From Monocercomonoides exilis PA203 (lineage: Eukaryota; Protista; Preaxostyla), in NCBI GenBank assembly GCA_001643675.2, contig LSRY02000018.1, positions 930,001 through 994,000 on the forward strand: 64,000 nt of DNA, given 5' to 3'. This document shows, one piece after another, positions 1 to 64,000 of the stretch. Under the pieces are notes generated by a model. It made no database searches. It had not been told where the DNA came from and saw only the letters and a list, made by a program, of their open reading frames with translations. The position numbers and the translations under genes were made by a program. Each line of letters begins with the position of its first letter. Position 1 is the stretch's first letter.

Positions 1-243
1 CGGTCCCAAAAAATATTTATTATATTTTCATTTTAACTTTTTGGAGTGTAATGGAGAGATTTTGTTGTTGTCGACAAATTTAACGCTTATCGAAAAATTA
101 TTCATCGCGTCATTTAAATTAATTTATGTTGACGTGTGTTATATTTTTCATAATCAAATTTTATTGGAAATATGATTCTTGCTCGATGATATTGAATTTT
201 TGTCTGGAGCGAAACATCCACTGAATTGAGTTCTATATTTTAG

Positions 244-1854
244 TGTGAGTGGAATGGATCAAAAACGACTGAAGCATCATCTTCTACGACTGATAGAGTT
301 TCCAGTGGAGGGGCGATTTTCTTGCATAATCTGGCATCGGGAACACTTTCAGTGAAATTTTGTTCATTCAATGAGTGCTATGCGTATTATGCTGGCGGAG
401 GAATTAATTGCTACAATATTAAGTCTGTTGAGATTGTGAACAACACATTCGATTCATGTACTGCGCAAAGTTATCATGGAGGTGGAATGTTCATTTTGAC
501 GATTTTAACGTGTGTCAGGATCAATGATTGTGAATTCCAGAATTGCAAAGCAAATAATGCTGGAGGAGGACTTCTTCTTGTAAATTTTCAGGTTTCAGGA
601 ACAGGATCCATTGAAGCAGAAAATGGAGGAGGAGAGAGTGCATGCTTGTTTGATTGCAGGTTCACTTCATGTACACTTTCAAGAACTAGTGGCGGAGGGT
701 TGCGTTGTGAAAGAGTTCCGACTGCACTTTAAATGAGGAGCATCCAGTTTATTTCATGTTTAGCAGTTTCAAATGGTTGAGGATTGTGTTTCTGTCCTTA
801 TCATTCAGCAGCTCCAAGTGACAAACATAATTGTTATTTCATCATCTTTCACAATTGCAGGCGCACTAATTCCACGCCATGTGGCCACGATGTGTGTTTT
901 GAATGTGATAACAGCCTCTTTTCGTCAAACAATCCGTTCTGTGAATCTTACACAACGAATACAAATGATACGAGAGTGCACCGCCAATCTTATAACGGAA
1001 ACAGTTGTGTGCTTCAGCATACACAAAAGAAGGATTGGCTGAAGGAAGGGATGAAGGATCGGTATGTTGGAGTGAGCGGAGATGATACAAACAATCTGTG
1101 TGGGATGAGTGAGGCAGCGCCGTGCAAGACAGTGGGGCATGCAGTGGGGTCGAGCATGGCGCAGCTGAGCTCGACAATCACAGTGCTGGGTGGGAGGCAT
1201 GTGAGCGAAGAGAAGACGATCAGTGTTGGGGGAAAGAAGATTTCTGTTATGGTGAAAGGGAAGACAGCGAGCTTGATTGGGACGAATTCTCTTTCTTTTT
1301 CATCGACAACGCTGTTCAGCGTATCTACTGGTCAACTGGATGTGGGGCATATTGGGATCGACCACAACACGACAAGAAGCCCATCGCCGAGTGTGTTTGT
1401 GGTAACTGTGGGGAGCGGGACTCTTTTGATGGAGGATATAGCGATCGACTCTTCGACATCAGGAGGGAGCGGAATGACTGAGTGTGTGCTTAAAGAAGCA
1501 CTGTCTCAGTTGAGGATGAGTGATGTTGAGATAGAAAATATGAAAATGAGTCAACCTCTGTTTGTGGAGCCATCAACAGAAGAATCTGTCCAAGGAGAGA
1601 GTTTGCTGGGGAATTTGACAATTCAAAATGTGAATCGGACAGGGGGAGACGGAGTTGTGATGACAAAAAGCGTGAAGGCGGAAGAAATATATGTGGTGTG
1701 GAATACAACGATTGAAGAATGTGAGTGTGTGAATGGAAATGGCTGAGGGATAAAAGTTGAGTTGTCATCTTCAACAAGCAAAACTCATATTGGTACATCA
1801 ACATCGCAAGATGGAGTAAAATTAAATCTTGTGGACGAATTTTACAAAATATGA
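244..1854 (+). pseudogene. Truncated pseudogene of the Cys-rich parallel beta-helix (pectin-lyase-like) surface protein family
   Basis: ORFs 322-732 and 784-1746 share one frame, broken by TAA at 730 and TGA at 778 and 1744. It has repeated GG(G/A)(I/L/M)..C.F..C motifs and the YV..D...CG....PC.TV module, collinear with the N-terminal part of the intact 32777-40216 protein. Homology fades near 1816. Confidence 0.8.
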
Positions 1855-2258
1855 ATAAAGACTTAATTCAAATTGTTGTGATATTTCATTTGTTATTCAA
1901 TGCATTCTTCTCAAAATTTGCTATTCGAAATTTTTAATGATAATTTAAAACAACATTCTTATTTGTTTTTTTTTATTAAAAGAAACAGTAATGTTCAAAA
2001 AACAACAAAACAATGAATGAAGAAAATAATCAATATAAAGCTCAAATACGATATAAAATACGAAATGAAAAAGAAACAAATATATTTATGGGTTTGATCA
2101 AATATTTTGGATTTTATTATTGAAGCAAAGATTTTTGAAATTTTTTCGATAACATAGTGTCAAATAATTATAATAATCAATAATATATCGAAATTTCATA
2201 AAAAAAATGTCAAATTCACTACTGGTACAATTTAGACCTATGCCAAATTTTGTTAATA

Positions 2259-2664
2259 TAGTTAGTGTTAATAATGGTGGACACTTTCAATAACTGTGGA
2301 CAGTGGCTTTTTCTCAACCACCGTTGACAGTTACTTTTTAATAATTAACCCAATTATTCCCTTATGGAATACAAACTTATATGAATTGTTTCAATCACAC
2401 ATCCAACACTAAAAAATTTTTAAAAAACAATTTTTTCTTTTCGGAGAAACTCAAAGAATTGAAATTCTCAAATTTTCTCCGAAAATTAAAAATGTTTTTT
2501 TCATAATTCTGCAGAGAAAGTTGTTTCATTTCTGTATGTCTAATAAGTTCACATTCATTGAAGGAATAATTGGGTTAATTATCAAAAAGTAACTGTCAAC
2601 GGTGGTTAAGATAAAGCCACTGTCCACAGTTATTGAAAGTGTCCACCATTATTAACACTAACTA
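2259..2664. mobile_element. Foldback MITE (~406 bp) flanked by TA
   Basis: 2257-2360 and 2562-2666 are ~105-bp near-perfect inverted repeats (TAGTTAGTGTTAATAATGGTGGACAC...). The interior is also quasi-palindromic (TTTTCGGAGAAA...TTTCTCCGAAAA). TA on both sides. Confidence 0.8.
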
Positions 2665-2717
2665 TATAAGTATTTATCACAAAAATAATGGAATGTTTAT
2701 CAATTATTTTTTCACCC

Positions 2718-3757
2718 ATGTCTCTTGTTCCTGATAAGAAATCAGATGTTGCTGATTATAACAAGCTATTTCAACATTTTGAAAAGAGTTGGGAGTGGTT
2801 CATTCATTTTATCAACTTTAATGAAACGAAAAAATGCCCATCTTGAACAAGATATATGAAATTAACAACGGTTGATGTAACACACATATCATGGAGATGT
2901 TCAGCATGTAACAAATTCATTTCATATTTGAAGGAGACATCTTTTTATGGAAGTCATATCAAAATCAACTCAATTTTTCTAATTCTTTTGCGTTTCTGGC
3001 TAAAAATTCGAATTGATCAATGCTCATTTTTCACTGGAGTTAGTCGAAATACAGTCGGTTCTTGGTATTCTGTTGCAAGAGCATCAATTGGAATTCGAAT
3101 GTCGAGTGTGAGGTTTGTTCTTTGGGTTGAAGGATGCATTGTGGAAATAGATGAGGCAATTCTGAGAAAAAGAAAGTACCACAAAGGGAAAAAGAAGAAA
3201 CAAATTTGGCTTTTTGGTACAGTGGAAAGAATAGAAAATGATGAAATCGGAAAATATTTTATTATCAGAGTTCCAAACAGAAAAAAGGATGCTTCGAAAC
3301 ACATCATTGAAGACAGCATTCAGAAATGCACAACTATTCTCAGTGATGAGTAGGGTGCAAATAAGTGCTTGAATGAATTAGGTTGCAAACATCAGACAGT
3401 TTGCCACAAATACGAATTCAAAAATACAGAAACAGTAGTGTGTGTAAATTGACAGAATGTTGTTGGTCTCATTTTTTAGGATCATTGCCTCCATGTGGAA
3501 TCAAAGAAAAGTTCATCGATGATTTTATTGCTTCATTTTAATTTCAACATGATAAAGAAATACTATTCACAGAATTTGTGAGGGATGATACTAATTACAA
3601 ACCTACTGAATCAGCAGTTCCCCATGACTATGATGATGGAGAAGGAGACGATGAAGCAGATGTTCCCCAAATTGAGCAGGAAGCAGGTGTTATTCATGAG
3701 GAAGAAGATGATGATCCAGGAGATGGAGCAGATGGTAGTGAATATCCTGAATCATAA
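2718..3757 (+). pseudogene. Merlin / IS1595-family (ISXO2-like) DDE transposase pseudogene
   Basis: ATG at 2718 is in frame with ORF 2856-3353. It has a zinc ribbon CPS*...CSAC (TGA at 2844 where Cys is expected), VEIDE, RKYHKG, W.FG.VER, TI.SDE* (TAG at 3351 where Trp is expected), H.TV.H..F, a frameshift near 3450, then E..W and an acidic tail ending in TAA at 3755-3757. Confidence 0.88.
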
Positions 3758-4117
3758 CGTTTTTGAACAATATTTAGAAATTTTGTAATATTTTTTCTTA
3801 CACTAAAAAAAACTTAAATATTAAAAACCCGCTATTTTTAACATGTCATTAATGCATTTCAACAATTAACAATTCAAAACAAAGTTGTTAAAATCATTTT
3901 TGGCTAGAAAGGAAAGGTGAGCATATGGGGCAATATTTTTGCATTTATTAAAAAACAAACGATTTGTTCCAAACTTTTTCTTCAACCTTGTCATTATAAG
4001 TCTTTCATTCCCATGTCAAAAAAAAAGAAGAAAAATTTAAAAAATGAAAAAAACAATTGAAAGTGTGGAATGGAACAAAATTCAAAAAGAAAAAAATTTC
4101 TTCCCATATGCCAATTA

Positions 4118-4864
4118 CACCATTTATTATTCAAATTTGGTAAACTTATTATTCGAAATTAATAAACTTATTATTCAAAATTAATAAAATTGAGTATTTT
4201 TTTTAAAAAGTTTTTTTGTGAAAAATTGGTTTTTGGCTGAATATCAGAAAATATTGAAAATATTATATTCACTCAATATTCGAAATATAGATGAGAATTT
4301 GAACCCAGATTTTTATTATTTGTGAATAAACATAAAATTTTCTGATTTTTCAGAAAAAAATCATCATCATGGAAATAGGATAATTTTTGAATTATTTCAC
4401 CTCACATCGATAAATAATGCATAATTCAACCTAGAAAAGTTGTTTGCATCAATGATACAAACTGAATACAAATATTATTCAGAACTGAATAAATTCAAGA
4501 ATGCACTTTCTGAAATCTTTATTTGTTTTTTGTTGTTCATTTGTATAAACTTAAGTTTTAATTACTTTTCTTGATTTGATAAGACATTATTTATCGATGT
4601 GAGGTGAAATAATTCAAAAATTATCCTATTTCCATGATGATGATTTTTTTCTGAAAAATCAGAAAATTTTATGTTTATTCACAAATAATAAAAATCTGGG
4701 TTCAAATTCTCATCTATATTTCGAATATTGAGTGAATATAATATTTTCAATATTTTCTGATATTCAGCCAAAAACCAATTTTTCACAAAAAAACTTTTTA
4801 AAAAAAATACTCAATTTTATTAATTTTGAATAATAAGTTTATTAATTTCGAATAATAAATGGTG
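4118..4864. mobile_element. Non-autonomous TA-flanked foldback element (747 bp) with ~280-300-bp TIRs
   Basis: TA|CACCATTTATTATTC...GAATAATAAATGGTG|TA. Arms 4118-4419 and 4585-4864 are essentially perfect inverted copies, except that the left arm has one extra 21-bp terminal subrepeat. Spacer is 165 bp. Confidence 0.9.
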
Positions 4865-4971
4865 TATATTTTCAATGAAAAAGTTGTTCGGCTAAAATTA
4901 AGTTCGAATTTATTCACAAAAAATTGTGAAAAATTGAACATGATTATATTTAATATTAACTGAATCTTTAT

Positions 4972-6000
4972 TTAGTTCTTTCTCTGTTCCTTTCTCATCT
5001 TTGTCTTGTCTCTGAAAGACATAAGACTTCTTGAGCAGAATGTTCCCGCGAATTCAGATGCAAAGTCAAATAACAATGCGTTTCTACGATGTATTTTAGC
5101 CAAAATTTTCAGAACGGATAATGTATTCAAATAGATATGTTGCAAAAGGAAATATTCATATTCTTTTGTATGCAGCGTTTTCTGTTGTGTCTGTGTGAAC
5201 GCATTCTCCACCAATGGCAGGACGGAGCAAGAAAAGATGAGCCAACTGATGTTGGCAGAAAGAGACGATACACCATTGATGACCAGAAGGGAAAGCATTC
5301 CTATCTTTACAAAGGTTTTATTGAAGCAAAGTTTGTAAGAAATAATCTCCGTCTCCACTGCAGAAGTTGACTGTATCGCAAGATAAGCATCAGATTTATA
5401 TGAAAATTATTGAATTGGTAAATTTAAAATTCATGCCATTATAGACAACTCAAAAATTTGCAAACATAAGATGAAAAAAGTTCTTATAATTTCTCTTGCA
5501 TAAGAACAAAATAAAAGCAAACGAGGAAATCCTGATTTCAATGTACTCGATTTTCCATTGAAGGCTACATTAAAGGCCTGGAGCTTCATAAAGTTTCTTG
5601 ACTCAACATGACTGTGAATTTTGGTATATGTTTTGGGAAACATATGGGGAACACCGTTTGATAAAAATTATTTCCGATTGACCACATCCAAAACATTTTT
5701 TTTTTTTTTGGAAAAAAATGTAACAAATATAGAATATACGAGTGAAATGGTAACATCATCGCTGATTATCATCATTGTGAACTAAAAGAATCCAATTCCG
5801 CAGCCAAATCTAAGAGTTGCCATTTCAAGGATACGAGCAAAAACATGTGCAAGTGGTAAATATGAAATAAGATAATCCTGTTCCCCGTCTTTTGGTGTTC
5901 CAGTCGTTCATAAAGCGTAAGCAATTGTGAAAATTGAATCAGGTGGTAATGGACGATTTTCAATTAAATTGGACTTTCTCAGAGCTATCTGATCCAAATT
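4972..6000 (-). pseudogene. Degenerate long-chain acyl-CoA synthetase (AMP-binding family) pseudogene
   Basis: The minus strand reads RPLPPDSIFTIAYAL*TTGTPK (AMP-binding motif YTSGTTGxPKG, TGA at 5908-5910), then ISYLPLAHVFARILE...GIGFF, GVP..F.K.Y.KI and KLCFNK..IG....I.G...LS. These are in ACSL order, with deletions, stops and no C-terminal half. Confidence 0.75.
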
Positions 6001-6612
6001 TTATAATTATACATTCAGAGCGAAAATAATAAGGTTAAAAAGGATAATCAACTCCTATTACACGTCAAAATTGGGGAATTTTCCAGAAGATTTAGTCTCT
6101 TTCACAAATTTTTATTCGTCCGATGTCAACACAATATCTTTCGAATCCAAATATAATTTTATGAATTGATACAAAACATTCTAACAAGATTCAAAGAAAA
6201 AATGTAAGTGTATTATTTTGTAAAGTTCAACATCGCAACTATCGGATACGTTGATAAAACATTACAAAAAAAAGTGGAACTGAATAATTTGAACTTTAAC
6301 CATGCTTTCCAAGTTTGAAAGAAAAATAGATGCAATAACCATAACGAGTTTTGATTTCATTTTTTTAAAAACACCTTAAAATATTAATTAGATAAAAAAC
6401 GAAATAGAAAATGATAACAATTAAGTATCATTCATACCCTTCTTAACCTTAATATGTTAAATACAATGAATCGGATTCATTCGTTAATTTTCATTACACA
6501 TGAAGAAAATATCACTTTAATTTTTCTATTTGATCTTCAAAAAAAATCTATTATTTGTATTTTATAAAATATATTTTTGGATCAATATAAGATCAAAATT
6601 GTTTGTTGAGAA

Positions 6613-8220
6613 ATGAAGGTTTGAGTCTTGCAAGAGAGCTCTGCGATATTATCATAATTTTTGTGAAAATGATTCTTTTTGTTGTTTTGTTTTCTTTCGA
6701 AATACTAGCTCAATATTTCGTACCCAGCCACTGGGCAGCAAAAGTTGATTGAGATCAACGATGAGCAGAAGATGTATGTTTCATTTCTCAAATTACTTTT
6801 AACACAAAATGTACAATATATTTTTTTTCTTTTTGATTCTTGAAGACATATCTTCATGGAGAAACAGATGGGACAGGAAGTTGATGGAAGTGCTTTGGGC
6901 GAAGAATTCAAAGGATACATTTTCAAGATCTCTGGTGGAAACGACAAACAAGGATTCCCAATGAAACAAGGTATTTTGAGTGCAAATCGTGTTCGCATCA
7001 TCCTCAAGAAAGGTATTGATATCATTACAGATTATTATTTCAAAAAATGTTTTTCAATCTATAATGAATTTTTTTCCCTGTGATAAGGTGATAAATGCTT
7101 CCGTGAACGTAGAGAAGGAGAGAGAAAGAGAAAATCAGTTCGTGGATGTATCGTGTCCAACGATATCTGCGTTTTGGATTTGGTGATCACAAAGAAAGGG
7201 CCAAAGGATATCGAAGGAATCACAGACAAGCCAAGGCCCAGACGTCTCGGACCAAAAAGAGCTGGAAACATTCGCAAACTCTTCGGATTGCCAAAGACAG
7301 CTGATGTGAGGAAATATGTTATCCGTAGGAAGTTGCCAAAGGGAGGATCAAAGGCACCAAAGATCCAAAGACTCATCACTCCACTTCGCATTGCTCGAAA
7401 GAAATATCTTGCAAAGAAGAAGATCGCATCAGCAAAGAAGACAACAAAGGAGCTTCTTGCATACAAGAAGATGCTTCTTGAGAAGAGAAACGAGAAGAAG
7501 AAGGAGGCCATTGAGAAGGCAAGAAAGAAGTTGCAACTGAAGAAATTGAAGGAGAAGAAAGAAGCCAAAAAGAGATGGCTGAAAAAGATTGCCAGCATCG
7601 AAAAGAAGACAGGAAAGAAATACGTCGTTGCTCCAAAGAAGCCGAAGACAAAGAAAGTTGAGGTTGTCCAAAAAGTTGATACAAAGAAATACGACGTTGA
7701 TAATGTTGACAAATCACACAAAGCCGCTCCGCTTCCAGCTATCTTGCTTGCTGAGCTTGACAAGAAATCAGGAAAGAAATCGAAAGCAACAAAGGCAACA
7801 AAGACAGCAACAAAGGCCCCAGCAAAGACAGTTGCTCCAGCAAAGAAGGCAACAAAGGAGACACCAAAAACTGTTACCAAAGCAACAAAAGTTGAGAAGA
7901 AAGTTGCAACAAAAGAAGCACCAAAGGCAGCAGCCAAAGCCACAAAAGCCACAAAAGAAGTGAAACCAACAAAAGCAGCCAAGCCCGCAAAGGAAGCACC
8001 AAAAACTGCACAGAAAGCAGCTCCAAAGGCAGCCCCAAAATCCACATCAAAAGCAACTGAAAAAGTTGCAAAGAAGGCTGAACCTAAGGCTGCACCAAAA
8101 GCATCTCAAAAGGCTTCACCAAAACCCAAACAAGCTCCAGCTCCATCAAAATCTGCTCCAAAGACAGCTAAAAAAGCTGCACCAAAAGCAGCAGCAAAAT
8201 CTGCGCCAAAGAAGAAGTAA
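6613..8220 (+). CDS. RPS6: 40S ribosomal protein S6 (eS6), 4 exons, 456 aa, with a Lys/Ala/Pro-rich C-terminal extension
   Basis: Exons 6613-6618, 6709-6773, 6846-7012 and 7088-8220 (all GT-AG, 1371 nt) give [18 protein letters not shown]...[22 protein letters not shown]...[13 protein letters not shown]...PRRLGPKRA...[11 protein letters not shown]. Confidence 0.97.
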
Positions 8221-9208
8221 TTTCTTTTAGTTTAATTTTTGGCTGGATTATTGTTTTGAAGGCATGTCAATCTCAACAAACTTGAAATATTCTACTCAAG
8301 AATTTTTATTTATTTTTTTTTGCTGAAGGAGACAAAAATCAAAAGAAAATATATCAAAAACAAAGTACAGACTTTATTTTTTAGAGTGAAAGAGTTTTTT
8401 TATTCGTTTCTTAAGGAGAATTAAATTTCTTTCTATTTCTATTATTCCGTTATTTATTTTTGTTTTTTTACAAATTATAGCGATCTAAATGCAAAAGAAA
8501 ATTTTTTATTTTTTGTTTGAAAAATGAAAGTGCCAATAACAGATTCATCTTTTATTTTTGTTCATTTATTAACATTACTTATTTGTGAAACATTCTTGCA
8601 CCGAAGTTTGCTAATGCGCAACTTTTTATTTTTTGAATTCATAGGACGATTTTTGATTTAGGTGTGCGAAGGATGGCAAGAATTAAAATTCCAAAAAGAG
8701 ACTTTATTTTTGATGAAATTAGATTTTTTAGTGGTATGCATCTAGAGATTTCAATTACTTTTCAATAATTAAAAAAGAGTTAATTGCAAACAATATATTT
8801 TTGGAAAGAAAATGTTTATTAGACTATGAAGAAAATGGAGATGGAACCTTTTCTTTGTATGCCATTTTTATAATCTTGATCGTAATTTTGAAATGATTAC
8901 AGACTTGTTGCGCATTGTGGTTTATCAAATGACATTTTTTGGATTTTATGTATTTTTTATCATCATTTATTGGTGGTTTTATCGAAAACAAATAACAAAT
9001 TATGGCGATTGCATCTTGGACATTATGGAGCTGGAAAACAATTGTTACCGTTCCTGCTACAGTTAATATTTTTAATTTTACCGGAGTATTTTGTATGTGA
9101 ATTGAAAAGATTAATGGATAATTAAAAGTATTTTTTTCGCCTTTTTTCTTCATAAAATGCAAGCTTTCAATTTTTGTTTATAAGCTGACAATTCTTTTTG
9201 CACCCGGA

Positions 9209-10771
9209 TTGATGACAATTTACCGCACATTTACGCTACTTATTGAAAAATTTCCACGCTTCAGTTTTATTAATGCAATTATTACTTTATCCGGTGTAGG
9301 AAGTATTAGAGCATTTATTATGACGATTCGTTATTTAATTGAGGCTCAATACGTGATTGTTAAGGAAGGCAACACAGAAAAAATCTTGTTGAATGATGAT
9401 GTCAACGATTTAGGAGATAAAATTAGCTTTAACAGAATCGTCGTCTTGCTTTCTGGGAGCAGTCGAGCTGCACTTGGATCCAACATTTCTGATGACGCCT
9501 CTTCGAACACAGAAAATGGGTCATCTTCGGCTCAGCACGAAGTTAAACCGGTGCAGAATCATGTGACAGCCTTGTCGCCTGTACTTTCTGCTGAAGGCGT
9601 ACCTTCTCCTGGATGGGCATCGGATGGGGCTCTGTTCAAGTACAGCAGAGAAGCTGTGCGGGCTGATCCATGGCGCGTGAAGGAGTGGGACTGGTACCAA
9701 GTGAGCAACAGCCACGTGGCTCTGCAGTTTACGTTTGGCCATGCGTCCTATGCGGGGCAGGTGGGAGTTATGCTGTTTGATTTCCAGAAGCAGAAGACGA
9801 TATACGTTTGCGACTGCATATTGCCTGTTCCTGTGCTGTGGATGAAGCTTGATGCGAGCGCAGGGGAAGATAGCGTCTTGGAGTACAAGAAAAAAGGGAT
9901 GTGGATGCAGATAACTACGAAGGAGAAAGGAAAAGTGAGGCGAATTGCTTGCAAGACGGAGGAATTTGAGTGCGATGTGACGCTGAGTCGGTTGAATGAC
10001 AATTCCATTGCGCTGGTTGTTCCGTTTAAAGAAAGCGAAAATCAATTTTATTTCAATGAGAAAATTAATTGCATGTCGGCTTCCGGGAAGGCAACTGTAA
10101 ATGGGGTGGATTTCATTTTCCGAAATGCGTCGCAAACGGAAAAGAGGAAAGATTCATCGATTTCGCATATTGTCGAGCCATCGAGCAAACTTGATTCTTC
10201 TTCGAGTGAAGCAAAAGAAAGCTTATTGCTTGACAACTCAAGTGAGAAAGAAGAGCAAGCGAACGAGCAGGATGATAATATGAAAGCCAAATCAGAGGTT
10301 GGAAAAGATGTTTGCGTTGACCGAGCTGATTGCGATGAAGCGTGGGGGCTGCTGGACTGGGGAAGAGGGGTATGGCCTTATCACAACGAATGGTATTGGT
10401 CAAATGCAACTGGAAGGGTTAATGGAAAAGTATTTGGCTTCAATCTTGGCTGTGGATTCGGGGAAACTTCAAAAGCAACAGAAAATTGTTTGTTTTTTGA
10501 AGGAAGTTTACATAAATTAGGAAATGTGAAGATAATATGCGATCATCAGGATTACATGAAGGAATGGAAGTTGGAGGATGAGGAAGGAAGAGTTGCTTTG
10601 GCATTAAGTCCAACATTTGATAGAAAAACTGAAACGAAGATGTTGTGGGTTGACAACTGCACTCATCAAATGTTCGGGAAGTTTCATGGTGTTGTTTCAC
10701 TTGATGATGGAACAAAGCTTGAAATTGATAATATTTTTGGATTTTCGGAATATGCTGTGAATAATTGGTAA
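9209..10771 (+). CDS. DUF2804-family protein (bacterial-type); true start uncertain, possibly with spliced upstream exons
   Basis: Motifs QHEV...PGWA, R.KEWDWY, YFNEKINCM.ASG, GLLDWGRGVWPY...WYW, FGFNLG.GFG, TEN..F..G..HKL, HQMFGKF.G and a terminal F.EYA.N.W. No introns in the conserved domain (~9535-10771). The frame is open back to a possible AG acceptor at 9163. Confidence 0.75.
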   Translation: MMTIYRTFTLLIEKFPRFSFINAIITLSGVGSIRAFIMTIRYLIEAQYVIVKEGNTEKILLNDDVNDLGDKISFNRIVVLLSGSSRAALGSNISDDASSNTENGSSSAQHEVKPVQNHVTALSPVLSAEGVPSPGWASDGALFKYSREAVRADPWRVKEWDWYQVSNSHVALQFTFGHASYAGQVGVMLFDFQKQKTIYVCDCILPVPVLWMKLDASAGEDSVLEYKKKGMWMQITTKEKGKVRRIACKTEEFECDVTLSRLNDNSIALVVPFKESENQFYFNEKINCMSASGKATVNGVDFIFRNASQTEKRKDSSISHIVEPSSKLDSSSSEAKESLLLDNSSEKEEQANEQDDNMKAKSEVGKDVCVDRADCDEAWGLLDWGRGVWPYHNEWYWSNATGRVNGKVFGFNLGCGFGETSKATENCLFFEGSLHKLGNVKIICDHQDYMKEWKLEDEEGRVALALSPTFDRKTETKMLWVDNCTHQMFGKFHGVVSLDDGTKLEIDNIFGFSEYAVNNW

Positions 10772-11637
10772 AGTTTCTCTGTTAATGAGAGAGTCTGAGG
10801 ATTTTAACTTTCTCTTGCAACGTTGTCTTTATAATTTTTGATCATGTATAGTGGATGACAAACCTGGATCTCGTATTAACAGTGATACGAGGCTTATATC
10901 ACCTCGTTTATAACCAATGTCTGAGGTTATCACATATATTTTGCTCTATTTTCTGTAATTTTTTTCGGTTATAATCAAACGAAAACCTCAAATAGTGTAC
11001 TAATTTTATCAAGACTATATTTTTTATCTTGACTCTTTTTGTAAACTTTCTGCTGCTTTTTTTAAAAGTTCAGCAAAGGTTTGCGGTAAAAAACTTATTA
11101 ATGAACTTTCTAATTGAAACTATTTACAACATTCAGGAAAATTGAATTTTTCAAAACAAAACAAAAAGAAAAGAAAAGAAAGAAAGAAAGAAGAAGAAGA
11201 AGAAGAAGAAAACCTGGTTCGAAATAGATATTTTGGACAAAATATTTTCCTTTCTGAGTTTTGTTCAACAAAATAATAATAAGTCTTTGATGTTGTTCTT
11301 CGAATTTTCAACATCTTTTTTAATAATTAAGAAAGATTTGGCAAAACGGCTTTAATGACAAACACTCACTTTTATTTTTATCAAACGAATGAATAAATAG
11401 CAAAAAAATACACTATTGAGAAGTAACTAATGCAAAAGACATATATTAACATATTTGTCTAAACTTGAAATGATTAAATATAAAATTATTCACAAATGAG
11501 TGAAAATACTGTCTTTCTAGCATTTCATTGCAAAAAACATAAAGCTTTTGTTTCGCTTAAAACTTTATTAAATTTTCTCAGATATCAAAATAAATAGAAT
11601 TAAACATCCGCCTTCTTTCATTATTGATATTAAAATA

Positions 11638-11740
11638 CAGATATCGCATTAAATATAGGACATCGCACAAAATACCTGACATCATCGATTTCTCTGTAAC
11701 TGCAAGAGGAATTATTTTTGACAATTTTCCTCAAAATATA
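11638..11740. mobile_element. Left arm (first part) of a disrupted CAGATATCGC foldback MITE
   Basis: TA|CAGATATCGCATTAAATA... matches 27097-27114 joined to 27830-27914. It continues at 20770-20871 after the 9-kb insertion. Confidence 0.8.
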
Positions 11741-11756
11741 CACCAAAAATTATTCA

Positions 11757-12078
11757 AAGTCGAAAAACTTTCAATCGAAATCGAAAAACTTTCAACCAAA
11801 GTCGAAAAAGTTTCAAACGAAATCGAAAGTTTTCATTCGAAGTCGAAAAACTTTCATTCAAAGTCGAAAGTTTTCATTCGAAGTCGAAAAACTTTCATTC
11901 AAAGTCGAAAGTTTTCATTCGAAGTCGAAAAACTTTCATTCAAAGTCGAAAATTTTCATTCAAAGTCGAAAAAGTTTCAAACGAAATCGAAAGTTTTCAT
12001 TCGAAGTCGAAAAACTTTCAAACGAAGTTGAAAAACTTTCAATCGAAATCGAAAAACTTTCAAACGAAATCGAAAATT
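11757..12078 (+). repeat. Tandem array of ~16 x 20/21-bp units (AAGTCGAAAAACTTTCATTCR) in the left TIR
   Basis: Units read directly, mixing 21-bp and 20-bp variants, with no spacers. Confidence 0.95.
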
Positions 12079-12290
12079 TTTTATTCAATGAAAATGAGTT
12101 TTAAAATGTTTTGGATTTTTTTTGTAAATAATTTTTAATTTCTTTTTATTTTTTTATTGAAATGTTTGAAAATTATTGTTTTCAAAATAAAAATAAAAGT
12201 GAAGAAAAGAAAACAATAAAAAAGAAAAACTTCACTCGAAAAAAAATGAAAAATAAAGAGAAAAATTCGTGACTAATCAACATCTAAATT

Positions 12291-13867
12291 TTATTCATTT
12301 TGAAGATCTTGTGATAATTGATGAAAAGAGTTTGTTTCTGGAATTTCAATCAACGGAGAAGATGTATCTTCTTCTTGCAAAGAACTAATATAACAATCTT
12401 GATGAAATTGTTGACAAAAACTCGAAGAAATAACAGATGAAGAAGCTGAAGCAGAAGCTGAAGCAAAAGAACATGGCATAATTTGAACATCGTCACTTTC
12501 AAGCTCAATTTCTTCAATGCGTGATCCTTTTCAATTCGCTTGAGAACTTTTGTACGAATCACTGAGATCTTTTCCTTGATGTGCTAAAGGAAGAAAATTG
12601 AATTGAACCATGTTTAAACATTTCAAAACGTCCTTTCGAGTAATATCTTCCAACGATTTATTCAGATGCTCAATTTTTTTTTCACCATTTTTATCAAAGA
12701 AGGGATTTTCAGTCGAGCTTTCCACATTCCAAACACATATTCGATAGGATTCAGTTCGCAACTATTTGGTGCAGTGTATAAGATACCATAGTTCTTAGAA
12801 GTTATCAGATTAATCACTGCCTCTGTCTTATGCAGCCCCACGTTATCCATCACTAATAAGAATGATTCCCTTCCATGAGATTGAAGTTTCTCCATTAACG
12901 ATAATAGGAATACTCTAAAACTTTGGTCATTTACGCTTCCTTCTACAAACGTGACATGCTCAATTCCAGAAAGTTCACTTATCGCTGTAATTGCTGTGAC
13001 AGTTTCTATTTTCGCTTTCTCTCTGTACTGTATACACCGTTTTCCAACTGGTGAGCGACCTTCAGTTCTTAATTCCAATGTGTTAAATCCAGTCTCGTCA
13101 ATGTAAACGAACGTTCTTCCTTCCATTTGATGCTGTATGTATTTTCTCACATATTCTTTTCTTAGATTTAATGTTTTCTCATCAGCTCTTGCATTTTCGT
13201 ATTTTCGCAATCTTTTTTCAGAGAAAACAGGGCATCGATGATCAATCATTTTATCCGATTTCAAATGGCGACCAATTGTTGACACAGAAGGTTTTGATTT
13301 ACATAAGCCACCCACTGAATCTGCTAGTTCTTTGGAAGTCACAGTTGGATTTCTCAGGATTATTTCTGCCATTTTATTTGATGCCTCTTTAGTAATCTTT
13401 TCGTAAACCTTTCCTCCTCGTGGCTTTGGTGGCTTTTCTTCCCGTGCGATTACTGAAGCTGTGGATATGCTAATGTTGTATTTCTTTGATAGATCTTCCA
13501 GAGTTTTTCCATCCTTGTAATCTTTTTTCAATAATTCTCTCATGTCATTTGGAAGTTGAACAGATTGCTTTCTTTTCTTCTTTTCTTCGTTAATTTCGAT
13601 CTTCTTTTTAGGGCGCCCTAGCTTCTTTTTTTCCATAATTGTCTCGCATTGCAGGAACGGGAACTGGTCAGTCTGTTCGGAATTAGGAACATGGATGTCG
13701 GCAGGAGGAATTTCTTTTGTTTTTTCTTCAATTATTTTTTCCAACTCTTCAGATGCTCTTTTCAATTTTGAGTTTATCCTTTCCGATGAATGATGTAAAG
13801 ACGATTTTTCTACCATTTCTTGCAATTCTTGAACACGTTTTTTTGTTTTTGTAAATTCTGTATTCAT
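12291..13867 (-). CDS. IS630/Tc1-like DD34E transposase, frameshifted near the C-terminus
   Basis: ORF 12662-13867 has an AT-hook-like GRPKK, an HTH region, VYIDETG, LVMDNVGLH and ELNPIEYVFG.WK (34 residues between the second D and E). The expected C-terminal helix (IEHLNKSLEDITRKDVLKC) lies in another frame after a T9 run at 12674-12682, with a further TGA at 12531. Confidence 0.88.
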
Positions 13868-14515
13868 TCGTTCGTAATGTTTATCCCAATTTTTAATATT
13901 TTTAAAAATTTTAATATGATTTTGTGGGATTTACTCCCCATGTCACCCACCAGTTTCTTATGAGAGTTAAATGGAGGAGAAGCCCCCCCATTTCCCCCCC
14001 ATAAGAAACAGGTTTCATATTAAAATACAATAAACATAAAGATCAATTTAGACTAATATACAGAAAAAACAATTATCAGCCAAAATTGTGGGAATACTTA
14101 AATGAATCTTCAAAAAATGGAAAAAAAAATCACAAGTCTTGAGTTATTTTATGATTTTAAATAATTCAAACAAATTTTTGCACTAAAATTCTTGCTTTTA
14201 ACAAAAAGAAAAATTTGATCAACAATATTTTCATTTCAAATAAAAGAAAATATTGCAGAATTCAAACCTTTTGTTTCGTGTCAAATTGAACATATCGTTT
14301 GGAATTCATTTCGATCCATATTTTCGAAATTTTCATTATTTTGCTTTTCACTTCAAAATTCTGGATTCTTAACATACCTTGCAAAACTTTCCCTCCTAAT
14401 TAATTATAAAATCAACAAATAAAAATAATTAGAAAACGAATAAATCAATTGATAACAAAGTGTATTCAAAGAAAAAATTATAATTTCTTATTTATTTGCA
14501 TTCGAAAAATTATAA

Positions 14516-15325
14516 CTAAACATTTAAATGTGAGTTAAGAAGGCCAAAATACCAACCAGTTCCACGCAAATCTGTTATTGAACAATTTTCCACTCTGTTA
14601 TCTTGGAACGTCCAAACAGAATTTGATTGCGGATACCATGATGTGACTGCTCCTCCATAAGCAGCTGAACAGCTCGAGAAATTGGAATTTGCGATATTGA
14701 CATTTAATAAATTTTGAGCGAACAACGCTCCACCATGATCATTGGTTGAACAATTGTTGAATGAACACGATATGATTGCAAGATTAGCATTTGTTCAATC
14801 CACATAAAGCGCTCCTCCTCGATCTGGCCCACCATTTGAATCATTCCATTCGCACCATTCAAAAAGATAGCTATTCAGGTTGAATGAGAACATTCTTTCA
14901 AGTTTTAATTTATGAGTTTCGGATCCGTTATATCTTACAACATCATTTGGAGAAGAACGTGTTTGGTGGAGAAAAGAAGCGTTGAAGGCAGAAAGAGAAG
15001 TGGATTGGCTGTTGATGTTGGGGAGGATAGTTCCATCGATGGCGTTGTGTGTGTGGAGGAAGAGGGATGAGTGGATGGAGAGGGAGGAGTGAAGAGAGAA
15101 GGAGGGAATTGAATTAGTGTTGACGTTGGCGGAAGTGGAAGTGGAAGAAGAGGTGGTTGAGGTGAATGGGTTGAGTGAGCGTGAAGGAAGAGATGGAAGA
15201 GATCGAGGGGATTGGGGAGAGGAGATGTTGGAGAAGAGGATGTTTGAGAGATGGAGAAGGAGGTGGAGACTGGTGAGTGGGCATCTGGGAGAAAGAATAT
15301 TTGGGTGGGGGAAGACAAGAAGCAA
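14516..15325 (-). pseudogene. Captured or degenerate N-terminal fragment of a beta-helix surface protein gene inside the 9-kb element
   Basis: ORFs 14795-15325 and 14516-14725 are one frame separated by a single TGA: NAIDGTI...FEWCEWN...RGGALYVD*TNANL.IISCSFNNC...GGALFAQN...C.A.YGGAV. Collinear with the N-terminus of the 2479-aa protein; truncated. Confidence 0.75.
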
Positions 15326-18300
15326 CTCTACGGCAGAAGATGAGCAAAATGAAGAAGGAAAGGAAGATGGAGATGGTGATGTTATAAGTGCCGGAGCGGA
15401 CGAAAAGCGAGCAGAAGGCGCTGGTCAAGAAGGAAATTGAGAAGCGGTATGCAGCATTTTCATTAAAAACAGAGGAACAGAAGAAAATGAAGGTGAAGTG
15501 TGAAGAGTTAGCGCATTGGCTTGTTGAGCAGGTGAAGGAGATGAAGGAGCAGGTGGAGATGGTGAAATTTAAGCATGTGCAGGGAAGGTGGATCAGATAA
15601 AAATGTTGTGAGGAGGAGGATGATGAAAAGGCAAAAGAAAGAGTGCGATCGTGATGTTTGAGATTCCGCAATCCCCGCATTATGATCCGAAGAGAGAGAG
15701 AGCGGGAAGAGTCGGAGTGGCCTGAGAAATCGCTGTGTTGAACGGGGACAGTGATGCCTGGTGCATGTGCGGCAGTTCCACCAGCAGTGTAGATGGTGAT
15801 GGAGCGGCTGATGAGAACTATCTCTGAGTAGCTGATGCAGGTGGTGAATGAAACAGCGCATATGTTTCAGATGATGCTCCAGTTGCAATCGTCTGAACCG
15901 ATTCAGCAGAGTAATCAGCTGCTGGAAACAGGGCCTAAATCTTCGATAACGTGATCTTTTTCGATTATCCAGAGGATATACGGAGATAAGATCTCTGAAG
16001 ACATAAGCTGAGGATGTCGAGGGCGGGCTGGTGTGGTGCTTCCAATGTGAGGGTTTGGAGATTTTGTGTTTATATGGCTGTGGGAGAAGCACTCTACGTA
16101 AAAAAAGAGCGAGGCAACGCGGTAGGATGAGATCTTCGGAGTGGAGCTGTTCCGGAAGTACTTTCAGAAGATGCAGCCATTTGATGAGTTTGCGCTGGAG
16201 AATTTTTCTGGAGATGAGCTGTCATTTTTTATGTTATTCAACACAGTGCTTGAAGGAGATTCGAAGAAGAAAACCATGTTGTTTTTTGGGGGATTTTGAT
16301 GGGCTGCATTCGGAGAAAGGTGAAGAAGAGTCATCTGTGTTTGTTGCGTTTTTGCCGAACCTTCATCGGGCAGAAGCTGCAAAGATGAAAGATGAGTGGA
16401 GGAACCCTATAATGACAAATGTTTAAATGATGAATCTTCTTCTTCGTATTTATCTTCGTCATCTGGTGTGACTTGTTGTGTCATCACGAACGATGATATG
16501 GAGTCTATTTGGTATGTGCCATCTGCGAAAACTGCCTGTGCTGTTGCTGCGGATCTTCCAGTTAGCTTGCTGATTATTTGGATTCTGTTTGTCGTCATTT
16601 TCATGGGTGCTGAATGTGTTCCAGCACAAATACTTCTTCATGCGCTGCCTGAAGATGCCAAATGTGTGAGAAGCTGCCAACTTCAGATTTCCTCAATTCT
16701 TACCACAGAACAGCTCAGTTGTGAAGACGGTTTGTCGGAGCTGGATGATCAGGTGCAGGTGCTTTCGGTGGTGTCAGCGGGGGCAGGGCTGGATCGAAGC
16801 GATGATGCTGGTGCAGCTGGTGGGGCGGGAGCTGGAGAGGGAACGAGGTGGAAGAGGCAATCTGCTTTGCTGTGCTGCTGGGGAACGGGCAGCGTGTGCA
16901 GCTGCTTCACAAGGAGATGGTGTGGCAGAGGGAGGGATTGAGGGAGGAGTCAATGTATTGTCATGCTTCATCATCAGCATCTCCTTCTTCAGCACAGTAC
17001 AAACAAGTTCTGAATTGCAAAGAATTGGCAATCGACAATATGCTGCTGTTCTTTGCGTGTGCGTCGGGTGTGATCGATCCTTCCATTTCTCCTCCTTCAT
17101 TTTCATTGGAGTTGTCATTTCCATTGCAATCGTTTTCTTTTCCTTATTCTTCTTCTTCTTCTTCCTTTTCTTTCTTTTTTCCTTTCTCTTGACTTATCTT
17201 CAAGCATCCCTCAAATTTCTATTTTCATTTTTCATTTTTTCTTCCTTTTCATTCAAATTTTCTCTTTCATTCAAATTTCTTTTAAATATCTTCTTTTTCT
17301 TCTCGATCATTTGCCAAATTTCTTCTTCTGCCACATCATCAACTTTTGTTTCCCTCTTTTTGCTTTTAACAAGATTCGTCCTATATGTCTTCCAAAGCCT
17401 TCAAAAATTTTTTATCTTCTTTTCCATTCATTTCATTTATATTTCACGCCCCCTCACTCCTCCAAGCGCCCCTTCAATTGCTGTTTTCTGACTTCTTTAA
17501 TGCATTTAACATCCTTTCTTTCCATATTCTATAGGCATATATTCGCAGTAAATATACCTGCGAAACAATCTAATTTCAACAAAAATAATAATTAATGAAA
17601 AAGAACATTGAAAAAAGAGGCAAACCTATGACTGTTATGATAATCATTCTTTTCAAATTTTCCTCTCCTCCTCCAAATATTTCTCCATTCTACCAACAAA
17701 ACCCATCCGCCACATCTTCGCTTCATCTCTGCTCCCAAAAAATCGTTTTTTTACAATCCTCTGTTCTGCTTCCACTCAAATAACCTCCACAAACTCCATT
17801 CTATAAAAAAACTGATAAAGAAGAAGATTCCATCTGAAGAATCCCTTCCCATCTCTTTTCGCTGTATTGCCTTCTTCTTCTCTCCATTTCCCCCCAAAAC
17901 AACAACAATACCACCACGCCAAATATCACAGTCCCTGTCTCCCCATCTCCCATTCCCCTTCTTCCAACCAATAAAAATATAAATACCTCCATCCTTTTTC
18001 TGTCTCTTTCCATTGCAAGACACCTCCCATAGTCAACCCCTCATCTTCCTCTGTCTCCACACCTCCAATGCAAAGCGCCAGCGCTGATGTTCCTTCTTCC
18101 CGTCTTCCTCCACCCCCACCTCCATCCCTTGCCCTGCAAATGAGAGGCGCGACCAAACTGTCCTTTCAATAAAAAATTAAAAAAAGAAAAAGAAAAAATA
18201 TTTTCTTTTTTTTTCTTCAATCCCACTTTTCCTTCTTATCAAACACTCACTCACAAATACTCTCCCTCTTGCTCCGCCTCATATGAACCCTCTTCTCTCT

Positions 18301-20288
18301 CCCTGCATTTGAAAAAAAATATCATCCCTTTTCCCTATCTCTCCATTTCCTTTCCCCCTTATATCCTCTCCTCCAATAAATATATTCCATTCACTCCACC
18401 CATCTTCTGTCCTTCTTGTTTTCCCCTCTTATCCCACCTCCTCCACATCAAATTCCATTTCTCAAATAATAAACACTGCCTCAACTCCTTCCCAATAGCA
18501 AAAATCTCAAAAATAACCCTTCCCAACCTCATCCTTATCCATCTCCCACACATCCATTATGCCTCTTAAACCTCCCAAAAACACCTCTTTTCCACAAAAA
18601 ATATCCTTTAATCGTTCCATTCCCCTTCAAAACCCTGCTTCCTCCAAAAACTCAACTCCATCACTCCACACCACAAATCCATCCTTTTGTTATCGCATTG
18701 TCTTTGTATGCCCATTCATCCACGACACATCGAGTTGTGCTCCTTTTCTTTTGTGGCTCAAATTAGTTATGGAAAATGATCAAGAAATGCCAAATGCTCA
18801 GAAACTGTCAACGGGGTCAGATTCCGAAGCTAAAACAAAGACAGGTTGACCAAGTGAATTAATTACAGTGAAAGGGTTGGGTGTTACAAAACGATATCTG
18901 CTTGATGGAAGATGAAATTGTTCATTTTGATTGATAGAATGCCGTGAAGCAACAATATTTTCGATGGAAATGCAGAATTTTTACTGTATGTATTTTATAT
19001 TGTTCTATATGTTGTGAAGGTGTTATCATCCGTATCCTTTCCAAAGTCGTGATTCAGACAATTTATTTAAAATGGACGATTTATTCTTTGCAGAACAGAA
19101 CTGCAATGAAACGAGACAAATATTTTCTTACAAATATATTGGAGCCTGAATGTATTTTGTTACGAATATTTATGGAAGTTATTTTGGACTCAACATGCGC
19201 AATGGATATAAATACGATGAATATGAATTTTGCGAGAACGAAGAGCTTCTGGATGTGGAAAACTTGCGGACATAAGAGATTTTATTTTAACTTACGACGA
19301 CGATGAAAAACTCTATCCGAAGAAAAATATGAAATAGATATTTTTGAAGAAATAAATGATGAGAGAAAAAAATGAAGAAAAACGAGGAAAAAGGCTGAAC
19401 AAGAAGTTTGAAGACAAACAAAAATGAAACTGCACTTTTGTCGAAGTAAGAACTTAGAAGAATTGAAGTTAATAGCTGTGCTTTTGTAGGACATCATTAA
19501 AACCTTTTTTTTTTTTAAATTGGAATTTTTTAATCTCTTTTTTTAAAGAAATTCTTCAACAAAAATATCTGAAATTGTAATGAATATCGTTAATTGTGAT
19601 TTTTTCCCAATTGTTTATCAAAAAACAATAGTGAAAAAGGTTTTATTTGAATAATCTTTAAAAATCACAAAAAAATATCTTTTATTAGTCTTTTCAACTA
19701 ATTTTAATAAAAAAACAGTAGAGCATTTTTCGATAAAATGTTTTGAAAAACTTCAAAAGAATGCATAATATATTTTTTCACAAAAAAAATCTGGCTCCCT
19801 GAGTAAATGCAAAATTCCCCTAAATTTTCAAAATTTCCATAGACAATTTCAAAATAATTGGGTTATTTCAAAATAACCCAATAATTTAGAAAAAAATTCT
19901 GCATTTCACGATTCATCTAATAATCATGGAATATTTTTTTGATCTGTGGTGATTTTTCTAAAAATTTTCATCCGTATAAAAATTTTTCTTTAATTGAAGA
20001 AAAATGTTTATATCGTTTTTTCAACATAATCAATATTTCCTTTATTTTCATAATGATGTCAACTCAAAACTGAAAAATAAACAATTTTTATTAATTTTTA
20101 AAATTTTTGCATAAACGTTCAAAAGTTCAAATCACATAAAGTGATATTCAATAATTCAACAATTTTGAAAAATAAATATAACTTCTATATGAATCTTGAT
20201 AATAAACATTGTATTAAAAGAAAAATTCAACTGTATTTCTATTTGGTTTTATTCATTTTTTCTGTATCTTAAGATTTCCTAATAATAA

Positions 20289-20751
20289 TTTCGACTTCGT
20301 TTGAAAGTTTTTCGATTTCGTTTGAAAGTTTTTCGATTTCGTTTGAAAGTTTTTCGATTTCGATTGAAAGTTTTTCAACTTCGTTTGAAAGTTTTTCGAC
20401 TTTGAATGAAAACTTTCGATTTCGTTTGAAACTTTTTCGACTTTGAATGAAAATTTTCGACTTCGAATGAAAGTTTTTCGACTTCGAATGAAAACTTTCG
20501 ATTTCGTTTGAAACTTTTTCGACTTTGAATGAAAATTTTCGACTTTGAATGAAAGTTTTTCGACTTCGAATGAAAACTTTCGATTTCGTTTGAAACTTTT
20601 TCGACTTCGAATGAAAATTTTCGACTTTGAATGAAAGTTTTTCGACTTCGAATGAAAATTTTCGACTTCGAATGAAAGTTTTTCGACTTCGAATGAAAAC
20701 TTTCGATTTCGTTTGAAAGTTTTTCGACTTTGGTTGAAAGTATTTCGACTT
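20289..20751 (-). repeat. Tandem array of ~22-23 x 20/21-bp units in the right TIR (inverted relative to 11757-12078)
   Basis: Reverse complement of the same unit types, with more copies than the left array. Confidence 0.95.
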
Positions 20752-20871
20752 TGAATAATTTTTGGTGTATCTCATCAATTCAAACTCATTTGATATTCAA
20801 AACTTTTAAAATATCTTCATTTGTGCTCAGAAAAAATAATTTTTTAGAATTAAGGAGAAACTCAAAATCCT

Positions 20872-23800
20872 GGCATAGGTGCATCTGTGCTTCTTTTGCA
20901 ATTTGCTCTGTTTGGAATAAACTTTATGATGAAATAATAGATAAAAATAATTTAAAACTTTTGGGTGGACGAATTTTTTGAAATTGTTTTTTCTTGTTGA
21001 AAAAAATCAATTTTGAAAAATCACCCATAAATATTACAATTTTTAATCAAAATAAATATATAAGGATAATTACCTATATATAAATACATGCAATGATTTT
21101 AATTGTTATATTAACCTTTTGTATCAATAAATTTCTGAGAAATAAAACATTTCAAAAAATTAAAATTTAAATGAATAATTTTTGATCAATCCCACAAATA
21201 AATTATAAATTTCTAAAGATTTAGGATTAGCTTTTTTTGTGATGTGTGGGGTGAACACTTTCCAATATACCACAATTTGAATATATAAACATTATATTAT
21301 CGTATGCACTGATTGTTATTTAAAATATTCTTCTACTATTAACAAATTTTGATTGTTAGAATATGAAGCTGATAATTATGCAACATGAAACTTCATGAGT
21401 CTTCCATTGGAGAAATCTATTAAAGAATTTTTGTTCATTCGATAAAATTTATATCATATTATATTATGTTTTGTTTTAATGAAAATTATTCATTTGTATT
21501 TCAGTTAATTTAAATTTTTCAATTCAATGAATGAAAGAATCACTGAAAAAAAGCAGAATGAATCGAAAAAGGAAATATATCGTTGAAACCCTTATCGAAA
21601 CACCCTTCGAAGACGTGCGCAGGTGAAAATAATTGATTGATGAGAAGTCGAAATAAAGATAGTGAAATGGAAATAGAAAAAAAATTACAAAGAAGAAGAA
21701 GAATTTGAATGAGGAAAAGAATATAATAGGCGCAGGTGACTGAAAAGATGATATCATTAAGGAAACAATAATTTCAAAAATCGATGAATTTGATTATTTG
21801 AGGTCAAAGGTGAGAAAAAATTAGAAAGACTGAGAACAAAAAGGAAAAGAAGAGAAACAGGAAAATAAGTGTTGACTGGTGTGTATATTGAGTTTCGATG
21901 TGGAAGATGAAAAAGTTAACAAAATGGAGCATTATAGTTTTTGTTATTGTTATTTCTTCAATTCCTTTGACTGTTTTTTCAAATATTCAACATTTCAGAA
22001 GAATATTATTAAAAATTATATTTGGGTAGTTAGTTAAAAATTGATATACATTTTTTTGCAACTCATTATTCATGAGAGCAATGTATTGGAATTATTAAAA
22101 ATTTTTGACTTCATATTTTTAAATATTTATAATTCCTTTGAAACGCTCTTCATTGAAAAAGAATGATACAAGAATCCTCGATGATTGTCACTTGAAAATG
22201 AGCAGTCATGCACTTTATTCTATCTCCCTCACTTCCACATCCATCGATCACAAGCGCTTTCAGAAATGAACAAGAATCTTCGATTGTGCCTCCATCCATC
22301 AATTTCACTTTTTTTCTCCTTCTGTTCCATTTCTGTCAATGCTATCATTTTTTTCTTTTCATCGATTGGCACAAGAAGATTTCATCTCCACTATCCCGAT
22401 TCATCATATCCACACACTTCCCACTTCCCACTCTCCCATTCAACACCCCTCCATTCCTATTCCCTCTCTGAATTGATTTGAATGTGCAGTTCCAGATTTT
22501 CGCATTAATCCCTTCTCCAATCTCAATCTCATTTCCATTCTCAAAACGAGTTCATTCATCGTTGTGTTCTTTATCTCAACATCCCCTCCATTTCTCAGCT
22601 AAAAAATAGGCTTCTTCCCTCATTTTCTCTTGTCACATTCTTCACAATCACCTCATCAATCAATCCTCCAACCCCTGCTCCATCAAAAGTCACTATCACT
22701 GATTTGGTTATTGCAAAATCTCCAAATTCACAATTTGCCAACTCCACTTTCCCTCCTTTCCCACAAATCAATCCCACTCCAATCTCTTGTGATTTTGCTC
22801 CAAATGAACATTCCTCAAATTTCAATGTGCTTGCACCGCACAAAAATACATACTCCTTTCTTGATTCGGCAAATGTTGATATCGATAATGCCAATGACGA
22901 AAACGATATTATTTGTTCGCTCTTTATCAAAAATTCATTTTCTCCTCCTTCGACAATTCCAATCTTTGCCTTTTCAATATCTCCACCAATGTTCATTTGT
23001 TGAGTGTTGAGTATCATTTCATCAATAAAAAAACTTCCATCAACAAGTTTCAGTGTTGCTGGTGATGTGCCAAACACATTTGTTCCTGCATATGTCAATG
23101 TGGAGCATGCAAAGTCAGAATATCCGCACTTATGATAGTTCATCCCTCCATTTCCCCCATTCACAAACCCAACACTCGGCTTCTCTCGTAGATCAAACTG
23201 AAATTGACATTTATTGATCAAAGATGTAATGTTGTAACATTCAATGAAAATATCATTCCCCACTCTTGCTGTATAAGCACTAAACTTCATCCACATAAAT
23301 GTGAAATCCTATTTTCCTCTTTCCTTTATTGGCAAATACGCTCCTCCTTTCCCATTGAAGCAGCTGCAATGACTGATTTTTCTGTTAATCAACCAATTGA
23401 TCCAGATTCCACCAATATGAAGAATATTGTTCCTCCATTTTCATTTGAAATCATACTGTCTGCAACATTCCGAAATGAAAATATAACAAATATTTGACAT
23501 AATTTGAATAAAGTTAAAATATTCTCCAATATTTAAAAAAATAATTATTTTTTTAACGATTTTCCGAATGAACAAAAATTCTTTAATAGATTTCTCCAAT
23601 GGAAGACTCATGAAGTTTCATGTTGCATAATTATCAGCTTCATATTCTAACAATCAAAATTTGTTAATAGTAGAAGAATATTTTAAATAACAATCAGTGC
23701 ATACGATAATATAATGTTTATATATTCAAATTGTGGTATATTGGAAAGTGTTCACCCCACACATCACAAAAAAAGCTAATCCTAAATCTTTAGAAATTTA

Positions 23801-24134
23801 TAATTTATTTGTGGGATTGATCAAAAATTATTCATTTAAATTTTAATTTTTTGAAATGTTTTATTTCTCAGAAATTTATTGATACAAAAGGTTAATATAA
23901 CAATTAAAATCATTGCATGTATTTATATATAGGTAATTATCCTTATATATTTATTTTGATTAAAAATTGTAATATTTATGGGTGATTTTTCAAAATTGAT
24001 TTTTTTCAACAAGAAAAAACAATTTCAAAAAATTCGTCCACCCAAAAGTTTTAAATTATTTTTATCTATTATTTCATCATAAAGTTTATTCCAAACAGAG
24101 CAAATTGCAAAAGAAGCACAGATGTACCTATGCC
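20872..24134. mobile_element. Non-autonomous Pack-type DNA transposon, copy A (3263 bp), with 570-bp TIRs, GGCATAGG termini and 8-bp TSDs
   Basis: TIRs at 20872-21441 and 23565-24134. Left flank AAAATCCT; right flank CGCACTTT (reverse complement AAAGTGCG). No transposase inside. Confidence 0.92.
22480..23495 (-). pseudogene. Captured internal fragment of a beta-helix surface protein gene in copy A
   Basis: ENGG.IF..L, GKGGA, F....A..GNDIFIEC.NI...I...QFQFD and FV......Y.KCGYSDFACSTL match the repeat modules of the 32777-40216 protein. It has stops and deletions. Confidence 0.75.
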
Positions 24135-25015
24135 CGCACTTTATGAATTGATTGCAGCCCATCCAACCACTTCCGTTTGGCAGGATATCTAGAGTTTGTG
24201 ATTGCGGCGGCTTCATTTCGTCATGAAGGCTCTTGCTTTACCATAGAATCACAGAAGAAAGTGTAAATCCATCAACAGCCACAGCAGCAACTAGAGTTGA
24301 ATTCGCCATTTTGGTGGTTCTTTGCGAAATCCTGGATTTTCGTTTTAAGGATGAACCACGCTCTGCTTTGAATTAATATGGACTCTCAGTGATTACTCAT
24401 CCATGTTGAATATTAGTTCTTTGTCGTATTCATTTTTTTCATGTGGACCGTCCAGCAATGAATACCAGGGCTGCAGAATACTTTGGCACGACACCGCAAT
24501 GCGATTAACATCAACATTTTTAGGCGAACTTTTCTTCAGCTCATGATTGCGCTTCACAAATTGGTAAGTGGTTCCCATTGAAATGTTAATGTGTAGTGCG
24601 TCTTCGTCATATGTATCATTAATCACATTTTCTATCTGATATATTTGTCAGGATTATTAATTATTAAAGAACAACGAACCAGTTCGCGAACTTTCCGTTC
24701 AGGCAAACAGCTTCCAGATCTTGATTCAATGATAATTTCATCCAGTACAATTTGTTCTTTGTTTCTTATCACAAATTGCGGTCTTCCAACTTTTGAAACC
24801 AGCCTTTTGCTTCTCAGTGCCCGAACAGCGTTTTTGATCCTTTTGTGTGAGAATTCCATGGAGTTTATTGCGTCTGTGATCCTGACAACTCCATCCACCA
24901 CAATGCGCGCCATCCGTTACAGCCGATTGTCAATCCTTCTGAAATCGAAAGATTTCATAGCAGCACGTAATTTCCTTTGTCCAGCAATTCTCTTTTGTTC
25001 CACAGCAATTTTCAT
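24135..25015 (-). pseudogene. N-terminal half of a pogo/Fot1-like (DDE_1) transposase pseudogene
   Basis: GRP motif and HTH region, a 44-nt GT-AG intron (24636-24679), IFNMDE, T.VAAVA.DG and NGSGWM. It ends at ...FIKC where copy A begins. Several stops. Confidence 0.85.
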
Positions 25016-25090
25016 TTTTTCTATTATGGTTTTGATCTTAAGTCCAATTCATTCATTTATTAATTTTCATTTTCAATTTTCATTGAAATA

Positions 25091-25541
25091 CAGTCCAAAC
25101 CGGATATAATCACATCGGTTTTTGCATAACTTTTTGTGACTGTGTCCGATTGTGATTATTAGCGATGTGACTTTACACAGAAAAAATACGAATATTTATT
25201 AATTCAATTATTAATTTTGGGTAAATTTTTAATTTTTAAAAATTCTTCAGAAAAACAAATTATTCACTTGCGAAACGAATTTTTATCATAAATACTCATT
25301 ATTTTGAATTATTTGAGCACATTTTTGAAAAAGCGAAAAATTGATATTTTTGATTAAAAAATCGATTTTTCAATGAAAAAATCACCAATAATAATAAAAA
25401 AATGTGATTATATGTTTTCATCACTGTAATTATATGCGATGAAAAATGAATGAAAAACTATCAAAAAAAATCGGTGCATCGAAAAATGTGATTATATACG
25501 AATGTGATTATATACGACGTGATTATTTCCGGTTTTGACTG
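25091..25541. mobile_element. CAGTC-type MITE (451 bp), TA-flanked
   Basis: TA|CAGTCCAAACCGGATATAATCAC...GTGATTATTTCCGGTTTTGACTG|TA, with many internal ATAATCACA motifs. It is an inverted paralog of 27115-27827. Confidence 0.88.
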
Positions 25542-25547
25542 TATATA

Positions 25548-25804
25548 TGGGTGATTATTTTTGAAATCATATATTTTATCGGGGTGTTGATTTTTCAAAG
25601 ATTGAAAATTTTTCGAAAGAAAATTATTTTTTCAAAAGAGAAAAAGCATAATGATTGTTATTAAAAACAAATGGTTATTCCGAATCAAATATAAAAATGA
25701 ATTCAAGAAACCTTTTCACGTTTCAATTTTTTTTTATTGATATTCAAGAAATATTTTCGAACCGAAATTTTTGCATAAAAATATGATATCAAAATAATCA
25801 CCAA
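25548..25804. mobile_element. TGGGTGATTA-type MITE (~257 bp)
   Basis: TGGGTGATTATTTTTGAAATCATAT...ATATGATATCAAAATAATCACCAA. Paralog of 27311-27572, with a slightly decayed right end. Confidence 0.8.
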
Positions 25805-27114
25805 ATTATATAATGCATATGTGTAGAATCACATTACCGTGCAGAAAGTGAATTTTAAGTTTTTGTCATACAACTCTTTCTAATGAAGAAAACGGAATAA
25901 CTGTTGATCATGGCATCTGACCGATCATTCCCAATATTAATTCAGAGAATTGCGAAATTTTGTTTTTTTATGCAGATCATGAAATGAAAAAGTTGAAATA
26001 GGAAAAATTGAATTGTTTGAATTTCTGTGTTTTGAATACTTTAGGGTTAGAAGCAAATATGCAATCTTCATTCATTAATTTTAAGATCTTTGAAATTTTA
26101 CTTTTGTCATGTTAAAAATGTGAAAATAAAAATGATATTTTTGGATTTATATGAAAACACAATGATAGACGTTTGGAGCGCTTTTATAAGGGTATAAGTT
26201 TGTGCCTAAAAAGCAAATTAAAATTTTTTTGGTTTCTGTAGCGATGCTGTTTTCCTATAACCTTTGAAAGCTGCATTCTCCGCTGTTATTAATTTATATG
26301 AGAACATGTGATGAATGAGTTTCTTCAAAATCTTTAACAGTTTCAACAGTTATAAAGAGATATTTGAAAAATAAATGGTCAAATAAGATTATTTTTAAAT
26401 AAGTTATGGGGTTGATCTGTGAGATGCTATGATCGAAGGTCATGCTGATTGATTATCATCTTTCTTTGCGGAATTGTGACTTTTCCGCGTTTATCTTTAT
26501 TAATTAAAAAATGAATATTCAAACCGAATTTTCACGTTAATAACTACATGGGACAAATTTTTATTTTTGTTTGAAAAAACAAAGATTTGTTTCAATCATC
26601 CTTTGAAAGCAAATCGTGAATAATCAAAGGTTTATGGTTTCTTTAGGGAACTTAAATAAATATATAAATTCACTTTATTGAAATACAGTGTATTTTCGAA
26701 CCAACTTTTATCAACATTCTTTGTTGTTGAAAAAATACTTAAAAAATCCTTTTTCACACTTTCAAATGTCTTTTCTAAAAATTAAACATTATATTTCTTA
26801 AATACAAAAGTGAACTTTTTGAATCAATGAATTTTTCTAAACTTATTTTATTGCTTTTGAGATTGTTTTGTTGAATGAAAAGGCTCTTTCCAGTTGTTTT
26901 GCTTCATTACAATAATATTTAAATCTCTTAATAAGAGTGAAAAAAACCAATATTTGATAAGATGGTGTTTCATATTGCACATCTTGCATTTTTTTTGTTC
27001 ATTGTTGCACAATGAATGAATTCTTTGTGACGTAACTTGATGAATATAATGGGTTCATTTTTTTAAAAAATACGTTTGAGGTTGCAAAACGATATACAGA
27101 TATCGCATTAAATA

Positions 27115-27827
27115 CAGTCAAAACCGGATGTAATCACATCGAATATAATCACATTCGTTTATAGTCACATTTTTCCATGCACCGACATTTTTAGCTCATT
27201 TTTCATTCATTTTCCATCGAATATAATCACAGGGATGAAAATATATAATCACATTTTTTATTATTATGCGTGCTTTTTTCAATGAAAAATCGACTTTTTG
27301 ATCAAAAATATGGGTGATTATTTTTGAAATCATATCTTTTTTCGGGGTGTTGATTTTTCAAAGATTGAAAGTTTTTCGAAAGAAATTTTTGTTTCAAAAT
27401 AAAAATAACATGATAATTGTTTTTTAAAATACAATTGTTTCAGTTAAATGAACGATTAAAAATGTTTTGAATAAGTCTTTTCACTCTTCTATGTTTTTTA
27501 ATTGTTATTCATCAAATATATTTGCACCGAAATTTTTGTTAGAAAAAATATGATTTCAAAAATAATCACCCATATCAATTTTTGTTTTTACAAAAATGTG
27601 CTCAAATAAGTCAAAATAATGAGTATTTATGATCAAAATTGTTCAAGCAAGTGAAAAAAGTGTATTTGTGTTGAATTTCCAAAAATAAAAAAATCGACCC
27701 AAAACTAATTATCTCAAAAATCAATTTTTATTTTCTTCTGTTTAAAGTTGCATCGCTTATAATCACAATCGGATATTGTCACAAAAAGTCGTGCAAAAAC
27801 CGATGTGATTATATCCGGTTTTGACTG
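27115..27827. mobile_element. CAGTC-type MITE containing a nested TGGGTGATTA MITE; TA TSD
   Basis: GCATTAAA-TA|CAGTCAAAACCGG...CCGGTTTTGACTG|TA-TTGGACATCGC. The empty-site equivalent GCATTAAA-TA-TAGGACATCGC is at 11646-11666. Confidence 0.9.
27311..27572. mobile_element. TGGGTGATTA-type MITE (262 bp) nested in the CAGTC MITE; TA TSD
   Basis: ATCAAAAA-TA|TGGGTGATTATTTTTGAAATCATAT...ATATGATTTCAAAAATAATCACCCA|TA-TCAATTTT. The empty site is in the paralog at ~25337-25354 (reverse complement ATCAAAAA-TA-TCAATTTT). Confidence 0.9.
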
Positions 27828-28013
27828 TATTGGACATCGCTTAAAATACCGGACATCATCGATTTCTCTGTAACTGCAAGAGGAATTATTTTTGACAATT
27901 TTCCTCAAAATATATCTCATCAATACAAACTCAACTGAAAAACGAGACTTTCAAAATAGCTTCTTTATGCTTAGGTAAAATTATCGATTGAAATCTCGGA
28001 ATAATAGGATTTT

Positions 28014-31000
28014 GGCATAGGTACATCTGTGCTTCTTTTGCAATTTGCTCTGTTTGGAATAAACTTTATGATGAAATAATAGATAAAAATAATTTAAAAC
28101 TTTTGGGTGGACGAATTTTTTGAAATTGTTTTTTCTTGTTGAAAAAAATCAATTTTGAAAAATCACCCATAAATATTACAATTTTTAATCAAAATAAATA
28201 TATAAGGATAATTACCTATATATAAATACATGCAATGATTTTAATTGTTATATTAACCTTTTGTATCAATAAATTTCTGAGAAATAAAACATTTCAAAAA
28301 ATTAAAATTTAAATGAATAATTTTTGATCAATCCCACAAATAAATTATAAATTTCTAAAGATTTAGGATTAGCTTTTTTTGTGATGTGTGGGGTGAACAC
28401 TTTCCAATATACCACAATTTGAATATATAAACATTATATTATCGTATGCACTGATTGTTATTTAAAATATTCTTCTACTATTAACAAATTTTGATTGTTA
28501 GAATATGAAGCTGATAATTATGCAACATGAAACTTCATGAGTCTTCCATTGGAGAAATCTATTAAAGAATTTTTGTTCATTCGGAAAATCGTTAAAAAAA
28601 TAATTATTTTTTTAAATATTGGAGAATATTTTAACTTTATTCAAATTATGTCAAATATTTGTTATATTTTCATTTCGGAATGTTGCAGACAGTATGATTT
28701 CAAATGAAAATGGAGGAACAATATTCTTCATATTGGTGGAATCTGGATCAATTGGTTGATTAACAGAAAAATCAGTCATTGCAGCTGCTTCAATGGGAAA
28801 GGAGGAGCGTATTTGCCAATAAAGGAAAGAGGAAAATAGGATTTCACATTTATGTGGATGAAGTTTAGTGCTTATACAGCAAGAGTGGGGAATGATATTT
28901 TCATTGAATGTTACAACATTACATCTTTGATCAATAAATGTCAATTTCAGTTTGATCTACGAGAGAAGCCGAGTGTTGGGTTTGTGAATGGGGGAAATGG
29001 AGGGATGAACTATCATAAGTGCGGATATTCTGACTTTGCATGCTCCACATTGACATATGCAGGAACAAATGTGTTTGGCACATCACCAGCAACACTGAAA
29101 CTTGTTGATGGAAGTTTTTTATTGATGAAATGATACTCAACACTCAACAAATGAACATTGGTGGAGATATTGAAAAGGCAAAGATTGGAATTGTCGAAGG
29201 AGGAGAAAATGAATTTTTGATAAAGAGCGAACAAATAATATCGTTTTCGTCATTGGCATTATCGATATCAACATTTGCCGAATCAAGAAAGGAGTATGTA
29301 TTTTTGTGCGGTGCAAGCACATTGAAATTTGAGGAATGTTCATTTGGAGCAAAATCACAAGAGATTGGAGTGGGATTGATTTGTGGGAAAGGAGGGAAAG
29401 TGGAGTTGGCAAATTGTGAATTTGGAGATTTTGCAATAACCAAATCAGTGATAGTGACTTTTGATGGAGCAGGGGTTGGAGGATTGATTGATGAGGTGAT
29501 TGTGAAGAATGTGACAAGAGAAAATGAGGGAAGAAGCCTATTTTTTAGCTGAGAAATGGAGGGGATGTTGAGATAAAGAACACAACGATGAATGAACTCG
29601 TTTTGAGAATGGAAATGAGATTGAGATTGGAGAAGGGATTAATGCGAAAATCTGGAACTGCACATTCAAATCAATTCAGAGAGGGAATAGGAATGGAGGG
29701 GTGTTGAATGGGAGAGTGGGAAGTGGGAAGTGTGTGGATATGATGAATCGGGATAGTGGAGATGAAATCTTCTTGTGCCAATCGATGAAAAGAAAAAATG
29801 ATAGCATTGACAGAAATGGAACAGAAGGAGAAAAAAAGTGAAATTGATGGATGGAGGCACAATCGAAGATTCTTGTTCATTTCTGAAAGCGCTTGTGATC
29901 GATGGATGTGGAAGTGAGGGAGATAGAATAAAGTGCATGACTGCTCATTTTCAAGTGACAATCATCGAGGATTCTTGTATCATTCTTTTTCAATGAAGAG
30001 CGTTTCAAAGGAATTATAAATATTTAAAAATATGAAGTCAAAAATTTTTAATAATTCCAATACATTGCTCTCATGAATAATGAGTTGCAAAAAAATGTAT
30101 ATCAATTTTTAACTAACTACCCAAATATAATTTTTAATAATATTCTTCTGAAATGTTGAATATTTGAAAAAACAGTCAAAGGAATTGAAGAAATAACAAT
30201 AACAAAAACTATAATGCTCCATTTTGTTAACTTTTTCATCTTCCACATCGAAACTCAATATACACACCAGTCAACACTTATTTTCCTGTTTCTCTTCTTT
30301 TCCTTTTTGTTCTCAGTCTTTCTAATTTTTTCTCACCTTTGACCTCAAATAATCAAATTCATCGATTTTTGAAATTATTGTTTCCTTAATGATATCATCT
30401 TTTCAGTCACCTGCGCCTATTATATTCTTTTCCTCATTCAAATTCTTCTTCTTCTTTGTAATTTTTTTTCTATTTCCATTTCACTATCTTTATTTCGACT
30501 TCTCATCAATCAATTATTTTCACCTGCGCACGTCTTCGAAGGGTGTTTCGATAAGGGTTTCAACGATATATTTCCTTTTTCGATTCATTCTGCTTTTTTT
30601 TCAGTGATTCTTTCATTCATTGAATTGAAAAATTTAAATTAACTGAAATACAAATGAATAATTTTCATTAAAACAAAACATAATATAATATGATATAAAT
30701 TTTATCGAATGAACAAAAATTCTTTAATAGATTTCTCCAATGGAAGACTCATGAAGTTTCATGTTGCATAATTATCAGCTTCATATTCTAACAATCAAAA
30801 TTTGTTAATAGTAGAAGAATATTTTAAATAACAATCAGTGCATACGATAATATAATGTTTATATATTCAAATTGTGGTATATTGGAAAGTGTTCACCCCA
30901 CACATCACAAAAAAAGCTAATCCTAAATCTTTAGAAATTTATAATTTATTTGTGGGATTGATCAAAAATTATTCATTTAAATTTTAATTTTTTGAAATGT

Positions 31001-31275
31001 TTTATTTCTCAGAAATTTATTGATACAAAAGGTTAATATAACAATTAAAATCATTGCATGTATTTATATATAGGTAATTATCCTTATATATTTATTTTGA
31101 TTAAAAATTGTAATATTTATGGGTGATTTTTCAAAATTGATTTTTTTCAACAAGAAAAAACAATTTCAAAAAATTCGTCCACCCAAAAGTTTTAAATTAT
31201 TTTTATCTATTATTTCATCATAAAGTTTATTCCAAACAGAGCAAATTGCAAAAGAAGCACAGATGCACCTATGCC
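28014..31275. mobile_element. Non-autonomous Pack-type DNA transposon, copy B (3262 bp), an inverted near-identical copy of 20872-24134
   Basis: TIRs at 28014-28583 and 30706-31275. Left flank AGGATTTT (reverse complement AAAATCCT); right flank AAAGTGCG. The differences from copy A that I noticed are 1-bp homopolymer indels. Confidence 0.92.
28653..29667 (+). pseudogene. Captured beta-helix surface protein gene fragment in copy B
   Basis: Same sequence as 22480-23495 in reverse complement, with an extra 1-bp frameshift at the T-run near 29115-29120. Confidence 0.75.
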
Positions 31276-31895
31276 AAAGTGCGCACTTCCAACACTCCTT
31301 CAAGGAATTATCGATAACAGAAAGCGCATGTCACTGGAAAACTTTCGCTGCTTGCTTCTCATTGATTCACACATTTCTCGCGCAGATCCGACAATTTGGA
31401 GAAAAGTTCGAAAAGAAAATATCGACATCATCACCTTCATTCCTCACAGCACACATATCGCCCAGCCTCTTGACAGAGGAGTCTTCGCTGTTCTCAAAAA
31501 AGAACTGCAAACAAAATATGAACCTCCATCTTCATCGACATCTTCATCATAAAGAATAGCTTTTATAAATGTTCTACTTCAAGCAATTCATACCTCCCTC
31601 TCATCTGCTGTCAAAAAAAGCCTTCACAACAAGTGGAGTTCTTCATGACGAATCTGGACCGATTCTTTTGAAGCTTCCAGAAACATCGGAATATCAACCT
31701 TCATCACATTCAAAAAGATTCGACTTCTATAGCAAGTTAATAACTGATGAGAAGCTACTGAATGATTGGAGTAATTATTTTGGAATTGAAGAAGAAGAAA
31801 AAGCTGAAAAAGAAGAAAAAGTTGATGATGAAAAGAATTCTTCAGAAGAAATTAAAAAAGCATGGCAAAAGACGATAATGAGCTTTAATCTTTAA
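31276..31895 (+). pseudogene. C-terminal half of the pogo/Fot1-like DD35D transposase
   Basis: KCALP...LLLIDSHISR...ITFIPHSTHIAQPLDRGVF.VLK (35 residues between the second and third D). It joins in frame to the 24135-25015 half across the TSD AAAGTGCG (F-I-K-C-A-L-P). Confidence 0.88.
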
Positions 31896-32776
31896 ATGAA
31901 ACGAAAAAAATAAAGAGAAAATTTGGTGAAAGAAGATAATCGTGAAAATGAAAACGAAGTTTTCAATTTGATTGAAAGATAAGAGAAAAAAAGAAAAGTT
32001 ATACATAAATTTAATTCGTCATTAACCTTTTTTCAATTTTAATTTTATTATTTTTCATAACAAAAAAATTTCCCAATGAAAAAAAAGGGTCACAACAAAA
32101 TAACTGACCCTATTATTTTTATTTTGAAAAAAAAATATAATCCCTCATTAATGTGCTTTATCAGATTTCGCTGTTTTCATTCATGTGACATGATTTAATT
32201 CTCAAACTATCTGATAATCTTTCATCCCAGACATCGAACAAACAAATAAATACTTTGATATTTTGGAAAATAACATGGAACGACAAAAAGGAAAAAACAT
32301 ATAAGAAGAGATATGAAACAACAAGAAAAGAAAACAGTCTTTGAAATAGTCACGCGTGAATACTCCCATGAAATTCAAGCGATTTCATGGAGTATTCATT
32401 TCTATTTGAGATGAACAAAAAGAAAATTAAATATAGACACAATATTTCCAATTCAAGAACACAAAAACAGATAATGCACATACACACAATATAAGACATG
32501 CAAATGAGACACTTTTTGTGAAGCTGTTTAAGAGAAGCGGAAGCATCGAAAGGAAAAGAGAAATAAATGTATCTTTGATGAAATAAATTACACATTAACC
32601 ATAACATGAAGCAGCCATGCACAAAATCACTTTTTCTTTCAGGAAGTTCTGTTGAGCAATAAATACAAAACAAACCAAAAGGAACAAGCACAACCTTTAT
32701 TTTGGAAGCGTTTCAGACACTCTTTTCAATTCGTCAAACATGAATCCAACAAACAAAGAAGCCAACCAAATAAGAA

Positions 32777-35700
32777 TCAAAGAGACTCATCGAGTTCATT
32801 CAGAAAACGGATCACTTCATCAAGTGAAGGCCTGCCACCCGGTTCGTCTGCCCACATCTTCTCCATCACCTCAACCAGCTCTTCTCCTTCAATCCCTTCA
32901 GTCAAGGGCCGAACGCCATCCCTCATCATCTCCTGCGCTTCCTCCGCATTGCATTCACTTAAAGGTACTTCCCCTGTTGTCATTTCATGGAGAATCAGCC
33001 CAAGTGTGAAAATAACTGCCTTTTCAATTTCCTCATCTTCATTTCCCGCTTCAGGTGCCTTCCATCGCTTCATTTCTTCCTTTTGCTTTTCATCCTCCAG
33101 TTCTTCTGCCAATACGAATATTTCGTTATTTCCTTCCTCAACAAAGATTGAATATGGGCATAATTGTTTCCCAATCATTTCCACCCTTTCGTCTCCAATT
33201 GAAATCAAATGCTCAAACAGCTCTGCAACTGCCAAAACCACCACCTTCCCATCAACAACATCCATCGCTCTTGTTCCCAATGTGAAATTACCTTGAATTG
33301 AATGAATTGTCGAGTACAATGTTTTTATGTTCCTTTTCTCCTTCTCTCGAAATGGCTTTTTCGCTGATATCACATTGAGTGAATGAGAGTGTGGCATTCC
33401 AGAAACACAAACATCCTCAAATCTTGGTGAGGGAAATTCATAAACTGACATCTCATTTTCATTCAATGTTTCATCATTCGTTGTCGATGGCGATTCTGTC
33501 TCATCCTCCTCATCGTTGTCAATCAGCAAAGGAATTTGGCTCGTCATCCCTTCCAGCAACGTTGATGGCATCCCATCCATCTCAAAGCTTTCTCTGCTCT
33601 TTTCTTTTCTCCTCTCAGGCTTATTTTTCATTGCCCCCTCTTTCAACCCTATTTCCTCGATTTTCTCAATCATTTCACTCATCTTCTTTCGCAGCAGCAC
33701 AACAACCATAACAAATACAAAAATAAATATCAAAAACAACACAGCAATTATAACAATAACAATCGCACTCCATTCATTGTTTCTCCCTCCTTTATTGATA
33801 TTTCCATCTCCTTCATCAACAGTACCACCTCCTTTCGATTCTGATACACTCTTGTTTATCACCACAATTCCATTGGATGAAGATGATTTGTTTTTTCCAA
33901 ACAGAATGAATATGCTCACTTCTGTTTTATTCTCCATCACTTTCAACAGTTCAGACGAAATCGTTGAATGCACCTCGTTCTCTGATATGAAGCCATCATC
34001 TTCAATGATGTTTGTGTGTGAATGTTCAATATCTCCATTTTTCATGCTTATCTTCACCCACAAATCGCATGGCAGAAGCAGCTTCCCATAAATTATTAGC
34101 TCCATTTCTCCGGTTGCTTCTTTTCCTTTCACACTCTCCAGAACTGGAAAGAAAAACGGCGATGCTCTTTCTGATGCAATTCCACCAAGAGCGCATCCAT
34201 CATTCAAAATCCAAAGAGAAGAATTATCTTTGACCCCATCTCCACCTTTCAAGCTCGAAATGGTCAGCGATGCAGAATCTGAGCAAATGATGTTTCGACG
34301 AAGAGAAGGATATTTTCCATTGAATGGATTGTTATTCAGAAACTCTCCTTTCTCAATTTTCACATTGCCTGAGGACAAAGATAACCCACCTTGTGGAGCA
34401 TTCGAAATTATCACATCCTTCATCACCAATGAAGAATTCGCTGAATGGACAAGCGATCCATTCCATTTGCATATTCCTTCAAATGCATTGCTGCTCTCAC
34501 TTTCGCTTTCTTTCATAAGCACTCCTTCAATCTCACATATGTGCATCGAAACATCTTTCATATCACACACCTCAGCAACACTTCCTTTTTTAGATAAGGA
34601 AATGCAATCTGAGCAAGAACAGTTTGAAAACTCTAAATGAGCAGAAATTGAAGATGCCCAGAGAACAGAAGCTCCTTCCGAATACCTCGAACAGTTGTTG
34701 AATGAGGAGCTTCCAATCGAAACACTTCCCGAAGTTGAACCATTTATTGAAATAACACAACCACCAGATAACTTTATTCCATCTGCATATACTCCATTAA
34801 ATACAATATTTCTACAGCTGCCAATCTCAAACACATTTGTTGTTGATTCAATCTGTTCTAATTTCATATTTGTGATATTCATCTCATCTCCATTTAGCAG
34901 AAACGAAGGCTTCTTGAACGAGAGGAACGATATCGTGCAGTTGTCAACATGAAGAATTCCATTTTCGATGTTCAATAATGTTGAATTGAGAACAACAGAT
35001 TCAATGTTTTCTGATTGGCCAACAGAAGAAAAATCAACAAATGATAAAGAAAGCTGGCCATTTGTTTCATGGATAATAGAACTGCTTGAATAAGAAAATG
35101 GCTGGCCAAAGTTGAATTTCAATCTCTCAACCCGAACAATCCCTGTTGTTGTGATGACGTTTCCCTCATCGCAAGAAATTGTTGAGTTCATATATACCAG
35201 AGCAAACAATGGAGATTCAAGTGAGCGAACGATAACATTCTGCACACTGCATTCCTCATTGATGACCGTCTCCTCTGATACTAACAGCTGTGAATAACGT
35301 GACGGAATAATGTGATTCACTCCGACATTCAACGATTCACAAGGCATGCTGAACTCTCCACAAGACTTGAAACCAGAGTGATTTTCAGAAACAGCTGACA
35401 CAAATATCGTCTCGCTTTGGTATTTCATAACTCTCAGCAGAAGATCTTCTTCTCCAACAAATGAATCTGTTGTGCAGCCCCATATCGCCAGCTCCTTCAC
35501 AAATGGCAATCCGAAGTCCAACATGAATTGCTCTTCAACTATTTGTGCTTCGATTGAGTTGCATTTCACGTACACATCTCTCCCTCTGAATGCAGAGTTG
35601 TCTTTGAATGTGATATTGGATAATACAAAGTTCAGAGGCTGTTCAACTGTCGAGGTGCATTCCAGAAACAGCCACCCGCCTCTTCCTGTGCTTGAGCAGA

Positions 35701-38700
35701 AGCACTCAGAAATCGTGCAAAATGAGCAATCAAGACTTCCTCCTTCATTCAACGCATAAAACATCCCTCCTCCCTTTTCGCATTTCAACCCTCCGCATCT
35801 CTTCATCGTTGTGTTTCTTATCAGTATTTTCAAAGACATATCATTGTCATTTCTAATGATGGGAATATCGTTAGTTGTGTTTTGTGTGACTTCTTCGAAA
35901 ATACTCCATTCAATAACAACATCTTGTTCAACTTCATTTTTCTCTCTCCCTGAACTCTTTGATATCCTCAATCCGCTTGCTCCTTCCAGCACAACATTCT
36001 TCATTGTCAAGTTCTTGATGTTCAAAATTGTTGTTGACAAAACAGAAATAATATCCTTTGAAAAGCAAAGTGATTGAATTGCCACAAATTCCAACACAAC
36101 TGTGCCTTCACCTGCATCGATCAACCCAAAGTTAATCATTTCTTCTTCTCTGCTTTCCTCATTTTCGCTGAATGAACAATCTTTCAGAGTCAATAGTCCT
36201 TCACTTGATCCAATATGCAACAAAACATTGACTCCACTTGCGAATGACGATGGAACAACAAAGTTTATCAGTTCGAAATTGGTAATACGCTGAATCTTCA
36301 TTGCTGCTCCTTCGGCTCCTTCAAGTGATGAGTGACATTCCAAAGAGCACATGTCTTTATTATTTGAGCTTATTGAAATTCCACTGAGATCAACACTTTT
36401 TTGGAGAACTCCTTTTCCAATGATGTTAATATTCTTTTCATTTCCCTCAGTCAATCGATCCAATGAATAATCAATTGACAGGCAAGGACAATCCGAAAAC
36501 CCACAGGCACCCATGTCTTTTCCATCATCTCTGATAAATATCTCTGAGCCAATTGCTCTCCAGAAATACACCAGTGGAATAGCATTCTCTGTATCATTCC
36601 CATCAAACCCTCTCATGGAATTGAATGAAATATCATCCAGATTCTCAGTCACAAATGGAAGTGAGTCATTTGTGATGCTCTTTGTCAAGTTCAATGCTTC
36701 AACGAAAAGATCATTTCCGTATCTCGCAATATTTGATTTTTCAGAATCGAAAACAGGTGATGAAATCACAAATGAAGAATAATCATCAATCAACTTCAGT
36801 GCCATTCCTCCTCCAAAGCCAGTCTTTTCTTCTTCTGCTGGTGCTGTGCATCCTGTGAATGTGCATGAAATAACATTCAATTGAGTATTTCCTTTCAATT
36901 GAGCATTAATGGCCCCTCCTCTGCTTTCATCAGCCAATACAGAGCATCCATCAAATTCACATTCTTCAATATTTATTTCACCATTTGAATTTTTGTCATT
37001 GTTGTTGTCAATGCTCACACACCCTCCACTTCCAGCTGCCCTTTCTATTTCTGTGAAATTGCAGTTCGTCATGTTCAACCACTGAGTGCTTATTAACTCG
37101 GCTTTTGTGATGCTTCCTGATAATGAGATCAATGGATTTCCGCTCAAAGTGATTGACGAAGCTGAGAACGAATCAATTGTCAGGATTCCTGATTCAACAG
37201 ACAAGGAGAGAAATGTCAATTCTAATGATGGATTTTGAAGGGAAAGAGAACAATGAGACAAAGTCAGTTGTGAAAAAGAAGAAATAAAAGTGGAGTGTGA
37301 TGAAAGAGAAGGAGGAATAGAGAAGATGAGCTTTGATAATTCTGTTTCAACATTAGTTGTTACCATCACTGAGTTTGATGTTGAACTTGCATCAGAGACT
37401 GTCCAGCCACTTTGATCATCATTTCCATGAATTTCATGCTTCTGTTCACCAAGTGCCAATTCATCGCTCATCGAAATCATTCCACTCACAACAACTTTCT
37501 TTGTTCCTGTCAACCGTGTGAGGGAGTGTTTCATTGTCAAACAAGGGAATTGGATAATTCCACAATGAGAATGATCAGATGCCTCAATGTTATTCACATA
37601 AATTTCTGAAGGGCTGGGAAGGAGATAAATGCACAGAGGAATGGCCAAACTGTTGTTTCCATTGTCATATCCTCTCACCTTGTCAGCAGTATCTGACGAT
37701 GCCGTAACACACGAGATCTTTTTTGATTTTGCAGTCATTTCCAGATTTGGTGATAAGACGAAGATATCTCTTCCCCACTTGGCTGTGTTTGTTCCAAATG
37801 AGGAAGAAATCAGGAAGTCAGGATTGTCGTTCATCAATCGAAGAAGGATTCCTCCCCCCAGGCCATTCAATGCCGAGCAAAAGCACTCATCAAAGGTCCC
37901 GCTTTCAACATTCACTTCATTCACTTCTCCTGCACACAGCATCATCGATCCTCCATTTTCTGAACTTGTGCTTCCACATCCTTCAAAAGTGCAAGAATCC
38001 AGATGAATGTTTGCCTTGTCGTTGGAAAACGACATCACTGCTGATCCGCTTGTTGTTCTTTCAATTCCATCAAAAGTGCATTCTGAAAGCATCAATGAAA
38101 CTTCATTTGTTGAAGAAAGCGAAAACAATGAAACAGTTGAGGCCATCCCTTTCCACTTCACATGGTCCATCTGAAACATCCCACTCTGAACATTTATCAG
38201 TTCTGTCGAAAATGCTGTTTCTGAAGATTGTCCACTTCCAGTAGATATGTTCAGTCCACTTATATGCATCTCTCCTGCTCCTGTGATCTCAAACAGCCTT
38301 GACCCACGGTTATTCAGATGAACCGAGTCATACACAAGGACAAAATCTCTAACAGTCAATGTTCCCGCTGATACAGAAAAAAGAGACAACTCAGATGCTT
38401 CAAATTCTGTTTGCATCATCGTGCTCGAATCACTTTGCCCGCATATTGTGAATGCATTGACACCACAATCCACACTTCGTGTTTCGACAATTGTTCCTGC
38501 CAGCATTTCGATGTCTTTCACAACACCTGGAATCATCTGTGTCAGACAATGGCTGACTGTGCAGCATGGATGGCTTTCGTTGATTCCACATGCAAATGCA
38601 TCTCTTGCATTCTCCTGATTCTGCTTCGATCTCACATATCTGATCCTTCCTCCTTCATTCCGAAGCCATTCGCTTTTATCAACAATTGAGTCGAATCTGA

Positions 38701-40216
38701 TGCTAACTCTATTATTTGTTTGCCTTGTTGAACAGCAACTGGAATCAATGTTATTTATTGAAGAGTTATGAAGAACAATATCATGTCCTCCTTTCAGACA
38801 TATATTGTTGTGAAAAAAGCAGTAATAAAATAATATTCCATTATTACTTTCATTGATTTGTTGGCAAACTGCGCCTCCTCCGCACATGGAATAGCAATTA
38901 CAAAACATGCAGTTTGAGATAATCACTTGATCAATGCAACTCCAATGCCGAATTGCTCCTCCATTTCCATTAGCTGTTCCGTTGCACCTGCAGTTATCAA
39001 AAAAAGAATTGATAATGCATTCTTTCTGTCTTTCAGTTTTTGCACTATACAGACATAAAGCCCCTCCATCATTGCCAGATGAACAATTTTGAAAGGAGCA
39101 ATTATCAACCATCGGTTGCGTTTCTATTGTTTCAAATTGAATTCCCCCACCCCCGAAATTTGTTGCTGCTGCTGCTGTGCATTGAACAAATGATGTGTGT
39201 CGCACAATGCATTCTGCAATCTTCAATGCATATATTCCCCCGCCTCTTGTGGATGAAGCATTGCATCTTAAAAAAAAAGAGTTCTCAACAGTCAGAATGG
39301 TGTTATCATTGTCATGAACATAAAGTGCGCCTCCTTGTGGTGCTGTACAATCTTCCCATTCACACAATGAAAAGAATTGACTTTCCGTTGTTTCCGTTCG
39401 ATCTCTTTTAGAAAATATATTCATTTCTCTATTCCCGAAATTCATAGTTGTGTTTTTGCAAACAAATTCCACTGAAGAATACGATCCACTCGAAATACCT
39501 CCTTCCAAGGCATTCACACATGAATAAACAAGGCAGTTTTCCATTGAACTTTGAAAGCATGAATGCTCTGTTCGAAAAAGATCATTATTGTTGCATTTAA
39601 TGGACATGTTCCTGAAGGCACAGTTATTGATCTGCTCACTCTGGCTCTTTCCAGATAATAAGAAATAGTCTGAAGAAGAAATGGCCAGATCTGCAATGAT
39701 CGAATTTCTCAAAGTGACTGAATTTTTCGCATCAGATGAAAATATGAGGCTGGATGAATAAATATTCTTTTGGGGGATCATACTCATGTTTGTGAGGAGG
39801 ATTGACCCACTTTGCAAATAAAACGGAGATGTCGATTTTTGGTGGGAAATGCAGGAATCTATTTTGAAATATGAATTATTTTTTATTTGCACAAATAGGG
39901 AGAGTGAATGTTCAAGTGCCACATTTTTCAGTTCAATTGTTGAATTGGATAATCCCAAAAATGCATAAATCGTTGTAGACATTCCTGACTCCCATTTTTC
40001 AGCTTCATAAAAGGTATGACATTCATTCAAAAAGCATTTGTAATTCCTTGTTGCAAATTGTGCATCGCTAAATTTTTTTTGGCCTGAATTAATATAATTA
40101 TAATGAAAATTATTATTAGAATGAACACCTTTGCCTTTTAATGTTGCGAGTTCATTGATATCTTGTGCATTAAATGCCACTGATAAATACATGCACGCAA
40201 AGACAAGCAAATGCAT
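32777..40216 (-). CDS. 2479-aa type-I membrane receptor-like protein: signal peptide, Cys-rich beta-helix ectodomain, single TM, C-terminal truncated pseudokinase
   Basis: Intronless ORF with a hydrophobic N-terminus, many GG(G/A)(I/M/L)..C.F..C turns and four (I/Y/F)V...CG....PC modules. TM WSAIVIVIIAVLFLIFIFVFVMVVVLLRKK at ~33685-33772. Kinase C-lobe motifs RWKAPE, IFTLGLILHEMTTGEVPL and MWADEPGGRPSL. Confidence 0.88.
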   Translation of the reverse strand: MHLLVFACMYLSVAFNAQDINELATLKGKGVHSNNNFHYNYINSGQKKFSDAQFATRNYKCFLNECHTFYEAEKWESGMSTTIYAFLGLSNSTIELKNVALEHSLSLFVQIKNNSYFKIDSCISHQKSTSPFYLQSGSILLTNMSMIPQKNIYSSSLIFSSDAKNSVTLRNSIIADLAISSSDYFLLSGKSQSEQINNCAFRNMSIKCNNNDLFRTEHSCFQSSMENCLVYSCVNALEGGISSGSYSSVEFVCKNTTMNFGNREMNIFSKRDRTETTESQFFSLCEWEDCTAPQGGALYVHDNDNTILTVENSFFLRCNASSTRGGGIYALKIAECIVRHTSFVQCTAAAATNFGGGGIQFETIETQPMVDNCSFQNCSSGNDGGALCLYSAKTERQKECIINSFFDNCRCNGTANGNGGAIRHWSCIDQVIISNCMFCNCYSMCGGGAVCQQINESNNGILFYYCFFHNNICLKGGHDIVLHNSSINNIDSSCCSTRQTNNRVSIRFDSIVDKSEWLRNEGGRIRYVRSKQNQENARDAFACGINESHPCCTVSHCLTQMIPGVVKDIEMLAGTIVETRSVDCGVNAFTICGQSDSSTMMQTEFEASELSLFSVSAGTLTVRDFVLVYDSVHLNNRGSRLFEITGAGEMHISGLNISTGSGQSSETAFSTELINVQSGMFQMDHVKWKGMASTVSLFSLSSTNEVSLMLSECTFDGIERTTSGSAVMSFSNDKANIHLDSCTFEGCGSTSSENGGSMMLCAGEVNEVNVESGTFDECFCSALNGLGGGILLRLMNDNPDFLISSSFGTNTAKWGRDIFVLSPNLEMTAKSKKISCVTASSDTADKVRGYDNGNNSLAIPLCIYLLPSPSEIYVNNIEASDHSHCGIIQFPCLTMKHSLTRLTGTKKVVVSGMISMSDELALGEQKHEIHGNDDQSGWTVSDASSTSNSVMVTTNVETELSKLIFSIPPSLSSHSTFISSFSQLTLSHCSLSLQNPSLELTFLSLSVESGILTIDSFSASSITLSGNPLISLSGSITKAELISTQWLNMTNCNFTEIERAAGSGGCVSIDNNNDKNSNGEINIEECEFDGCSVLADESRGGAINAQLKGNTQLNVISCTFTGCTAPAEEEKTGFGGGMALKLIDDYSSFVISSPVFDSEKSNIARYGNDLFVEALNLTKSITNDSLPFVTENLDDISFNSMRGFDGNDTENAIPLVYFWRAIGSEIFIRDDGKDMGACGFSDCPCLSIDYSLDRLTEGNEKNINIIGKGVLQKSVDLSGISISSNNKDMCSLECHSSLEGAEGAAMKIQRITNFELINFVVPSSFASGVNVLLHIGSSEGLLTLKDCSFSENEESREEEMINFGLIDAGEGTVVLEFVAIQSLCFSKDIISVLSTTILNIKNLTMKNVVLEGASGLRISKSSGREKNEVEQDVVIEWSIFEEVTQNTTNDIPIIRNDNDMSLKILIRNTTMKRCGGLKCEKGGGMFYALNEGGSLDCSFCTISECFCSSTGRGGWLFLECTSTVEQPLNFVLSNITFKDNSAFRGRDVYVKCNSIEAQIVEEQFMLDFGLPFVKELAIWGCTTDSFVGEEDLLLRVMKYQSETIFVSAVSENHSGFKSCGEFSMPCESLNVGVNHIIPSRYSQLLVSEETVINEECSVQNVIVRSLESPLFALVYMNSTISCDEGNVITTTGIVRVERLKFNFGQPFSYSSSSIIHETNGQLSLSFVDFSSVGQSENIESVVLNSTLLNIENGILHVDNCTISFLSFKKPSFLLNGDEMNITNMKLEQIESTTNVFEIGSCRNIVFNGVYADGIKLSGGCVISINGSTSGSVSIGSSSFNNCSRYSEGASVLWASSISAHLEFSNCSCSDCISLSKKGSVAEVCDMKDVSMHICEIEGVLMKESESESSNAFEGICKWNGSLVHSANSSLVMKDVIISNAPQGGLSLSSGNVKIEKGEFLNNNPFNGKYPSLRRNIICSDSASLTISSLKGGDGVKDNSSLWILNDGCALGGIASERASPFFFPVLESVKGKEATGEMELIIYGKLLLPCDLWVKISMKNGDIEHSHTNIIEDDGFISENEVHSTISSELLKVMENKTEVSIFILFGKNKSSSSNGIVVINKSVSESKGGGTVDEGDGNINKGGRNNEWSAIVIVIIAVLFLIFIFVFVMVVVLLRKKMSEMIEKIEEIGLKEGAMKNKPERRKEKSRESFEMDGMPSTLLEGMTSQIPLLIDNDEEDETESPSTTNDETLNENEMSVYEFPSPRFEDVCVSGMPHSHSLNVISAKKPFREKEKRNIKTLYSTIHSIQGNFTLGTRAMDVVDGKVVVLAVAELFEHLISIGDERVEMIGKQLCPYSIFVEEGNNEIFVLAEELEDEKQKEEMKRWKAPEAGNEDEEIEKAVIFTLGLILHEMTTGEVPLSECNAEEAQEMMRDGVRPLTEGIEGEELVEVMEKMWADEPGGRPSLDEVIRFLNELDESL

Positions 40217-42080
40217 GCCTGTTTGGTCTGAAAATCGATTTTGATATCAAAAATGAAAATATTATATAAATGATCTAAGAACTGAAAATTAATGTGAATT
40301 TGTTCATCATCCAAATTAGAAAAAAATATTTTCAAATTCAATCCGAAAGCATCTGAAAAATAGCTAACGAACTTTTGAAAAAATTCTGTTTCTTCAACTG
40401 TCGTTCATAGTGAATCATTATTTACTCAATTTATTCAATTCGAATTGTGAATTTTATTTTTGTTTATTTGAAGAAAAATTGACCTGGAAAAATGCAAAAT
40501 AGATTGCTGTTAAATACGAGATAAACACTGCTATTTCTCAGTCACTGAGAATTTATTCTGCAAAATAATTGAATTTCGTTTCAGAGAACCAGAAAATATT
40601 ACTGTAAGGAAACATTTGACTTGGGGAAACTGTGATTTTTAAAATTGGAATTTATGAGATCATTTTTGAATGGATATTATAATTGAGATTTGAATATTTG
40701 TTGGAAAGTGCATTATTTTTAATGATTGACCATTGAAATGCTAATTGAATAATTGGAAAATAAAAAAAAGTGTGATAGTGTGACAGAGCATTTCAAAAAG
40801 TTCGTTCTTTGTATGTCTTAATTATAATATTATCTTTTTTGATGTGGAATGGGACTGATGATTTTGGAAGCAAACAAGAAGGTTAAGGAAATGATTTTCA
40901 ATGAAAAAAAGAAAAAAGAATTTGCAGTGGAAGTGAAATCAAGGATGTCAATTTTGATGTTTGACAATATTTGTTTTGAAAACACGTGATTTGAGGCAGG
41001 ATAAACAACGGTTGGAGATTATACATGCAATGAAGAATCTTTTGTTGAATTTTTTGTTCCGAAGAAGAAGATATCTGGATTTTTGAATCTTCGGCTTTTG
41101 TTTGAATTGATGATATTTGCATTTTCAATTGGTTGGAAAACAGAAGTTGAGGAATATATGCAATGTCTGAACGCCTTATTTTGTGGAGCGAATGGTTGGA
41201 GAGGATTAATGGTGCGAATGGTGACTGTGCAAGATGAAGGGATTGGATCGTTATGAAGGAGGGGGAGAAAAACGATGAGGAAAGAATGAGAAATGAGAAT
41301 AAATGAATGAAAAGACAAAGCACTGTCAATATGGATGAAATGTGGAATTGGGCTATTGTGAGGAATTGTTTTTGAAGAAAGATGATTTTTGTGAAGGATG
41401 AAAGGAAAAGTGAAACTGAAGATAAGGAATGAAAGGAGGAAAAGTGAATTTTGATGTATTTCCTGTTTTTAAAAGTTAGTGAAAGTGAGAGGATTGAGCT
41501 GCATGTATGATTGATTAAGGGAGTGTTTTTTGCCAAAAGAAAACACAAAAACCGAAGATGAAAATATGAAAAGACAAATTACTATGAACTTTTCTGATTT
41601 TTTTTGTTGTCGTTCAACTCAACAATTCTCAAATGAAAATCAACTCATTCATTTCATGTCAATTCCTTTTTCATTTTATCATCGTCTTCCACTTTCTCTC
41701 TCTCTTTTTTTCTTCGCCTTCTTTCATGGATGTCAATAATATTGTTATTTCCATTTCATTCAATAACCCTCGAAATCATCAGTGGACCTATCGTCGATAT
41801 TCTGTTCAGAAGCGCAAAAGGAATGGTTATCCTCAGATGGACTATCAACTGAAGTCATATGATAATGAAAACAATATTACGTTGATCCAAGAAAATCCTA
41901 TCAGCAGAATGCAATCAAAAAAGCGGGACAGTTTTTTTTTTCTCTCACTTCGTTTAAAATTCCACATTTAACGCTTATGTAAAATAACGTTGGTCCAATA
42001 CATTTTTTTAAAATAAATTTCAACACTATACAATATTAAAAATTTCAAATAACAATAAACAGCCAAAACAATAAAACAAA

Positions 42081-42150
42081 AATAAAAAATAAAGTGAAAA
42101 AATAAAAAATTAAGTGAAAAAATAAAAAATTAAATGAAAAAATAAAAAAT
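42081..42150 (+). repeat. Short tandem repeat, ~3.5 x 20 bp (AATAAAAAATWAAGTGAAAA)
   Basis: Read directly; it lies downstream of the IP3R-like gene. Confidence 0.6.
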
Positions 42151-42230
42151 GAAAATGTTTAATAAAAATGCAAAAAGCAATATTTTCGAAATTAATAAAT
42201 ATAAAATCATTATTCAATCAACTTAAAAGC

Positions 42231-45200
42231 TCAAATTTTAACAGAATCATTTTGCATTTCTTCTCCAAGATCGTTAAATAAAAATAAAATATTATTTGAA
42301 AGCAAATTAAACTCTTTTGATAGAGAATTTATAGAATTTGAAATTGATGCTACCTTCATTTCATGTTCGCTATGCATTGAAATACCAAATTCATTTTGTT
42401 CTTTCAGGTTATTTTTATTCACCTCTCTATTCATAAATGAAGAGTTTTCAAGTAATTCAAATTGAGCTAAATCTGTATCATCAGCTTTGATAAAGCTACT
42501 TGAAGGAGTAGATACTAACGATTCTTGTATTCCACCAGATGAAATTAAAATCTGTGAGCCTGTTTCAAGCGGATCATCCTTGAGAGAGAGAGCCTGCCCA
42601 ACAGGATAAACAGTTGTTGGATCGAGCTCTGAATGAGTGAATGATAATCTTAAAAATCTTTCATTTCCTGTCATTTCCTCCTCCTCCATTTTTAAGATTG
42701 AGCAAATACAGTGAAAGTAAGAAAGAGGATTGTGCTCATGTGATATGTGGTTTTCAAATAATTTATTTGCATCATTTCCTTCATTTAGATTAAATAAATC
42801 GTTTTCGTCTTCATCTTCTCCATCATTTTCATTGTTCCTCTCATTTTCATTCCCTTCGCTTCCTTCAGCCAACATTTTTGTTAAACCATCCTTTGCCGCC
42901 TGATTTGCATCATTAAAGATCTTTTGCTGAAACTCCTCCGAATTCTTTCCGCAAATCAAGCACTCTGTCTGCATTGCATTGTTTATTTCTTCCTTTTGTT
43001 CTCTCATTTCGGTAAATCCATCAATGATCACACCCTGCAGAACATTCATAAGCATTCCTCCAAACATAACAAAAACAAGTGTCTCAAACACAACCATCCA
43101 AGGATCTTCATTACCCATTATATCATGTAAAATATCCCCTGGTGACAAATTCTGCCATATAACTCCAACAAAACACATAAACAACGAATTGCAAAACTCC
43201 ACATCTTCTCCAGAAGGTCCTTCTCCTTCTCTAACAAATGCTTTTGGGAAATAAACAAAAATTATCACAGCAAACCAGTACATCAGGATCAGAGAAATGC
43301 ATAACGTCACAGAAAACATTTTTCCTCCTTTGAAAAACGTCTCAATAATTGTAGTGAGAGCAGAAGAGTTCGCAAATACATCAATCATAAGAACACAGAA
43401 AAAGTACGCTCTCCATGCTGCTCCAAGGATTACGAAGAGGAGGAGAATAAGATGATAAACATGCTTTAATGAAAACAAACAAATCAACTTCACTTTTATA
43501 AGTTGGCTTCGTTTCATCATACTTGGTGTCCATCCGACTGTATTTGCTTGCATCTTTGTACAATATTCTGTCCATTTCTCGTAATAGGAAATTGTGTTCT
43601 TTGAACCTAGAAATGATACATATCGTAAGCATATAACAACAACCAATACAACGGATAGAACTCTCATCAGCAACGAATCCTCGCTTGCATCAACTCCGAT
43701 AAATGGATCAACAACAATAAAGATATTTACAGCAAGAATGAGAAGCATCGAAACAATGCTGAAAAAAGAATAATGCTTCGGATTCATTAAAAATGACATA
43801 AAAGAGGATCTATTTTTTGTTGTCAAATCAGTCAAGACAACAGCCTCAAACATTGAAACTGCTTTTGAATGAAATGCATCCAATCTCTCACCTGCCTCAT
43901 TGCTCCATGATTCCTTCACCATTTCTGCCTGAGACTGTATCGGAGCGAGAGAAGTTACAGGATGACGAGCAAAATAGAAAGAAGATAAATGATGAGATGG
44001 GCGATCAACTCTAACAATTTCCACATTGTCAATTTGTGATTTGAACATAGGATAGAAATCTGGTGATAGACAAAGCTCCACCATAGAATATCGAGATGAA
44101 ACAGGCAATCTCTGAATACCATGCCAAAGAGTGGAAGCAGCAACAAATACACGCATCGCTTCGGAAGTTACAGCGGTGCTTATATCTCCAAGTTCTGGTA
44201 TTATTACTGATGAAGCTGAAGTTAAAACATTCTGAGACAACTTACCATTTATTGAATTGTTATTCATTGAATTCCATTTCTTAAGAAATTGATACACATA
44301 ATTTTGTCTCAAAGAATTATATCTTGGGATATGGATCCTTTTTGTAACATCAGCATATGAGTGTAATGCCATTAGCTTTCTTTGTATCGCCATCACAATT
44401 GGAGATTTAGCAATTGAGTCAATTGCTGCGAATTGCTCTTCACCTTCCATTATACACAAAAGCAGTTGAGTCGCTTTGCTCAAAACTTCCCGCTCTTCCT
44501 TTCCAGACACATGCTCAAAAGACGAAACAAAAATTTCCAGTACGCTTCTGTTCAACTTTCCTTCTTGTAACATTGAACTTACAAAGGTATCATTTTCTTC
44601 GCAGGCAACTAAAAAGCGTTGGTAAATATCAATGGCGGATAAGCATCCCGGTGGAACAGATTCATTCCCATGGATCGATGGACCATTCTTCATAAGAATG
44701 CTTTTTCGTCTATTTGCAATCGATAGCTTGTTTATCCCAGCATCTGTCAACTTGTTTATCGTTGATGCTGTCAAATTAAAAGCAACATCAGCTATACTTA
44801 ATGCTCGTCTTGTAACTGAGTTAATAGTGCTGTTTATTGTTCCTGATTTTCCATTTATCTTTTCGGATTCTGTAACAATCTTTTCCAAAATGGCAAGCAA
44901 AATACGCTCAAATGCAAAAGGCAAACGAAAGACTGCATTCAGCATTTGCAGCCCGCCTTCTTGAATAAAAGTTCTTTGATTTGCGATGTTTGGCCCCTTA
45001 ACTAAATCCACAAGAACAGCCAGAGCAGATATAAGTAAATTCGTGTGCAATGAACGACTCCACGAAAAAGAAGGTCTATGGGGAAGAAGAAAAGAAATAA
45101 ATGCAATAAGGATTATCACAAGATCAGTTTGGTCGATGCAAGGTTGCTTCAGAATTGAGGGTGAAGACATTGAAATAGATGATTCAAACATAGACTGAAC

Positions 45201-48200
45201 TTTTCCTTCTTCATTTAAAATTGTACGTTCAACAAAGTCATCTGGAACACATACTGCAAGGTTAGTTGAAATTGGAGTTCGAATACCTATTTGTTCATCC
45301 TTTTTTCTTTTAAGATCCGTTTTGCGATCAGAAGAAAAACCATTTTCATCAAACAAATTGCTTGAACGTTCGTTTTGATCGACTTCACCACCAATCAAAA
45401 TGTTTCCAGAACTTTTATCTTCAGATTCTTTTTTCATCATGTTTGTTGTTCTCATTCCATATCCATCTTTTGTTTGACACAGCGATTTGCTTCTTTGACT
45501 TTGCTTGCTGTTGCCTTGCTCATCTTTTCCTTTGACAGAAATAAGACAACTGTTGTAGATCAACTCCGCAGGCGACGGAGGAATAGCAGCTAGTCTCCGT
45601 TCTGTATTAACAATTCCTTCAGATCCAAGCATTCCCTGAACAACTTGATTACCTCCCGTGCACAAAAGGTGAATGAATGAAAGGGATGTCATCAAATATT
45701 TTAATGAAATCTGTTCTGTTGAAGATGAGAAAAGATTAATATTTTTCTTTTGCAAAAGTTTTGAAGAAATATGGCTTTCAATAAGATGCCGTAAAGGAAT
45801 TCCCATTCGAATTTCTTCTATTCTAATATTATTAAATGCAAGCCCTTGATATTCCTCATTGGAAAATAGATTACTAAGATCCTTCATTGCTGCAAGAGTG
45901 TACTTGTTACCATAATTTGAACTTTCACTCGTTTTTTGCCAATCAAATCCATGTTTTCCTCTTTCATTTCTTTCGCTATTCGTAGTACTTTCTTCATTCA
46001 TCGAAGTATTATTGTTTTTACCTCTGTCAATTGCTTTTCTGAATCTAAATCGTTCAACCTCAGCAGCAAAATGAGCAGGAAATGAGAAAATGCCAGCTTT
46101 CATAAGCTGAACGGCAACTTGGATCGTATAATTCAGTAATTTTGGAATTGGTTCATCATCTGCAGAATAATCAATTTGTCTAAGATGTTCATCAATTTGA
46201 TATTGATGAAGTGAAGATGAATTACGCTGCGTTGTTGAAGAAGAAGTTGTGGCGGGTGAGTAACCATTTGATTTTTGATTTGCGTTTGCTTGTGCACTCT
46301 GAGAATAGATGCTGGCAACTCCAAGTATCCTTTCTTCCTCCTTCATTTCAACTTCTTTCCTTCTCCAAATGTTTTTTCCTCCAATAAAACACCGAAGTGT
46401 TTCCATCGCAGCAATTGCGGTAGGCAAATGTGGAGACGAAACCTGAAGCAGCACACGCCACAGACACCCTGTCTGGAAAAGCCACATTCTTAGAGCATCC
46501 CGAGCCTCCAATTTTGGCAGAGACGACATCATAGACTTTGCAGCAACGAATATATTCAAGAGAACAGCTGATTCTTCCTCCACGATTCTGTTTGGAAGCA
46601 AAGACATGAAGCGCACAAGGCGAGTGACAGAAGAAGTTGCAACAGACTGAATGGTTAGTGATGATGGCACAGAAAGCGCAGGACAGATTGGAAGGAGGGG
46701 CAATGTCTGCGAAGCATAATGTTCCCAGCAAAGCGGTGCATAAAGAGAAAATGGATGGGAAAGCACAGTTCGTGATGTGCGCAAAATGTCGAATGTTTGA
46801 TCGTCCTCGGCACTATTGCTTTCTAGCAAATGAGTAGTTAATTGCGATTGGAGTGATACTGAATTAGAAGAAGATGAAAAAATAGAAGAAGCTATTGAAT
46901 TCTTCAAAGATTTCAACTTTTCTATTTCTATCAATGTCGAACGAGCATCATTGATGAAAATTGTTGGGTTATTTGCCAGCAAACAAACTCCTTCTTCTAT
47001 TTCAGGTGTGAACAATACAAAAGGCAAGTGAAGTACATTTTGCAGTGCAAAAGAAGAGAACTTTGTTATCAATGAAATCAGCGTTGTGGAGTCGTGTGTC
47101 AGTTCAAGCACTTGCTTCACCAAATATGGATGAAGAAGATTTGGGTGGGTAGATGGAAGTTTATTAAATGAAGATGAATCAGAAAACTTATTTGGGCTTG
47201 TTGCAATTGAAGAGGGAGTAGAAGCTGTCGATGATGAGGCTGAAACAGCTGAAAGTGGAAGACAAATTTGAGGCAATGAAACAAAATCTTCAGTTTCCAT
47301 TGCAAACAATCTTCGTGGGAAGATACGAATATCATCTTCGTATTCTTCGTCTCTGTTGCCCATTCCTCCACTAAATTTCACACTTTGAATTGGTGCTCCA
47401 TTTCCTCCGTTTGTTCCGCTATTTGCAATTCCATTTGAAGTAAATGAACCTGAGCTTTCACCAGGTGTAGTACTGATCCCTTGCAATTCTATTTCCTCAT
47501 CTTCTTCATCGGAATCTCCTCCGCGGCAGCACATCGACAAAACTCTACTTCTCTTCTTCTTCTTTTTGCGCAAAAACCTTTTCATCTCAAAATTATTCAA
47601 TCTTGTTTCTCCAACGATCCATTCCCCACTACTTCTTTCAGCATAAAAGTCACCACCCACATACGTGTCCTTCCTGTCGTATTCCTTGAGGAATGGGAAA
47701 TAAGGATTAAGAAGAGAAAGCATACGGCAAAGGAAGAGCAGACTAATGCTGATCCTTGCAGTGCTTTCTGCACACAGAACACAGAACTGAAATGCGTGAT
47801 GAATGCAACTGAGTTCATTTGTGTTGATCTCATCGTTTGCAAGCCCTTCCGATAAATAATGCATGGACAATGTTGCAATTGACGCTGTGGAAATAGGAGA
47901 GGAAGACGATGATATGACCGATGAAGAAGCAGTTGAAGAAGCTGCTTGTAAATCTTCAGGTTCTGTTTCCATCAATTGTGAATCCATCGAAGATTCCTGT
48001 TCTGAAGACGAACCTTCAATCTGTCTGGTTGAATATCCATCAAACGCATTTGATGCAATGGCAGAGGTGGAGCGTGCGCTGAGATCGGTGTACCCCTTTG
48101 CAGACTGTGAAAATGGATACAGTCCGGTTTCTGCTCCTCGCATCAGCATAGCAATCAGATTAGGACGTGAATAAAGCATACTCATTCGCTTCGTAGTGCG

Positions 48201-51200
48201 GTCGCACCATGAAAGCTGTTCTTCGTTTGTATCATTAAACAAATAGGATACAAGCTTGTCTTGACGCTCAGAGATGGCAGATGGAGGATAAATGCATTCC
48301 TCATCTTCGTCCAGCAGAGTATGGCTGAAGTATGATGCTTCTGTGGTGTTAAGCTGATAAACAAGATTATTGTCTCGCGCTTCTTCTGCTGTCATTCTTT
48401 CAACAAGAGCCACTTTCGCTTTTTCGTATCGCTTTTTTGTTTGAATTTTAATTTTAGTTGACGTAACCTTTTGAGATGAAGCACTTTGTGAAAGATGTTT
48501 CCTTTCACCAATGTATCTTCTATCTAACTCTCTCTGCAATCTATTGAATTTTTCTATTCTATCGAACTCTCTTTGCTTTCTCATTTCCAAAGTTAAGTGA
48601 AGCAAATACCGCTGTGATAGATGGTCTGCCACAAACATTCCAGAATGTCCCCAATGCGATTGCAAAGGAGGAATAAACAGCTGGCAAAGAGGAGAAAATA
48701 GAGGGAGCAAATCTCCAAACAGAAGCGATGTGAGAAGAAGGAAAGTGTATCGCAAATCTGCAGCTCTTTCTGCTCGTTGAAGAGCAATTTGTTGGGCTGA
48801 CAAAGGAGCAGCGGCTAAATTTTCTGCTTCGGACATTGGCGGAGGCGGAAGAGGAGCGAGCAATGCAGCAGAGTCGAGCTTGCGCTCCTGAATTGGATCA
48901 GGCAGTTGAACAAGCTCAGGATTAGAGTAATGCTGTTGGAGATATACAATACGACGAGAACAGCTGCCCATAGAATTCTTCTCAGAAGAGGACGTGGAAG
49001 AAGTCAAATCCACGTTTCCATTTCTGTTGCTTGCTCTGACCGATCTCAGTTGATCAATCTGATCAAATGACGGCTCAGGAACATTATCCATCTTGTACGT
49101 GCTACGATATACGTTGTCAAGCATGTGAGCTTTCCACTTTGTGTTCAACTGTAGCTCATTTTCGTTGTACTTGACCAAATGCCCGCTTCTGAACGAATGG
49201 TATGCAACAGGAATCTCTGTGGATCGATCATTAATTGCTTCTCTTCTCCATAAAAGTGATGCTTCATAGCTTCTTTCTTGCAGCTTTATCCTTTCAACTC
49301 TTTCCTTTTCACTGAGTTCGTTCAGTTTTTCCTTCAAATCGTGGCTTTGTGTAATATTTGCGAAAATGTTTATATTCGATCCTTGTGCATTCTGATTCTG
49401 CTGTTGTTGTTTGATATCTCCATTTCCCTTCTTCTTTCTTTGTCCTCCATTTGCGCCTCCAATGAAATTTCCAAGCATTGCATTGTCGTCACTATCCTCC
49501 TCTCCTCCATCAACATCCATTTTCACTTTTACCAGCTGTCGTGTATCTACATAGCACTTTCTCAGCATTGGAACAGTTGACAAGCCACACAGTTCCAACA
49601 GAGCACCAGTAACATCTTCGCAATGAGAAGCACACCAAGATGACAGAATGACAACACACGCACGCTCAGCTGGGAGAAATGAAGAGAGTCCTTCAGGCAT
49701 CACATTGGTTGAAGATGATGCAGAAGAAGCTGAAGAGTTTAATGTGGATGAAATTGTAATAGAAAGAAGAGAAGAAATAGAAGACAAAAGAGGGCGGGGA
49801 AGTTCGTGCGAGTGATTCACAAGAAGAGAGGCAAGCTGTGTAAATGGAGCGAAATGACGAAGGATAGAAGTAATTTGGTGGGAAAATGAGTATGAAAGAG
49901 AAGCAGAAGACGAGGAAGAGGAAGAGGAAGAGGAAGAAGACGAAGTGATAGGATTGTAAAGATTGATTGAATTTGCTTGATTTCCACTGCTTCTGCAGAG
50001 AGCAGTCAAAAATGAAACAACAGAGACAGTTTCAGAAAGAAGATTTTCGGTGTGTTTGAGAAGTTTGCTTAGAAGAAATACAATTTCTGCCAAAATCAAT
50101 CTCCTCTGCTGCGTTTCTGGATGAATAGCAGATGAGCTATTCATGTTTCCAGAAGAAGCAGAGGAAGTAGAAGAAGAAATGATTTCTCTGATTCTTTCAG
50201 GCATAGAAGACAGTTCTTGCGAAACAACAGTATCATACAAAATATCGTTGATTGTCAAATCCACACAAACAGGCAAGATTGTTCTGGATGAGCTCGCAGA
50301 ACTGGATGATTTCAATTCAGGGAAGTAATTTGACAGAAATGCATTCAGCATGTCAAAATCTGCAATTATACTCCTTGCGAGATTGGTGGCTGCAAGAGGC
50401 AACGCAAAGAAACTATCTTCAACGATTGATGAATTCAAAGCAGAAGAGGAAGTGGATGATGGTAAAAAGAATGAACGTAACCTCGGGGGTGCAATGTTTA
50501 CCATTCCTTTATTGTTAATATTCTCTTCATAAAACGAAATAGAGTCTTGCTTCATCCCGTTTCTTTCATGCGAGCCATCCTTCGGATTCAGACTTTGCAG
50601 ATCTGGAATGGAAATATCAGGTGCAGTAAATTGCTTCGAAGAAGGTGATTTTCTGTTGGAAGGTGCAGCAAAAGAGATCGATTTCACACCCTTTTGAGAA
50701 GTTGTTGATGAAGAAGAAATCTCGTTTTTGTTCAATTCCACATCTTTCCCATGCATTCTCTTTTTAAATGCACTCACTAGCAACCACAACCTCTCTAACA
50801 GATCGTCTGCCATTTCCTCCTCAAACTGCAGCGACAGAAACGAAGCAGGGCGGACAATGCTGTTCAGAATGATCTGCTGATTGCGGCGAATGGGCTCTGC
50901 AAGTGAAGTGAGGCAGCTGGCATTGGGGCTTCCACAGGCAGAAGAGAAGATCTCGAGAAAGAGAGAAAGAGAGAGAAATGGTGGATCTCTTAGAGGAAGA
51001 AAAGTGTGCTGGATGACTTCTGAAAAGGCGGATGATGACATGTCTGATGAAAGTGATGAATGAGTTGAATGAGAATTCGGCTCTTTTGATGGAAGCAATT
51101 GAATACGAGCAAGCTGAGTAAATGCATCTGACTCTGTTTGATTCTCTTCGTTCTCTTTCTCACCCTTCAGCAAGCCCACAACATTTTGCCTGCCTTTCTC

Positions 51201-54200
51201 TCTCTTTCTCCTCAGTTCCACTCTTCCCGCTATCTCTTTTTCTCTTCCCTTTGCTGTTGCCATTGAAAGGTTTGATATTGTCTTCATCTGATCGATGCTA
51301 AGTGCAATGCGGAAGTCTGCGCAGTTGAGCAGAGAAAGCAGCAGCAAAGCGGCAGGGATTGATCCAGCCGACACATCAGAGAAGATTAGCGGGAGAAGCG
51401 GCAGAAAGATGAGAGGGAAGGAGATTTCGTTGATCTTGTTGTGCGCAAGCGCAAAGACGGCGATGAGGAGGAAGAGAAGAGCAAACACGTGTCTGTTGCG
51501 GAAGATGTGCGGTAGCTGAGTCAAAAGATCGAACAATAGCTGCGGCACATCGAGAAGTGAGCAGATATGGAGAATGTGCTCAGATGGAAGCGTCAACGAC
51601 GAAGTTGTCGAAAACGTGGTTATTTGGTTGCCTGACACAAATTCTGTTTTCCCTTCCTTTTCAATCTTTTGCTCTGCCAGTTTTTCGTTTTCCTCCTCTT
51701 TCAAAACAGCATCCAGCGAAAAAGTCGAAAAACGGGAGCTTCGAATAGCACTGTCTTCTCTCGAATGCGCTAACACAGAAACACGAGGAAGCAGAATGGA
51801 ATACACTGCGTCTGTCAGCTGGTCAATACGTTCCTTTGCCATTGCTTGTGAGCTGGCAGCGCTGTGGAGGTAGAAGGAAAGATAGTCAGACACATCAGCT
51901 GATTCTTCATCTGATGAAGAGGAAGAATGTGAATGTGCATTGATAGAGAAAGAAGAAGAAGAAATGCTCTTCTTCTCATTCTTTTCTTTATTTCCTTTGC
52001 CATCTGCATCTGAATGTGCTCTAATTCTTCTAAATCTGACTGGATTTTCCACCCTCACAACTTCACATAAGTCGCACATCCGCAGCAGCAACAGCGTTTC
52101 CATCAGCCGATTCTCATTTGTCGGTGGGCGAAGCATCAGCTCCCTCAAAAACTTGACTGTCTGCTTCATCAAATCGTGTTTGGAGCACTGCATATCCTCA
52201 ACAGATTCAATGTCCTCCGTTTCATCGGCTTGATTGTTATCTTTTCTCTCTTTTAATTTTCCTTTTCCTCTTTCTCCAAGTGCAATTCCTTCTTCCTCTT
52301 CCTCCTCGCTTTCCTCTTCTTCAAATTCTTCTTCCCCTCCTCCTTCCTCAGCTGATGCTTGATACCTCATCGTCATCACACCCAGCGATGCTGCAGCATT
52401 CAGCGAGGAGACAAAGAACTGAAGCCTCTTCCTGTTCAGGCCTTCGTGTGAAGGAGACAAGAAAGTGAAGTTGTTGAGCGAATGAGAAAGGAAAGGAGAG
52501 ATGTGGACAGCGTTGTTAAACACAGGAAGCGGAGGAATGAGAGAGTTGTAGTCGGATTGGTATAGCTGGTGGATCAGAAGCGGCTGAAGTGCAGAATGTT
52601 TGCGTTTTGGTGCAATGGAAACAGAAGTGAAACCAGAAAATGGATCGGATTTTTTGTTCATCCGTTTCATTTGAGTGTTGCTGCTTGAAAATGATTGTGA
52701 ATTGATTCCATTGTTTGCTACATTCCCCATTTCTTCTTCCTCCTCTTCCTCTTCTCTGACTTGCTCTTCCTCTTCCTTCCTCTTCCTCAGCTTCCACAGT
52801 CTGTCAGCAAACATCCACCAGATGCGCTTCATCTGTTTGATCTGGTTTGTTGCCTGTCCCATCAGCAGAAGCGTCGCCAGCAAGATTTGCGCTCCTTCAA
52901 ACTGGAACTTCAGCATTGGCTGCCTCTTCATTCTGTCGGAAATCAGAGAGAGTGAGTTTTTCTCTTTCGTCACAGCTGCCTCTTCCACTTCGCGATAATG
53001 AAGCAATTCGGAGACGGTGAGGCGAGATTGATTGGGTTGGGCAAGTTGTGCGGATGATGAAGAGGAGGAGGAGGAAGAAGAAGAAGATGATGATGATGTA
53101 TTTGAAGATTGTGATGATTGCGTTGATAAATTAGATGAAGAATTTGAATTGGATGAATAAGAAGAAGAAGAAGAAGAAGAAGCATCATGTGAATTGTTAC
53201 TCCTGCGGTTGGACATCCCATCCAGTTCCTTCAGTCTTCTCTGCAGCAGCCTTCCTTCTTCAGTCACTGGAAGCAAAGGCATGTTCTCCTTCTTGTTGCT
53301 ATCCAAACCAGAATACGGCTCATCCAGCAGAGGGGCGAGGATTAACAGCATCGAAATGCCACTTCGAATGTCGCATTCTTCGTAGTCGAAGGAAATGTGG
53401 TTGGAGAGCAGGAGAACGATAAGTGAGTGGATGATTTCCTTCAAAAGGGGAAGACGAGACGGGTCAGATGTCAGCCAATGTGCTGTTTGGCGAGCAGACT
53501 CGAAGGAGAAGGAGAAGGAGAGGTGGTCAGAGACTGATATGGTGGAGGAGGATGAAGAGGAAGAGGAAGAGGAGGAAGAAGATAATGATGATGTCGATGA
53601 AGTGTTTGCATTAGTTCCAATTGAAGAAGAAGAAGAAGAAGCAACAGTAGCTGAAGCAGAAGAATTATTTACAGCAGGCAAACTGGCATAACTTCCCTTG
53701 TTGTATTCCTCAAACGAGTCTTCGAATTCACCTCGAACACCCAAAAAGGAAGGAAGCGAACTTGAAATGAACGAGGAAGCATTTGCAGGTGCTTTGTAGA
53801 CAGAGCAGAAAGGAGGTGCAATTTCAGACACAAATTTCCTGGTTTTGTGCGTGACGAAAGCGAAGACGCGGTTTTGGGCAGTGAACAGAACAGAAGCACG
53901 CTCATTGAGAGAAGAATCAGAGGAGTATTGGTTATAATCAGAGAGGAGGAAATGAGAAGTTGAATGGGATTCTGTTGGGAGTGAAGAAGAGGATGATGAT
54001 GATGATGATGGAGGAGGAAGAGGAGGAGAAGGATGAGGCGGCGGCGGAGGAGGAGATCGACGCTTACGCCAACGTCGAGACGAAGGAGGTGGTGGCGGAG
54101 GAGGCGGAAGAAGACCCCTCTTTCCGCTCATTTTTTTGCCTGCCATTTTCAATTCCTGCTGTGTGAGCATCGCTGTAATCTGGTTTTTCTGCTGTTCTAT

Positions 54201-57200
54201 CGAATTCTGCCTCATCAGCCTTTGTTGCTGAAGTTGCGTGTTCGACAAGTCCAAAACAGGACACGCCAGACGAGCCATGAATCCTCTTATCCACCCGATT
54301 AGCACATTCATCACAGCCAAATCGATGTCCTTCTGAAGGATTTCATATGGAACTTCTTCTTCCTCTTCTTCTCCTTCTTTTTCTCCTTCTCCTTCGTTTA
54401 TGCTTGACAGTTGCATCAAGGGGGGAAGTGGAAGCAATCCAGTTGTGCTTTGGTTATTCCACTGATCATCAATATCAACTTTGATAAACTGCTCATTCTT
54501 CAATTTTCCTTCTCTTCTCTTCATCTCCTTCTCTCTTTCTCTTTCTCTCCTTCTCATCTCGCTTGCTCTGAACACATTGGCCATCCTCCATTTTGCCAGG
54601 GAAGTGTTTGGGCTGAGGATGAACGTGTGTCTGAGAAGCGACAAAGCAGCTGTTCTGACAGCAACTGGGATGAATGAAGAGCGGACGAGGCAAAGCAAAC
54701 AGGAAGGAGGGAAAAGTTTTCTGACTTGTGAAATGTTTGATGTGTGCTGGCCGATGCACAAGTCACGCAGGAGGAATAGAGAGAGGATGAAGTACTCGGG
54801 AAGAAGGGAGAGGAGGAGAGACTGGTGGGAAGATTCGAAGGTGAGGAGGGGGTCAGGGGATGGGGAAGATGAGGAAGATGAGGGAGATGAAGGAGAAGAT
54901 AATGAAGATGAAGACAAAGGAGAAGAAGAAGGTGATGGTGAAAAAGAGGAAGAAAAAGATGATGATGATGCATTTGGAGGAAGAGGAGTGGGAAGCGAAG
55001 GAGAAGGGTTGATGCCACACAACGTGAGTAAGTTAACTTCTCCAGCGATGCAAGAGATAGTCATTTTGCAGTGTGGAACAGTTGTATTGGAAGAAGAAGA
55101 AGATGATGACGACGAAGCATAAGGAGCATCTGAATATGAAGAATATGAGGAAGAAGAAAAAGAAGAAGCAATCTTTGGATTGTAGCAGCCATAGCGCATA
55201 TTCGCCTCTTCGTCAACCAGAGGAAAATAATATGGATCGTTTTGGATGTCTTCTTTGTTTGTGGTGATTATACACGATGAGACAGAACACAACATTCGAG
55301 AAAAGGAAAGAAGAGAAGTTTGCATCGATGCTTTGACAGCAGCTAGGCGAGTTTTTGTCCAAGTTGAAGAAGAAGAAGAAGAAGAATTCATCTTTTGTGC
55401 AGAAGAAGAAGAAGAAGACTTTGTAAATAAATTCAATCGAACTGCTTTTCTCTTCTTTTCTTCTTCCATTTTTTTCTCCTCTTCCTCCTTCTGCTTCTTC
55501 CTCAGTGCATTGATCAGCTGTATTGCATTCACCTTCGATCTTTTCCTCTTCCCTTCCTCTGCTTGCTTCTCCCTCACCGACCTCAGCATCATCTTCGCTA
55601 TTCGCGTGGCTGTTTCTTCTTTCTGCCCAAACAAAAGTACACCAATCATTGTCTGATTGCGTGCAATGGCATCATTCACACAGAGAGAAGAGGCAACGAG
55701 AGAGGAAAGAGGAGTGATTTGAGAAGGCGGAGGCTGCAATGAATGGAATGAATGAACACGAGTTTGGCTATCTTCGTCTTCGAGAAGAGAAAGAGGAGAG
55801 GCGGAGGAAAGAGAGGATAAAGAGAGGGAAGAAGAGGCAGAAGGAGAAAAAGTCGATGGAGGAGCTGAAGAAGATGATGAAGATGAAGAGGAGGAAGAAG
55901 AAGATGATGATGACGTGGAAGAAGAAGAAGAAGAAGATAAATTTTGATTTCCACCCAATTTCCCATTCCCATTCACACTTTGCTCAATAACCTCTTCCTC
56001 TCCTCCTCCACTTCCTCCTCCTCCTCCTCCTCCTCCTCCCAATCGCTTCCTCGCCCTCTTCTTCGCCATCTCCACAGCCTCTGCTCCTTCATTCATCAGT
56101 CTGAACAGCTTCTCCCCTGTCTTCGCACACGACTCGTCTTCAGGTGCCAGCGCTGTCTGCTGCATGCGCAGGTCGCTCATTGAAGCGATGCTGCCATTGG
56201 AATGGTGGGTGACAAGAGGAGGGGTCGCCAGCTGGGAAGAAGAGAAGATGGCAGAGAGGAGAGAAGGGGTGTGGCACAGGGAAGAAAGAAAGCGGAGGGT
56301 GCGGATGAGGTTGAGGAGCACACTGGCTGACTCGCTTGCTGTCATCGAGGCAATGCGGAGGGAAGGGATGACAGAGACACACGCCACGGAGTCTGAAGAG
56401 GCTGAAGAGGAGTTTGGTTGGACGATGGTTTTGATGGTGGTTGGAGAAGAAGAGGAAGAGAATGATGATGATGATGATGATGATGGAAGAGTTTTCTGTT
56501 GCTGTGGTTTTGTTGATGAAAATGGAGACTTAGCCAATGAAGATGACATCTGTTTTGGAGCAAATGGTGTTTGCTTCATTCCAACAGTAGATGATGTTGC
56601 TGCTGCTTTTGTTGTTGATGATGATGATTTCTGTTGAAATGCAACATTTGTAAGATTATTTGACTTTTCTTCATCTTCTCCTCCTTCTCTTGCCTGTGAA
56701 ATCTGTGTAATTTTCACATTCTCCTCTTCTTCATTTGCACCTTCCAAACTCATTTTCATCTGTTTGTTCTGTTTTTGCATCACTTTTTCCAAAGAAAACG
56801 GTTTGTTTGCGTTGAAAAGCAGAAAAACAAGTGGAGTTGACGGGATGTTCTCGGCAACAGTCTGATTGGTGGCAAAGAGACAGGTGAAGAGCGCAAGAGA
56901 AGCAGAAGGGTCGATGAAATGGATGTGGAGGAGCACAGAAAGAACTGGAATCTTCTTCAGAACAGGAACAGTTAAGCGAGTAGGGGTGATGTTTTGGTTG
57001 GTTTTGTTGTTATTTGCACTGTCATTATCAACATCAGCATCAAGTTCTTCTTTCTCTCCTTCTTCCTTTTCTCTTTCTCCTCCCTCTTTTCCTCCATCCT
57101 CCTTCAAGTTGCTCAGCAGCAGCTGGAATGTCTCCAGCGAATGAGGAGGTATGTTGACACACGAAGACACCACCGCCTTTGTCAGCTTGCTGTTTCCGAT

Positions 57201-60035
57201 GCACAAAATACACAGCATCATCAAAACTAAATGGACAGTCGAGCGAATCGTGCTAGTTGCCTGCAGAAGCTGCTTGGGGCTGCAGCGGACCGAAAAGAGA
57301 GGATGAGACAAGGAAAACGACGGGTTGAATGGAAAAGAAGATGGATCATTAATTTGTTCTGATCCAAAGTGAGTGTTTGCTTCTTCTCCTTCTTCTCCTT
57401 TAACATTTACTCCATTTAAATATTTCCCGCTCCCCAACATCCCATTCCTATATCTCCTTCTTCCTCCTTCCTCTCCTTCCCTCTCCCCTTGCCCCGGAAT
57501 CTCATACCCTTCCTCCAGTTCCATCTCCTCCTCCATCGCACACCCTCCATTCAGAATGTTCCATCCAACACACAAATGTGCCAATGTCTTCACGCACAAC
57601 ATCAGAACACCCACATCTGCCAGCGTCTCCTGCAGCCACAGTATTCGCTCGCCACTGGCTGAGCAGAAGGAAACAAGCTCAAACAGAAAATTCTGTGAAT
57701 TCGGGTCAAAATCGGGTGAGATGACAGAAATGAGAGAGGAGATGATGCCTGTGACTGTGTGGCAGAGAGAGAGAAGAGGGCGGAGTGGGAAAGGAGAAGG
57801 AACTGGGGGATGAAGTGGTTGTGGTGGTTGTTGGGATGATGTGGAAGGGGAAATCGAAGAGGAAGAGGAAGAAGAGGATGAAGATGATGATGATAACAAA
57901 TCTCCATTCGTTCTTCCATTCGTCATATTCTTCTTCTTCTTCTTCTCTTCCTCCTTCCCTCTCAAATACGCATTCATTCTTCCCTGATGTTCGTTCGCCA
58001 TCTGCTGCAGCAGTGCCTCATACATCCACAGCGAAATCGCCAAGTTCTTCGCCTTCTGAACAGTCTCACAGAGAAGCAGGGAGCTCAGAGGATGAGCTAA
58101 TTTCGCAGTCCAAGCGTCATTGTCATCAAGTGAAGGCGCCAAATGCACAAATGCTGCCGAAAGCAAAAAAGAGGAGAATTCTGTGCGGAAGAAGAAAGTT
58201 TGGCTGGGGTTGTATGTGGAGACGAGGGACTGGAGTGTTTTGGAGTGGCAGATTTGGAAGGAAGAGAGACGATGTTGGAGGAAATTGCGAGTGAAGGTGC
58301 GGTGCTGGAGAGAGAAAGAAGGGGAGAAGGAGGAAGAGAAGGAGGAAGAGGAGAAGGAAGGGTTGTTGAATGGAGAAGAAGGAAAAGAAGAAGAAGAAGG
58401 CATAATTGAAGATGGAGTTGTTGTTGATGACGACGAAGGCAATGTTTGAGCCATTCCATCTGAATGTGATTGGATATTCGACTTGGCAACTGCCCTTTTG
58501 AAACGCGAAGAAACTGCTGTGTCTTTCTCGTTCTTCTGCTTCGATAGCAAACTTCTTCTTTTTTGGTTCAATTTTCCTTTTCCTTCTTTTCCTTCTCCTC
58601 TTTTCTTCTCCTTTTCTTCCTCGTATTCTTCCTCGTCTTCCTCGTCTTCCATCAGCTCCTCCAAATAATCCCCCACGTTTTCATCCTCTTCCTCCCCTTC
58701 TTTCTCTCCACTCCCAAAAAAACCTCTCTTCCACCTCAGCCTCTTCATCCCAAACAAACTTTCTTCCCCATTCTTCTTCCCTCCTGTTGTGCTTCCATTG
58801 CTTATTGATCCAATAGATCCATTTGAGCTGTTCGAACTGTTTCCCATTGAAAACGATGTGTTTGCCGTTGAAATGTTCGCCTCCATCCCAACTTTCATTC
58901 CGGTCTGCTGGAGTGTCATGCCAGACGCCACGTGGCAGAGCATAGAGGCCGAATGGAGAGGAATGGGCTGTGAGTCAGAGAGAGAGGAAGAGGAAGAGGA
59001 GGAGGATGAGGAAGAAGAGGAAGAAGAAGATGATGATGATGAAATGTCTCCTGATTGAAGAGGGCGGAAACGCCAGAGGAACCAGGAGCTGTCGAATGGG
59101 ATGGATGAAGAAGAAGACGAAGAAGAAAATGATGATGAAGCCGATGATGAAGATGAAGGTAAAGGCATCAGACGCACTCTGTAAATAACATTGCGATTCT
59201 TCTCTAAATAACTCTCCTTTTCTTTTCCTTCTTTCTCTTTCTCTTTCTCTTTCATTTTATCTCCTTCTTCTCTTTCTCTTTCCTCTCCTTCCTTTTCTTC
59301 CTTTTCTTCCTCCTTCTTTCTCTCTCCTTTTTTTTTCCTTCCATTAGCCCATTCATCCAAATAACAGGGAACAACTGTCAAATACAAGCCAGTTGCAAAA
59401 TGTCTAATGAAAAATGAGTCCCCCCACAGCATCATCCCAGCAGAGCGGGTGAAGTGGTTGAGAAGGGTGGAAAATGGGGTGGAGCCAGAGAAGGAGGAAG
59501 GAGAAGAGGAAGAAGAAGAAATAGAAGAAGAAGATGATGATGATGTTGATGTTGACGCTGATTGCAATGAAAGTGAAGTGATTTCAGTGTTATTTGAAGA
59601 AGCTGATCTGAATTCCTTGCCTCCTTCACAAACTCCTTTGAATTGTGGCTCAATCATCCAATATTCCCCCACACTTTCTCTTTTCATCCTTCCAGAAACA
59701 ATTTTTCTGCCGGCAAAATTTGAATAATTACCATAACTGTTATTATTATTATTTTCCTGTGTAAATGCAGCCAGAGGTCTCAAAAAGGGAATAGACGAGT
59801 GGGAGGCAGTGACTAAGCGGGGGTCGTCAGAAGACAGAAGAGGTGACGAATTTGAGGCTAATTTGCGGCTGAGGATGGAGCCTTGCCCCAAAACACGCAT
59901 AAAACGGAGGAGAAGAATCATCCGGCGCACCTGCTGGGAGAAGAGGGACCGGCGGACTGGAAATGTGAGAGAGAGAAAGAGAGAAAGAGAGAAATAGAGA
60001 GAGTGAGTGAGTGAGTGAGAGTGAGAGTGTGAGAG

Positions 60036-60069
<34 letters not shown>

Positions 60070-62193
60070 ATAGATAGATAGATAGAGAAAGAGAGAAAGA
60101 GAGAGAGAGAGATAAATGTGAAGACAATGATTAAAGATTAAAAAAATTGTGAAAGAATTTCAAATAAATTTTGAATTGAAAAGAAAAAAAGAAAAATGAT
60201 AAAAGAAAAAAGAAAAAAAAATTTCCTAATAAAAAAACAAGAATTATATCACAAACTTTTAATCTCTCCTCCTCCTCCTCTTCCTTCTCCTTCTCCCCTC
60301 CCAATCTTCCTCTCCTTCTCCCCCTTCATTCTATCCAATGCAACTCCCCTTGGCATCTCAACTGTAGAGACAGCTGTGTTTTCGAGGGCATCGTCAAAGC
60401 AGGTGTCGAAATAAGGCGAGGCAAAAGAAGGCAAAGTGAGGCTGAAGGCGTTTGAATGGGCAGAGGAAAGCAAAGATTGTGAAGTTATACGCTGGAATTT
60501 CAGAGGGATGTGGGTGAAGACGAAGAGAGAGGAAAGAGAGGGAAGAGAATGGAGTGATGTGAATGAGTCGGAGTGGAAGGGAGTGGTTAAATGAGGGAAT
60601 GAAGAAGAGGAAGAAGAAGAGGAAGAAGAAGAAGATGATGATGATGATGATGATGAACTAGATTTTGACGTGTCATTAAAATGAATAGCAGAAGATGTTT
60701 GTGTTTGTATTTTGCTTCCTTCTGCTGCAGAAGTATCCACTTTGATGGATTCTTGAGGTTTGAAAGTGTCGTTTTCGTTGTCTTCCTCTTTCAGGAAAAT
60801 CGGCTCTGGTGTTTTGTTCTGGCTGTTGGAAGAGGAATTGCGAAGAGAGACTGAGATTTAATGTTTTGTGTGGATATGAAAAAGGAGATTGAGGGAGAGA
60901 GAGAAAGAGAAAGAGAAGAATAAAAATAAAAATTGAAAACAAAAAATAAGAGAGAGGGGGAAAGATAGAGAAAAAGAATTTTATGTTAAAAAACGAAAAT
61001 GTGCATCTGTTGCATCTTTTGAAAATCAAAAAAAATTTTTTTGGCTTTCTTTTCTTTCACAAAATAATCAAATAAAAAAAGAAAGAAAAGAAAAGAAAAA
61101 AGTAGAAGAAGAAACTATTTCTCAAAGAATAACTTTATTAAAGTGAAAATCATTGATTGCCTATCATCGTTATAAAACACGGGCAAACACCCAAATAAAA
61201 AAGGGTTTTTTTTAAATAAAAACAAACTTTTGTCATTTAGAAAGCATGTGCTAAGTGCGACTAATCTCGCTTCTTTCGCAGAATGTCTTCCGATTCGATG
61301 GATGCACCATGTCGATGGATATGGCGAGCCTTCAAAAAAATTTTTTTGTTACAGAAAAAACAATTTAAAAAATATTAAAAATAAAAATTATTGAAGTTTG
61401 AAATTATTGATATTTCAGTAATATGACAGAAAAGCAAACATATTAACGGATTATAACGTTCTTGCCAGAGAGAAGAATTGATTTTTCCATAACTATCAAG
61501 GTTCTGCCTCATTTTTGAAGGAAACTCAATTGCAATATGTAATCCCAATAACACGCTAACTAAGTGTATTTTGTCTCCCGAAGATACTGGATCATTATCA
61601 TCCTTTGATGATGAAACTGGTAAAATTGTAAAGGCAGAAAATTCAGGAGAATTTGAAATAAAAATTTCTCCACCAAAATCTCCTTGTTTCATGCTCAAAT
61701 AATGATGGCCTAAAAAGGAACGGAAAATAACATTCTAGAATTTTGAATATTTTTTTGTTTGGAAAAATTTTCATTTGTTTTATAAATCACATTTTTATGT
61801 TTCAATGAAAGAAAAGAAATACCATTCCAAAACGTATTGCCTCATCCGCAGCATCAGAATAAGCCATGTCAGATGTTTCTGTGCACCCTTATAAGAAGTT
61901 CAAAGAAAGGTTAATTTTTATTAATATTGAGAAAAACCTGTTGGAAGTATTTCCCACAAATTTTGGCCAAAATAGCGGAAAATTTCAGAAGATGCATATT
62001 TTACATCTATAAAGCAAAAAAAAAATTTTTGTTGTGCTTCATTTAACTACAGAATAACTCAAAGAATAATACCGTCTTCCAAAAAAGTCATTGCCGAACA
62101 ATTTTTTGAAACAGAAACAAAAGAATAAATTCCTTGTTGATTTCCCTTCAGGAAGATAAAATCTCCAAATGAAAGATTTGCTAATTCATCCAT
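42231..62193 (-). CDS. Giant inositol 1,4,5-trisphosphate/ryanodine receptor-family Ca2+-release channel, 7 exons, ~6323 aa
   Basis: Exons 62193-62073, 62006-61938, 61887-61823, 61734-61440, 61329-61228, 60850-60257 and 59956-42231 (all GT-AG, phases consistent, 18972 nt). N-terminal beta-trefoil motifs L.FGD.I.L, I.FG, F.I.P......D.V..GDKI.L, and W.D.FFIRHFATGLYL. RIH-associated motifs FIHLLC.G.N..VQ and L..LV.GP...NQ. TM region, N...GVIID.F...R, CLICG and FENHI..EHN...Y. Confidence 0.9.
59965..60112. repeat. Compound microsatellite (GA)n/(GAGT)n/(GT)n/(GATA)n in the last intron of the IP3R-like gene
   Basis: Read directly; adjacent to the 3' splice site at 59957. Confidence 0.92.
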
Positions 62194-62594
62194 TTAAAGC
62201 AAAACAACATAAATTGGTAAATATTATGGGCATTTGACCAAATTTTTCAATATGATGGAAATGAAAACTTGTGTTCAACTTTTTTATCAATTATGCATCT
62301 CAAAGAAAATTATTCAAATACAAATTTTTTTGAAATGAGCGCTTTGATAATGGTGAAAATCATTTTGTTAAAAACAAAAACACTTAAGACATCATAAAAA
62401 GCAGCGAGCAAAATAACTTCTCAATTTTCAAGCGATAAAACAAGAAATATATCAAAACATATTTGAAAATTATTCATTCGATAAAATAATTTTTCTCAAA
62501 AAAGAAAGAAAGAAAGAAAATCACATAATTTCACAAAATGAAATGGTGGTGAACTGATTTATTCCTATTTCATTTAAGATTGAAAAATTACAGT

Positions 62595-63008
62595 TCACGA
62601 CATGATTGTAGCAACAATCTTTCTTGCACTTCCTGATCTTCTAAACTCGCACAAATAAATTCCTTGCCACGTTCCAAGATTTAATTGATTTTTTGTAATT
62701 GGAATGGTCAAATTGCAGCCAACAAGAGAACATTTTGCGTGAGCAGGCATATCGTCGGGTCCTTCACTAGTGTGTTTGTAGTACGGTTCTCTTTCCTTTA
62801 CCAATCTATTAAAAATCTCATCCATATCTTTCCTAACATCTGAATCAAAATTTTCGTTTATGGTGAGAGCAGCGGATGTGTGTTTAATAAATAATTGCAA
62901 AATTCCAACATTTGGCAAAGCAGGAAGATGCTCTTCAATCTCATCCGTTACCAGATGAATGCCTTTGCTTTTAGGAGATAAAGAAAATTCAACTTGTTGA
63001 AATGGCAT
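62595..63008 (-). CDS. yjbQ: YjbQ / UPF0047 family protein (secondary thiamine-phosphate synthase), 137 aa, intronless
   Basis: ATG at 63008. Motifs G.HLVT.EI, LFIKHTSAALTINEN.D.DVR.DM, Y.H..EGPDDMPAH.K, L.LGTWQGIYLCEFR. Confidence 0.93.
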   Translation of the reverse strand: MPFQQVEFSLSPKSKGIHLVTDEIEEHLPALPNVGILQLFIKHTSAALTINENFDSDVRKDMDEIFNRLVKEREPYYKHTSEGPDDMPAHAKCSLVGCNLTIPITKNQLNLGTWQGIYLCEFRRSGSARKIVATIMS

Positions 63009-63096
63009 TTTTGCACAAAAAAAGACTTGTGGATGATCATTCCCACTTTTATAATGAAAATTAATGAAAGATGTTAAATGGTTCTGATCAAAAGAG

Positions 63097-64000
63097 ATGG
63101 GTAAATTTGGCGACAGAGGTGCGTTAATTCTATTGTTTCGTTTATTTATTGTTACATATTCAATATTAAAGAGTATTGGAACGAAAGGTACACGGAAGAA
63201 AAAACGCCATTTGATTGGTATATGAGATGGAATGATGTGCATAAGTTTTTAAAACCTTATGTCCAAGACGACAGTAAAGTACTTGATTTAGGGTGCGGAA
63301 CATCAAGTGTGTTAAATTTAATTGTTTTTGTTCAATATGTGACTTGATTTTTTCATACTCCGAAAATAAAAAATTTTTCTCAGAAATTGCTGAAGAATTG
63401 TACAATGAAGGGAAACAAGATATTACATGCATTGACTTTTCAGAAGTTGTTATTAAGGATATGAGCGAGCTTCATGCGGGAAAACAACCTCATTTAAAGT
63501 GTTTGTTTTAATTTATTGTCTTTATAATTTTGAAATTAATTTGAAGATATTTGCATGGATGCATTGAATCTCGAGTTTCCTGATGAAAGCTTTGATGTTA
63601 TTATTGATAAAGGAACTTCTGATTCAGTGTTTACAGGAAGGCATTCTTATAGTAAAGTTGCAAAATTATTTGCAGAAGTTTCTCGTGTTTTAAAGATCGG
63701 TGGGAAATATATTATGATCACACATGCGCACCTTGATAGAAGGTTAGCTCATTTATCAAAGCCACAGTTTGGTTGGGAAATTAATCATCAAACATATCCC
63801 AAGTTTCCTGGTGCTCCGGCAGATCAGGTGCACTATATATATGTAATCAACAAAGTGAAGCCGTTTGAGGGAATTGACGAAAAGAAGTCATTGGAAGAAA
63901 CGTTCAAAGGGCTGGAATCAACAGAAGGAATAAGCAAAGAAGAAGTTGCAGAAATCGCTGAAGAGCGCCCAGAGGAGAAAATCGAAGAGAAAAAAGAATC
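63097..64000 (+). CDS. Class I SAM-dependent methyltransferase, EEF1AKMT4/METTL13-N (eEF1A lysine methyltransferase-like) family; 3' end beyond the window
   Basis: Exons 63097-63118, 63172-63306, 63384-63500 and 63547->64000 give FG..EYWNERY......FDWY, VLDLGCGTS, ITCIDFSEVVI, MDALNL.FPDESFDVIIDKGT.D and EVSRVLK.GGKYI.IT. Confidence 0.9.

Follow-up and report, generated by a model that had tools for sequence, protein, structure and literature searches.

Monocercomonoides exilis possesses a huge family of receptor kinases, and unclassified repeats, which overlap this family, account for about a third of its genome (PMC8767320). A 64-kb window of this genome, i.e. the whole stretch of DNA analysed here, contains a 9,027-bp element at positions 11741-20767, which raises the question of how a transposon came to enclose so much host DNA, including a piece of a receptor-kinase gene, and whether such a load is carried from place to place as a unit. 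An initial annotation had described the element as a cargo-carrying Tc1/IS630-type transposon with minisatellite-type terminal inverted repeats (TIRs), possibly belonging to a lineage that moves pieces of the receptor family.

The boundaries of the element can be read directly. An exact 22-nt tip occurs at 11741-11762(+) and at 20746-20767(-), i.e. twice in the window against zero occurrences expected by chance, and a TA lies outside both copies (Table 1). Another site in the window, at 27828-28013, which is evidently a paralogue and no allele of the element's target, has a single TA at 27913-27914 and is identical to the flanks of the element at 83/87 positions to the left of the junction and 98/131 to its right. 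Relative to this paralogous target, the entire 9,027 bp is, by sequence comparison, an insertion accompanied by TA duplication, so that the exact TA-flanked ends of the initial annotation were borne out. Its description of the TIRs as minisatellites was equally apt: both arms, 348 and 487 nt long, are tandem arrays of 21/41-bp units (11752-12080 and 20289-20756), the right one with about five additional units close to the tip. The arms stand in mirror register with ~95% agreement, and both evidently belong to the element itself, because the unit variants follow the same order and only 2 positions differ over the inner ~170 bp. The 21-bp units may act as repeated transposase-binding sites, two helical turns apart. 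Rfam and tRNA scans of the element returned no significant match.

Table 1. Features of the 9,027-bp element and its paralogous target, with positions in the 64-kb window
Feature	Position	Strand	Evidence or remark
TA duplication, left copy	11739-11740		Read directly; single TA in paralogous site
Left TIR, transposase 3' side	11741-12088	+	22-nt tip, then ~16 21-bp units with 41-bp super-period
IS630/Tc1-type transposase gene	12291-13867	-	Pfam DDE_3, NCBIfam NF033545, homologue alignment
Hairpin motif, 5' leader	13908-14026		Kept in two other M. exilis copies (L002, L003); last sequence common to family copies
Block a, AT-rich DNA	14030-14545		Composition; summed read-contig depth
Block b, apparently dead internal fragment of receptor-type kinase ectodomain	14519-15255	-	Beta-helix repeats; one frame, one in-frame stop
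Block X, low-copy segment	15288-17825	+	Elsewhere immediately 3' of receptor-kinase genes
Block D, mid- to high-copy repeat rich in pyrimidines	17826-19300		Without counterpart at the L005 position (alignment)
Block e, AT-rich DNA	19301-20280		Small palindromes; short motif common to L005
Right TIR, transposase 5' side	20281-20767	-	~23 21-bp units; mirrors left arm, unit variants in same order
TA duplication, right copy	20768-20769		Read directly
Paralogous uninterrupted target (empty-site equivalent)	27828-28013	+	Alignment straight across junction

By its DDE_3 triad, TA duplication and TIRs, the element can be assigned to the IS630/Tc1 superfamily. The open part of the transposase gene, 12662-13867(-), encodes 401 aa and matches Pfam DDE_3 (PF13358) at 6.4e-23 and the NCBIfam IS630 transposase model NF033545 with 100.1 bits, against a cut-off of 100 bits, over model positions 5-279 of 299, so that the similarity is full-length and takes in the N-terminal DNA-binding part; weak Pfam matches to HTH_32 and Sigma70_r4 are also present. 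In an alignment of this ORF with seven homologues, D257, D341 and E376 are invariant in all eight sequences, with 34 residues from the second D to the E, which confirms the proposed DD34E transposase near one end of the element. A sequence search of the PDB with the transposase gave nothing useful. The gene is not fully intact, since it contains a frameshift in the T9 run at 12674-12682, past which the conserved C-terminal part resumes in another frame, and then one in-frame TGA just downstream of 12534. The transposase groups with those of two other M. exilis copies, L002 and L003, and with sequences from Blattamonas, Streblomastix and gut metagenomes.

These relatives indicate the normal architecture of the family. 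The Blattamonas relative (L006) is a compact 2.3-kb element, in which a 507-aa gene lies between 21/41-bp arrays at 7603-7831 and 9671-9894, with CAG...CTG tips and TA outside. In a gut-metagenome contig (L007) the transposase gene is followed by a 21/41-bp array, and L002 and L003 have 21-bp arrays on the transposase 3' side. Across the Monocercomonoides, Blattamonas and gut-metagenome relatives it is the layout of the 21/41-bp array TIRs that is conserved, and not their sequence; we found no description of this design for Tc1/IS630 elements. The usual member of the family is apparently ~2.3-2.8 kb long and composed of a TIR array, a short leader with a hairpin, the transposase gene and another TIR array. 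The hairpin of the present copy has a predicted DNA fold of -20.8 kcal/mol (z = -5.07), and homology to L002 and L003 ends at 14023-14029. Exactly where the family homology ends begins a 6.25-kb filling (14030-20280), which reaches precisely from the conserved hairpin of the leader to the 5' TIR of the element itself, and which is not family DNA, because the Blattamonas relative with like array TIRs is so compact. In all three M. exilis copies, non-family DNA follows straight after the hairpin, without an adjacent 5' TIR. L002 and L003 themselves are without the filling of the 9-kb copy, and pattern search, BLAST and TRF found no second TIR within 9-10 kb in either of them; because none lies within 9 kb, these two copies look broken, not loaded.

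The filling is apparently composed of four or more unrelated stretches of host DNA that were cut at arbitrary points, a patchwork whose blocks differ in source and, strongly, in copy number. Block a is present in ~3-4 genome copies at an identity of at least 80% (summed depth 104-138 versus ~30 for unique sequence; run X1). Block b is 74.6% identical in DNA to positions 10650-11361 of a receptor locus (L008), and its protein shows 59% identity to residues 213-368 and 65% to residues 371-454 of P0183/MONOS_16610, a 2645-aa receptor kinase of which block b covers residues 213-454; in the reads, this block is high-copy. A HMMER search with block b against 1.8 billion representatives found generic beta-helix proteins at 30-45% identity, and the parent family in M. 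exilis came to light only through P0162 and, from there, P0183. Block X matches positions 8925-11471 of L005 at 75.4% identity (2.6 kb) and 9468-10720 of L004 at 67-75%; these two are paralogous receptor loci. The right part of block X is high-copy in the reads. Block D reaches a summed read depth of 1800-9900, again versus ~30 for unique sequence; it has no Pfam match and no match to the receptor loci L004, L005 and L008, and its longest ORF (18938-19303) has no protein homologue. Furthermore, the reads point to another 2-4 copies each of block a (14100-14500) and block X (15300-16260) with ~85% identity, which could be parents of these blocks or sister elements. The ~6 kb of extra DNA noted in the initial annotation was thus real, but of the several receptor gene fragments claimed in it only one could be verified.

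As the region is rich in tandem arrays and high-copy repeats, and a frameshift in a homopolymer is a typical long-read error, the 9-kb structure might have arisen from repeats that were wrongly joined during long-read assembly. We regard such an artefact as very improbable, for contigs assembled from four short-read runs tile the unique parts (13412-13939, 14225-14598, 15210-16769 and 16762-17100) with zero differences and bridge the border between blocks b and X as well as that between X and the multi-copy part. Both ends also agree with an exact TA duplication and with the empty site in the paralogue.

What remains, then, is the question of how the filling came to lie between the hairpin and the 5' TIR. 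We give somewhat better than even chances to the explanation that the element belongs to an IS630/Tc1 (DD34E) cut-and-paste family specific to oxymonads, and that this copy was filled by repair-associated copying and so became a Pack-like element. A transposase-made break would have been the start. Gap repair might then have changed templates, so that ectopic host DNA was copied into the interior; alternatively, two neighbouring sister copies might have fused via complementary terminal deletions, as in Pack-CACTA. Either way, the outcome would be a Pack-like element that still bears a slightly damaged transposase gene. A capture mechanism has been described for TIR elements (PMC8903248; review PMC13317346). 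The Pack-like architecture that the initial annotation had recognized is supported, as the TIRs of the family and the TA duplication enclose non-family host DNA that includes a receptor-kinase fragment.

Another possible, although rather unlikely, history is growth in place, in which a ~2.8-kb element was inserted and repeats or transposon pieces were later nested between its hairpin and 5' TIR, so that the cargo was never carried at all. Consistent with this, the genome holds many copies of blocks b and D and of the right part of X, ~35% of it is unclassified repeat overlapping the kinase family (PMC8767320), and the other fetched family copies are without the filling. However, the 63 stop-to-stop ORFs of at least 45 aa in the filling contain no TE domain in Pfam, the only match being a weak one to Beta_helix, and with no transposase, RT or integrase domain among them a nested autonomous transposon was rejected. 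A search for internal TIR pairs in 14000-20300 returned only short low-complexity matches, none of them a convincing inverted repeat in length or placement. The idea that the filling was copied from its surroundings or from the adjacent Merlin-type element was likewise discarded, for blastn and tblastx detected no similarity to the rest of the window other than a weak match to the receptor gene at 337-465. Moreover, the blocks adjoin one another directly, each cut from its source at some arbitrary internal point, and in L004 and L005 block X is no bounded element but belongs to a duplicated receptor locus. Of the features of a later nested insertion, which the initial annotation had named as the alternative to its own proposal, absence from the other fetched copies was thus found, but TIRs or TE domains of the filling's own were not. 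Block D was also considered as a solo LTR and as a 5'-truncated LINE; its borders, read by eye, have no TG..CA ends with a TSD, and it has no RT domain. Block D is high-copy, as is the right-hand part of X, so that both may be fragments of unclassified transposons. A composite of two full elements was rejected too, there being no inner TIR beside the hairpin.

However the filling was acquired, it is a separate matter whether it moves. In the strongest form of the proposal, a working Tc1/IS630 lineage of cargo carriers repeatedly picks up receptor-family pieces and moves them as a unit. It is in keeping with this that all three M. exilis copies continue into non-family DNA after the hairpin, that the TIR arms of the present copy are very similar, and that the reads indicate ~2-5 copies of blocks a and X at an identity of at least 80%, a number resembling that of the transposase (~5). 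Against it, the same cargo, expected at several TA sites, was found at no second one, either in L002 and L003 or among protein clusters, in which neither the transposase nor one cargo ORF has a second annotated locus at an identity of at least 90%. The transposase gene carries its frameshift and stop, L002 and L003 look broken, and the receptor piece is a single, seemingly dead fragment. We therefore hold a working lineage of this kind to be improbable; the initial annotation's lineage that moves receptor-family pieces is not borne out, as the filling is known from one copy and its receptor piece has an in-frame stop. Equally doubtful is the more specific idea that the lineage takes up DNA preferentially where the hairpin meets the 5' TIR array, a place at which all three copies have unrelated DNA, and that loaded elements transpose as units. 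The lineage would then be a carrier with a transposase of its own that spreads several kilobases of host DNA, including pieces of receptor loci.

Transposons that pick up and scatter pieces of receptor loci could help explain both the huge receptor family of M. exilis and its overlap with repeats. In the present copy the load is unusually large and the transposase gene is still there; as this is one dead-looking load in a single copy only, its biological impact is unproven. That the receptor fragment feeds back into receptor genes is not supported, the fragment being internal and apparently dead. The 21/41-bp array TIRs, for their part, offer a simple system for studying the number of binding sites that a Tc1-type transposase requires.

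Among known systems, DD34E elements of the Tc1/IS630 group (ITm superfamily) with long structured TIRs are represented by the IR-DR type, e.g. Tc3, Sleeping Beauty and Minos. The M. exilis element shares with them a DDE_3/IS630-type DD34E transposase, the TA duplication and more than one putative binding site per TIR. It differs in having TIRs of ~16-23 21-bp units with a 41-bp super-period, an arrangement that oxymonad genera have in common, in the size of the proteins of its intact relatives (~500 aa) and in the 9-kb length of the present copy. Drosophila FB has a Mutator/Phantom-like transposase and a 9-bp TSD. Long TIRs made of tandem sub-repeats, like those of the M. exilis element, are found in Foldback-like elements in general (FB of Drosophila, Galileo, Tetris, Tm1), and pairs of FB can mobilise large host segments (PMC3573991, PMC4079207, PMC3169594). 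However, these elements are members of the Mutator/Phantom or P superfamilies with TSDs of other lengths, whereas the transposase here is of the IS630/DDE_3 type and the TSD is TA, so that membership in the Foldback group, as once suggested for this element, does not hold. With Pack-TYPE elements (Pack-Mariner, PMC8903248; Pack-CACTA, PMC6379663) it has in common the TIRs and TSD of a known superfamily around host-gene fragments from more than one locus, and the origin proposed for them, i.e. neighbouring insertions or aberrant repair, fits the present element. To call it an undescribed 'Pack-Tc1' was an overstatement, as rice and maize are known to harbour Pack-Mariner elements (PMC8903248). 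On the other hand, Pack-TYPE elements, which are known from plants, are defined as non-autonomous, and the classical ones lack a transposase, whereas the M. exilis element resides in a metamonad protist, keeps a transposase gene with an intact DD34E core, and has a filling that is mostly non-coding repeat with one apparently dead gene fragment.

The IS630/Tc1-type transposon of 9,027 bp at 11741-20767 has sharply defined ends. The 22-nt terminus proposed for it in the initial annotation occurs exactly twice in the 64 kb, at 11741-11762 (+) and 20746-20767 (-), where chance predicts none, and a TA stands directly outside each end, as had been claimed. An equivalent of the empty site had also been put forward; a sequence at 27828-28013 runs continuously over the junction after removal of 9,027 bp and one TA, which shows that the whole stretch enclosed by the TAs is inserted DNA. 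This sequence, with identities of 83/87 to the left flank and 98/131 to the right, is a paralogue of the insertion site, not an allele. Two 3.26-kb elements with 577-bp TIRs, 99.9% identical and in opposite orientation, are located at 20871-24134 and 28014-31276, and their left flanks are direct paralogues despite the opposite element orientation. Beside the empty-site paralogue lies a ~57-bp palindromic sequence with ATCACAATCGGATAT-type ends (27760-27825), which is also found at an unrelated locus (12026-12082 of L005, a receptor-kinase locus), and is probably another small MITE family.

The transposase ORF matches Pfam DDE_3 (6.4e-23) and, nearly full length, the NCBIfam IS630 transposase model (100.1 bits, cut-off 100). 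Looked up by exact match, its product assigns the window to Monocercomonoides exilis (GCA_001643675.2, contig LSRY02000018.1). The suggested DD34E signature is borne out by an alignment with seven homologues, in which D257, D341 and E376 never vary. The proteins of intact relatives measure 507-525 aa; in the window copy the conserved C-terminal part shifts frame after a T9 run (12674-12682), and is then interrupted by one in-frame TGA. This homopolymer holds the only frameshift of the gene, the assembly is ONT-based, and the shift may be a long-read sequencing error rather than a mutation. A protein search found relatives at two other M. exilis loci (L002 and L003), in Blattamonas nauphoetae, in Streblomastix strix and in gut metagenomes. 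The phylogeny proposed in the initial annotation was built as a quick tree, rooted at the midpoint only, in which the window copy groups with L002 (support 99), then with L003, and then with metagenome sequences, in a clade that also includes Blattamonas and Streblomastix.

Both arms of the element are tandem arrays with periods of 21 and 41 bp (Tandem Repeats Finder). In a mirror-image alignment the unit variants follow in the same order, with an in-register identity of ~95% and only 2 mismatches in the inner ~170 bp. The right arm is thus the element's own partner arm, not a diverged stray; it is the longer one, by ~five units close to the tip and two on the inner side. The Blattamonas locus L006 carries a compact form, ~2.3 kb in all and with TA outside its tips, which sits inside a TIR array belonging to another copy (arrays 7496-7595 and 9904-9998). 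Furthermore, in a metagenome contig (L007) a 21/41-bp array follows the gene, and L002 and L003 retain 21-bp arrays 3' of it. As arrays are found in Blattamonas, metagenome and M. exilis copies, the design is conserved across genera, with differing unit sequences. The units are putative repeated transposase-binding sites on one helix face. Of all the features, the conserved array-type TIRs stand out as the most original. L006 also contains a decayed piece of transposase in inverted orientation (5889-6257) and one more array (5509-5709); its stretch 5509-9998 is a small nest of this one transposon family.

The window copy shares 85% DNA identity with L002 over 12004-13899 and 66% with L003, and this family homology stops at 14023-14029, directly past a conserved ~120-bp hairpin motif in the 5' leader (fold z = -5.07). 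The motif, which contains a poly-C tract and is bounded by a 12-nt inverted repeat, is conserved among copies otherwise only 66-85% identical. It is ~2-3 times commoner in the reads than the transposase, and therefore may also sit in short non-autonomous derivatives. The Blattamonas TIR array begins ~170 bp before the start codon, at the point where the motif ends in the window copy, whose 5'-side array begins only at 20281. This displacement amounts to 6,251 bp of additional DNA (14030-20280), without which the element would measure ~2.8 kb. A ~255-bp MITE with GGGTGATTATTTTTG-type inverted ends splits the 5' leader of the L002 copy (L002 8973-9227), and similar end motifs occur at 19940-19975 of the window and ~11960-11990 of L005.

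In base composition this filling falls into AT-rich ends (14030-14545 and 19301-20280) and a centre that is richer in GC and strongly strand-skewed. The claim that it includes host receptor sequence holds in that a receptor-kinase fragment, block b, is enclosed, and this fragment is dead. At the protein level block b shares 59% identity with residues 213-368 of MONOS_16610, a 2645-aa receptor-type kinase, and 65% with its residues 371-454; the DNA of the block is 74.6% identical to 10650-11361 of the receptor locus L008. Block b is an internal, dead piece of a receptor-kinase ectodomain. Block X is 67-75% identical to 9468-10720 of L004, and its homologues adjoin the 3' side of receptor-kinase genes in the paralogous loci L004 and L005. 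Block D matched nothing in Pfam, no protein and none of the receptor loci. The three 'hypothetical protein' genes that the public annotation places within the filling occupy sequence that is skewed, low in complexity or fragmentary, and are unlikely to be genuine.

Features of the transposon and its relatives (window positions unless a locus is named; depth in multiples of unique-contig depth, as a rough guide)
Feature	Position	Strand	Depth	Remark
Left-arm array	11752-12080			~16 units
Transposase ORF	12662-13867	-		401 aa
Transposase 5' part			~5; ~17 in first bin
Hairpin motif	13908-14026; L002 8846-8972; L003 8983-9118		~13	upstream of transposase start
Block a	14030-14545		~3-4
Block b	14519-15255	-	~250-380	single frame, one stop
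Block X	15288-17825		~2-5 (central part)	75% identity over 2.6 kb to L005 8925-11471
Depth climb	16700-19300		~30 to ~330	stepwise towards 19100, then drop
Block D	17826-19300			no counterpart at that point of L005
Hypothetical gene	14912-15440	+
Hypothetical gene	16498-16941	+
Hypothetical gene	17926-18557	-
Right-arm array	20289-20756			~23 units
Compact-element arrays	L006 7603-7831; 9671-9894			21/41-bp units, either side of 507-aa gene

Copy number was estimated on 13300-19299 from the summed depth of the short-read contigs of four runs of one sample, with the unique-contig depth of ~30 in run X1 as the reference. Unique contigs agree with the window at zero differences over 13412-13939, 14225-14598, 15210-16769 and 16762-17100, which supports the local assembly, including the border between blocks b and X.

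With regard to the origin of the filling, none of its 63 stop-to-stop ORFs encodes a transposon domain, and no similarity was found to the Merlin-type neighbour or to the rest of the window. The initial annotation had considered that the cargo might have its own TIRs, and no usable internal inverted repeats were found in it. Fragments of unclassified repeats may nevertheless be present, because block D and part of block X are high-copy and ~35% of the M. exilis genome is unclassified repeat (PMC8767320). The filling may have formed by copying during repair, or by fusion of neighbouring copies; its blocks abut directly, with arbitrary cut points internal to their sources, a pattern that fits these routes better than serial transposition. 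Such a mechanism has been documented for Pack-CACTA, and has been proposed for all TIR superfamilies, Mariner included (PMC6379663; PMC8903248; PMC13317346).

Taken as a whole, the original observation of a 9-kb TA-bounded element with a DD34E transposase and extra DNA is confirmed, and its Pack-like architecture is supported. The proposed cargo-moving lineage fared less well: the filling is missing from L002 and L003, which show no second TIR within 9-10 kb either, and a second locus is absent from the clusters formed at 90% identity by the transposase and by a cargo ORF product, P0180. For blocks a and X the reads point to a few further copies, ~85% identical. A Tc1/IS630 lineage that moves this cargo as a unit is quite unlikely on present evidence. 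The window copy can be likened to two known kinds, the Tc1/IS630 element and the Pack-type capture.

Follow-up and report, generated by a model that had tools for sequence, protein, structure and literature searches.

An apparent 3.9-kb inversion between two inverted Merlin-type elements in Monocercomonoides exilis

Two inverted copies of a Merlin-type element

The window analyzed here is a 64,000-nt stretch of the Monocercomonoides exilis PA203 genome, and coordinates are positions within it. Two copies of one element lie in this window in opposite orientations. Copy A (20872-24134, plus strand) is a 3263-bp non-autonomous Merlin-type element, and copy B (28014-31275, minus strand) is the same element at 3262 bp. 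There are no substitutions between them; their sole differences are the lengths of three homopolymer runs, by one base each. Thus, the first-pass annotation was right to describe near-identical 3.26-kb inverted repeats. Each copy has terminal inverted repeats of ~570 bp (20872-21441 and 23565-24134 in copy A) with a single mismatch, at position 10, where the outer ends have G and the inner ends have A. Neither copy contains a transposase. Their cargo, represented in copy A by an open reading frame at 22595-23296 on the minus strand, is a fragment from a host gene family rich in repeats; neither the cargo frames, in A and in longer relatives, nor P0001 matched a Pfam family. Copies A and B are the whole of their subfamily, the closest other copy being 87% identical, and this suggests that the second copy arose locally.

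The wider element family comprises 13 loci and makes 8-bp target-site duplications, which are perfect and direct in five other members. Its affiliation comes from a relative on contig C37 (C37:173416-183743), which shares the GGCATAGG-type termini, has arms that are 82-89% identical to copy A, and contains an open reading frame (L037:6226-7320) that matches PF12762 (DDE_Tnp_IS1595) at 2.9e-16, with 60.3 bits against a cut-off of 27. Because this relative has the same termini and encodes an IS1595/Merlin-type DDE transposase, A and B are best described as non-autonomous, cargo-carrying Merlin elements. The first-pass annotation had compared the pattern to that produced by IS26 or Ac/Ds; the flanking element itself is Merlin-type rather than IS26-like or Ac-like. 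Merlin elements are the eukaryotic relatives of IS1016/IS1595, and the family resembles them in its 8-bp duplication, its terminal inverted repeats starting with GG, and the IS1595-like DDE domain of one member. The duplication length expected for Merlin, 8 or 9 bp, is found in the five direct 8-bp cases and in two exchanged pairs in the window. A and B differ from the superfamily in lacking a transposase, in carrying host-gene cargo, and in having 570-bp terminal repeats; the arms of the autonomous relative on C37 extend to 3.19 kb. A Merlin terminus was also sought at the edge of L047, and none was found there. Terminal repeats within a copy are 98-100% identical in nine of the 10 structures measured, the exception being the C49 copy (L032) at 87.7%, whereas the identity between copies is only 76-89%. 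The much higher identity within copies suggests that close inverted repeats recombine actively in this genome.

Exchanged target-site duplications and two rejoined breakpoints

The 8-bp duplications that flank A and B are swapped. One copy of duplication X, AAAATCCT, is on the left flank of A (20864-20871, plus strand), and its inverted copy, which reads AGGATTTT on the plus strand, is on the left flank of B (28006-28013, minus strand). Similarly, the inverted copy of duplication Y, CGCACTTT on the plus strand, is on the right flank of A (24135-24142, minus strand), and the second copy, AAAGTGCG, is on the right flank of B (31276-31283, plus strand); both copies of Y are included in alignment A1. 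The window therefore reads AAAATCCT-A-CGCACTTT ... AGGATTTT-B-AAAGTGCG, with AGGATTTT the reverse complement of AAAATCCT and CGCACTTT the reverse complement of AAAGTGCG. At the local base composition, the calculated chance of an 8/8 reverse-complement match is ~5e-5, and that of both pairs is ~2.5e-9. Both 8-mer pairs are reverse-complementary across A and B, as originally claimed.

The X breakpoint lies in a foldback MITE that has been interrupted repeatedly. The outer part of its left arm (11638-11740, plus strand) starts at the terminus CAGATATCGC and aligns to the other arm and to an intact paralogue (L041:3373-3768). A nested 9-kb Tc1/IS630-type element (11741-20767) splits this arm, and the inner part of the arm and the loop follow (20768-20863, plus strand), ending at the insertion site of copy A. 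The outer tip of the right arm (CAGATATCGC...; 27097-27110, plus strand) is now direct relative to the left arm. It is separated by a nested 721-bp element with 31-bp terminal inverted repeats (27111-27831, no strand assigned; inverted repeat I18) from the remainder of the right arm and the loop, which extend to the left end of copy B (27832-28005, plus strand). The 10-mer CAGATATCGC occurs at 11638 and 27097, on the plus strand both times. Flipping 24135-28013 would make the two 10-mers inverted, as they are in the intact paralogue. The palindrome that the first-pass annotation expected to be restored is the terminus of the MITE. When the left flank of B is joined to the reverse complement of the left flank of A, the product aligns with L041:3373-3768 from end to end, at 314/395 positions, and the alignment score is 385 for the flipped order versus 196 for the assembled order. 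The L041 paralogue represents an empty site: it has the X 8-mer once and matches all 19 bases of TAGGATTTTGAGTTTCTCC across the junction. Two further paralogues of the foldback MITE are also palindromes.

The Y breakpoint lies in a decayed pogo element. Its 5' half, which encodes the N-terminal part of a DDE_1 transposase and contains stops and frameshifts, is at 24135-25089 on the minus strand; its 3' half, with the C-terminal DDE_1 part, is at 31276-32114 on the plus strand. The minus-strand frame ...GWMGCNQFIKC stops at 24136 and resumes as KCALPTLLQG... from 31277. On its own, the piece at 31277-31549 matches Pfam DDE_1 at 4.9e-10; the intact relatives L044 and L048 match at 2.8e-13 and 4.8e-13. 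In at least 12 other genomic pogo copies, both halves are on one strand and their matches overlap by exactly 8 bp, and in alignment A1 the 8-mer is present as a single copy in two intact pogo copies. A transposase split onto opposite strands and rejoined by a flip had been proposed, and the frame does continue across the rejoined site. The split transposase was, however, an already dead pogo copy; given its stops and frameshifts, no working gene was broken.

These data support the conclusion that the 3879 bp at 24135-28013 (no strand assigned) run opposite to their ancestral orientation and are bounded by two inverted element copies. The initial proposal that flipping this segment restores that order is borne out by one set of paralogues for each breakpoint, the two sets being independent. 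The ancestral single-copy targets and colinear flanks are read from these paralogues rather than from an orthologous uninverted chromosome. The inverted segment consists only of transposon remains, so no change of gene function is expected.

Possible origins of the inversion

How might the inversion have arisen? We propose that one copy would have resided in the loop of the foldback MITE, flanked by the duplication AAAATCCT. A daughter copy would then have inserted 3.9 kb away, in inverted orientation, into the dead pogo transposase gene, generating the duplication AAAGTGCG; this step would be a local hop that left the donor copy in place. Finally, crossing-over by homologous recombination between the 3.26-kb inverted repeats would have flipped the intervening DNA, leaving each copy with one flank from each original site. 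We give this history of a local insertion and later homologous recombination of the inverted pair a probability of about 0.5, with the order of events and the recombination step both deduced from the present arrangement. Three features expected of ectopic recombination are seen at the locus: inverted homologous copies at both breakpoints, exchanged duplications, and targets that are single-copy in the paralogues. Chimeric copies are diagnostic of recombination (Delprat et al. 2009, PMC2775673). Since A and B are identical, this test has no informative sites here. Two observations run against recombination: identical copies are the exact prediction of a one-step hybrid-element model, and a local origin of the second copy needs fewer assumptions if it happened in a one-step event.

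Such a one-step event, the other origin offered in the first-pass annotation, is possible but less probable. In this case, a single ancestral copy would have undergone aberrant transposition, either as a hybrid-element insertion involving sister chromatids or replicatively. In the hybrid-element variant, the left end of the copy on one sister chromatid would pair with the right end on the other after replication, and the pair would be inserted on the same chromatid at the pogo site, 3.9 kb away. Two complete inverted copies enclosing an inverted segment, with their duplications exchanged, are the predicted product. Replicative intramolecular transposition of the Shapiro type, in inverse orientation, has a precedent in IS26 (He et al. 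2015, PMC4471558) and would give the same product. Both variants predict the observed arrangement, X-A-Y' ... X'-B-Y, with no sequence lost or gained. Moreover, one event would cover the gain of a copy, the proximity and inverted orientation of A and B as sole subfamily members, and the inversion itself. The element ends are almost identical over 570 bp, so the enzyme could hardly tell left from right. Among the best 150 Merlin transposase matches there are four close inverted pairs with identical scores and stop counts (C19:624302/625146, C80:178071/180449, C16:1002503/1012414, and C25:1119886/1149312), although a single giant-armed element, like the relative on C37, may account for some of these. 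Identity of the copies is the feature that separates hybrid-element insertion from recombination (Delprat et al., PMC2775673), but identical copies, exchanged duplications, and intact flanks, all of which are found here, also fit a recent local hop followed by recombination. Ordinary transposition is expected to be far commoner than aberrant transposition, and if inverted repeats recombine readily, the origin of the pair can no longer be read from its present orientation. To our knowledge, no eukaryotic terminal-inverted-repeat element is established to transpose replicatively, which counts against a one-step origin. An IS26-type event calls for a transposase with a demonstrated replicative (cointegrate) pathway; the transposase of this family is DDE_Tnp_IS1595, not IS6. 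The closest eukaryotic one-step model is sister-chromatid hybrid-element insertion by a cut-and-paste enzyme. A different aberrant event, reversed-ends transposition from two pre-existing copies, was rejected because it should leave a footprint and a newly made direct duplication, whereas the duplications here are old ones that have been exchanged.

A more specific and rather doubtful extension is that a Merlin transposase, acting by the hybrid-element or the replicative route, made the 10.4-kb unit at 20872-31275 in one step as a nascent composite transposon. The unit would qualify as one, since its two termini are valid and face outward and it encloses 3.9 kb of trapped DNA. If so, composite formation would be the family's route to giant inverted arms and new cargo. 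A composite on C91, in which a 1221-bp perfect inverted arm adjoins an internal terminus, agrees with this reading; it is flanked as a whole by one 8-bp duplication and so appears to have moved as a unit. That the whole 10.4 kb in the window itself moved as a composite transposon was ruled out by its outer flanks, since AAAATCCT and AAAGTGCG differ.

It is improbable that the arrangement is an assembly artefact, in which two ordinary insertions with direct duplications were misoriented because the assembler joined reads wrongly through the 3.26-kb inverted repeats; a milder form would have both isomers coexisting in the culture, with the assembly showing one. The repeats are identical, and the orientation comes from the published assembly alone. 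Short de Bruijn contigs over 19504-25503, from four runs of one sample, reach 822 bp at most, and none bridges a copy. Joints and loose ends of these contigs near 20771, 25086-25091, and 24138 derive from other copies of the surrounding repeats. A search for contigs of an independent assembly that encode the 233-aa open reading frame of copy A found none on record. The authors of the published assembly report residual errors in multi-copy regions (PMC8767320), and the three differences in homopolymer length that separate A from B resemble such errors; polishing errors, however, alter bases and not their order. That assembly was built with Canu from 12.9 Gb of Nanopore reads with an N50 of 8.9 kb (PMC8767320), so many reads should span a 3.26-kb repeat with its anchors, and a repeat that fits inside the reads is one that Canu can resolve. 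Each pogo half has only one 100% match in the assembly, so the alternative isomer has no contig there. A fold-back artefact of Nanopore reads was also rejected, since the spacer sequence is unique and copy B possesses a separate target duplication within pogo.

Relation to known systems and significance

Events of this kind are known from Galileo in Drosophila and from bacterial IS26; here the host and the superfamily are new. The closest parallels are the Galileo inversions 2j, 2q7, and 2z3 of Drosophila buzzatii, where a DNA transposon with long terminal inverted repeats lies in opposite orientation at both breakpoints, with exchanged duplications and a target that is single-copy when uninverted, and where the two mechanisms considered here were likewise discussed as candidates (Delprat et al. 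2009, PMC2775673). The element here is instead Merlin-type, with 8-bp duplications. The Galileo inversions are megabase-scale polymorphisms for which the uninverted chromosome is in hand, whereas the present inversion spans 3.9 kb and its ancestral order comes from paralogues. In addition, the Galileo copies at 2z3 are chimeric, proving recombination (PMC2775673), whereas A and B are identical. When IS26 transposes replicatively in inverse orientation, it likewise leaves an oppositely oriented second copy, inverts the stretch from donor to target, and produces 8-bp duplications that are reverse complements (He et al. 2015, PMC4471558). That element comes from bacteria, belongs to the IS6 family, and uses a replicative pathway that has been demonstrated, whereas the host here is a eukaryote, the transposase is of the IS1595/Merlin type, and replication-coupled transposition would be hypothetical. 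In P-element hybrid-element insertion and in sister-chromatid or reversed-ends transposition of maize Ac/Ds, the ends of two sister copies act together (summarized in part in PMC2775673), and insertion nearby on the same chromatid leads to an inversion flanked by two identical inverted copies. These P and hAT superfamily cases were shown genetically, whereas a role of sister chromatids at the present locus would be hypothetical.

We know of no earlier report of a transposon-bounded inversion for the Merlin superfamily or for an oxymonad. For one of its kind read from sequence, the case is unusually complete: uninterrupted paralogous sites are at hand for checking each breakpoint, and the family of the element, the duplication length, and the superfamily of the transposase are defined. 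With no gene affected, the inversion probably has no biological consequence. The locus is of value as a sign of recent Merlin activity and of inverted-repeat recombination in this genome. The 3.9-kb segment should be able to flip again, and flip-flop between the 3.26-kb inverted repeats could be measured at this locus in existing Nanopore data.

Exchanged target-site duplications

Repeat finding in the window delimits two 3.26-kb blocks, A (20872-24134) and B (28014-31275), each the reverse complement of the other. Their global alignment is free of substitutions; the copies differ at three single bases, each in an A/T homopolymer 6 to 8 bases long. The assembly's authors report that one-base, homopolymer-type errors remain in multi-copy regions after polishing (PMC8767320). 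Both copies have terminal inverted repeats of ~570 bp with a single mismatch, at position 10, where the two outer ends carry G and the two inner ends A. With their flanks, the copies read AAAATCCT-A-CGCACTTT and AGGATTTT-B-AAAGTGCG, and every flanking 8-mer is the reverse complement of one adjoining the opposite copy. For the window's base composition, both matches would occur by chance with a probability of about 2.5e-9. The swap of target-site duplications claimed in the first-pass annotation can thus be read directly from the flanks.

Inversion of the intervening segment

Judged by comparison with paralogues, the segment between the copies (24135-28013) lies inverted with respect to the ancestral order, because both breakpoints, each set against an independent repeat family, agree. 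The first-pass annotation had proposed this inversion, and the paralogues at both sites concur: the decayed pogo gene (site Y, on the right) and the foldback MITE (site X, on the left).

At site Y, the pogo element lies in two halves, 24135-25089 on the minus strand and 31276-32114 on the plus strand, and the reading frame continues across them (...GWMGCNQFIKC, then KCALPTLLQGIIDNRKR... on the other half), so that the in-frame rejoining predicted for a flip holds. Pfam DDE_1 is matched by the downstream piece alone, and also by intact pogo relatives in the genome. When the genome was searched with each half separately, at least 12 other copies (C62, C27, C12:340k, C28:426k, C36, C80, C13 (two), C38, C44, C30 and C33) had both halves on a single strand, with the two matches sharing exactly 8 bp. 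When both window pieces are aligned with two intact copies, the 8-mer occurs once at the join. Since the window copy already has stops and frameshifts, the inversion disrupted nothing functional.

At site X, A and B have left flanks that are ~80-90% alike in direct orientation once nested insertions (elements of 9 kb at 11741-20767 and of 721 bp at 27111-27831) are taken out, and CAGATATCGC opens both MITE arms, at 11638 and 27097. Other occurrences of the repeat (C47:704267-704800, C69:1517483-1517838 and L041:3373-3768, the last of them intact) are short-looped palindromes. Over its full length the intact copy aligns with the left flank of B followed by the reverse complement of the left flank of A, matching at 314 of 395 positions; the junction is a 19-base perfect match (TAGGATTTTGAGTTTCTCC) with the 8-mer present once. 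The score against this paralogue is 385 for the flipped order and 196 for the order as assembled, bearing out the expectation that a flip restores a palindrome. The central 18 bp of the MITE loop are oppositely oriented in the intact copy (L041:3540-3575) and the window (20854-20871 and 27990-28013), a contrast that holds against one way of writing the reconstructed site and that would follow from flipping of hairpin loops between inverted arms.

The nested 9-kb element, inside a MITE arm, carries a DDE_3 (Tc1/IS630-type) ORF at 12662-13867, and a 41-bp minisatellite (20289-20756) lies close to its end. The window also has a DUF2804 open reading frame (9209-10771) and, adjoining the transposon nest, two very long, intron-less, minus-strand frames of 2479 and 5899 aa (32777-40216 and 42231-59930).

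An assembly with the wrong order through the 3.26-kb repeats would give the same picture. This is improbable given the reported read lengths: the Nanopore assembly of Treitli et al. 2021 was built with Canu 1.8 from 12.9 Gb of reads with an N50 of 8.9 kb, then treated with Nanopolish and Pilon (PMC8767320). Each pogo half has only one 100% match in the assembly, which therefore holds no contig of the other isomer. Short contigs from four runs of one sample, placed on 19504-25503, reach 822 bp at most and bridge no copy; their joints and loose ends stem from further copies of the neighbouring repeats. Short reads have no power on orientation, because recombination inside the copies keeps all four flank-to-terminus junctions.

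The element family

The 82.3-Mb, 101-contig genome, in which the window occupies C12:930001-994000, contains 27 matching termini at about 13 loci. Five other copies have direct, perfect 8-bp duplications (CACTGCTC, AATTGCCC, TGGATCTT, TTTAAATT and TGGAAAAG), so the family's duplication length is 8 bp. The A/B subfamily consists of A and B only, the nearest other copy being 87% identical. The cargo of most members is a repeat open reading frame rich in cysteine and glycine; the cargo frames have no Pfam match, and most members contain no transposase. On sequence grounds, A and B are non-autonomous, cargo-carrying Merlin-type elements, because a relative with the same termini (C37:173416-183743; L037:1517 to L008:3036), its arms 82-89% identical to A, encodes a central 365-aa frame (L037:6226-7320) with a DDE_Tnp_IS1595 domain (2.9e-16, 60.3 bits). 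At least 150 such domains occur in the genome.

The C37 element, a putative autonomous relative, is a 10.3-kb unit with a 3.9-kb centre and inverted 3.19-kb arms that are 99.84% identical to each other, cargo gene included; its outer flanks have no matching 8-bp duplication. A composite at L035:1579-7317 (C91:1614778-1620516) has a 1221-bp arm, inverted and 100% identical to its far end, that adjoins an internal element terminus at L035:2800. The direct duplication TTTAAATT brackets the entire composite, so it seems that a unit containing an internal terminus transposed. A related element encodes the annotated M. exilis protein MONOS_9101 (P0001; 1140 aa; C49, L032). This is apparently a chimeric gene model: the N-terminal part resembles pieces of pogo transposase, and Merlin-type cargo frame makes up the remainder.

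Origin of the inversion

Three routes yield exactly the product X-A-Y' ... X'-B-Y, where primes mark reverse complements of the 8-bp duplications. In one, the element would hop locally in inverted orientation, the donor copy being kept, and crossing-over between the two inverted copies would follow. Alternatively, a single step would suffice, the likelier form being hybrid-element insertion, in which, after replication, the left end from one sister chromatid acts jointly with the right end from the other and the pair inserts into the same chromatid at a distance of 3.9 kb. The third route is intramolecular replicative transposition in inverse orientation, which IS26 has been shown to undergo (PMC4471558). 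Delprat et al. 2009 set out the first two for Galileo, and there the sole difference in outcome is that recombination leaves chimeric copies and hybrid insertion identical ones (PMC2775673). The identity of A and B has no power to separate these routes, because a fresh local copy is also identical to its donor.

We give a hop followed by recombination a probability of about one half. Within a copy, the terminal repeats show 98-100% identity in 9 of 10 structures measured (87.7% in the exception, the C49 copy); between copies the figure is just 76-89%. Recombination between nearby inverted repeats therefore appears to be active in this genome. If exchange sometimes resolves as a crossover, the spacer orientation between 3.26-kb perfect repeats would be quickly randomised, whatever the origin of the pair. 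Ordinary transposition is also expected to be much commoner than the aberrant kind, and a one-step origin is accordingly the less likely reading, although it needs fewer assumptions and fits a subfamily of A and B alone. It is also favoured by four close inverted Merlin transposase pairs, among the best 150 matches listed, whose members agree exactly in bit score and in number of stops (C19:624302/625146, C80:178071/180449, C16:1002503/1012414 and C25:1119886/1149312). An inverted pogo pair at C13:1250197-1255309 has halves of almost equal score. Any of these five pairs may represent a further inversion with exchanged duplications, or else a giant-armed element.

The signature is that of the Galileo inversions of Drosophila buzzatii, although here the superfamily and host differ, the scale is small and the DNA is transposon-only. 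The locus cleanly marks recent Merlin activity and offers a place where flip-flop could be measured.
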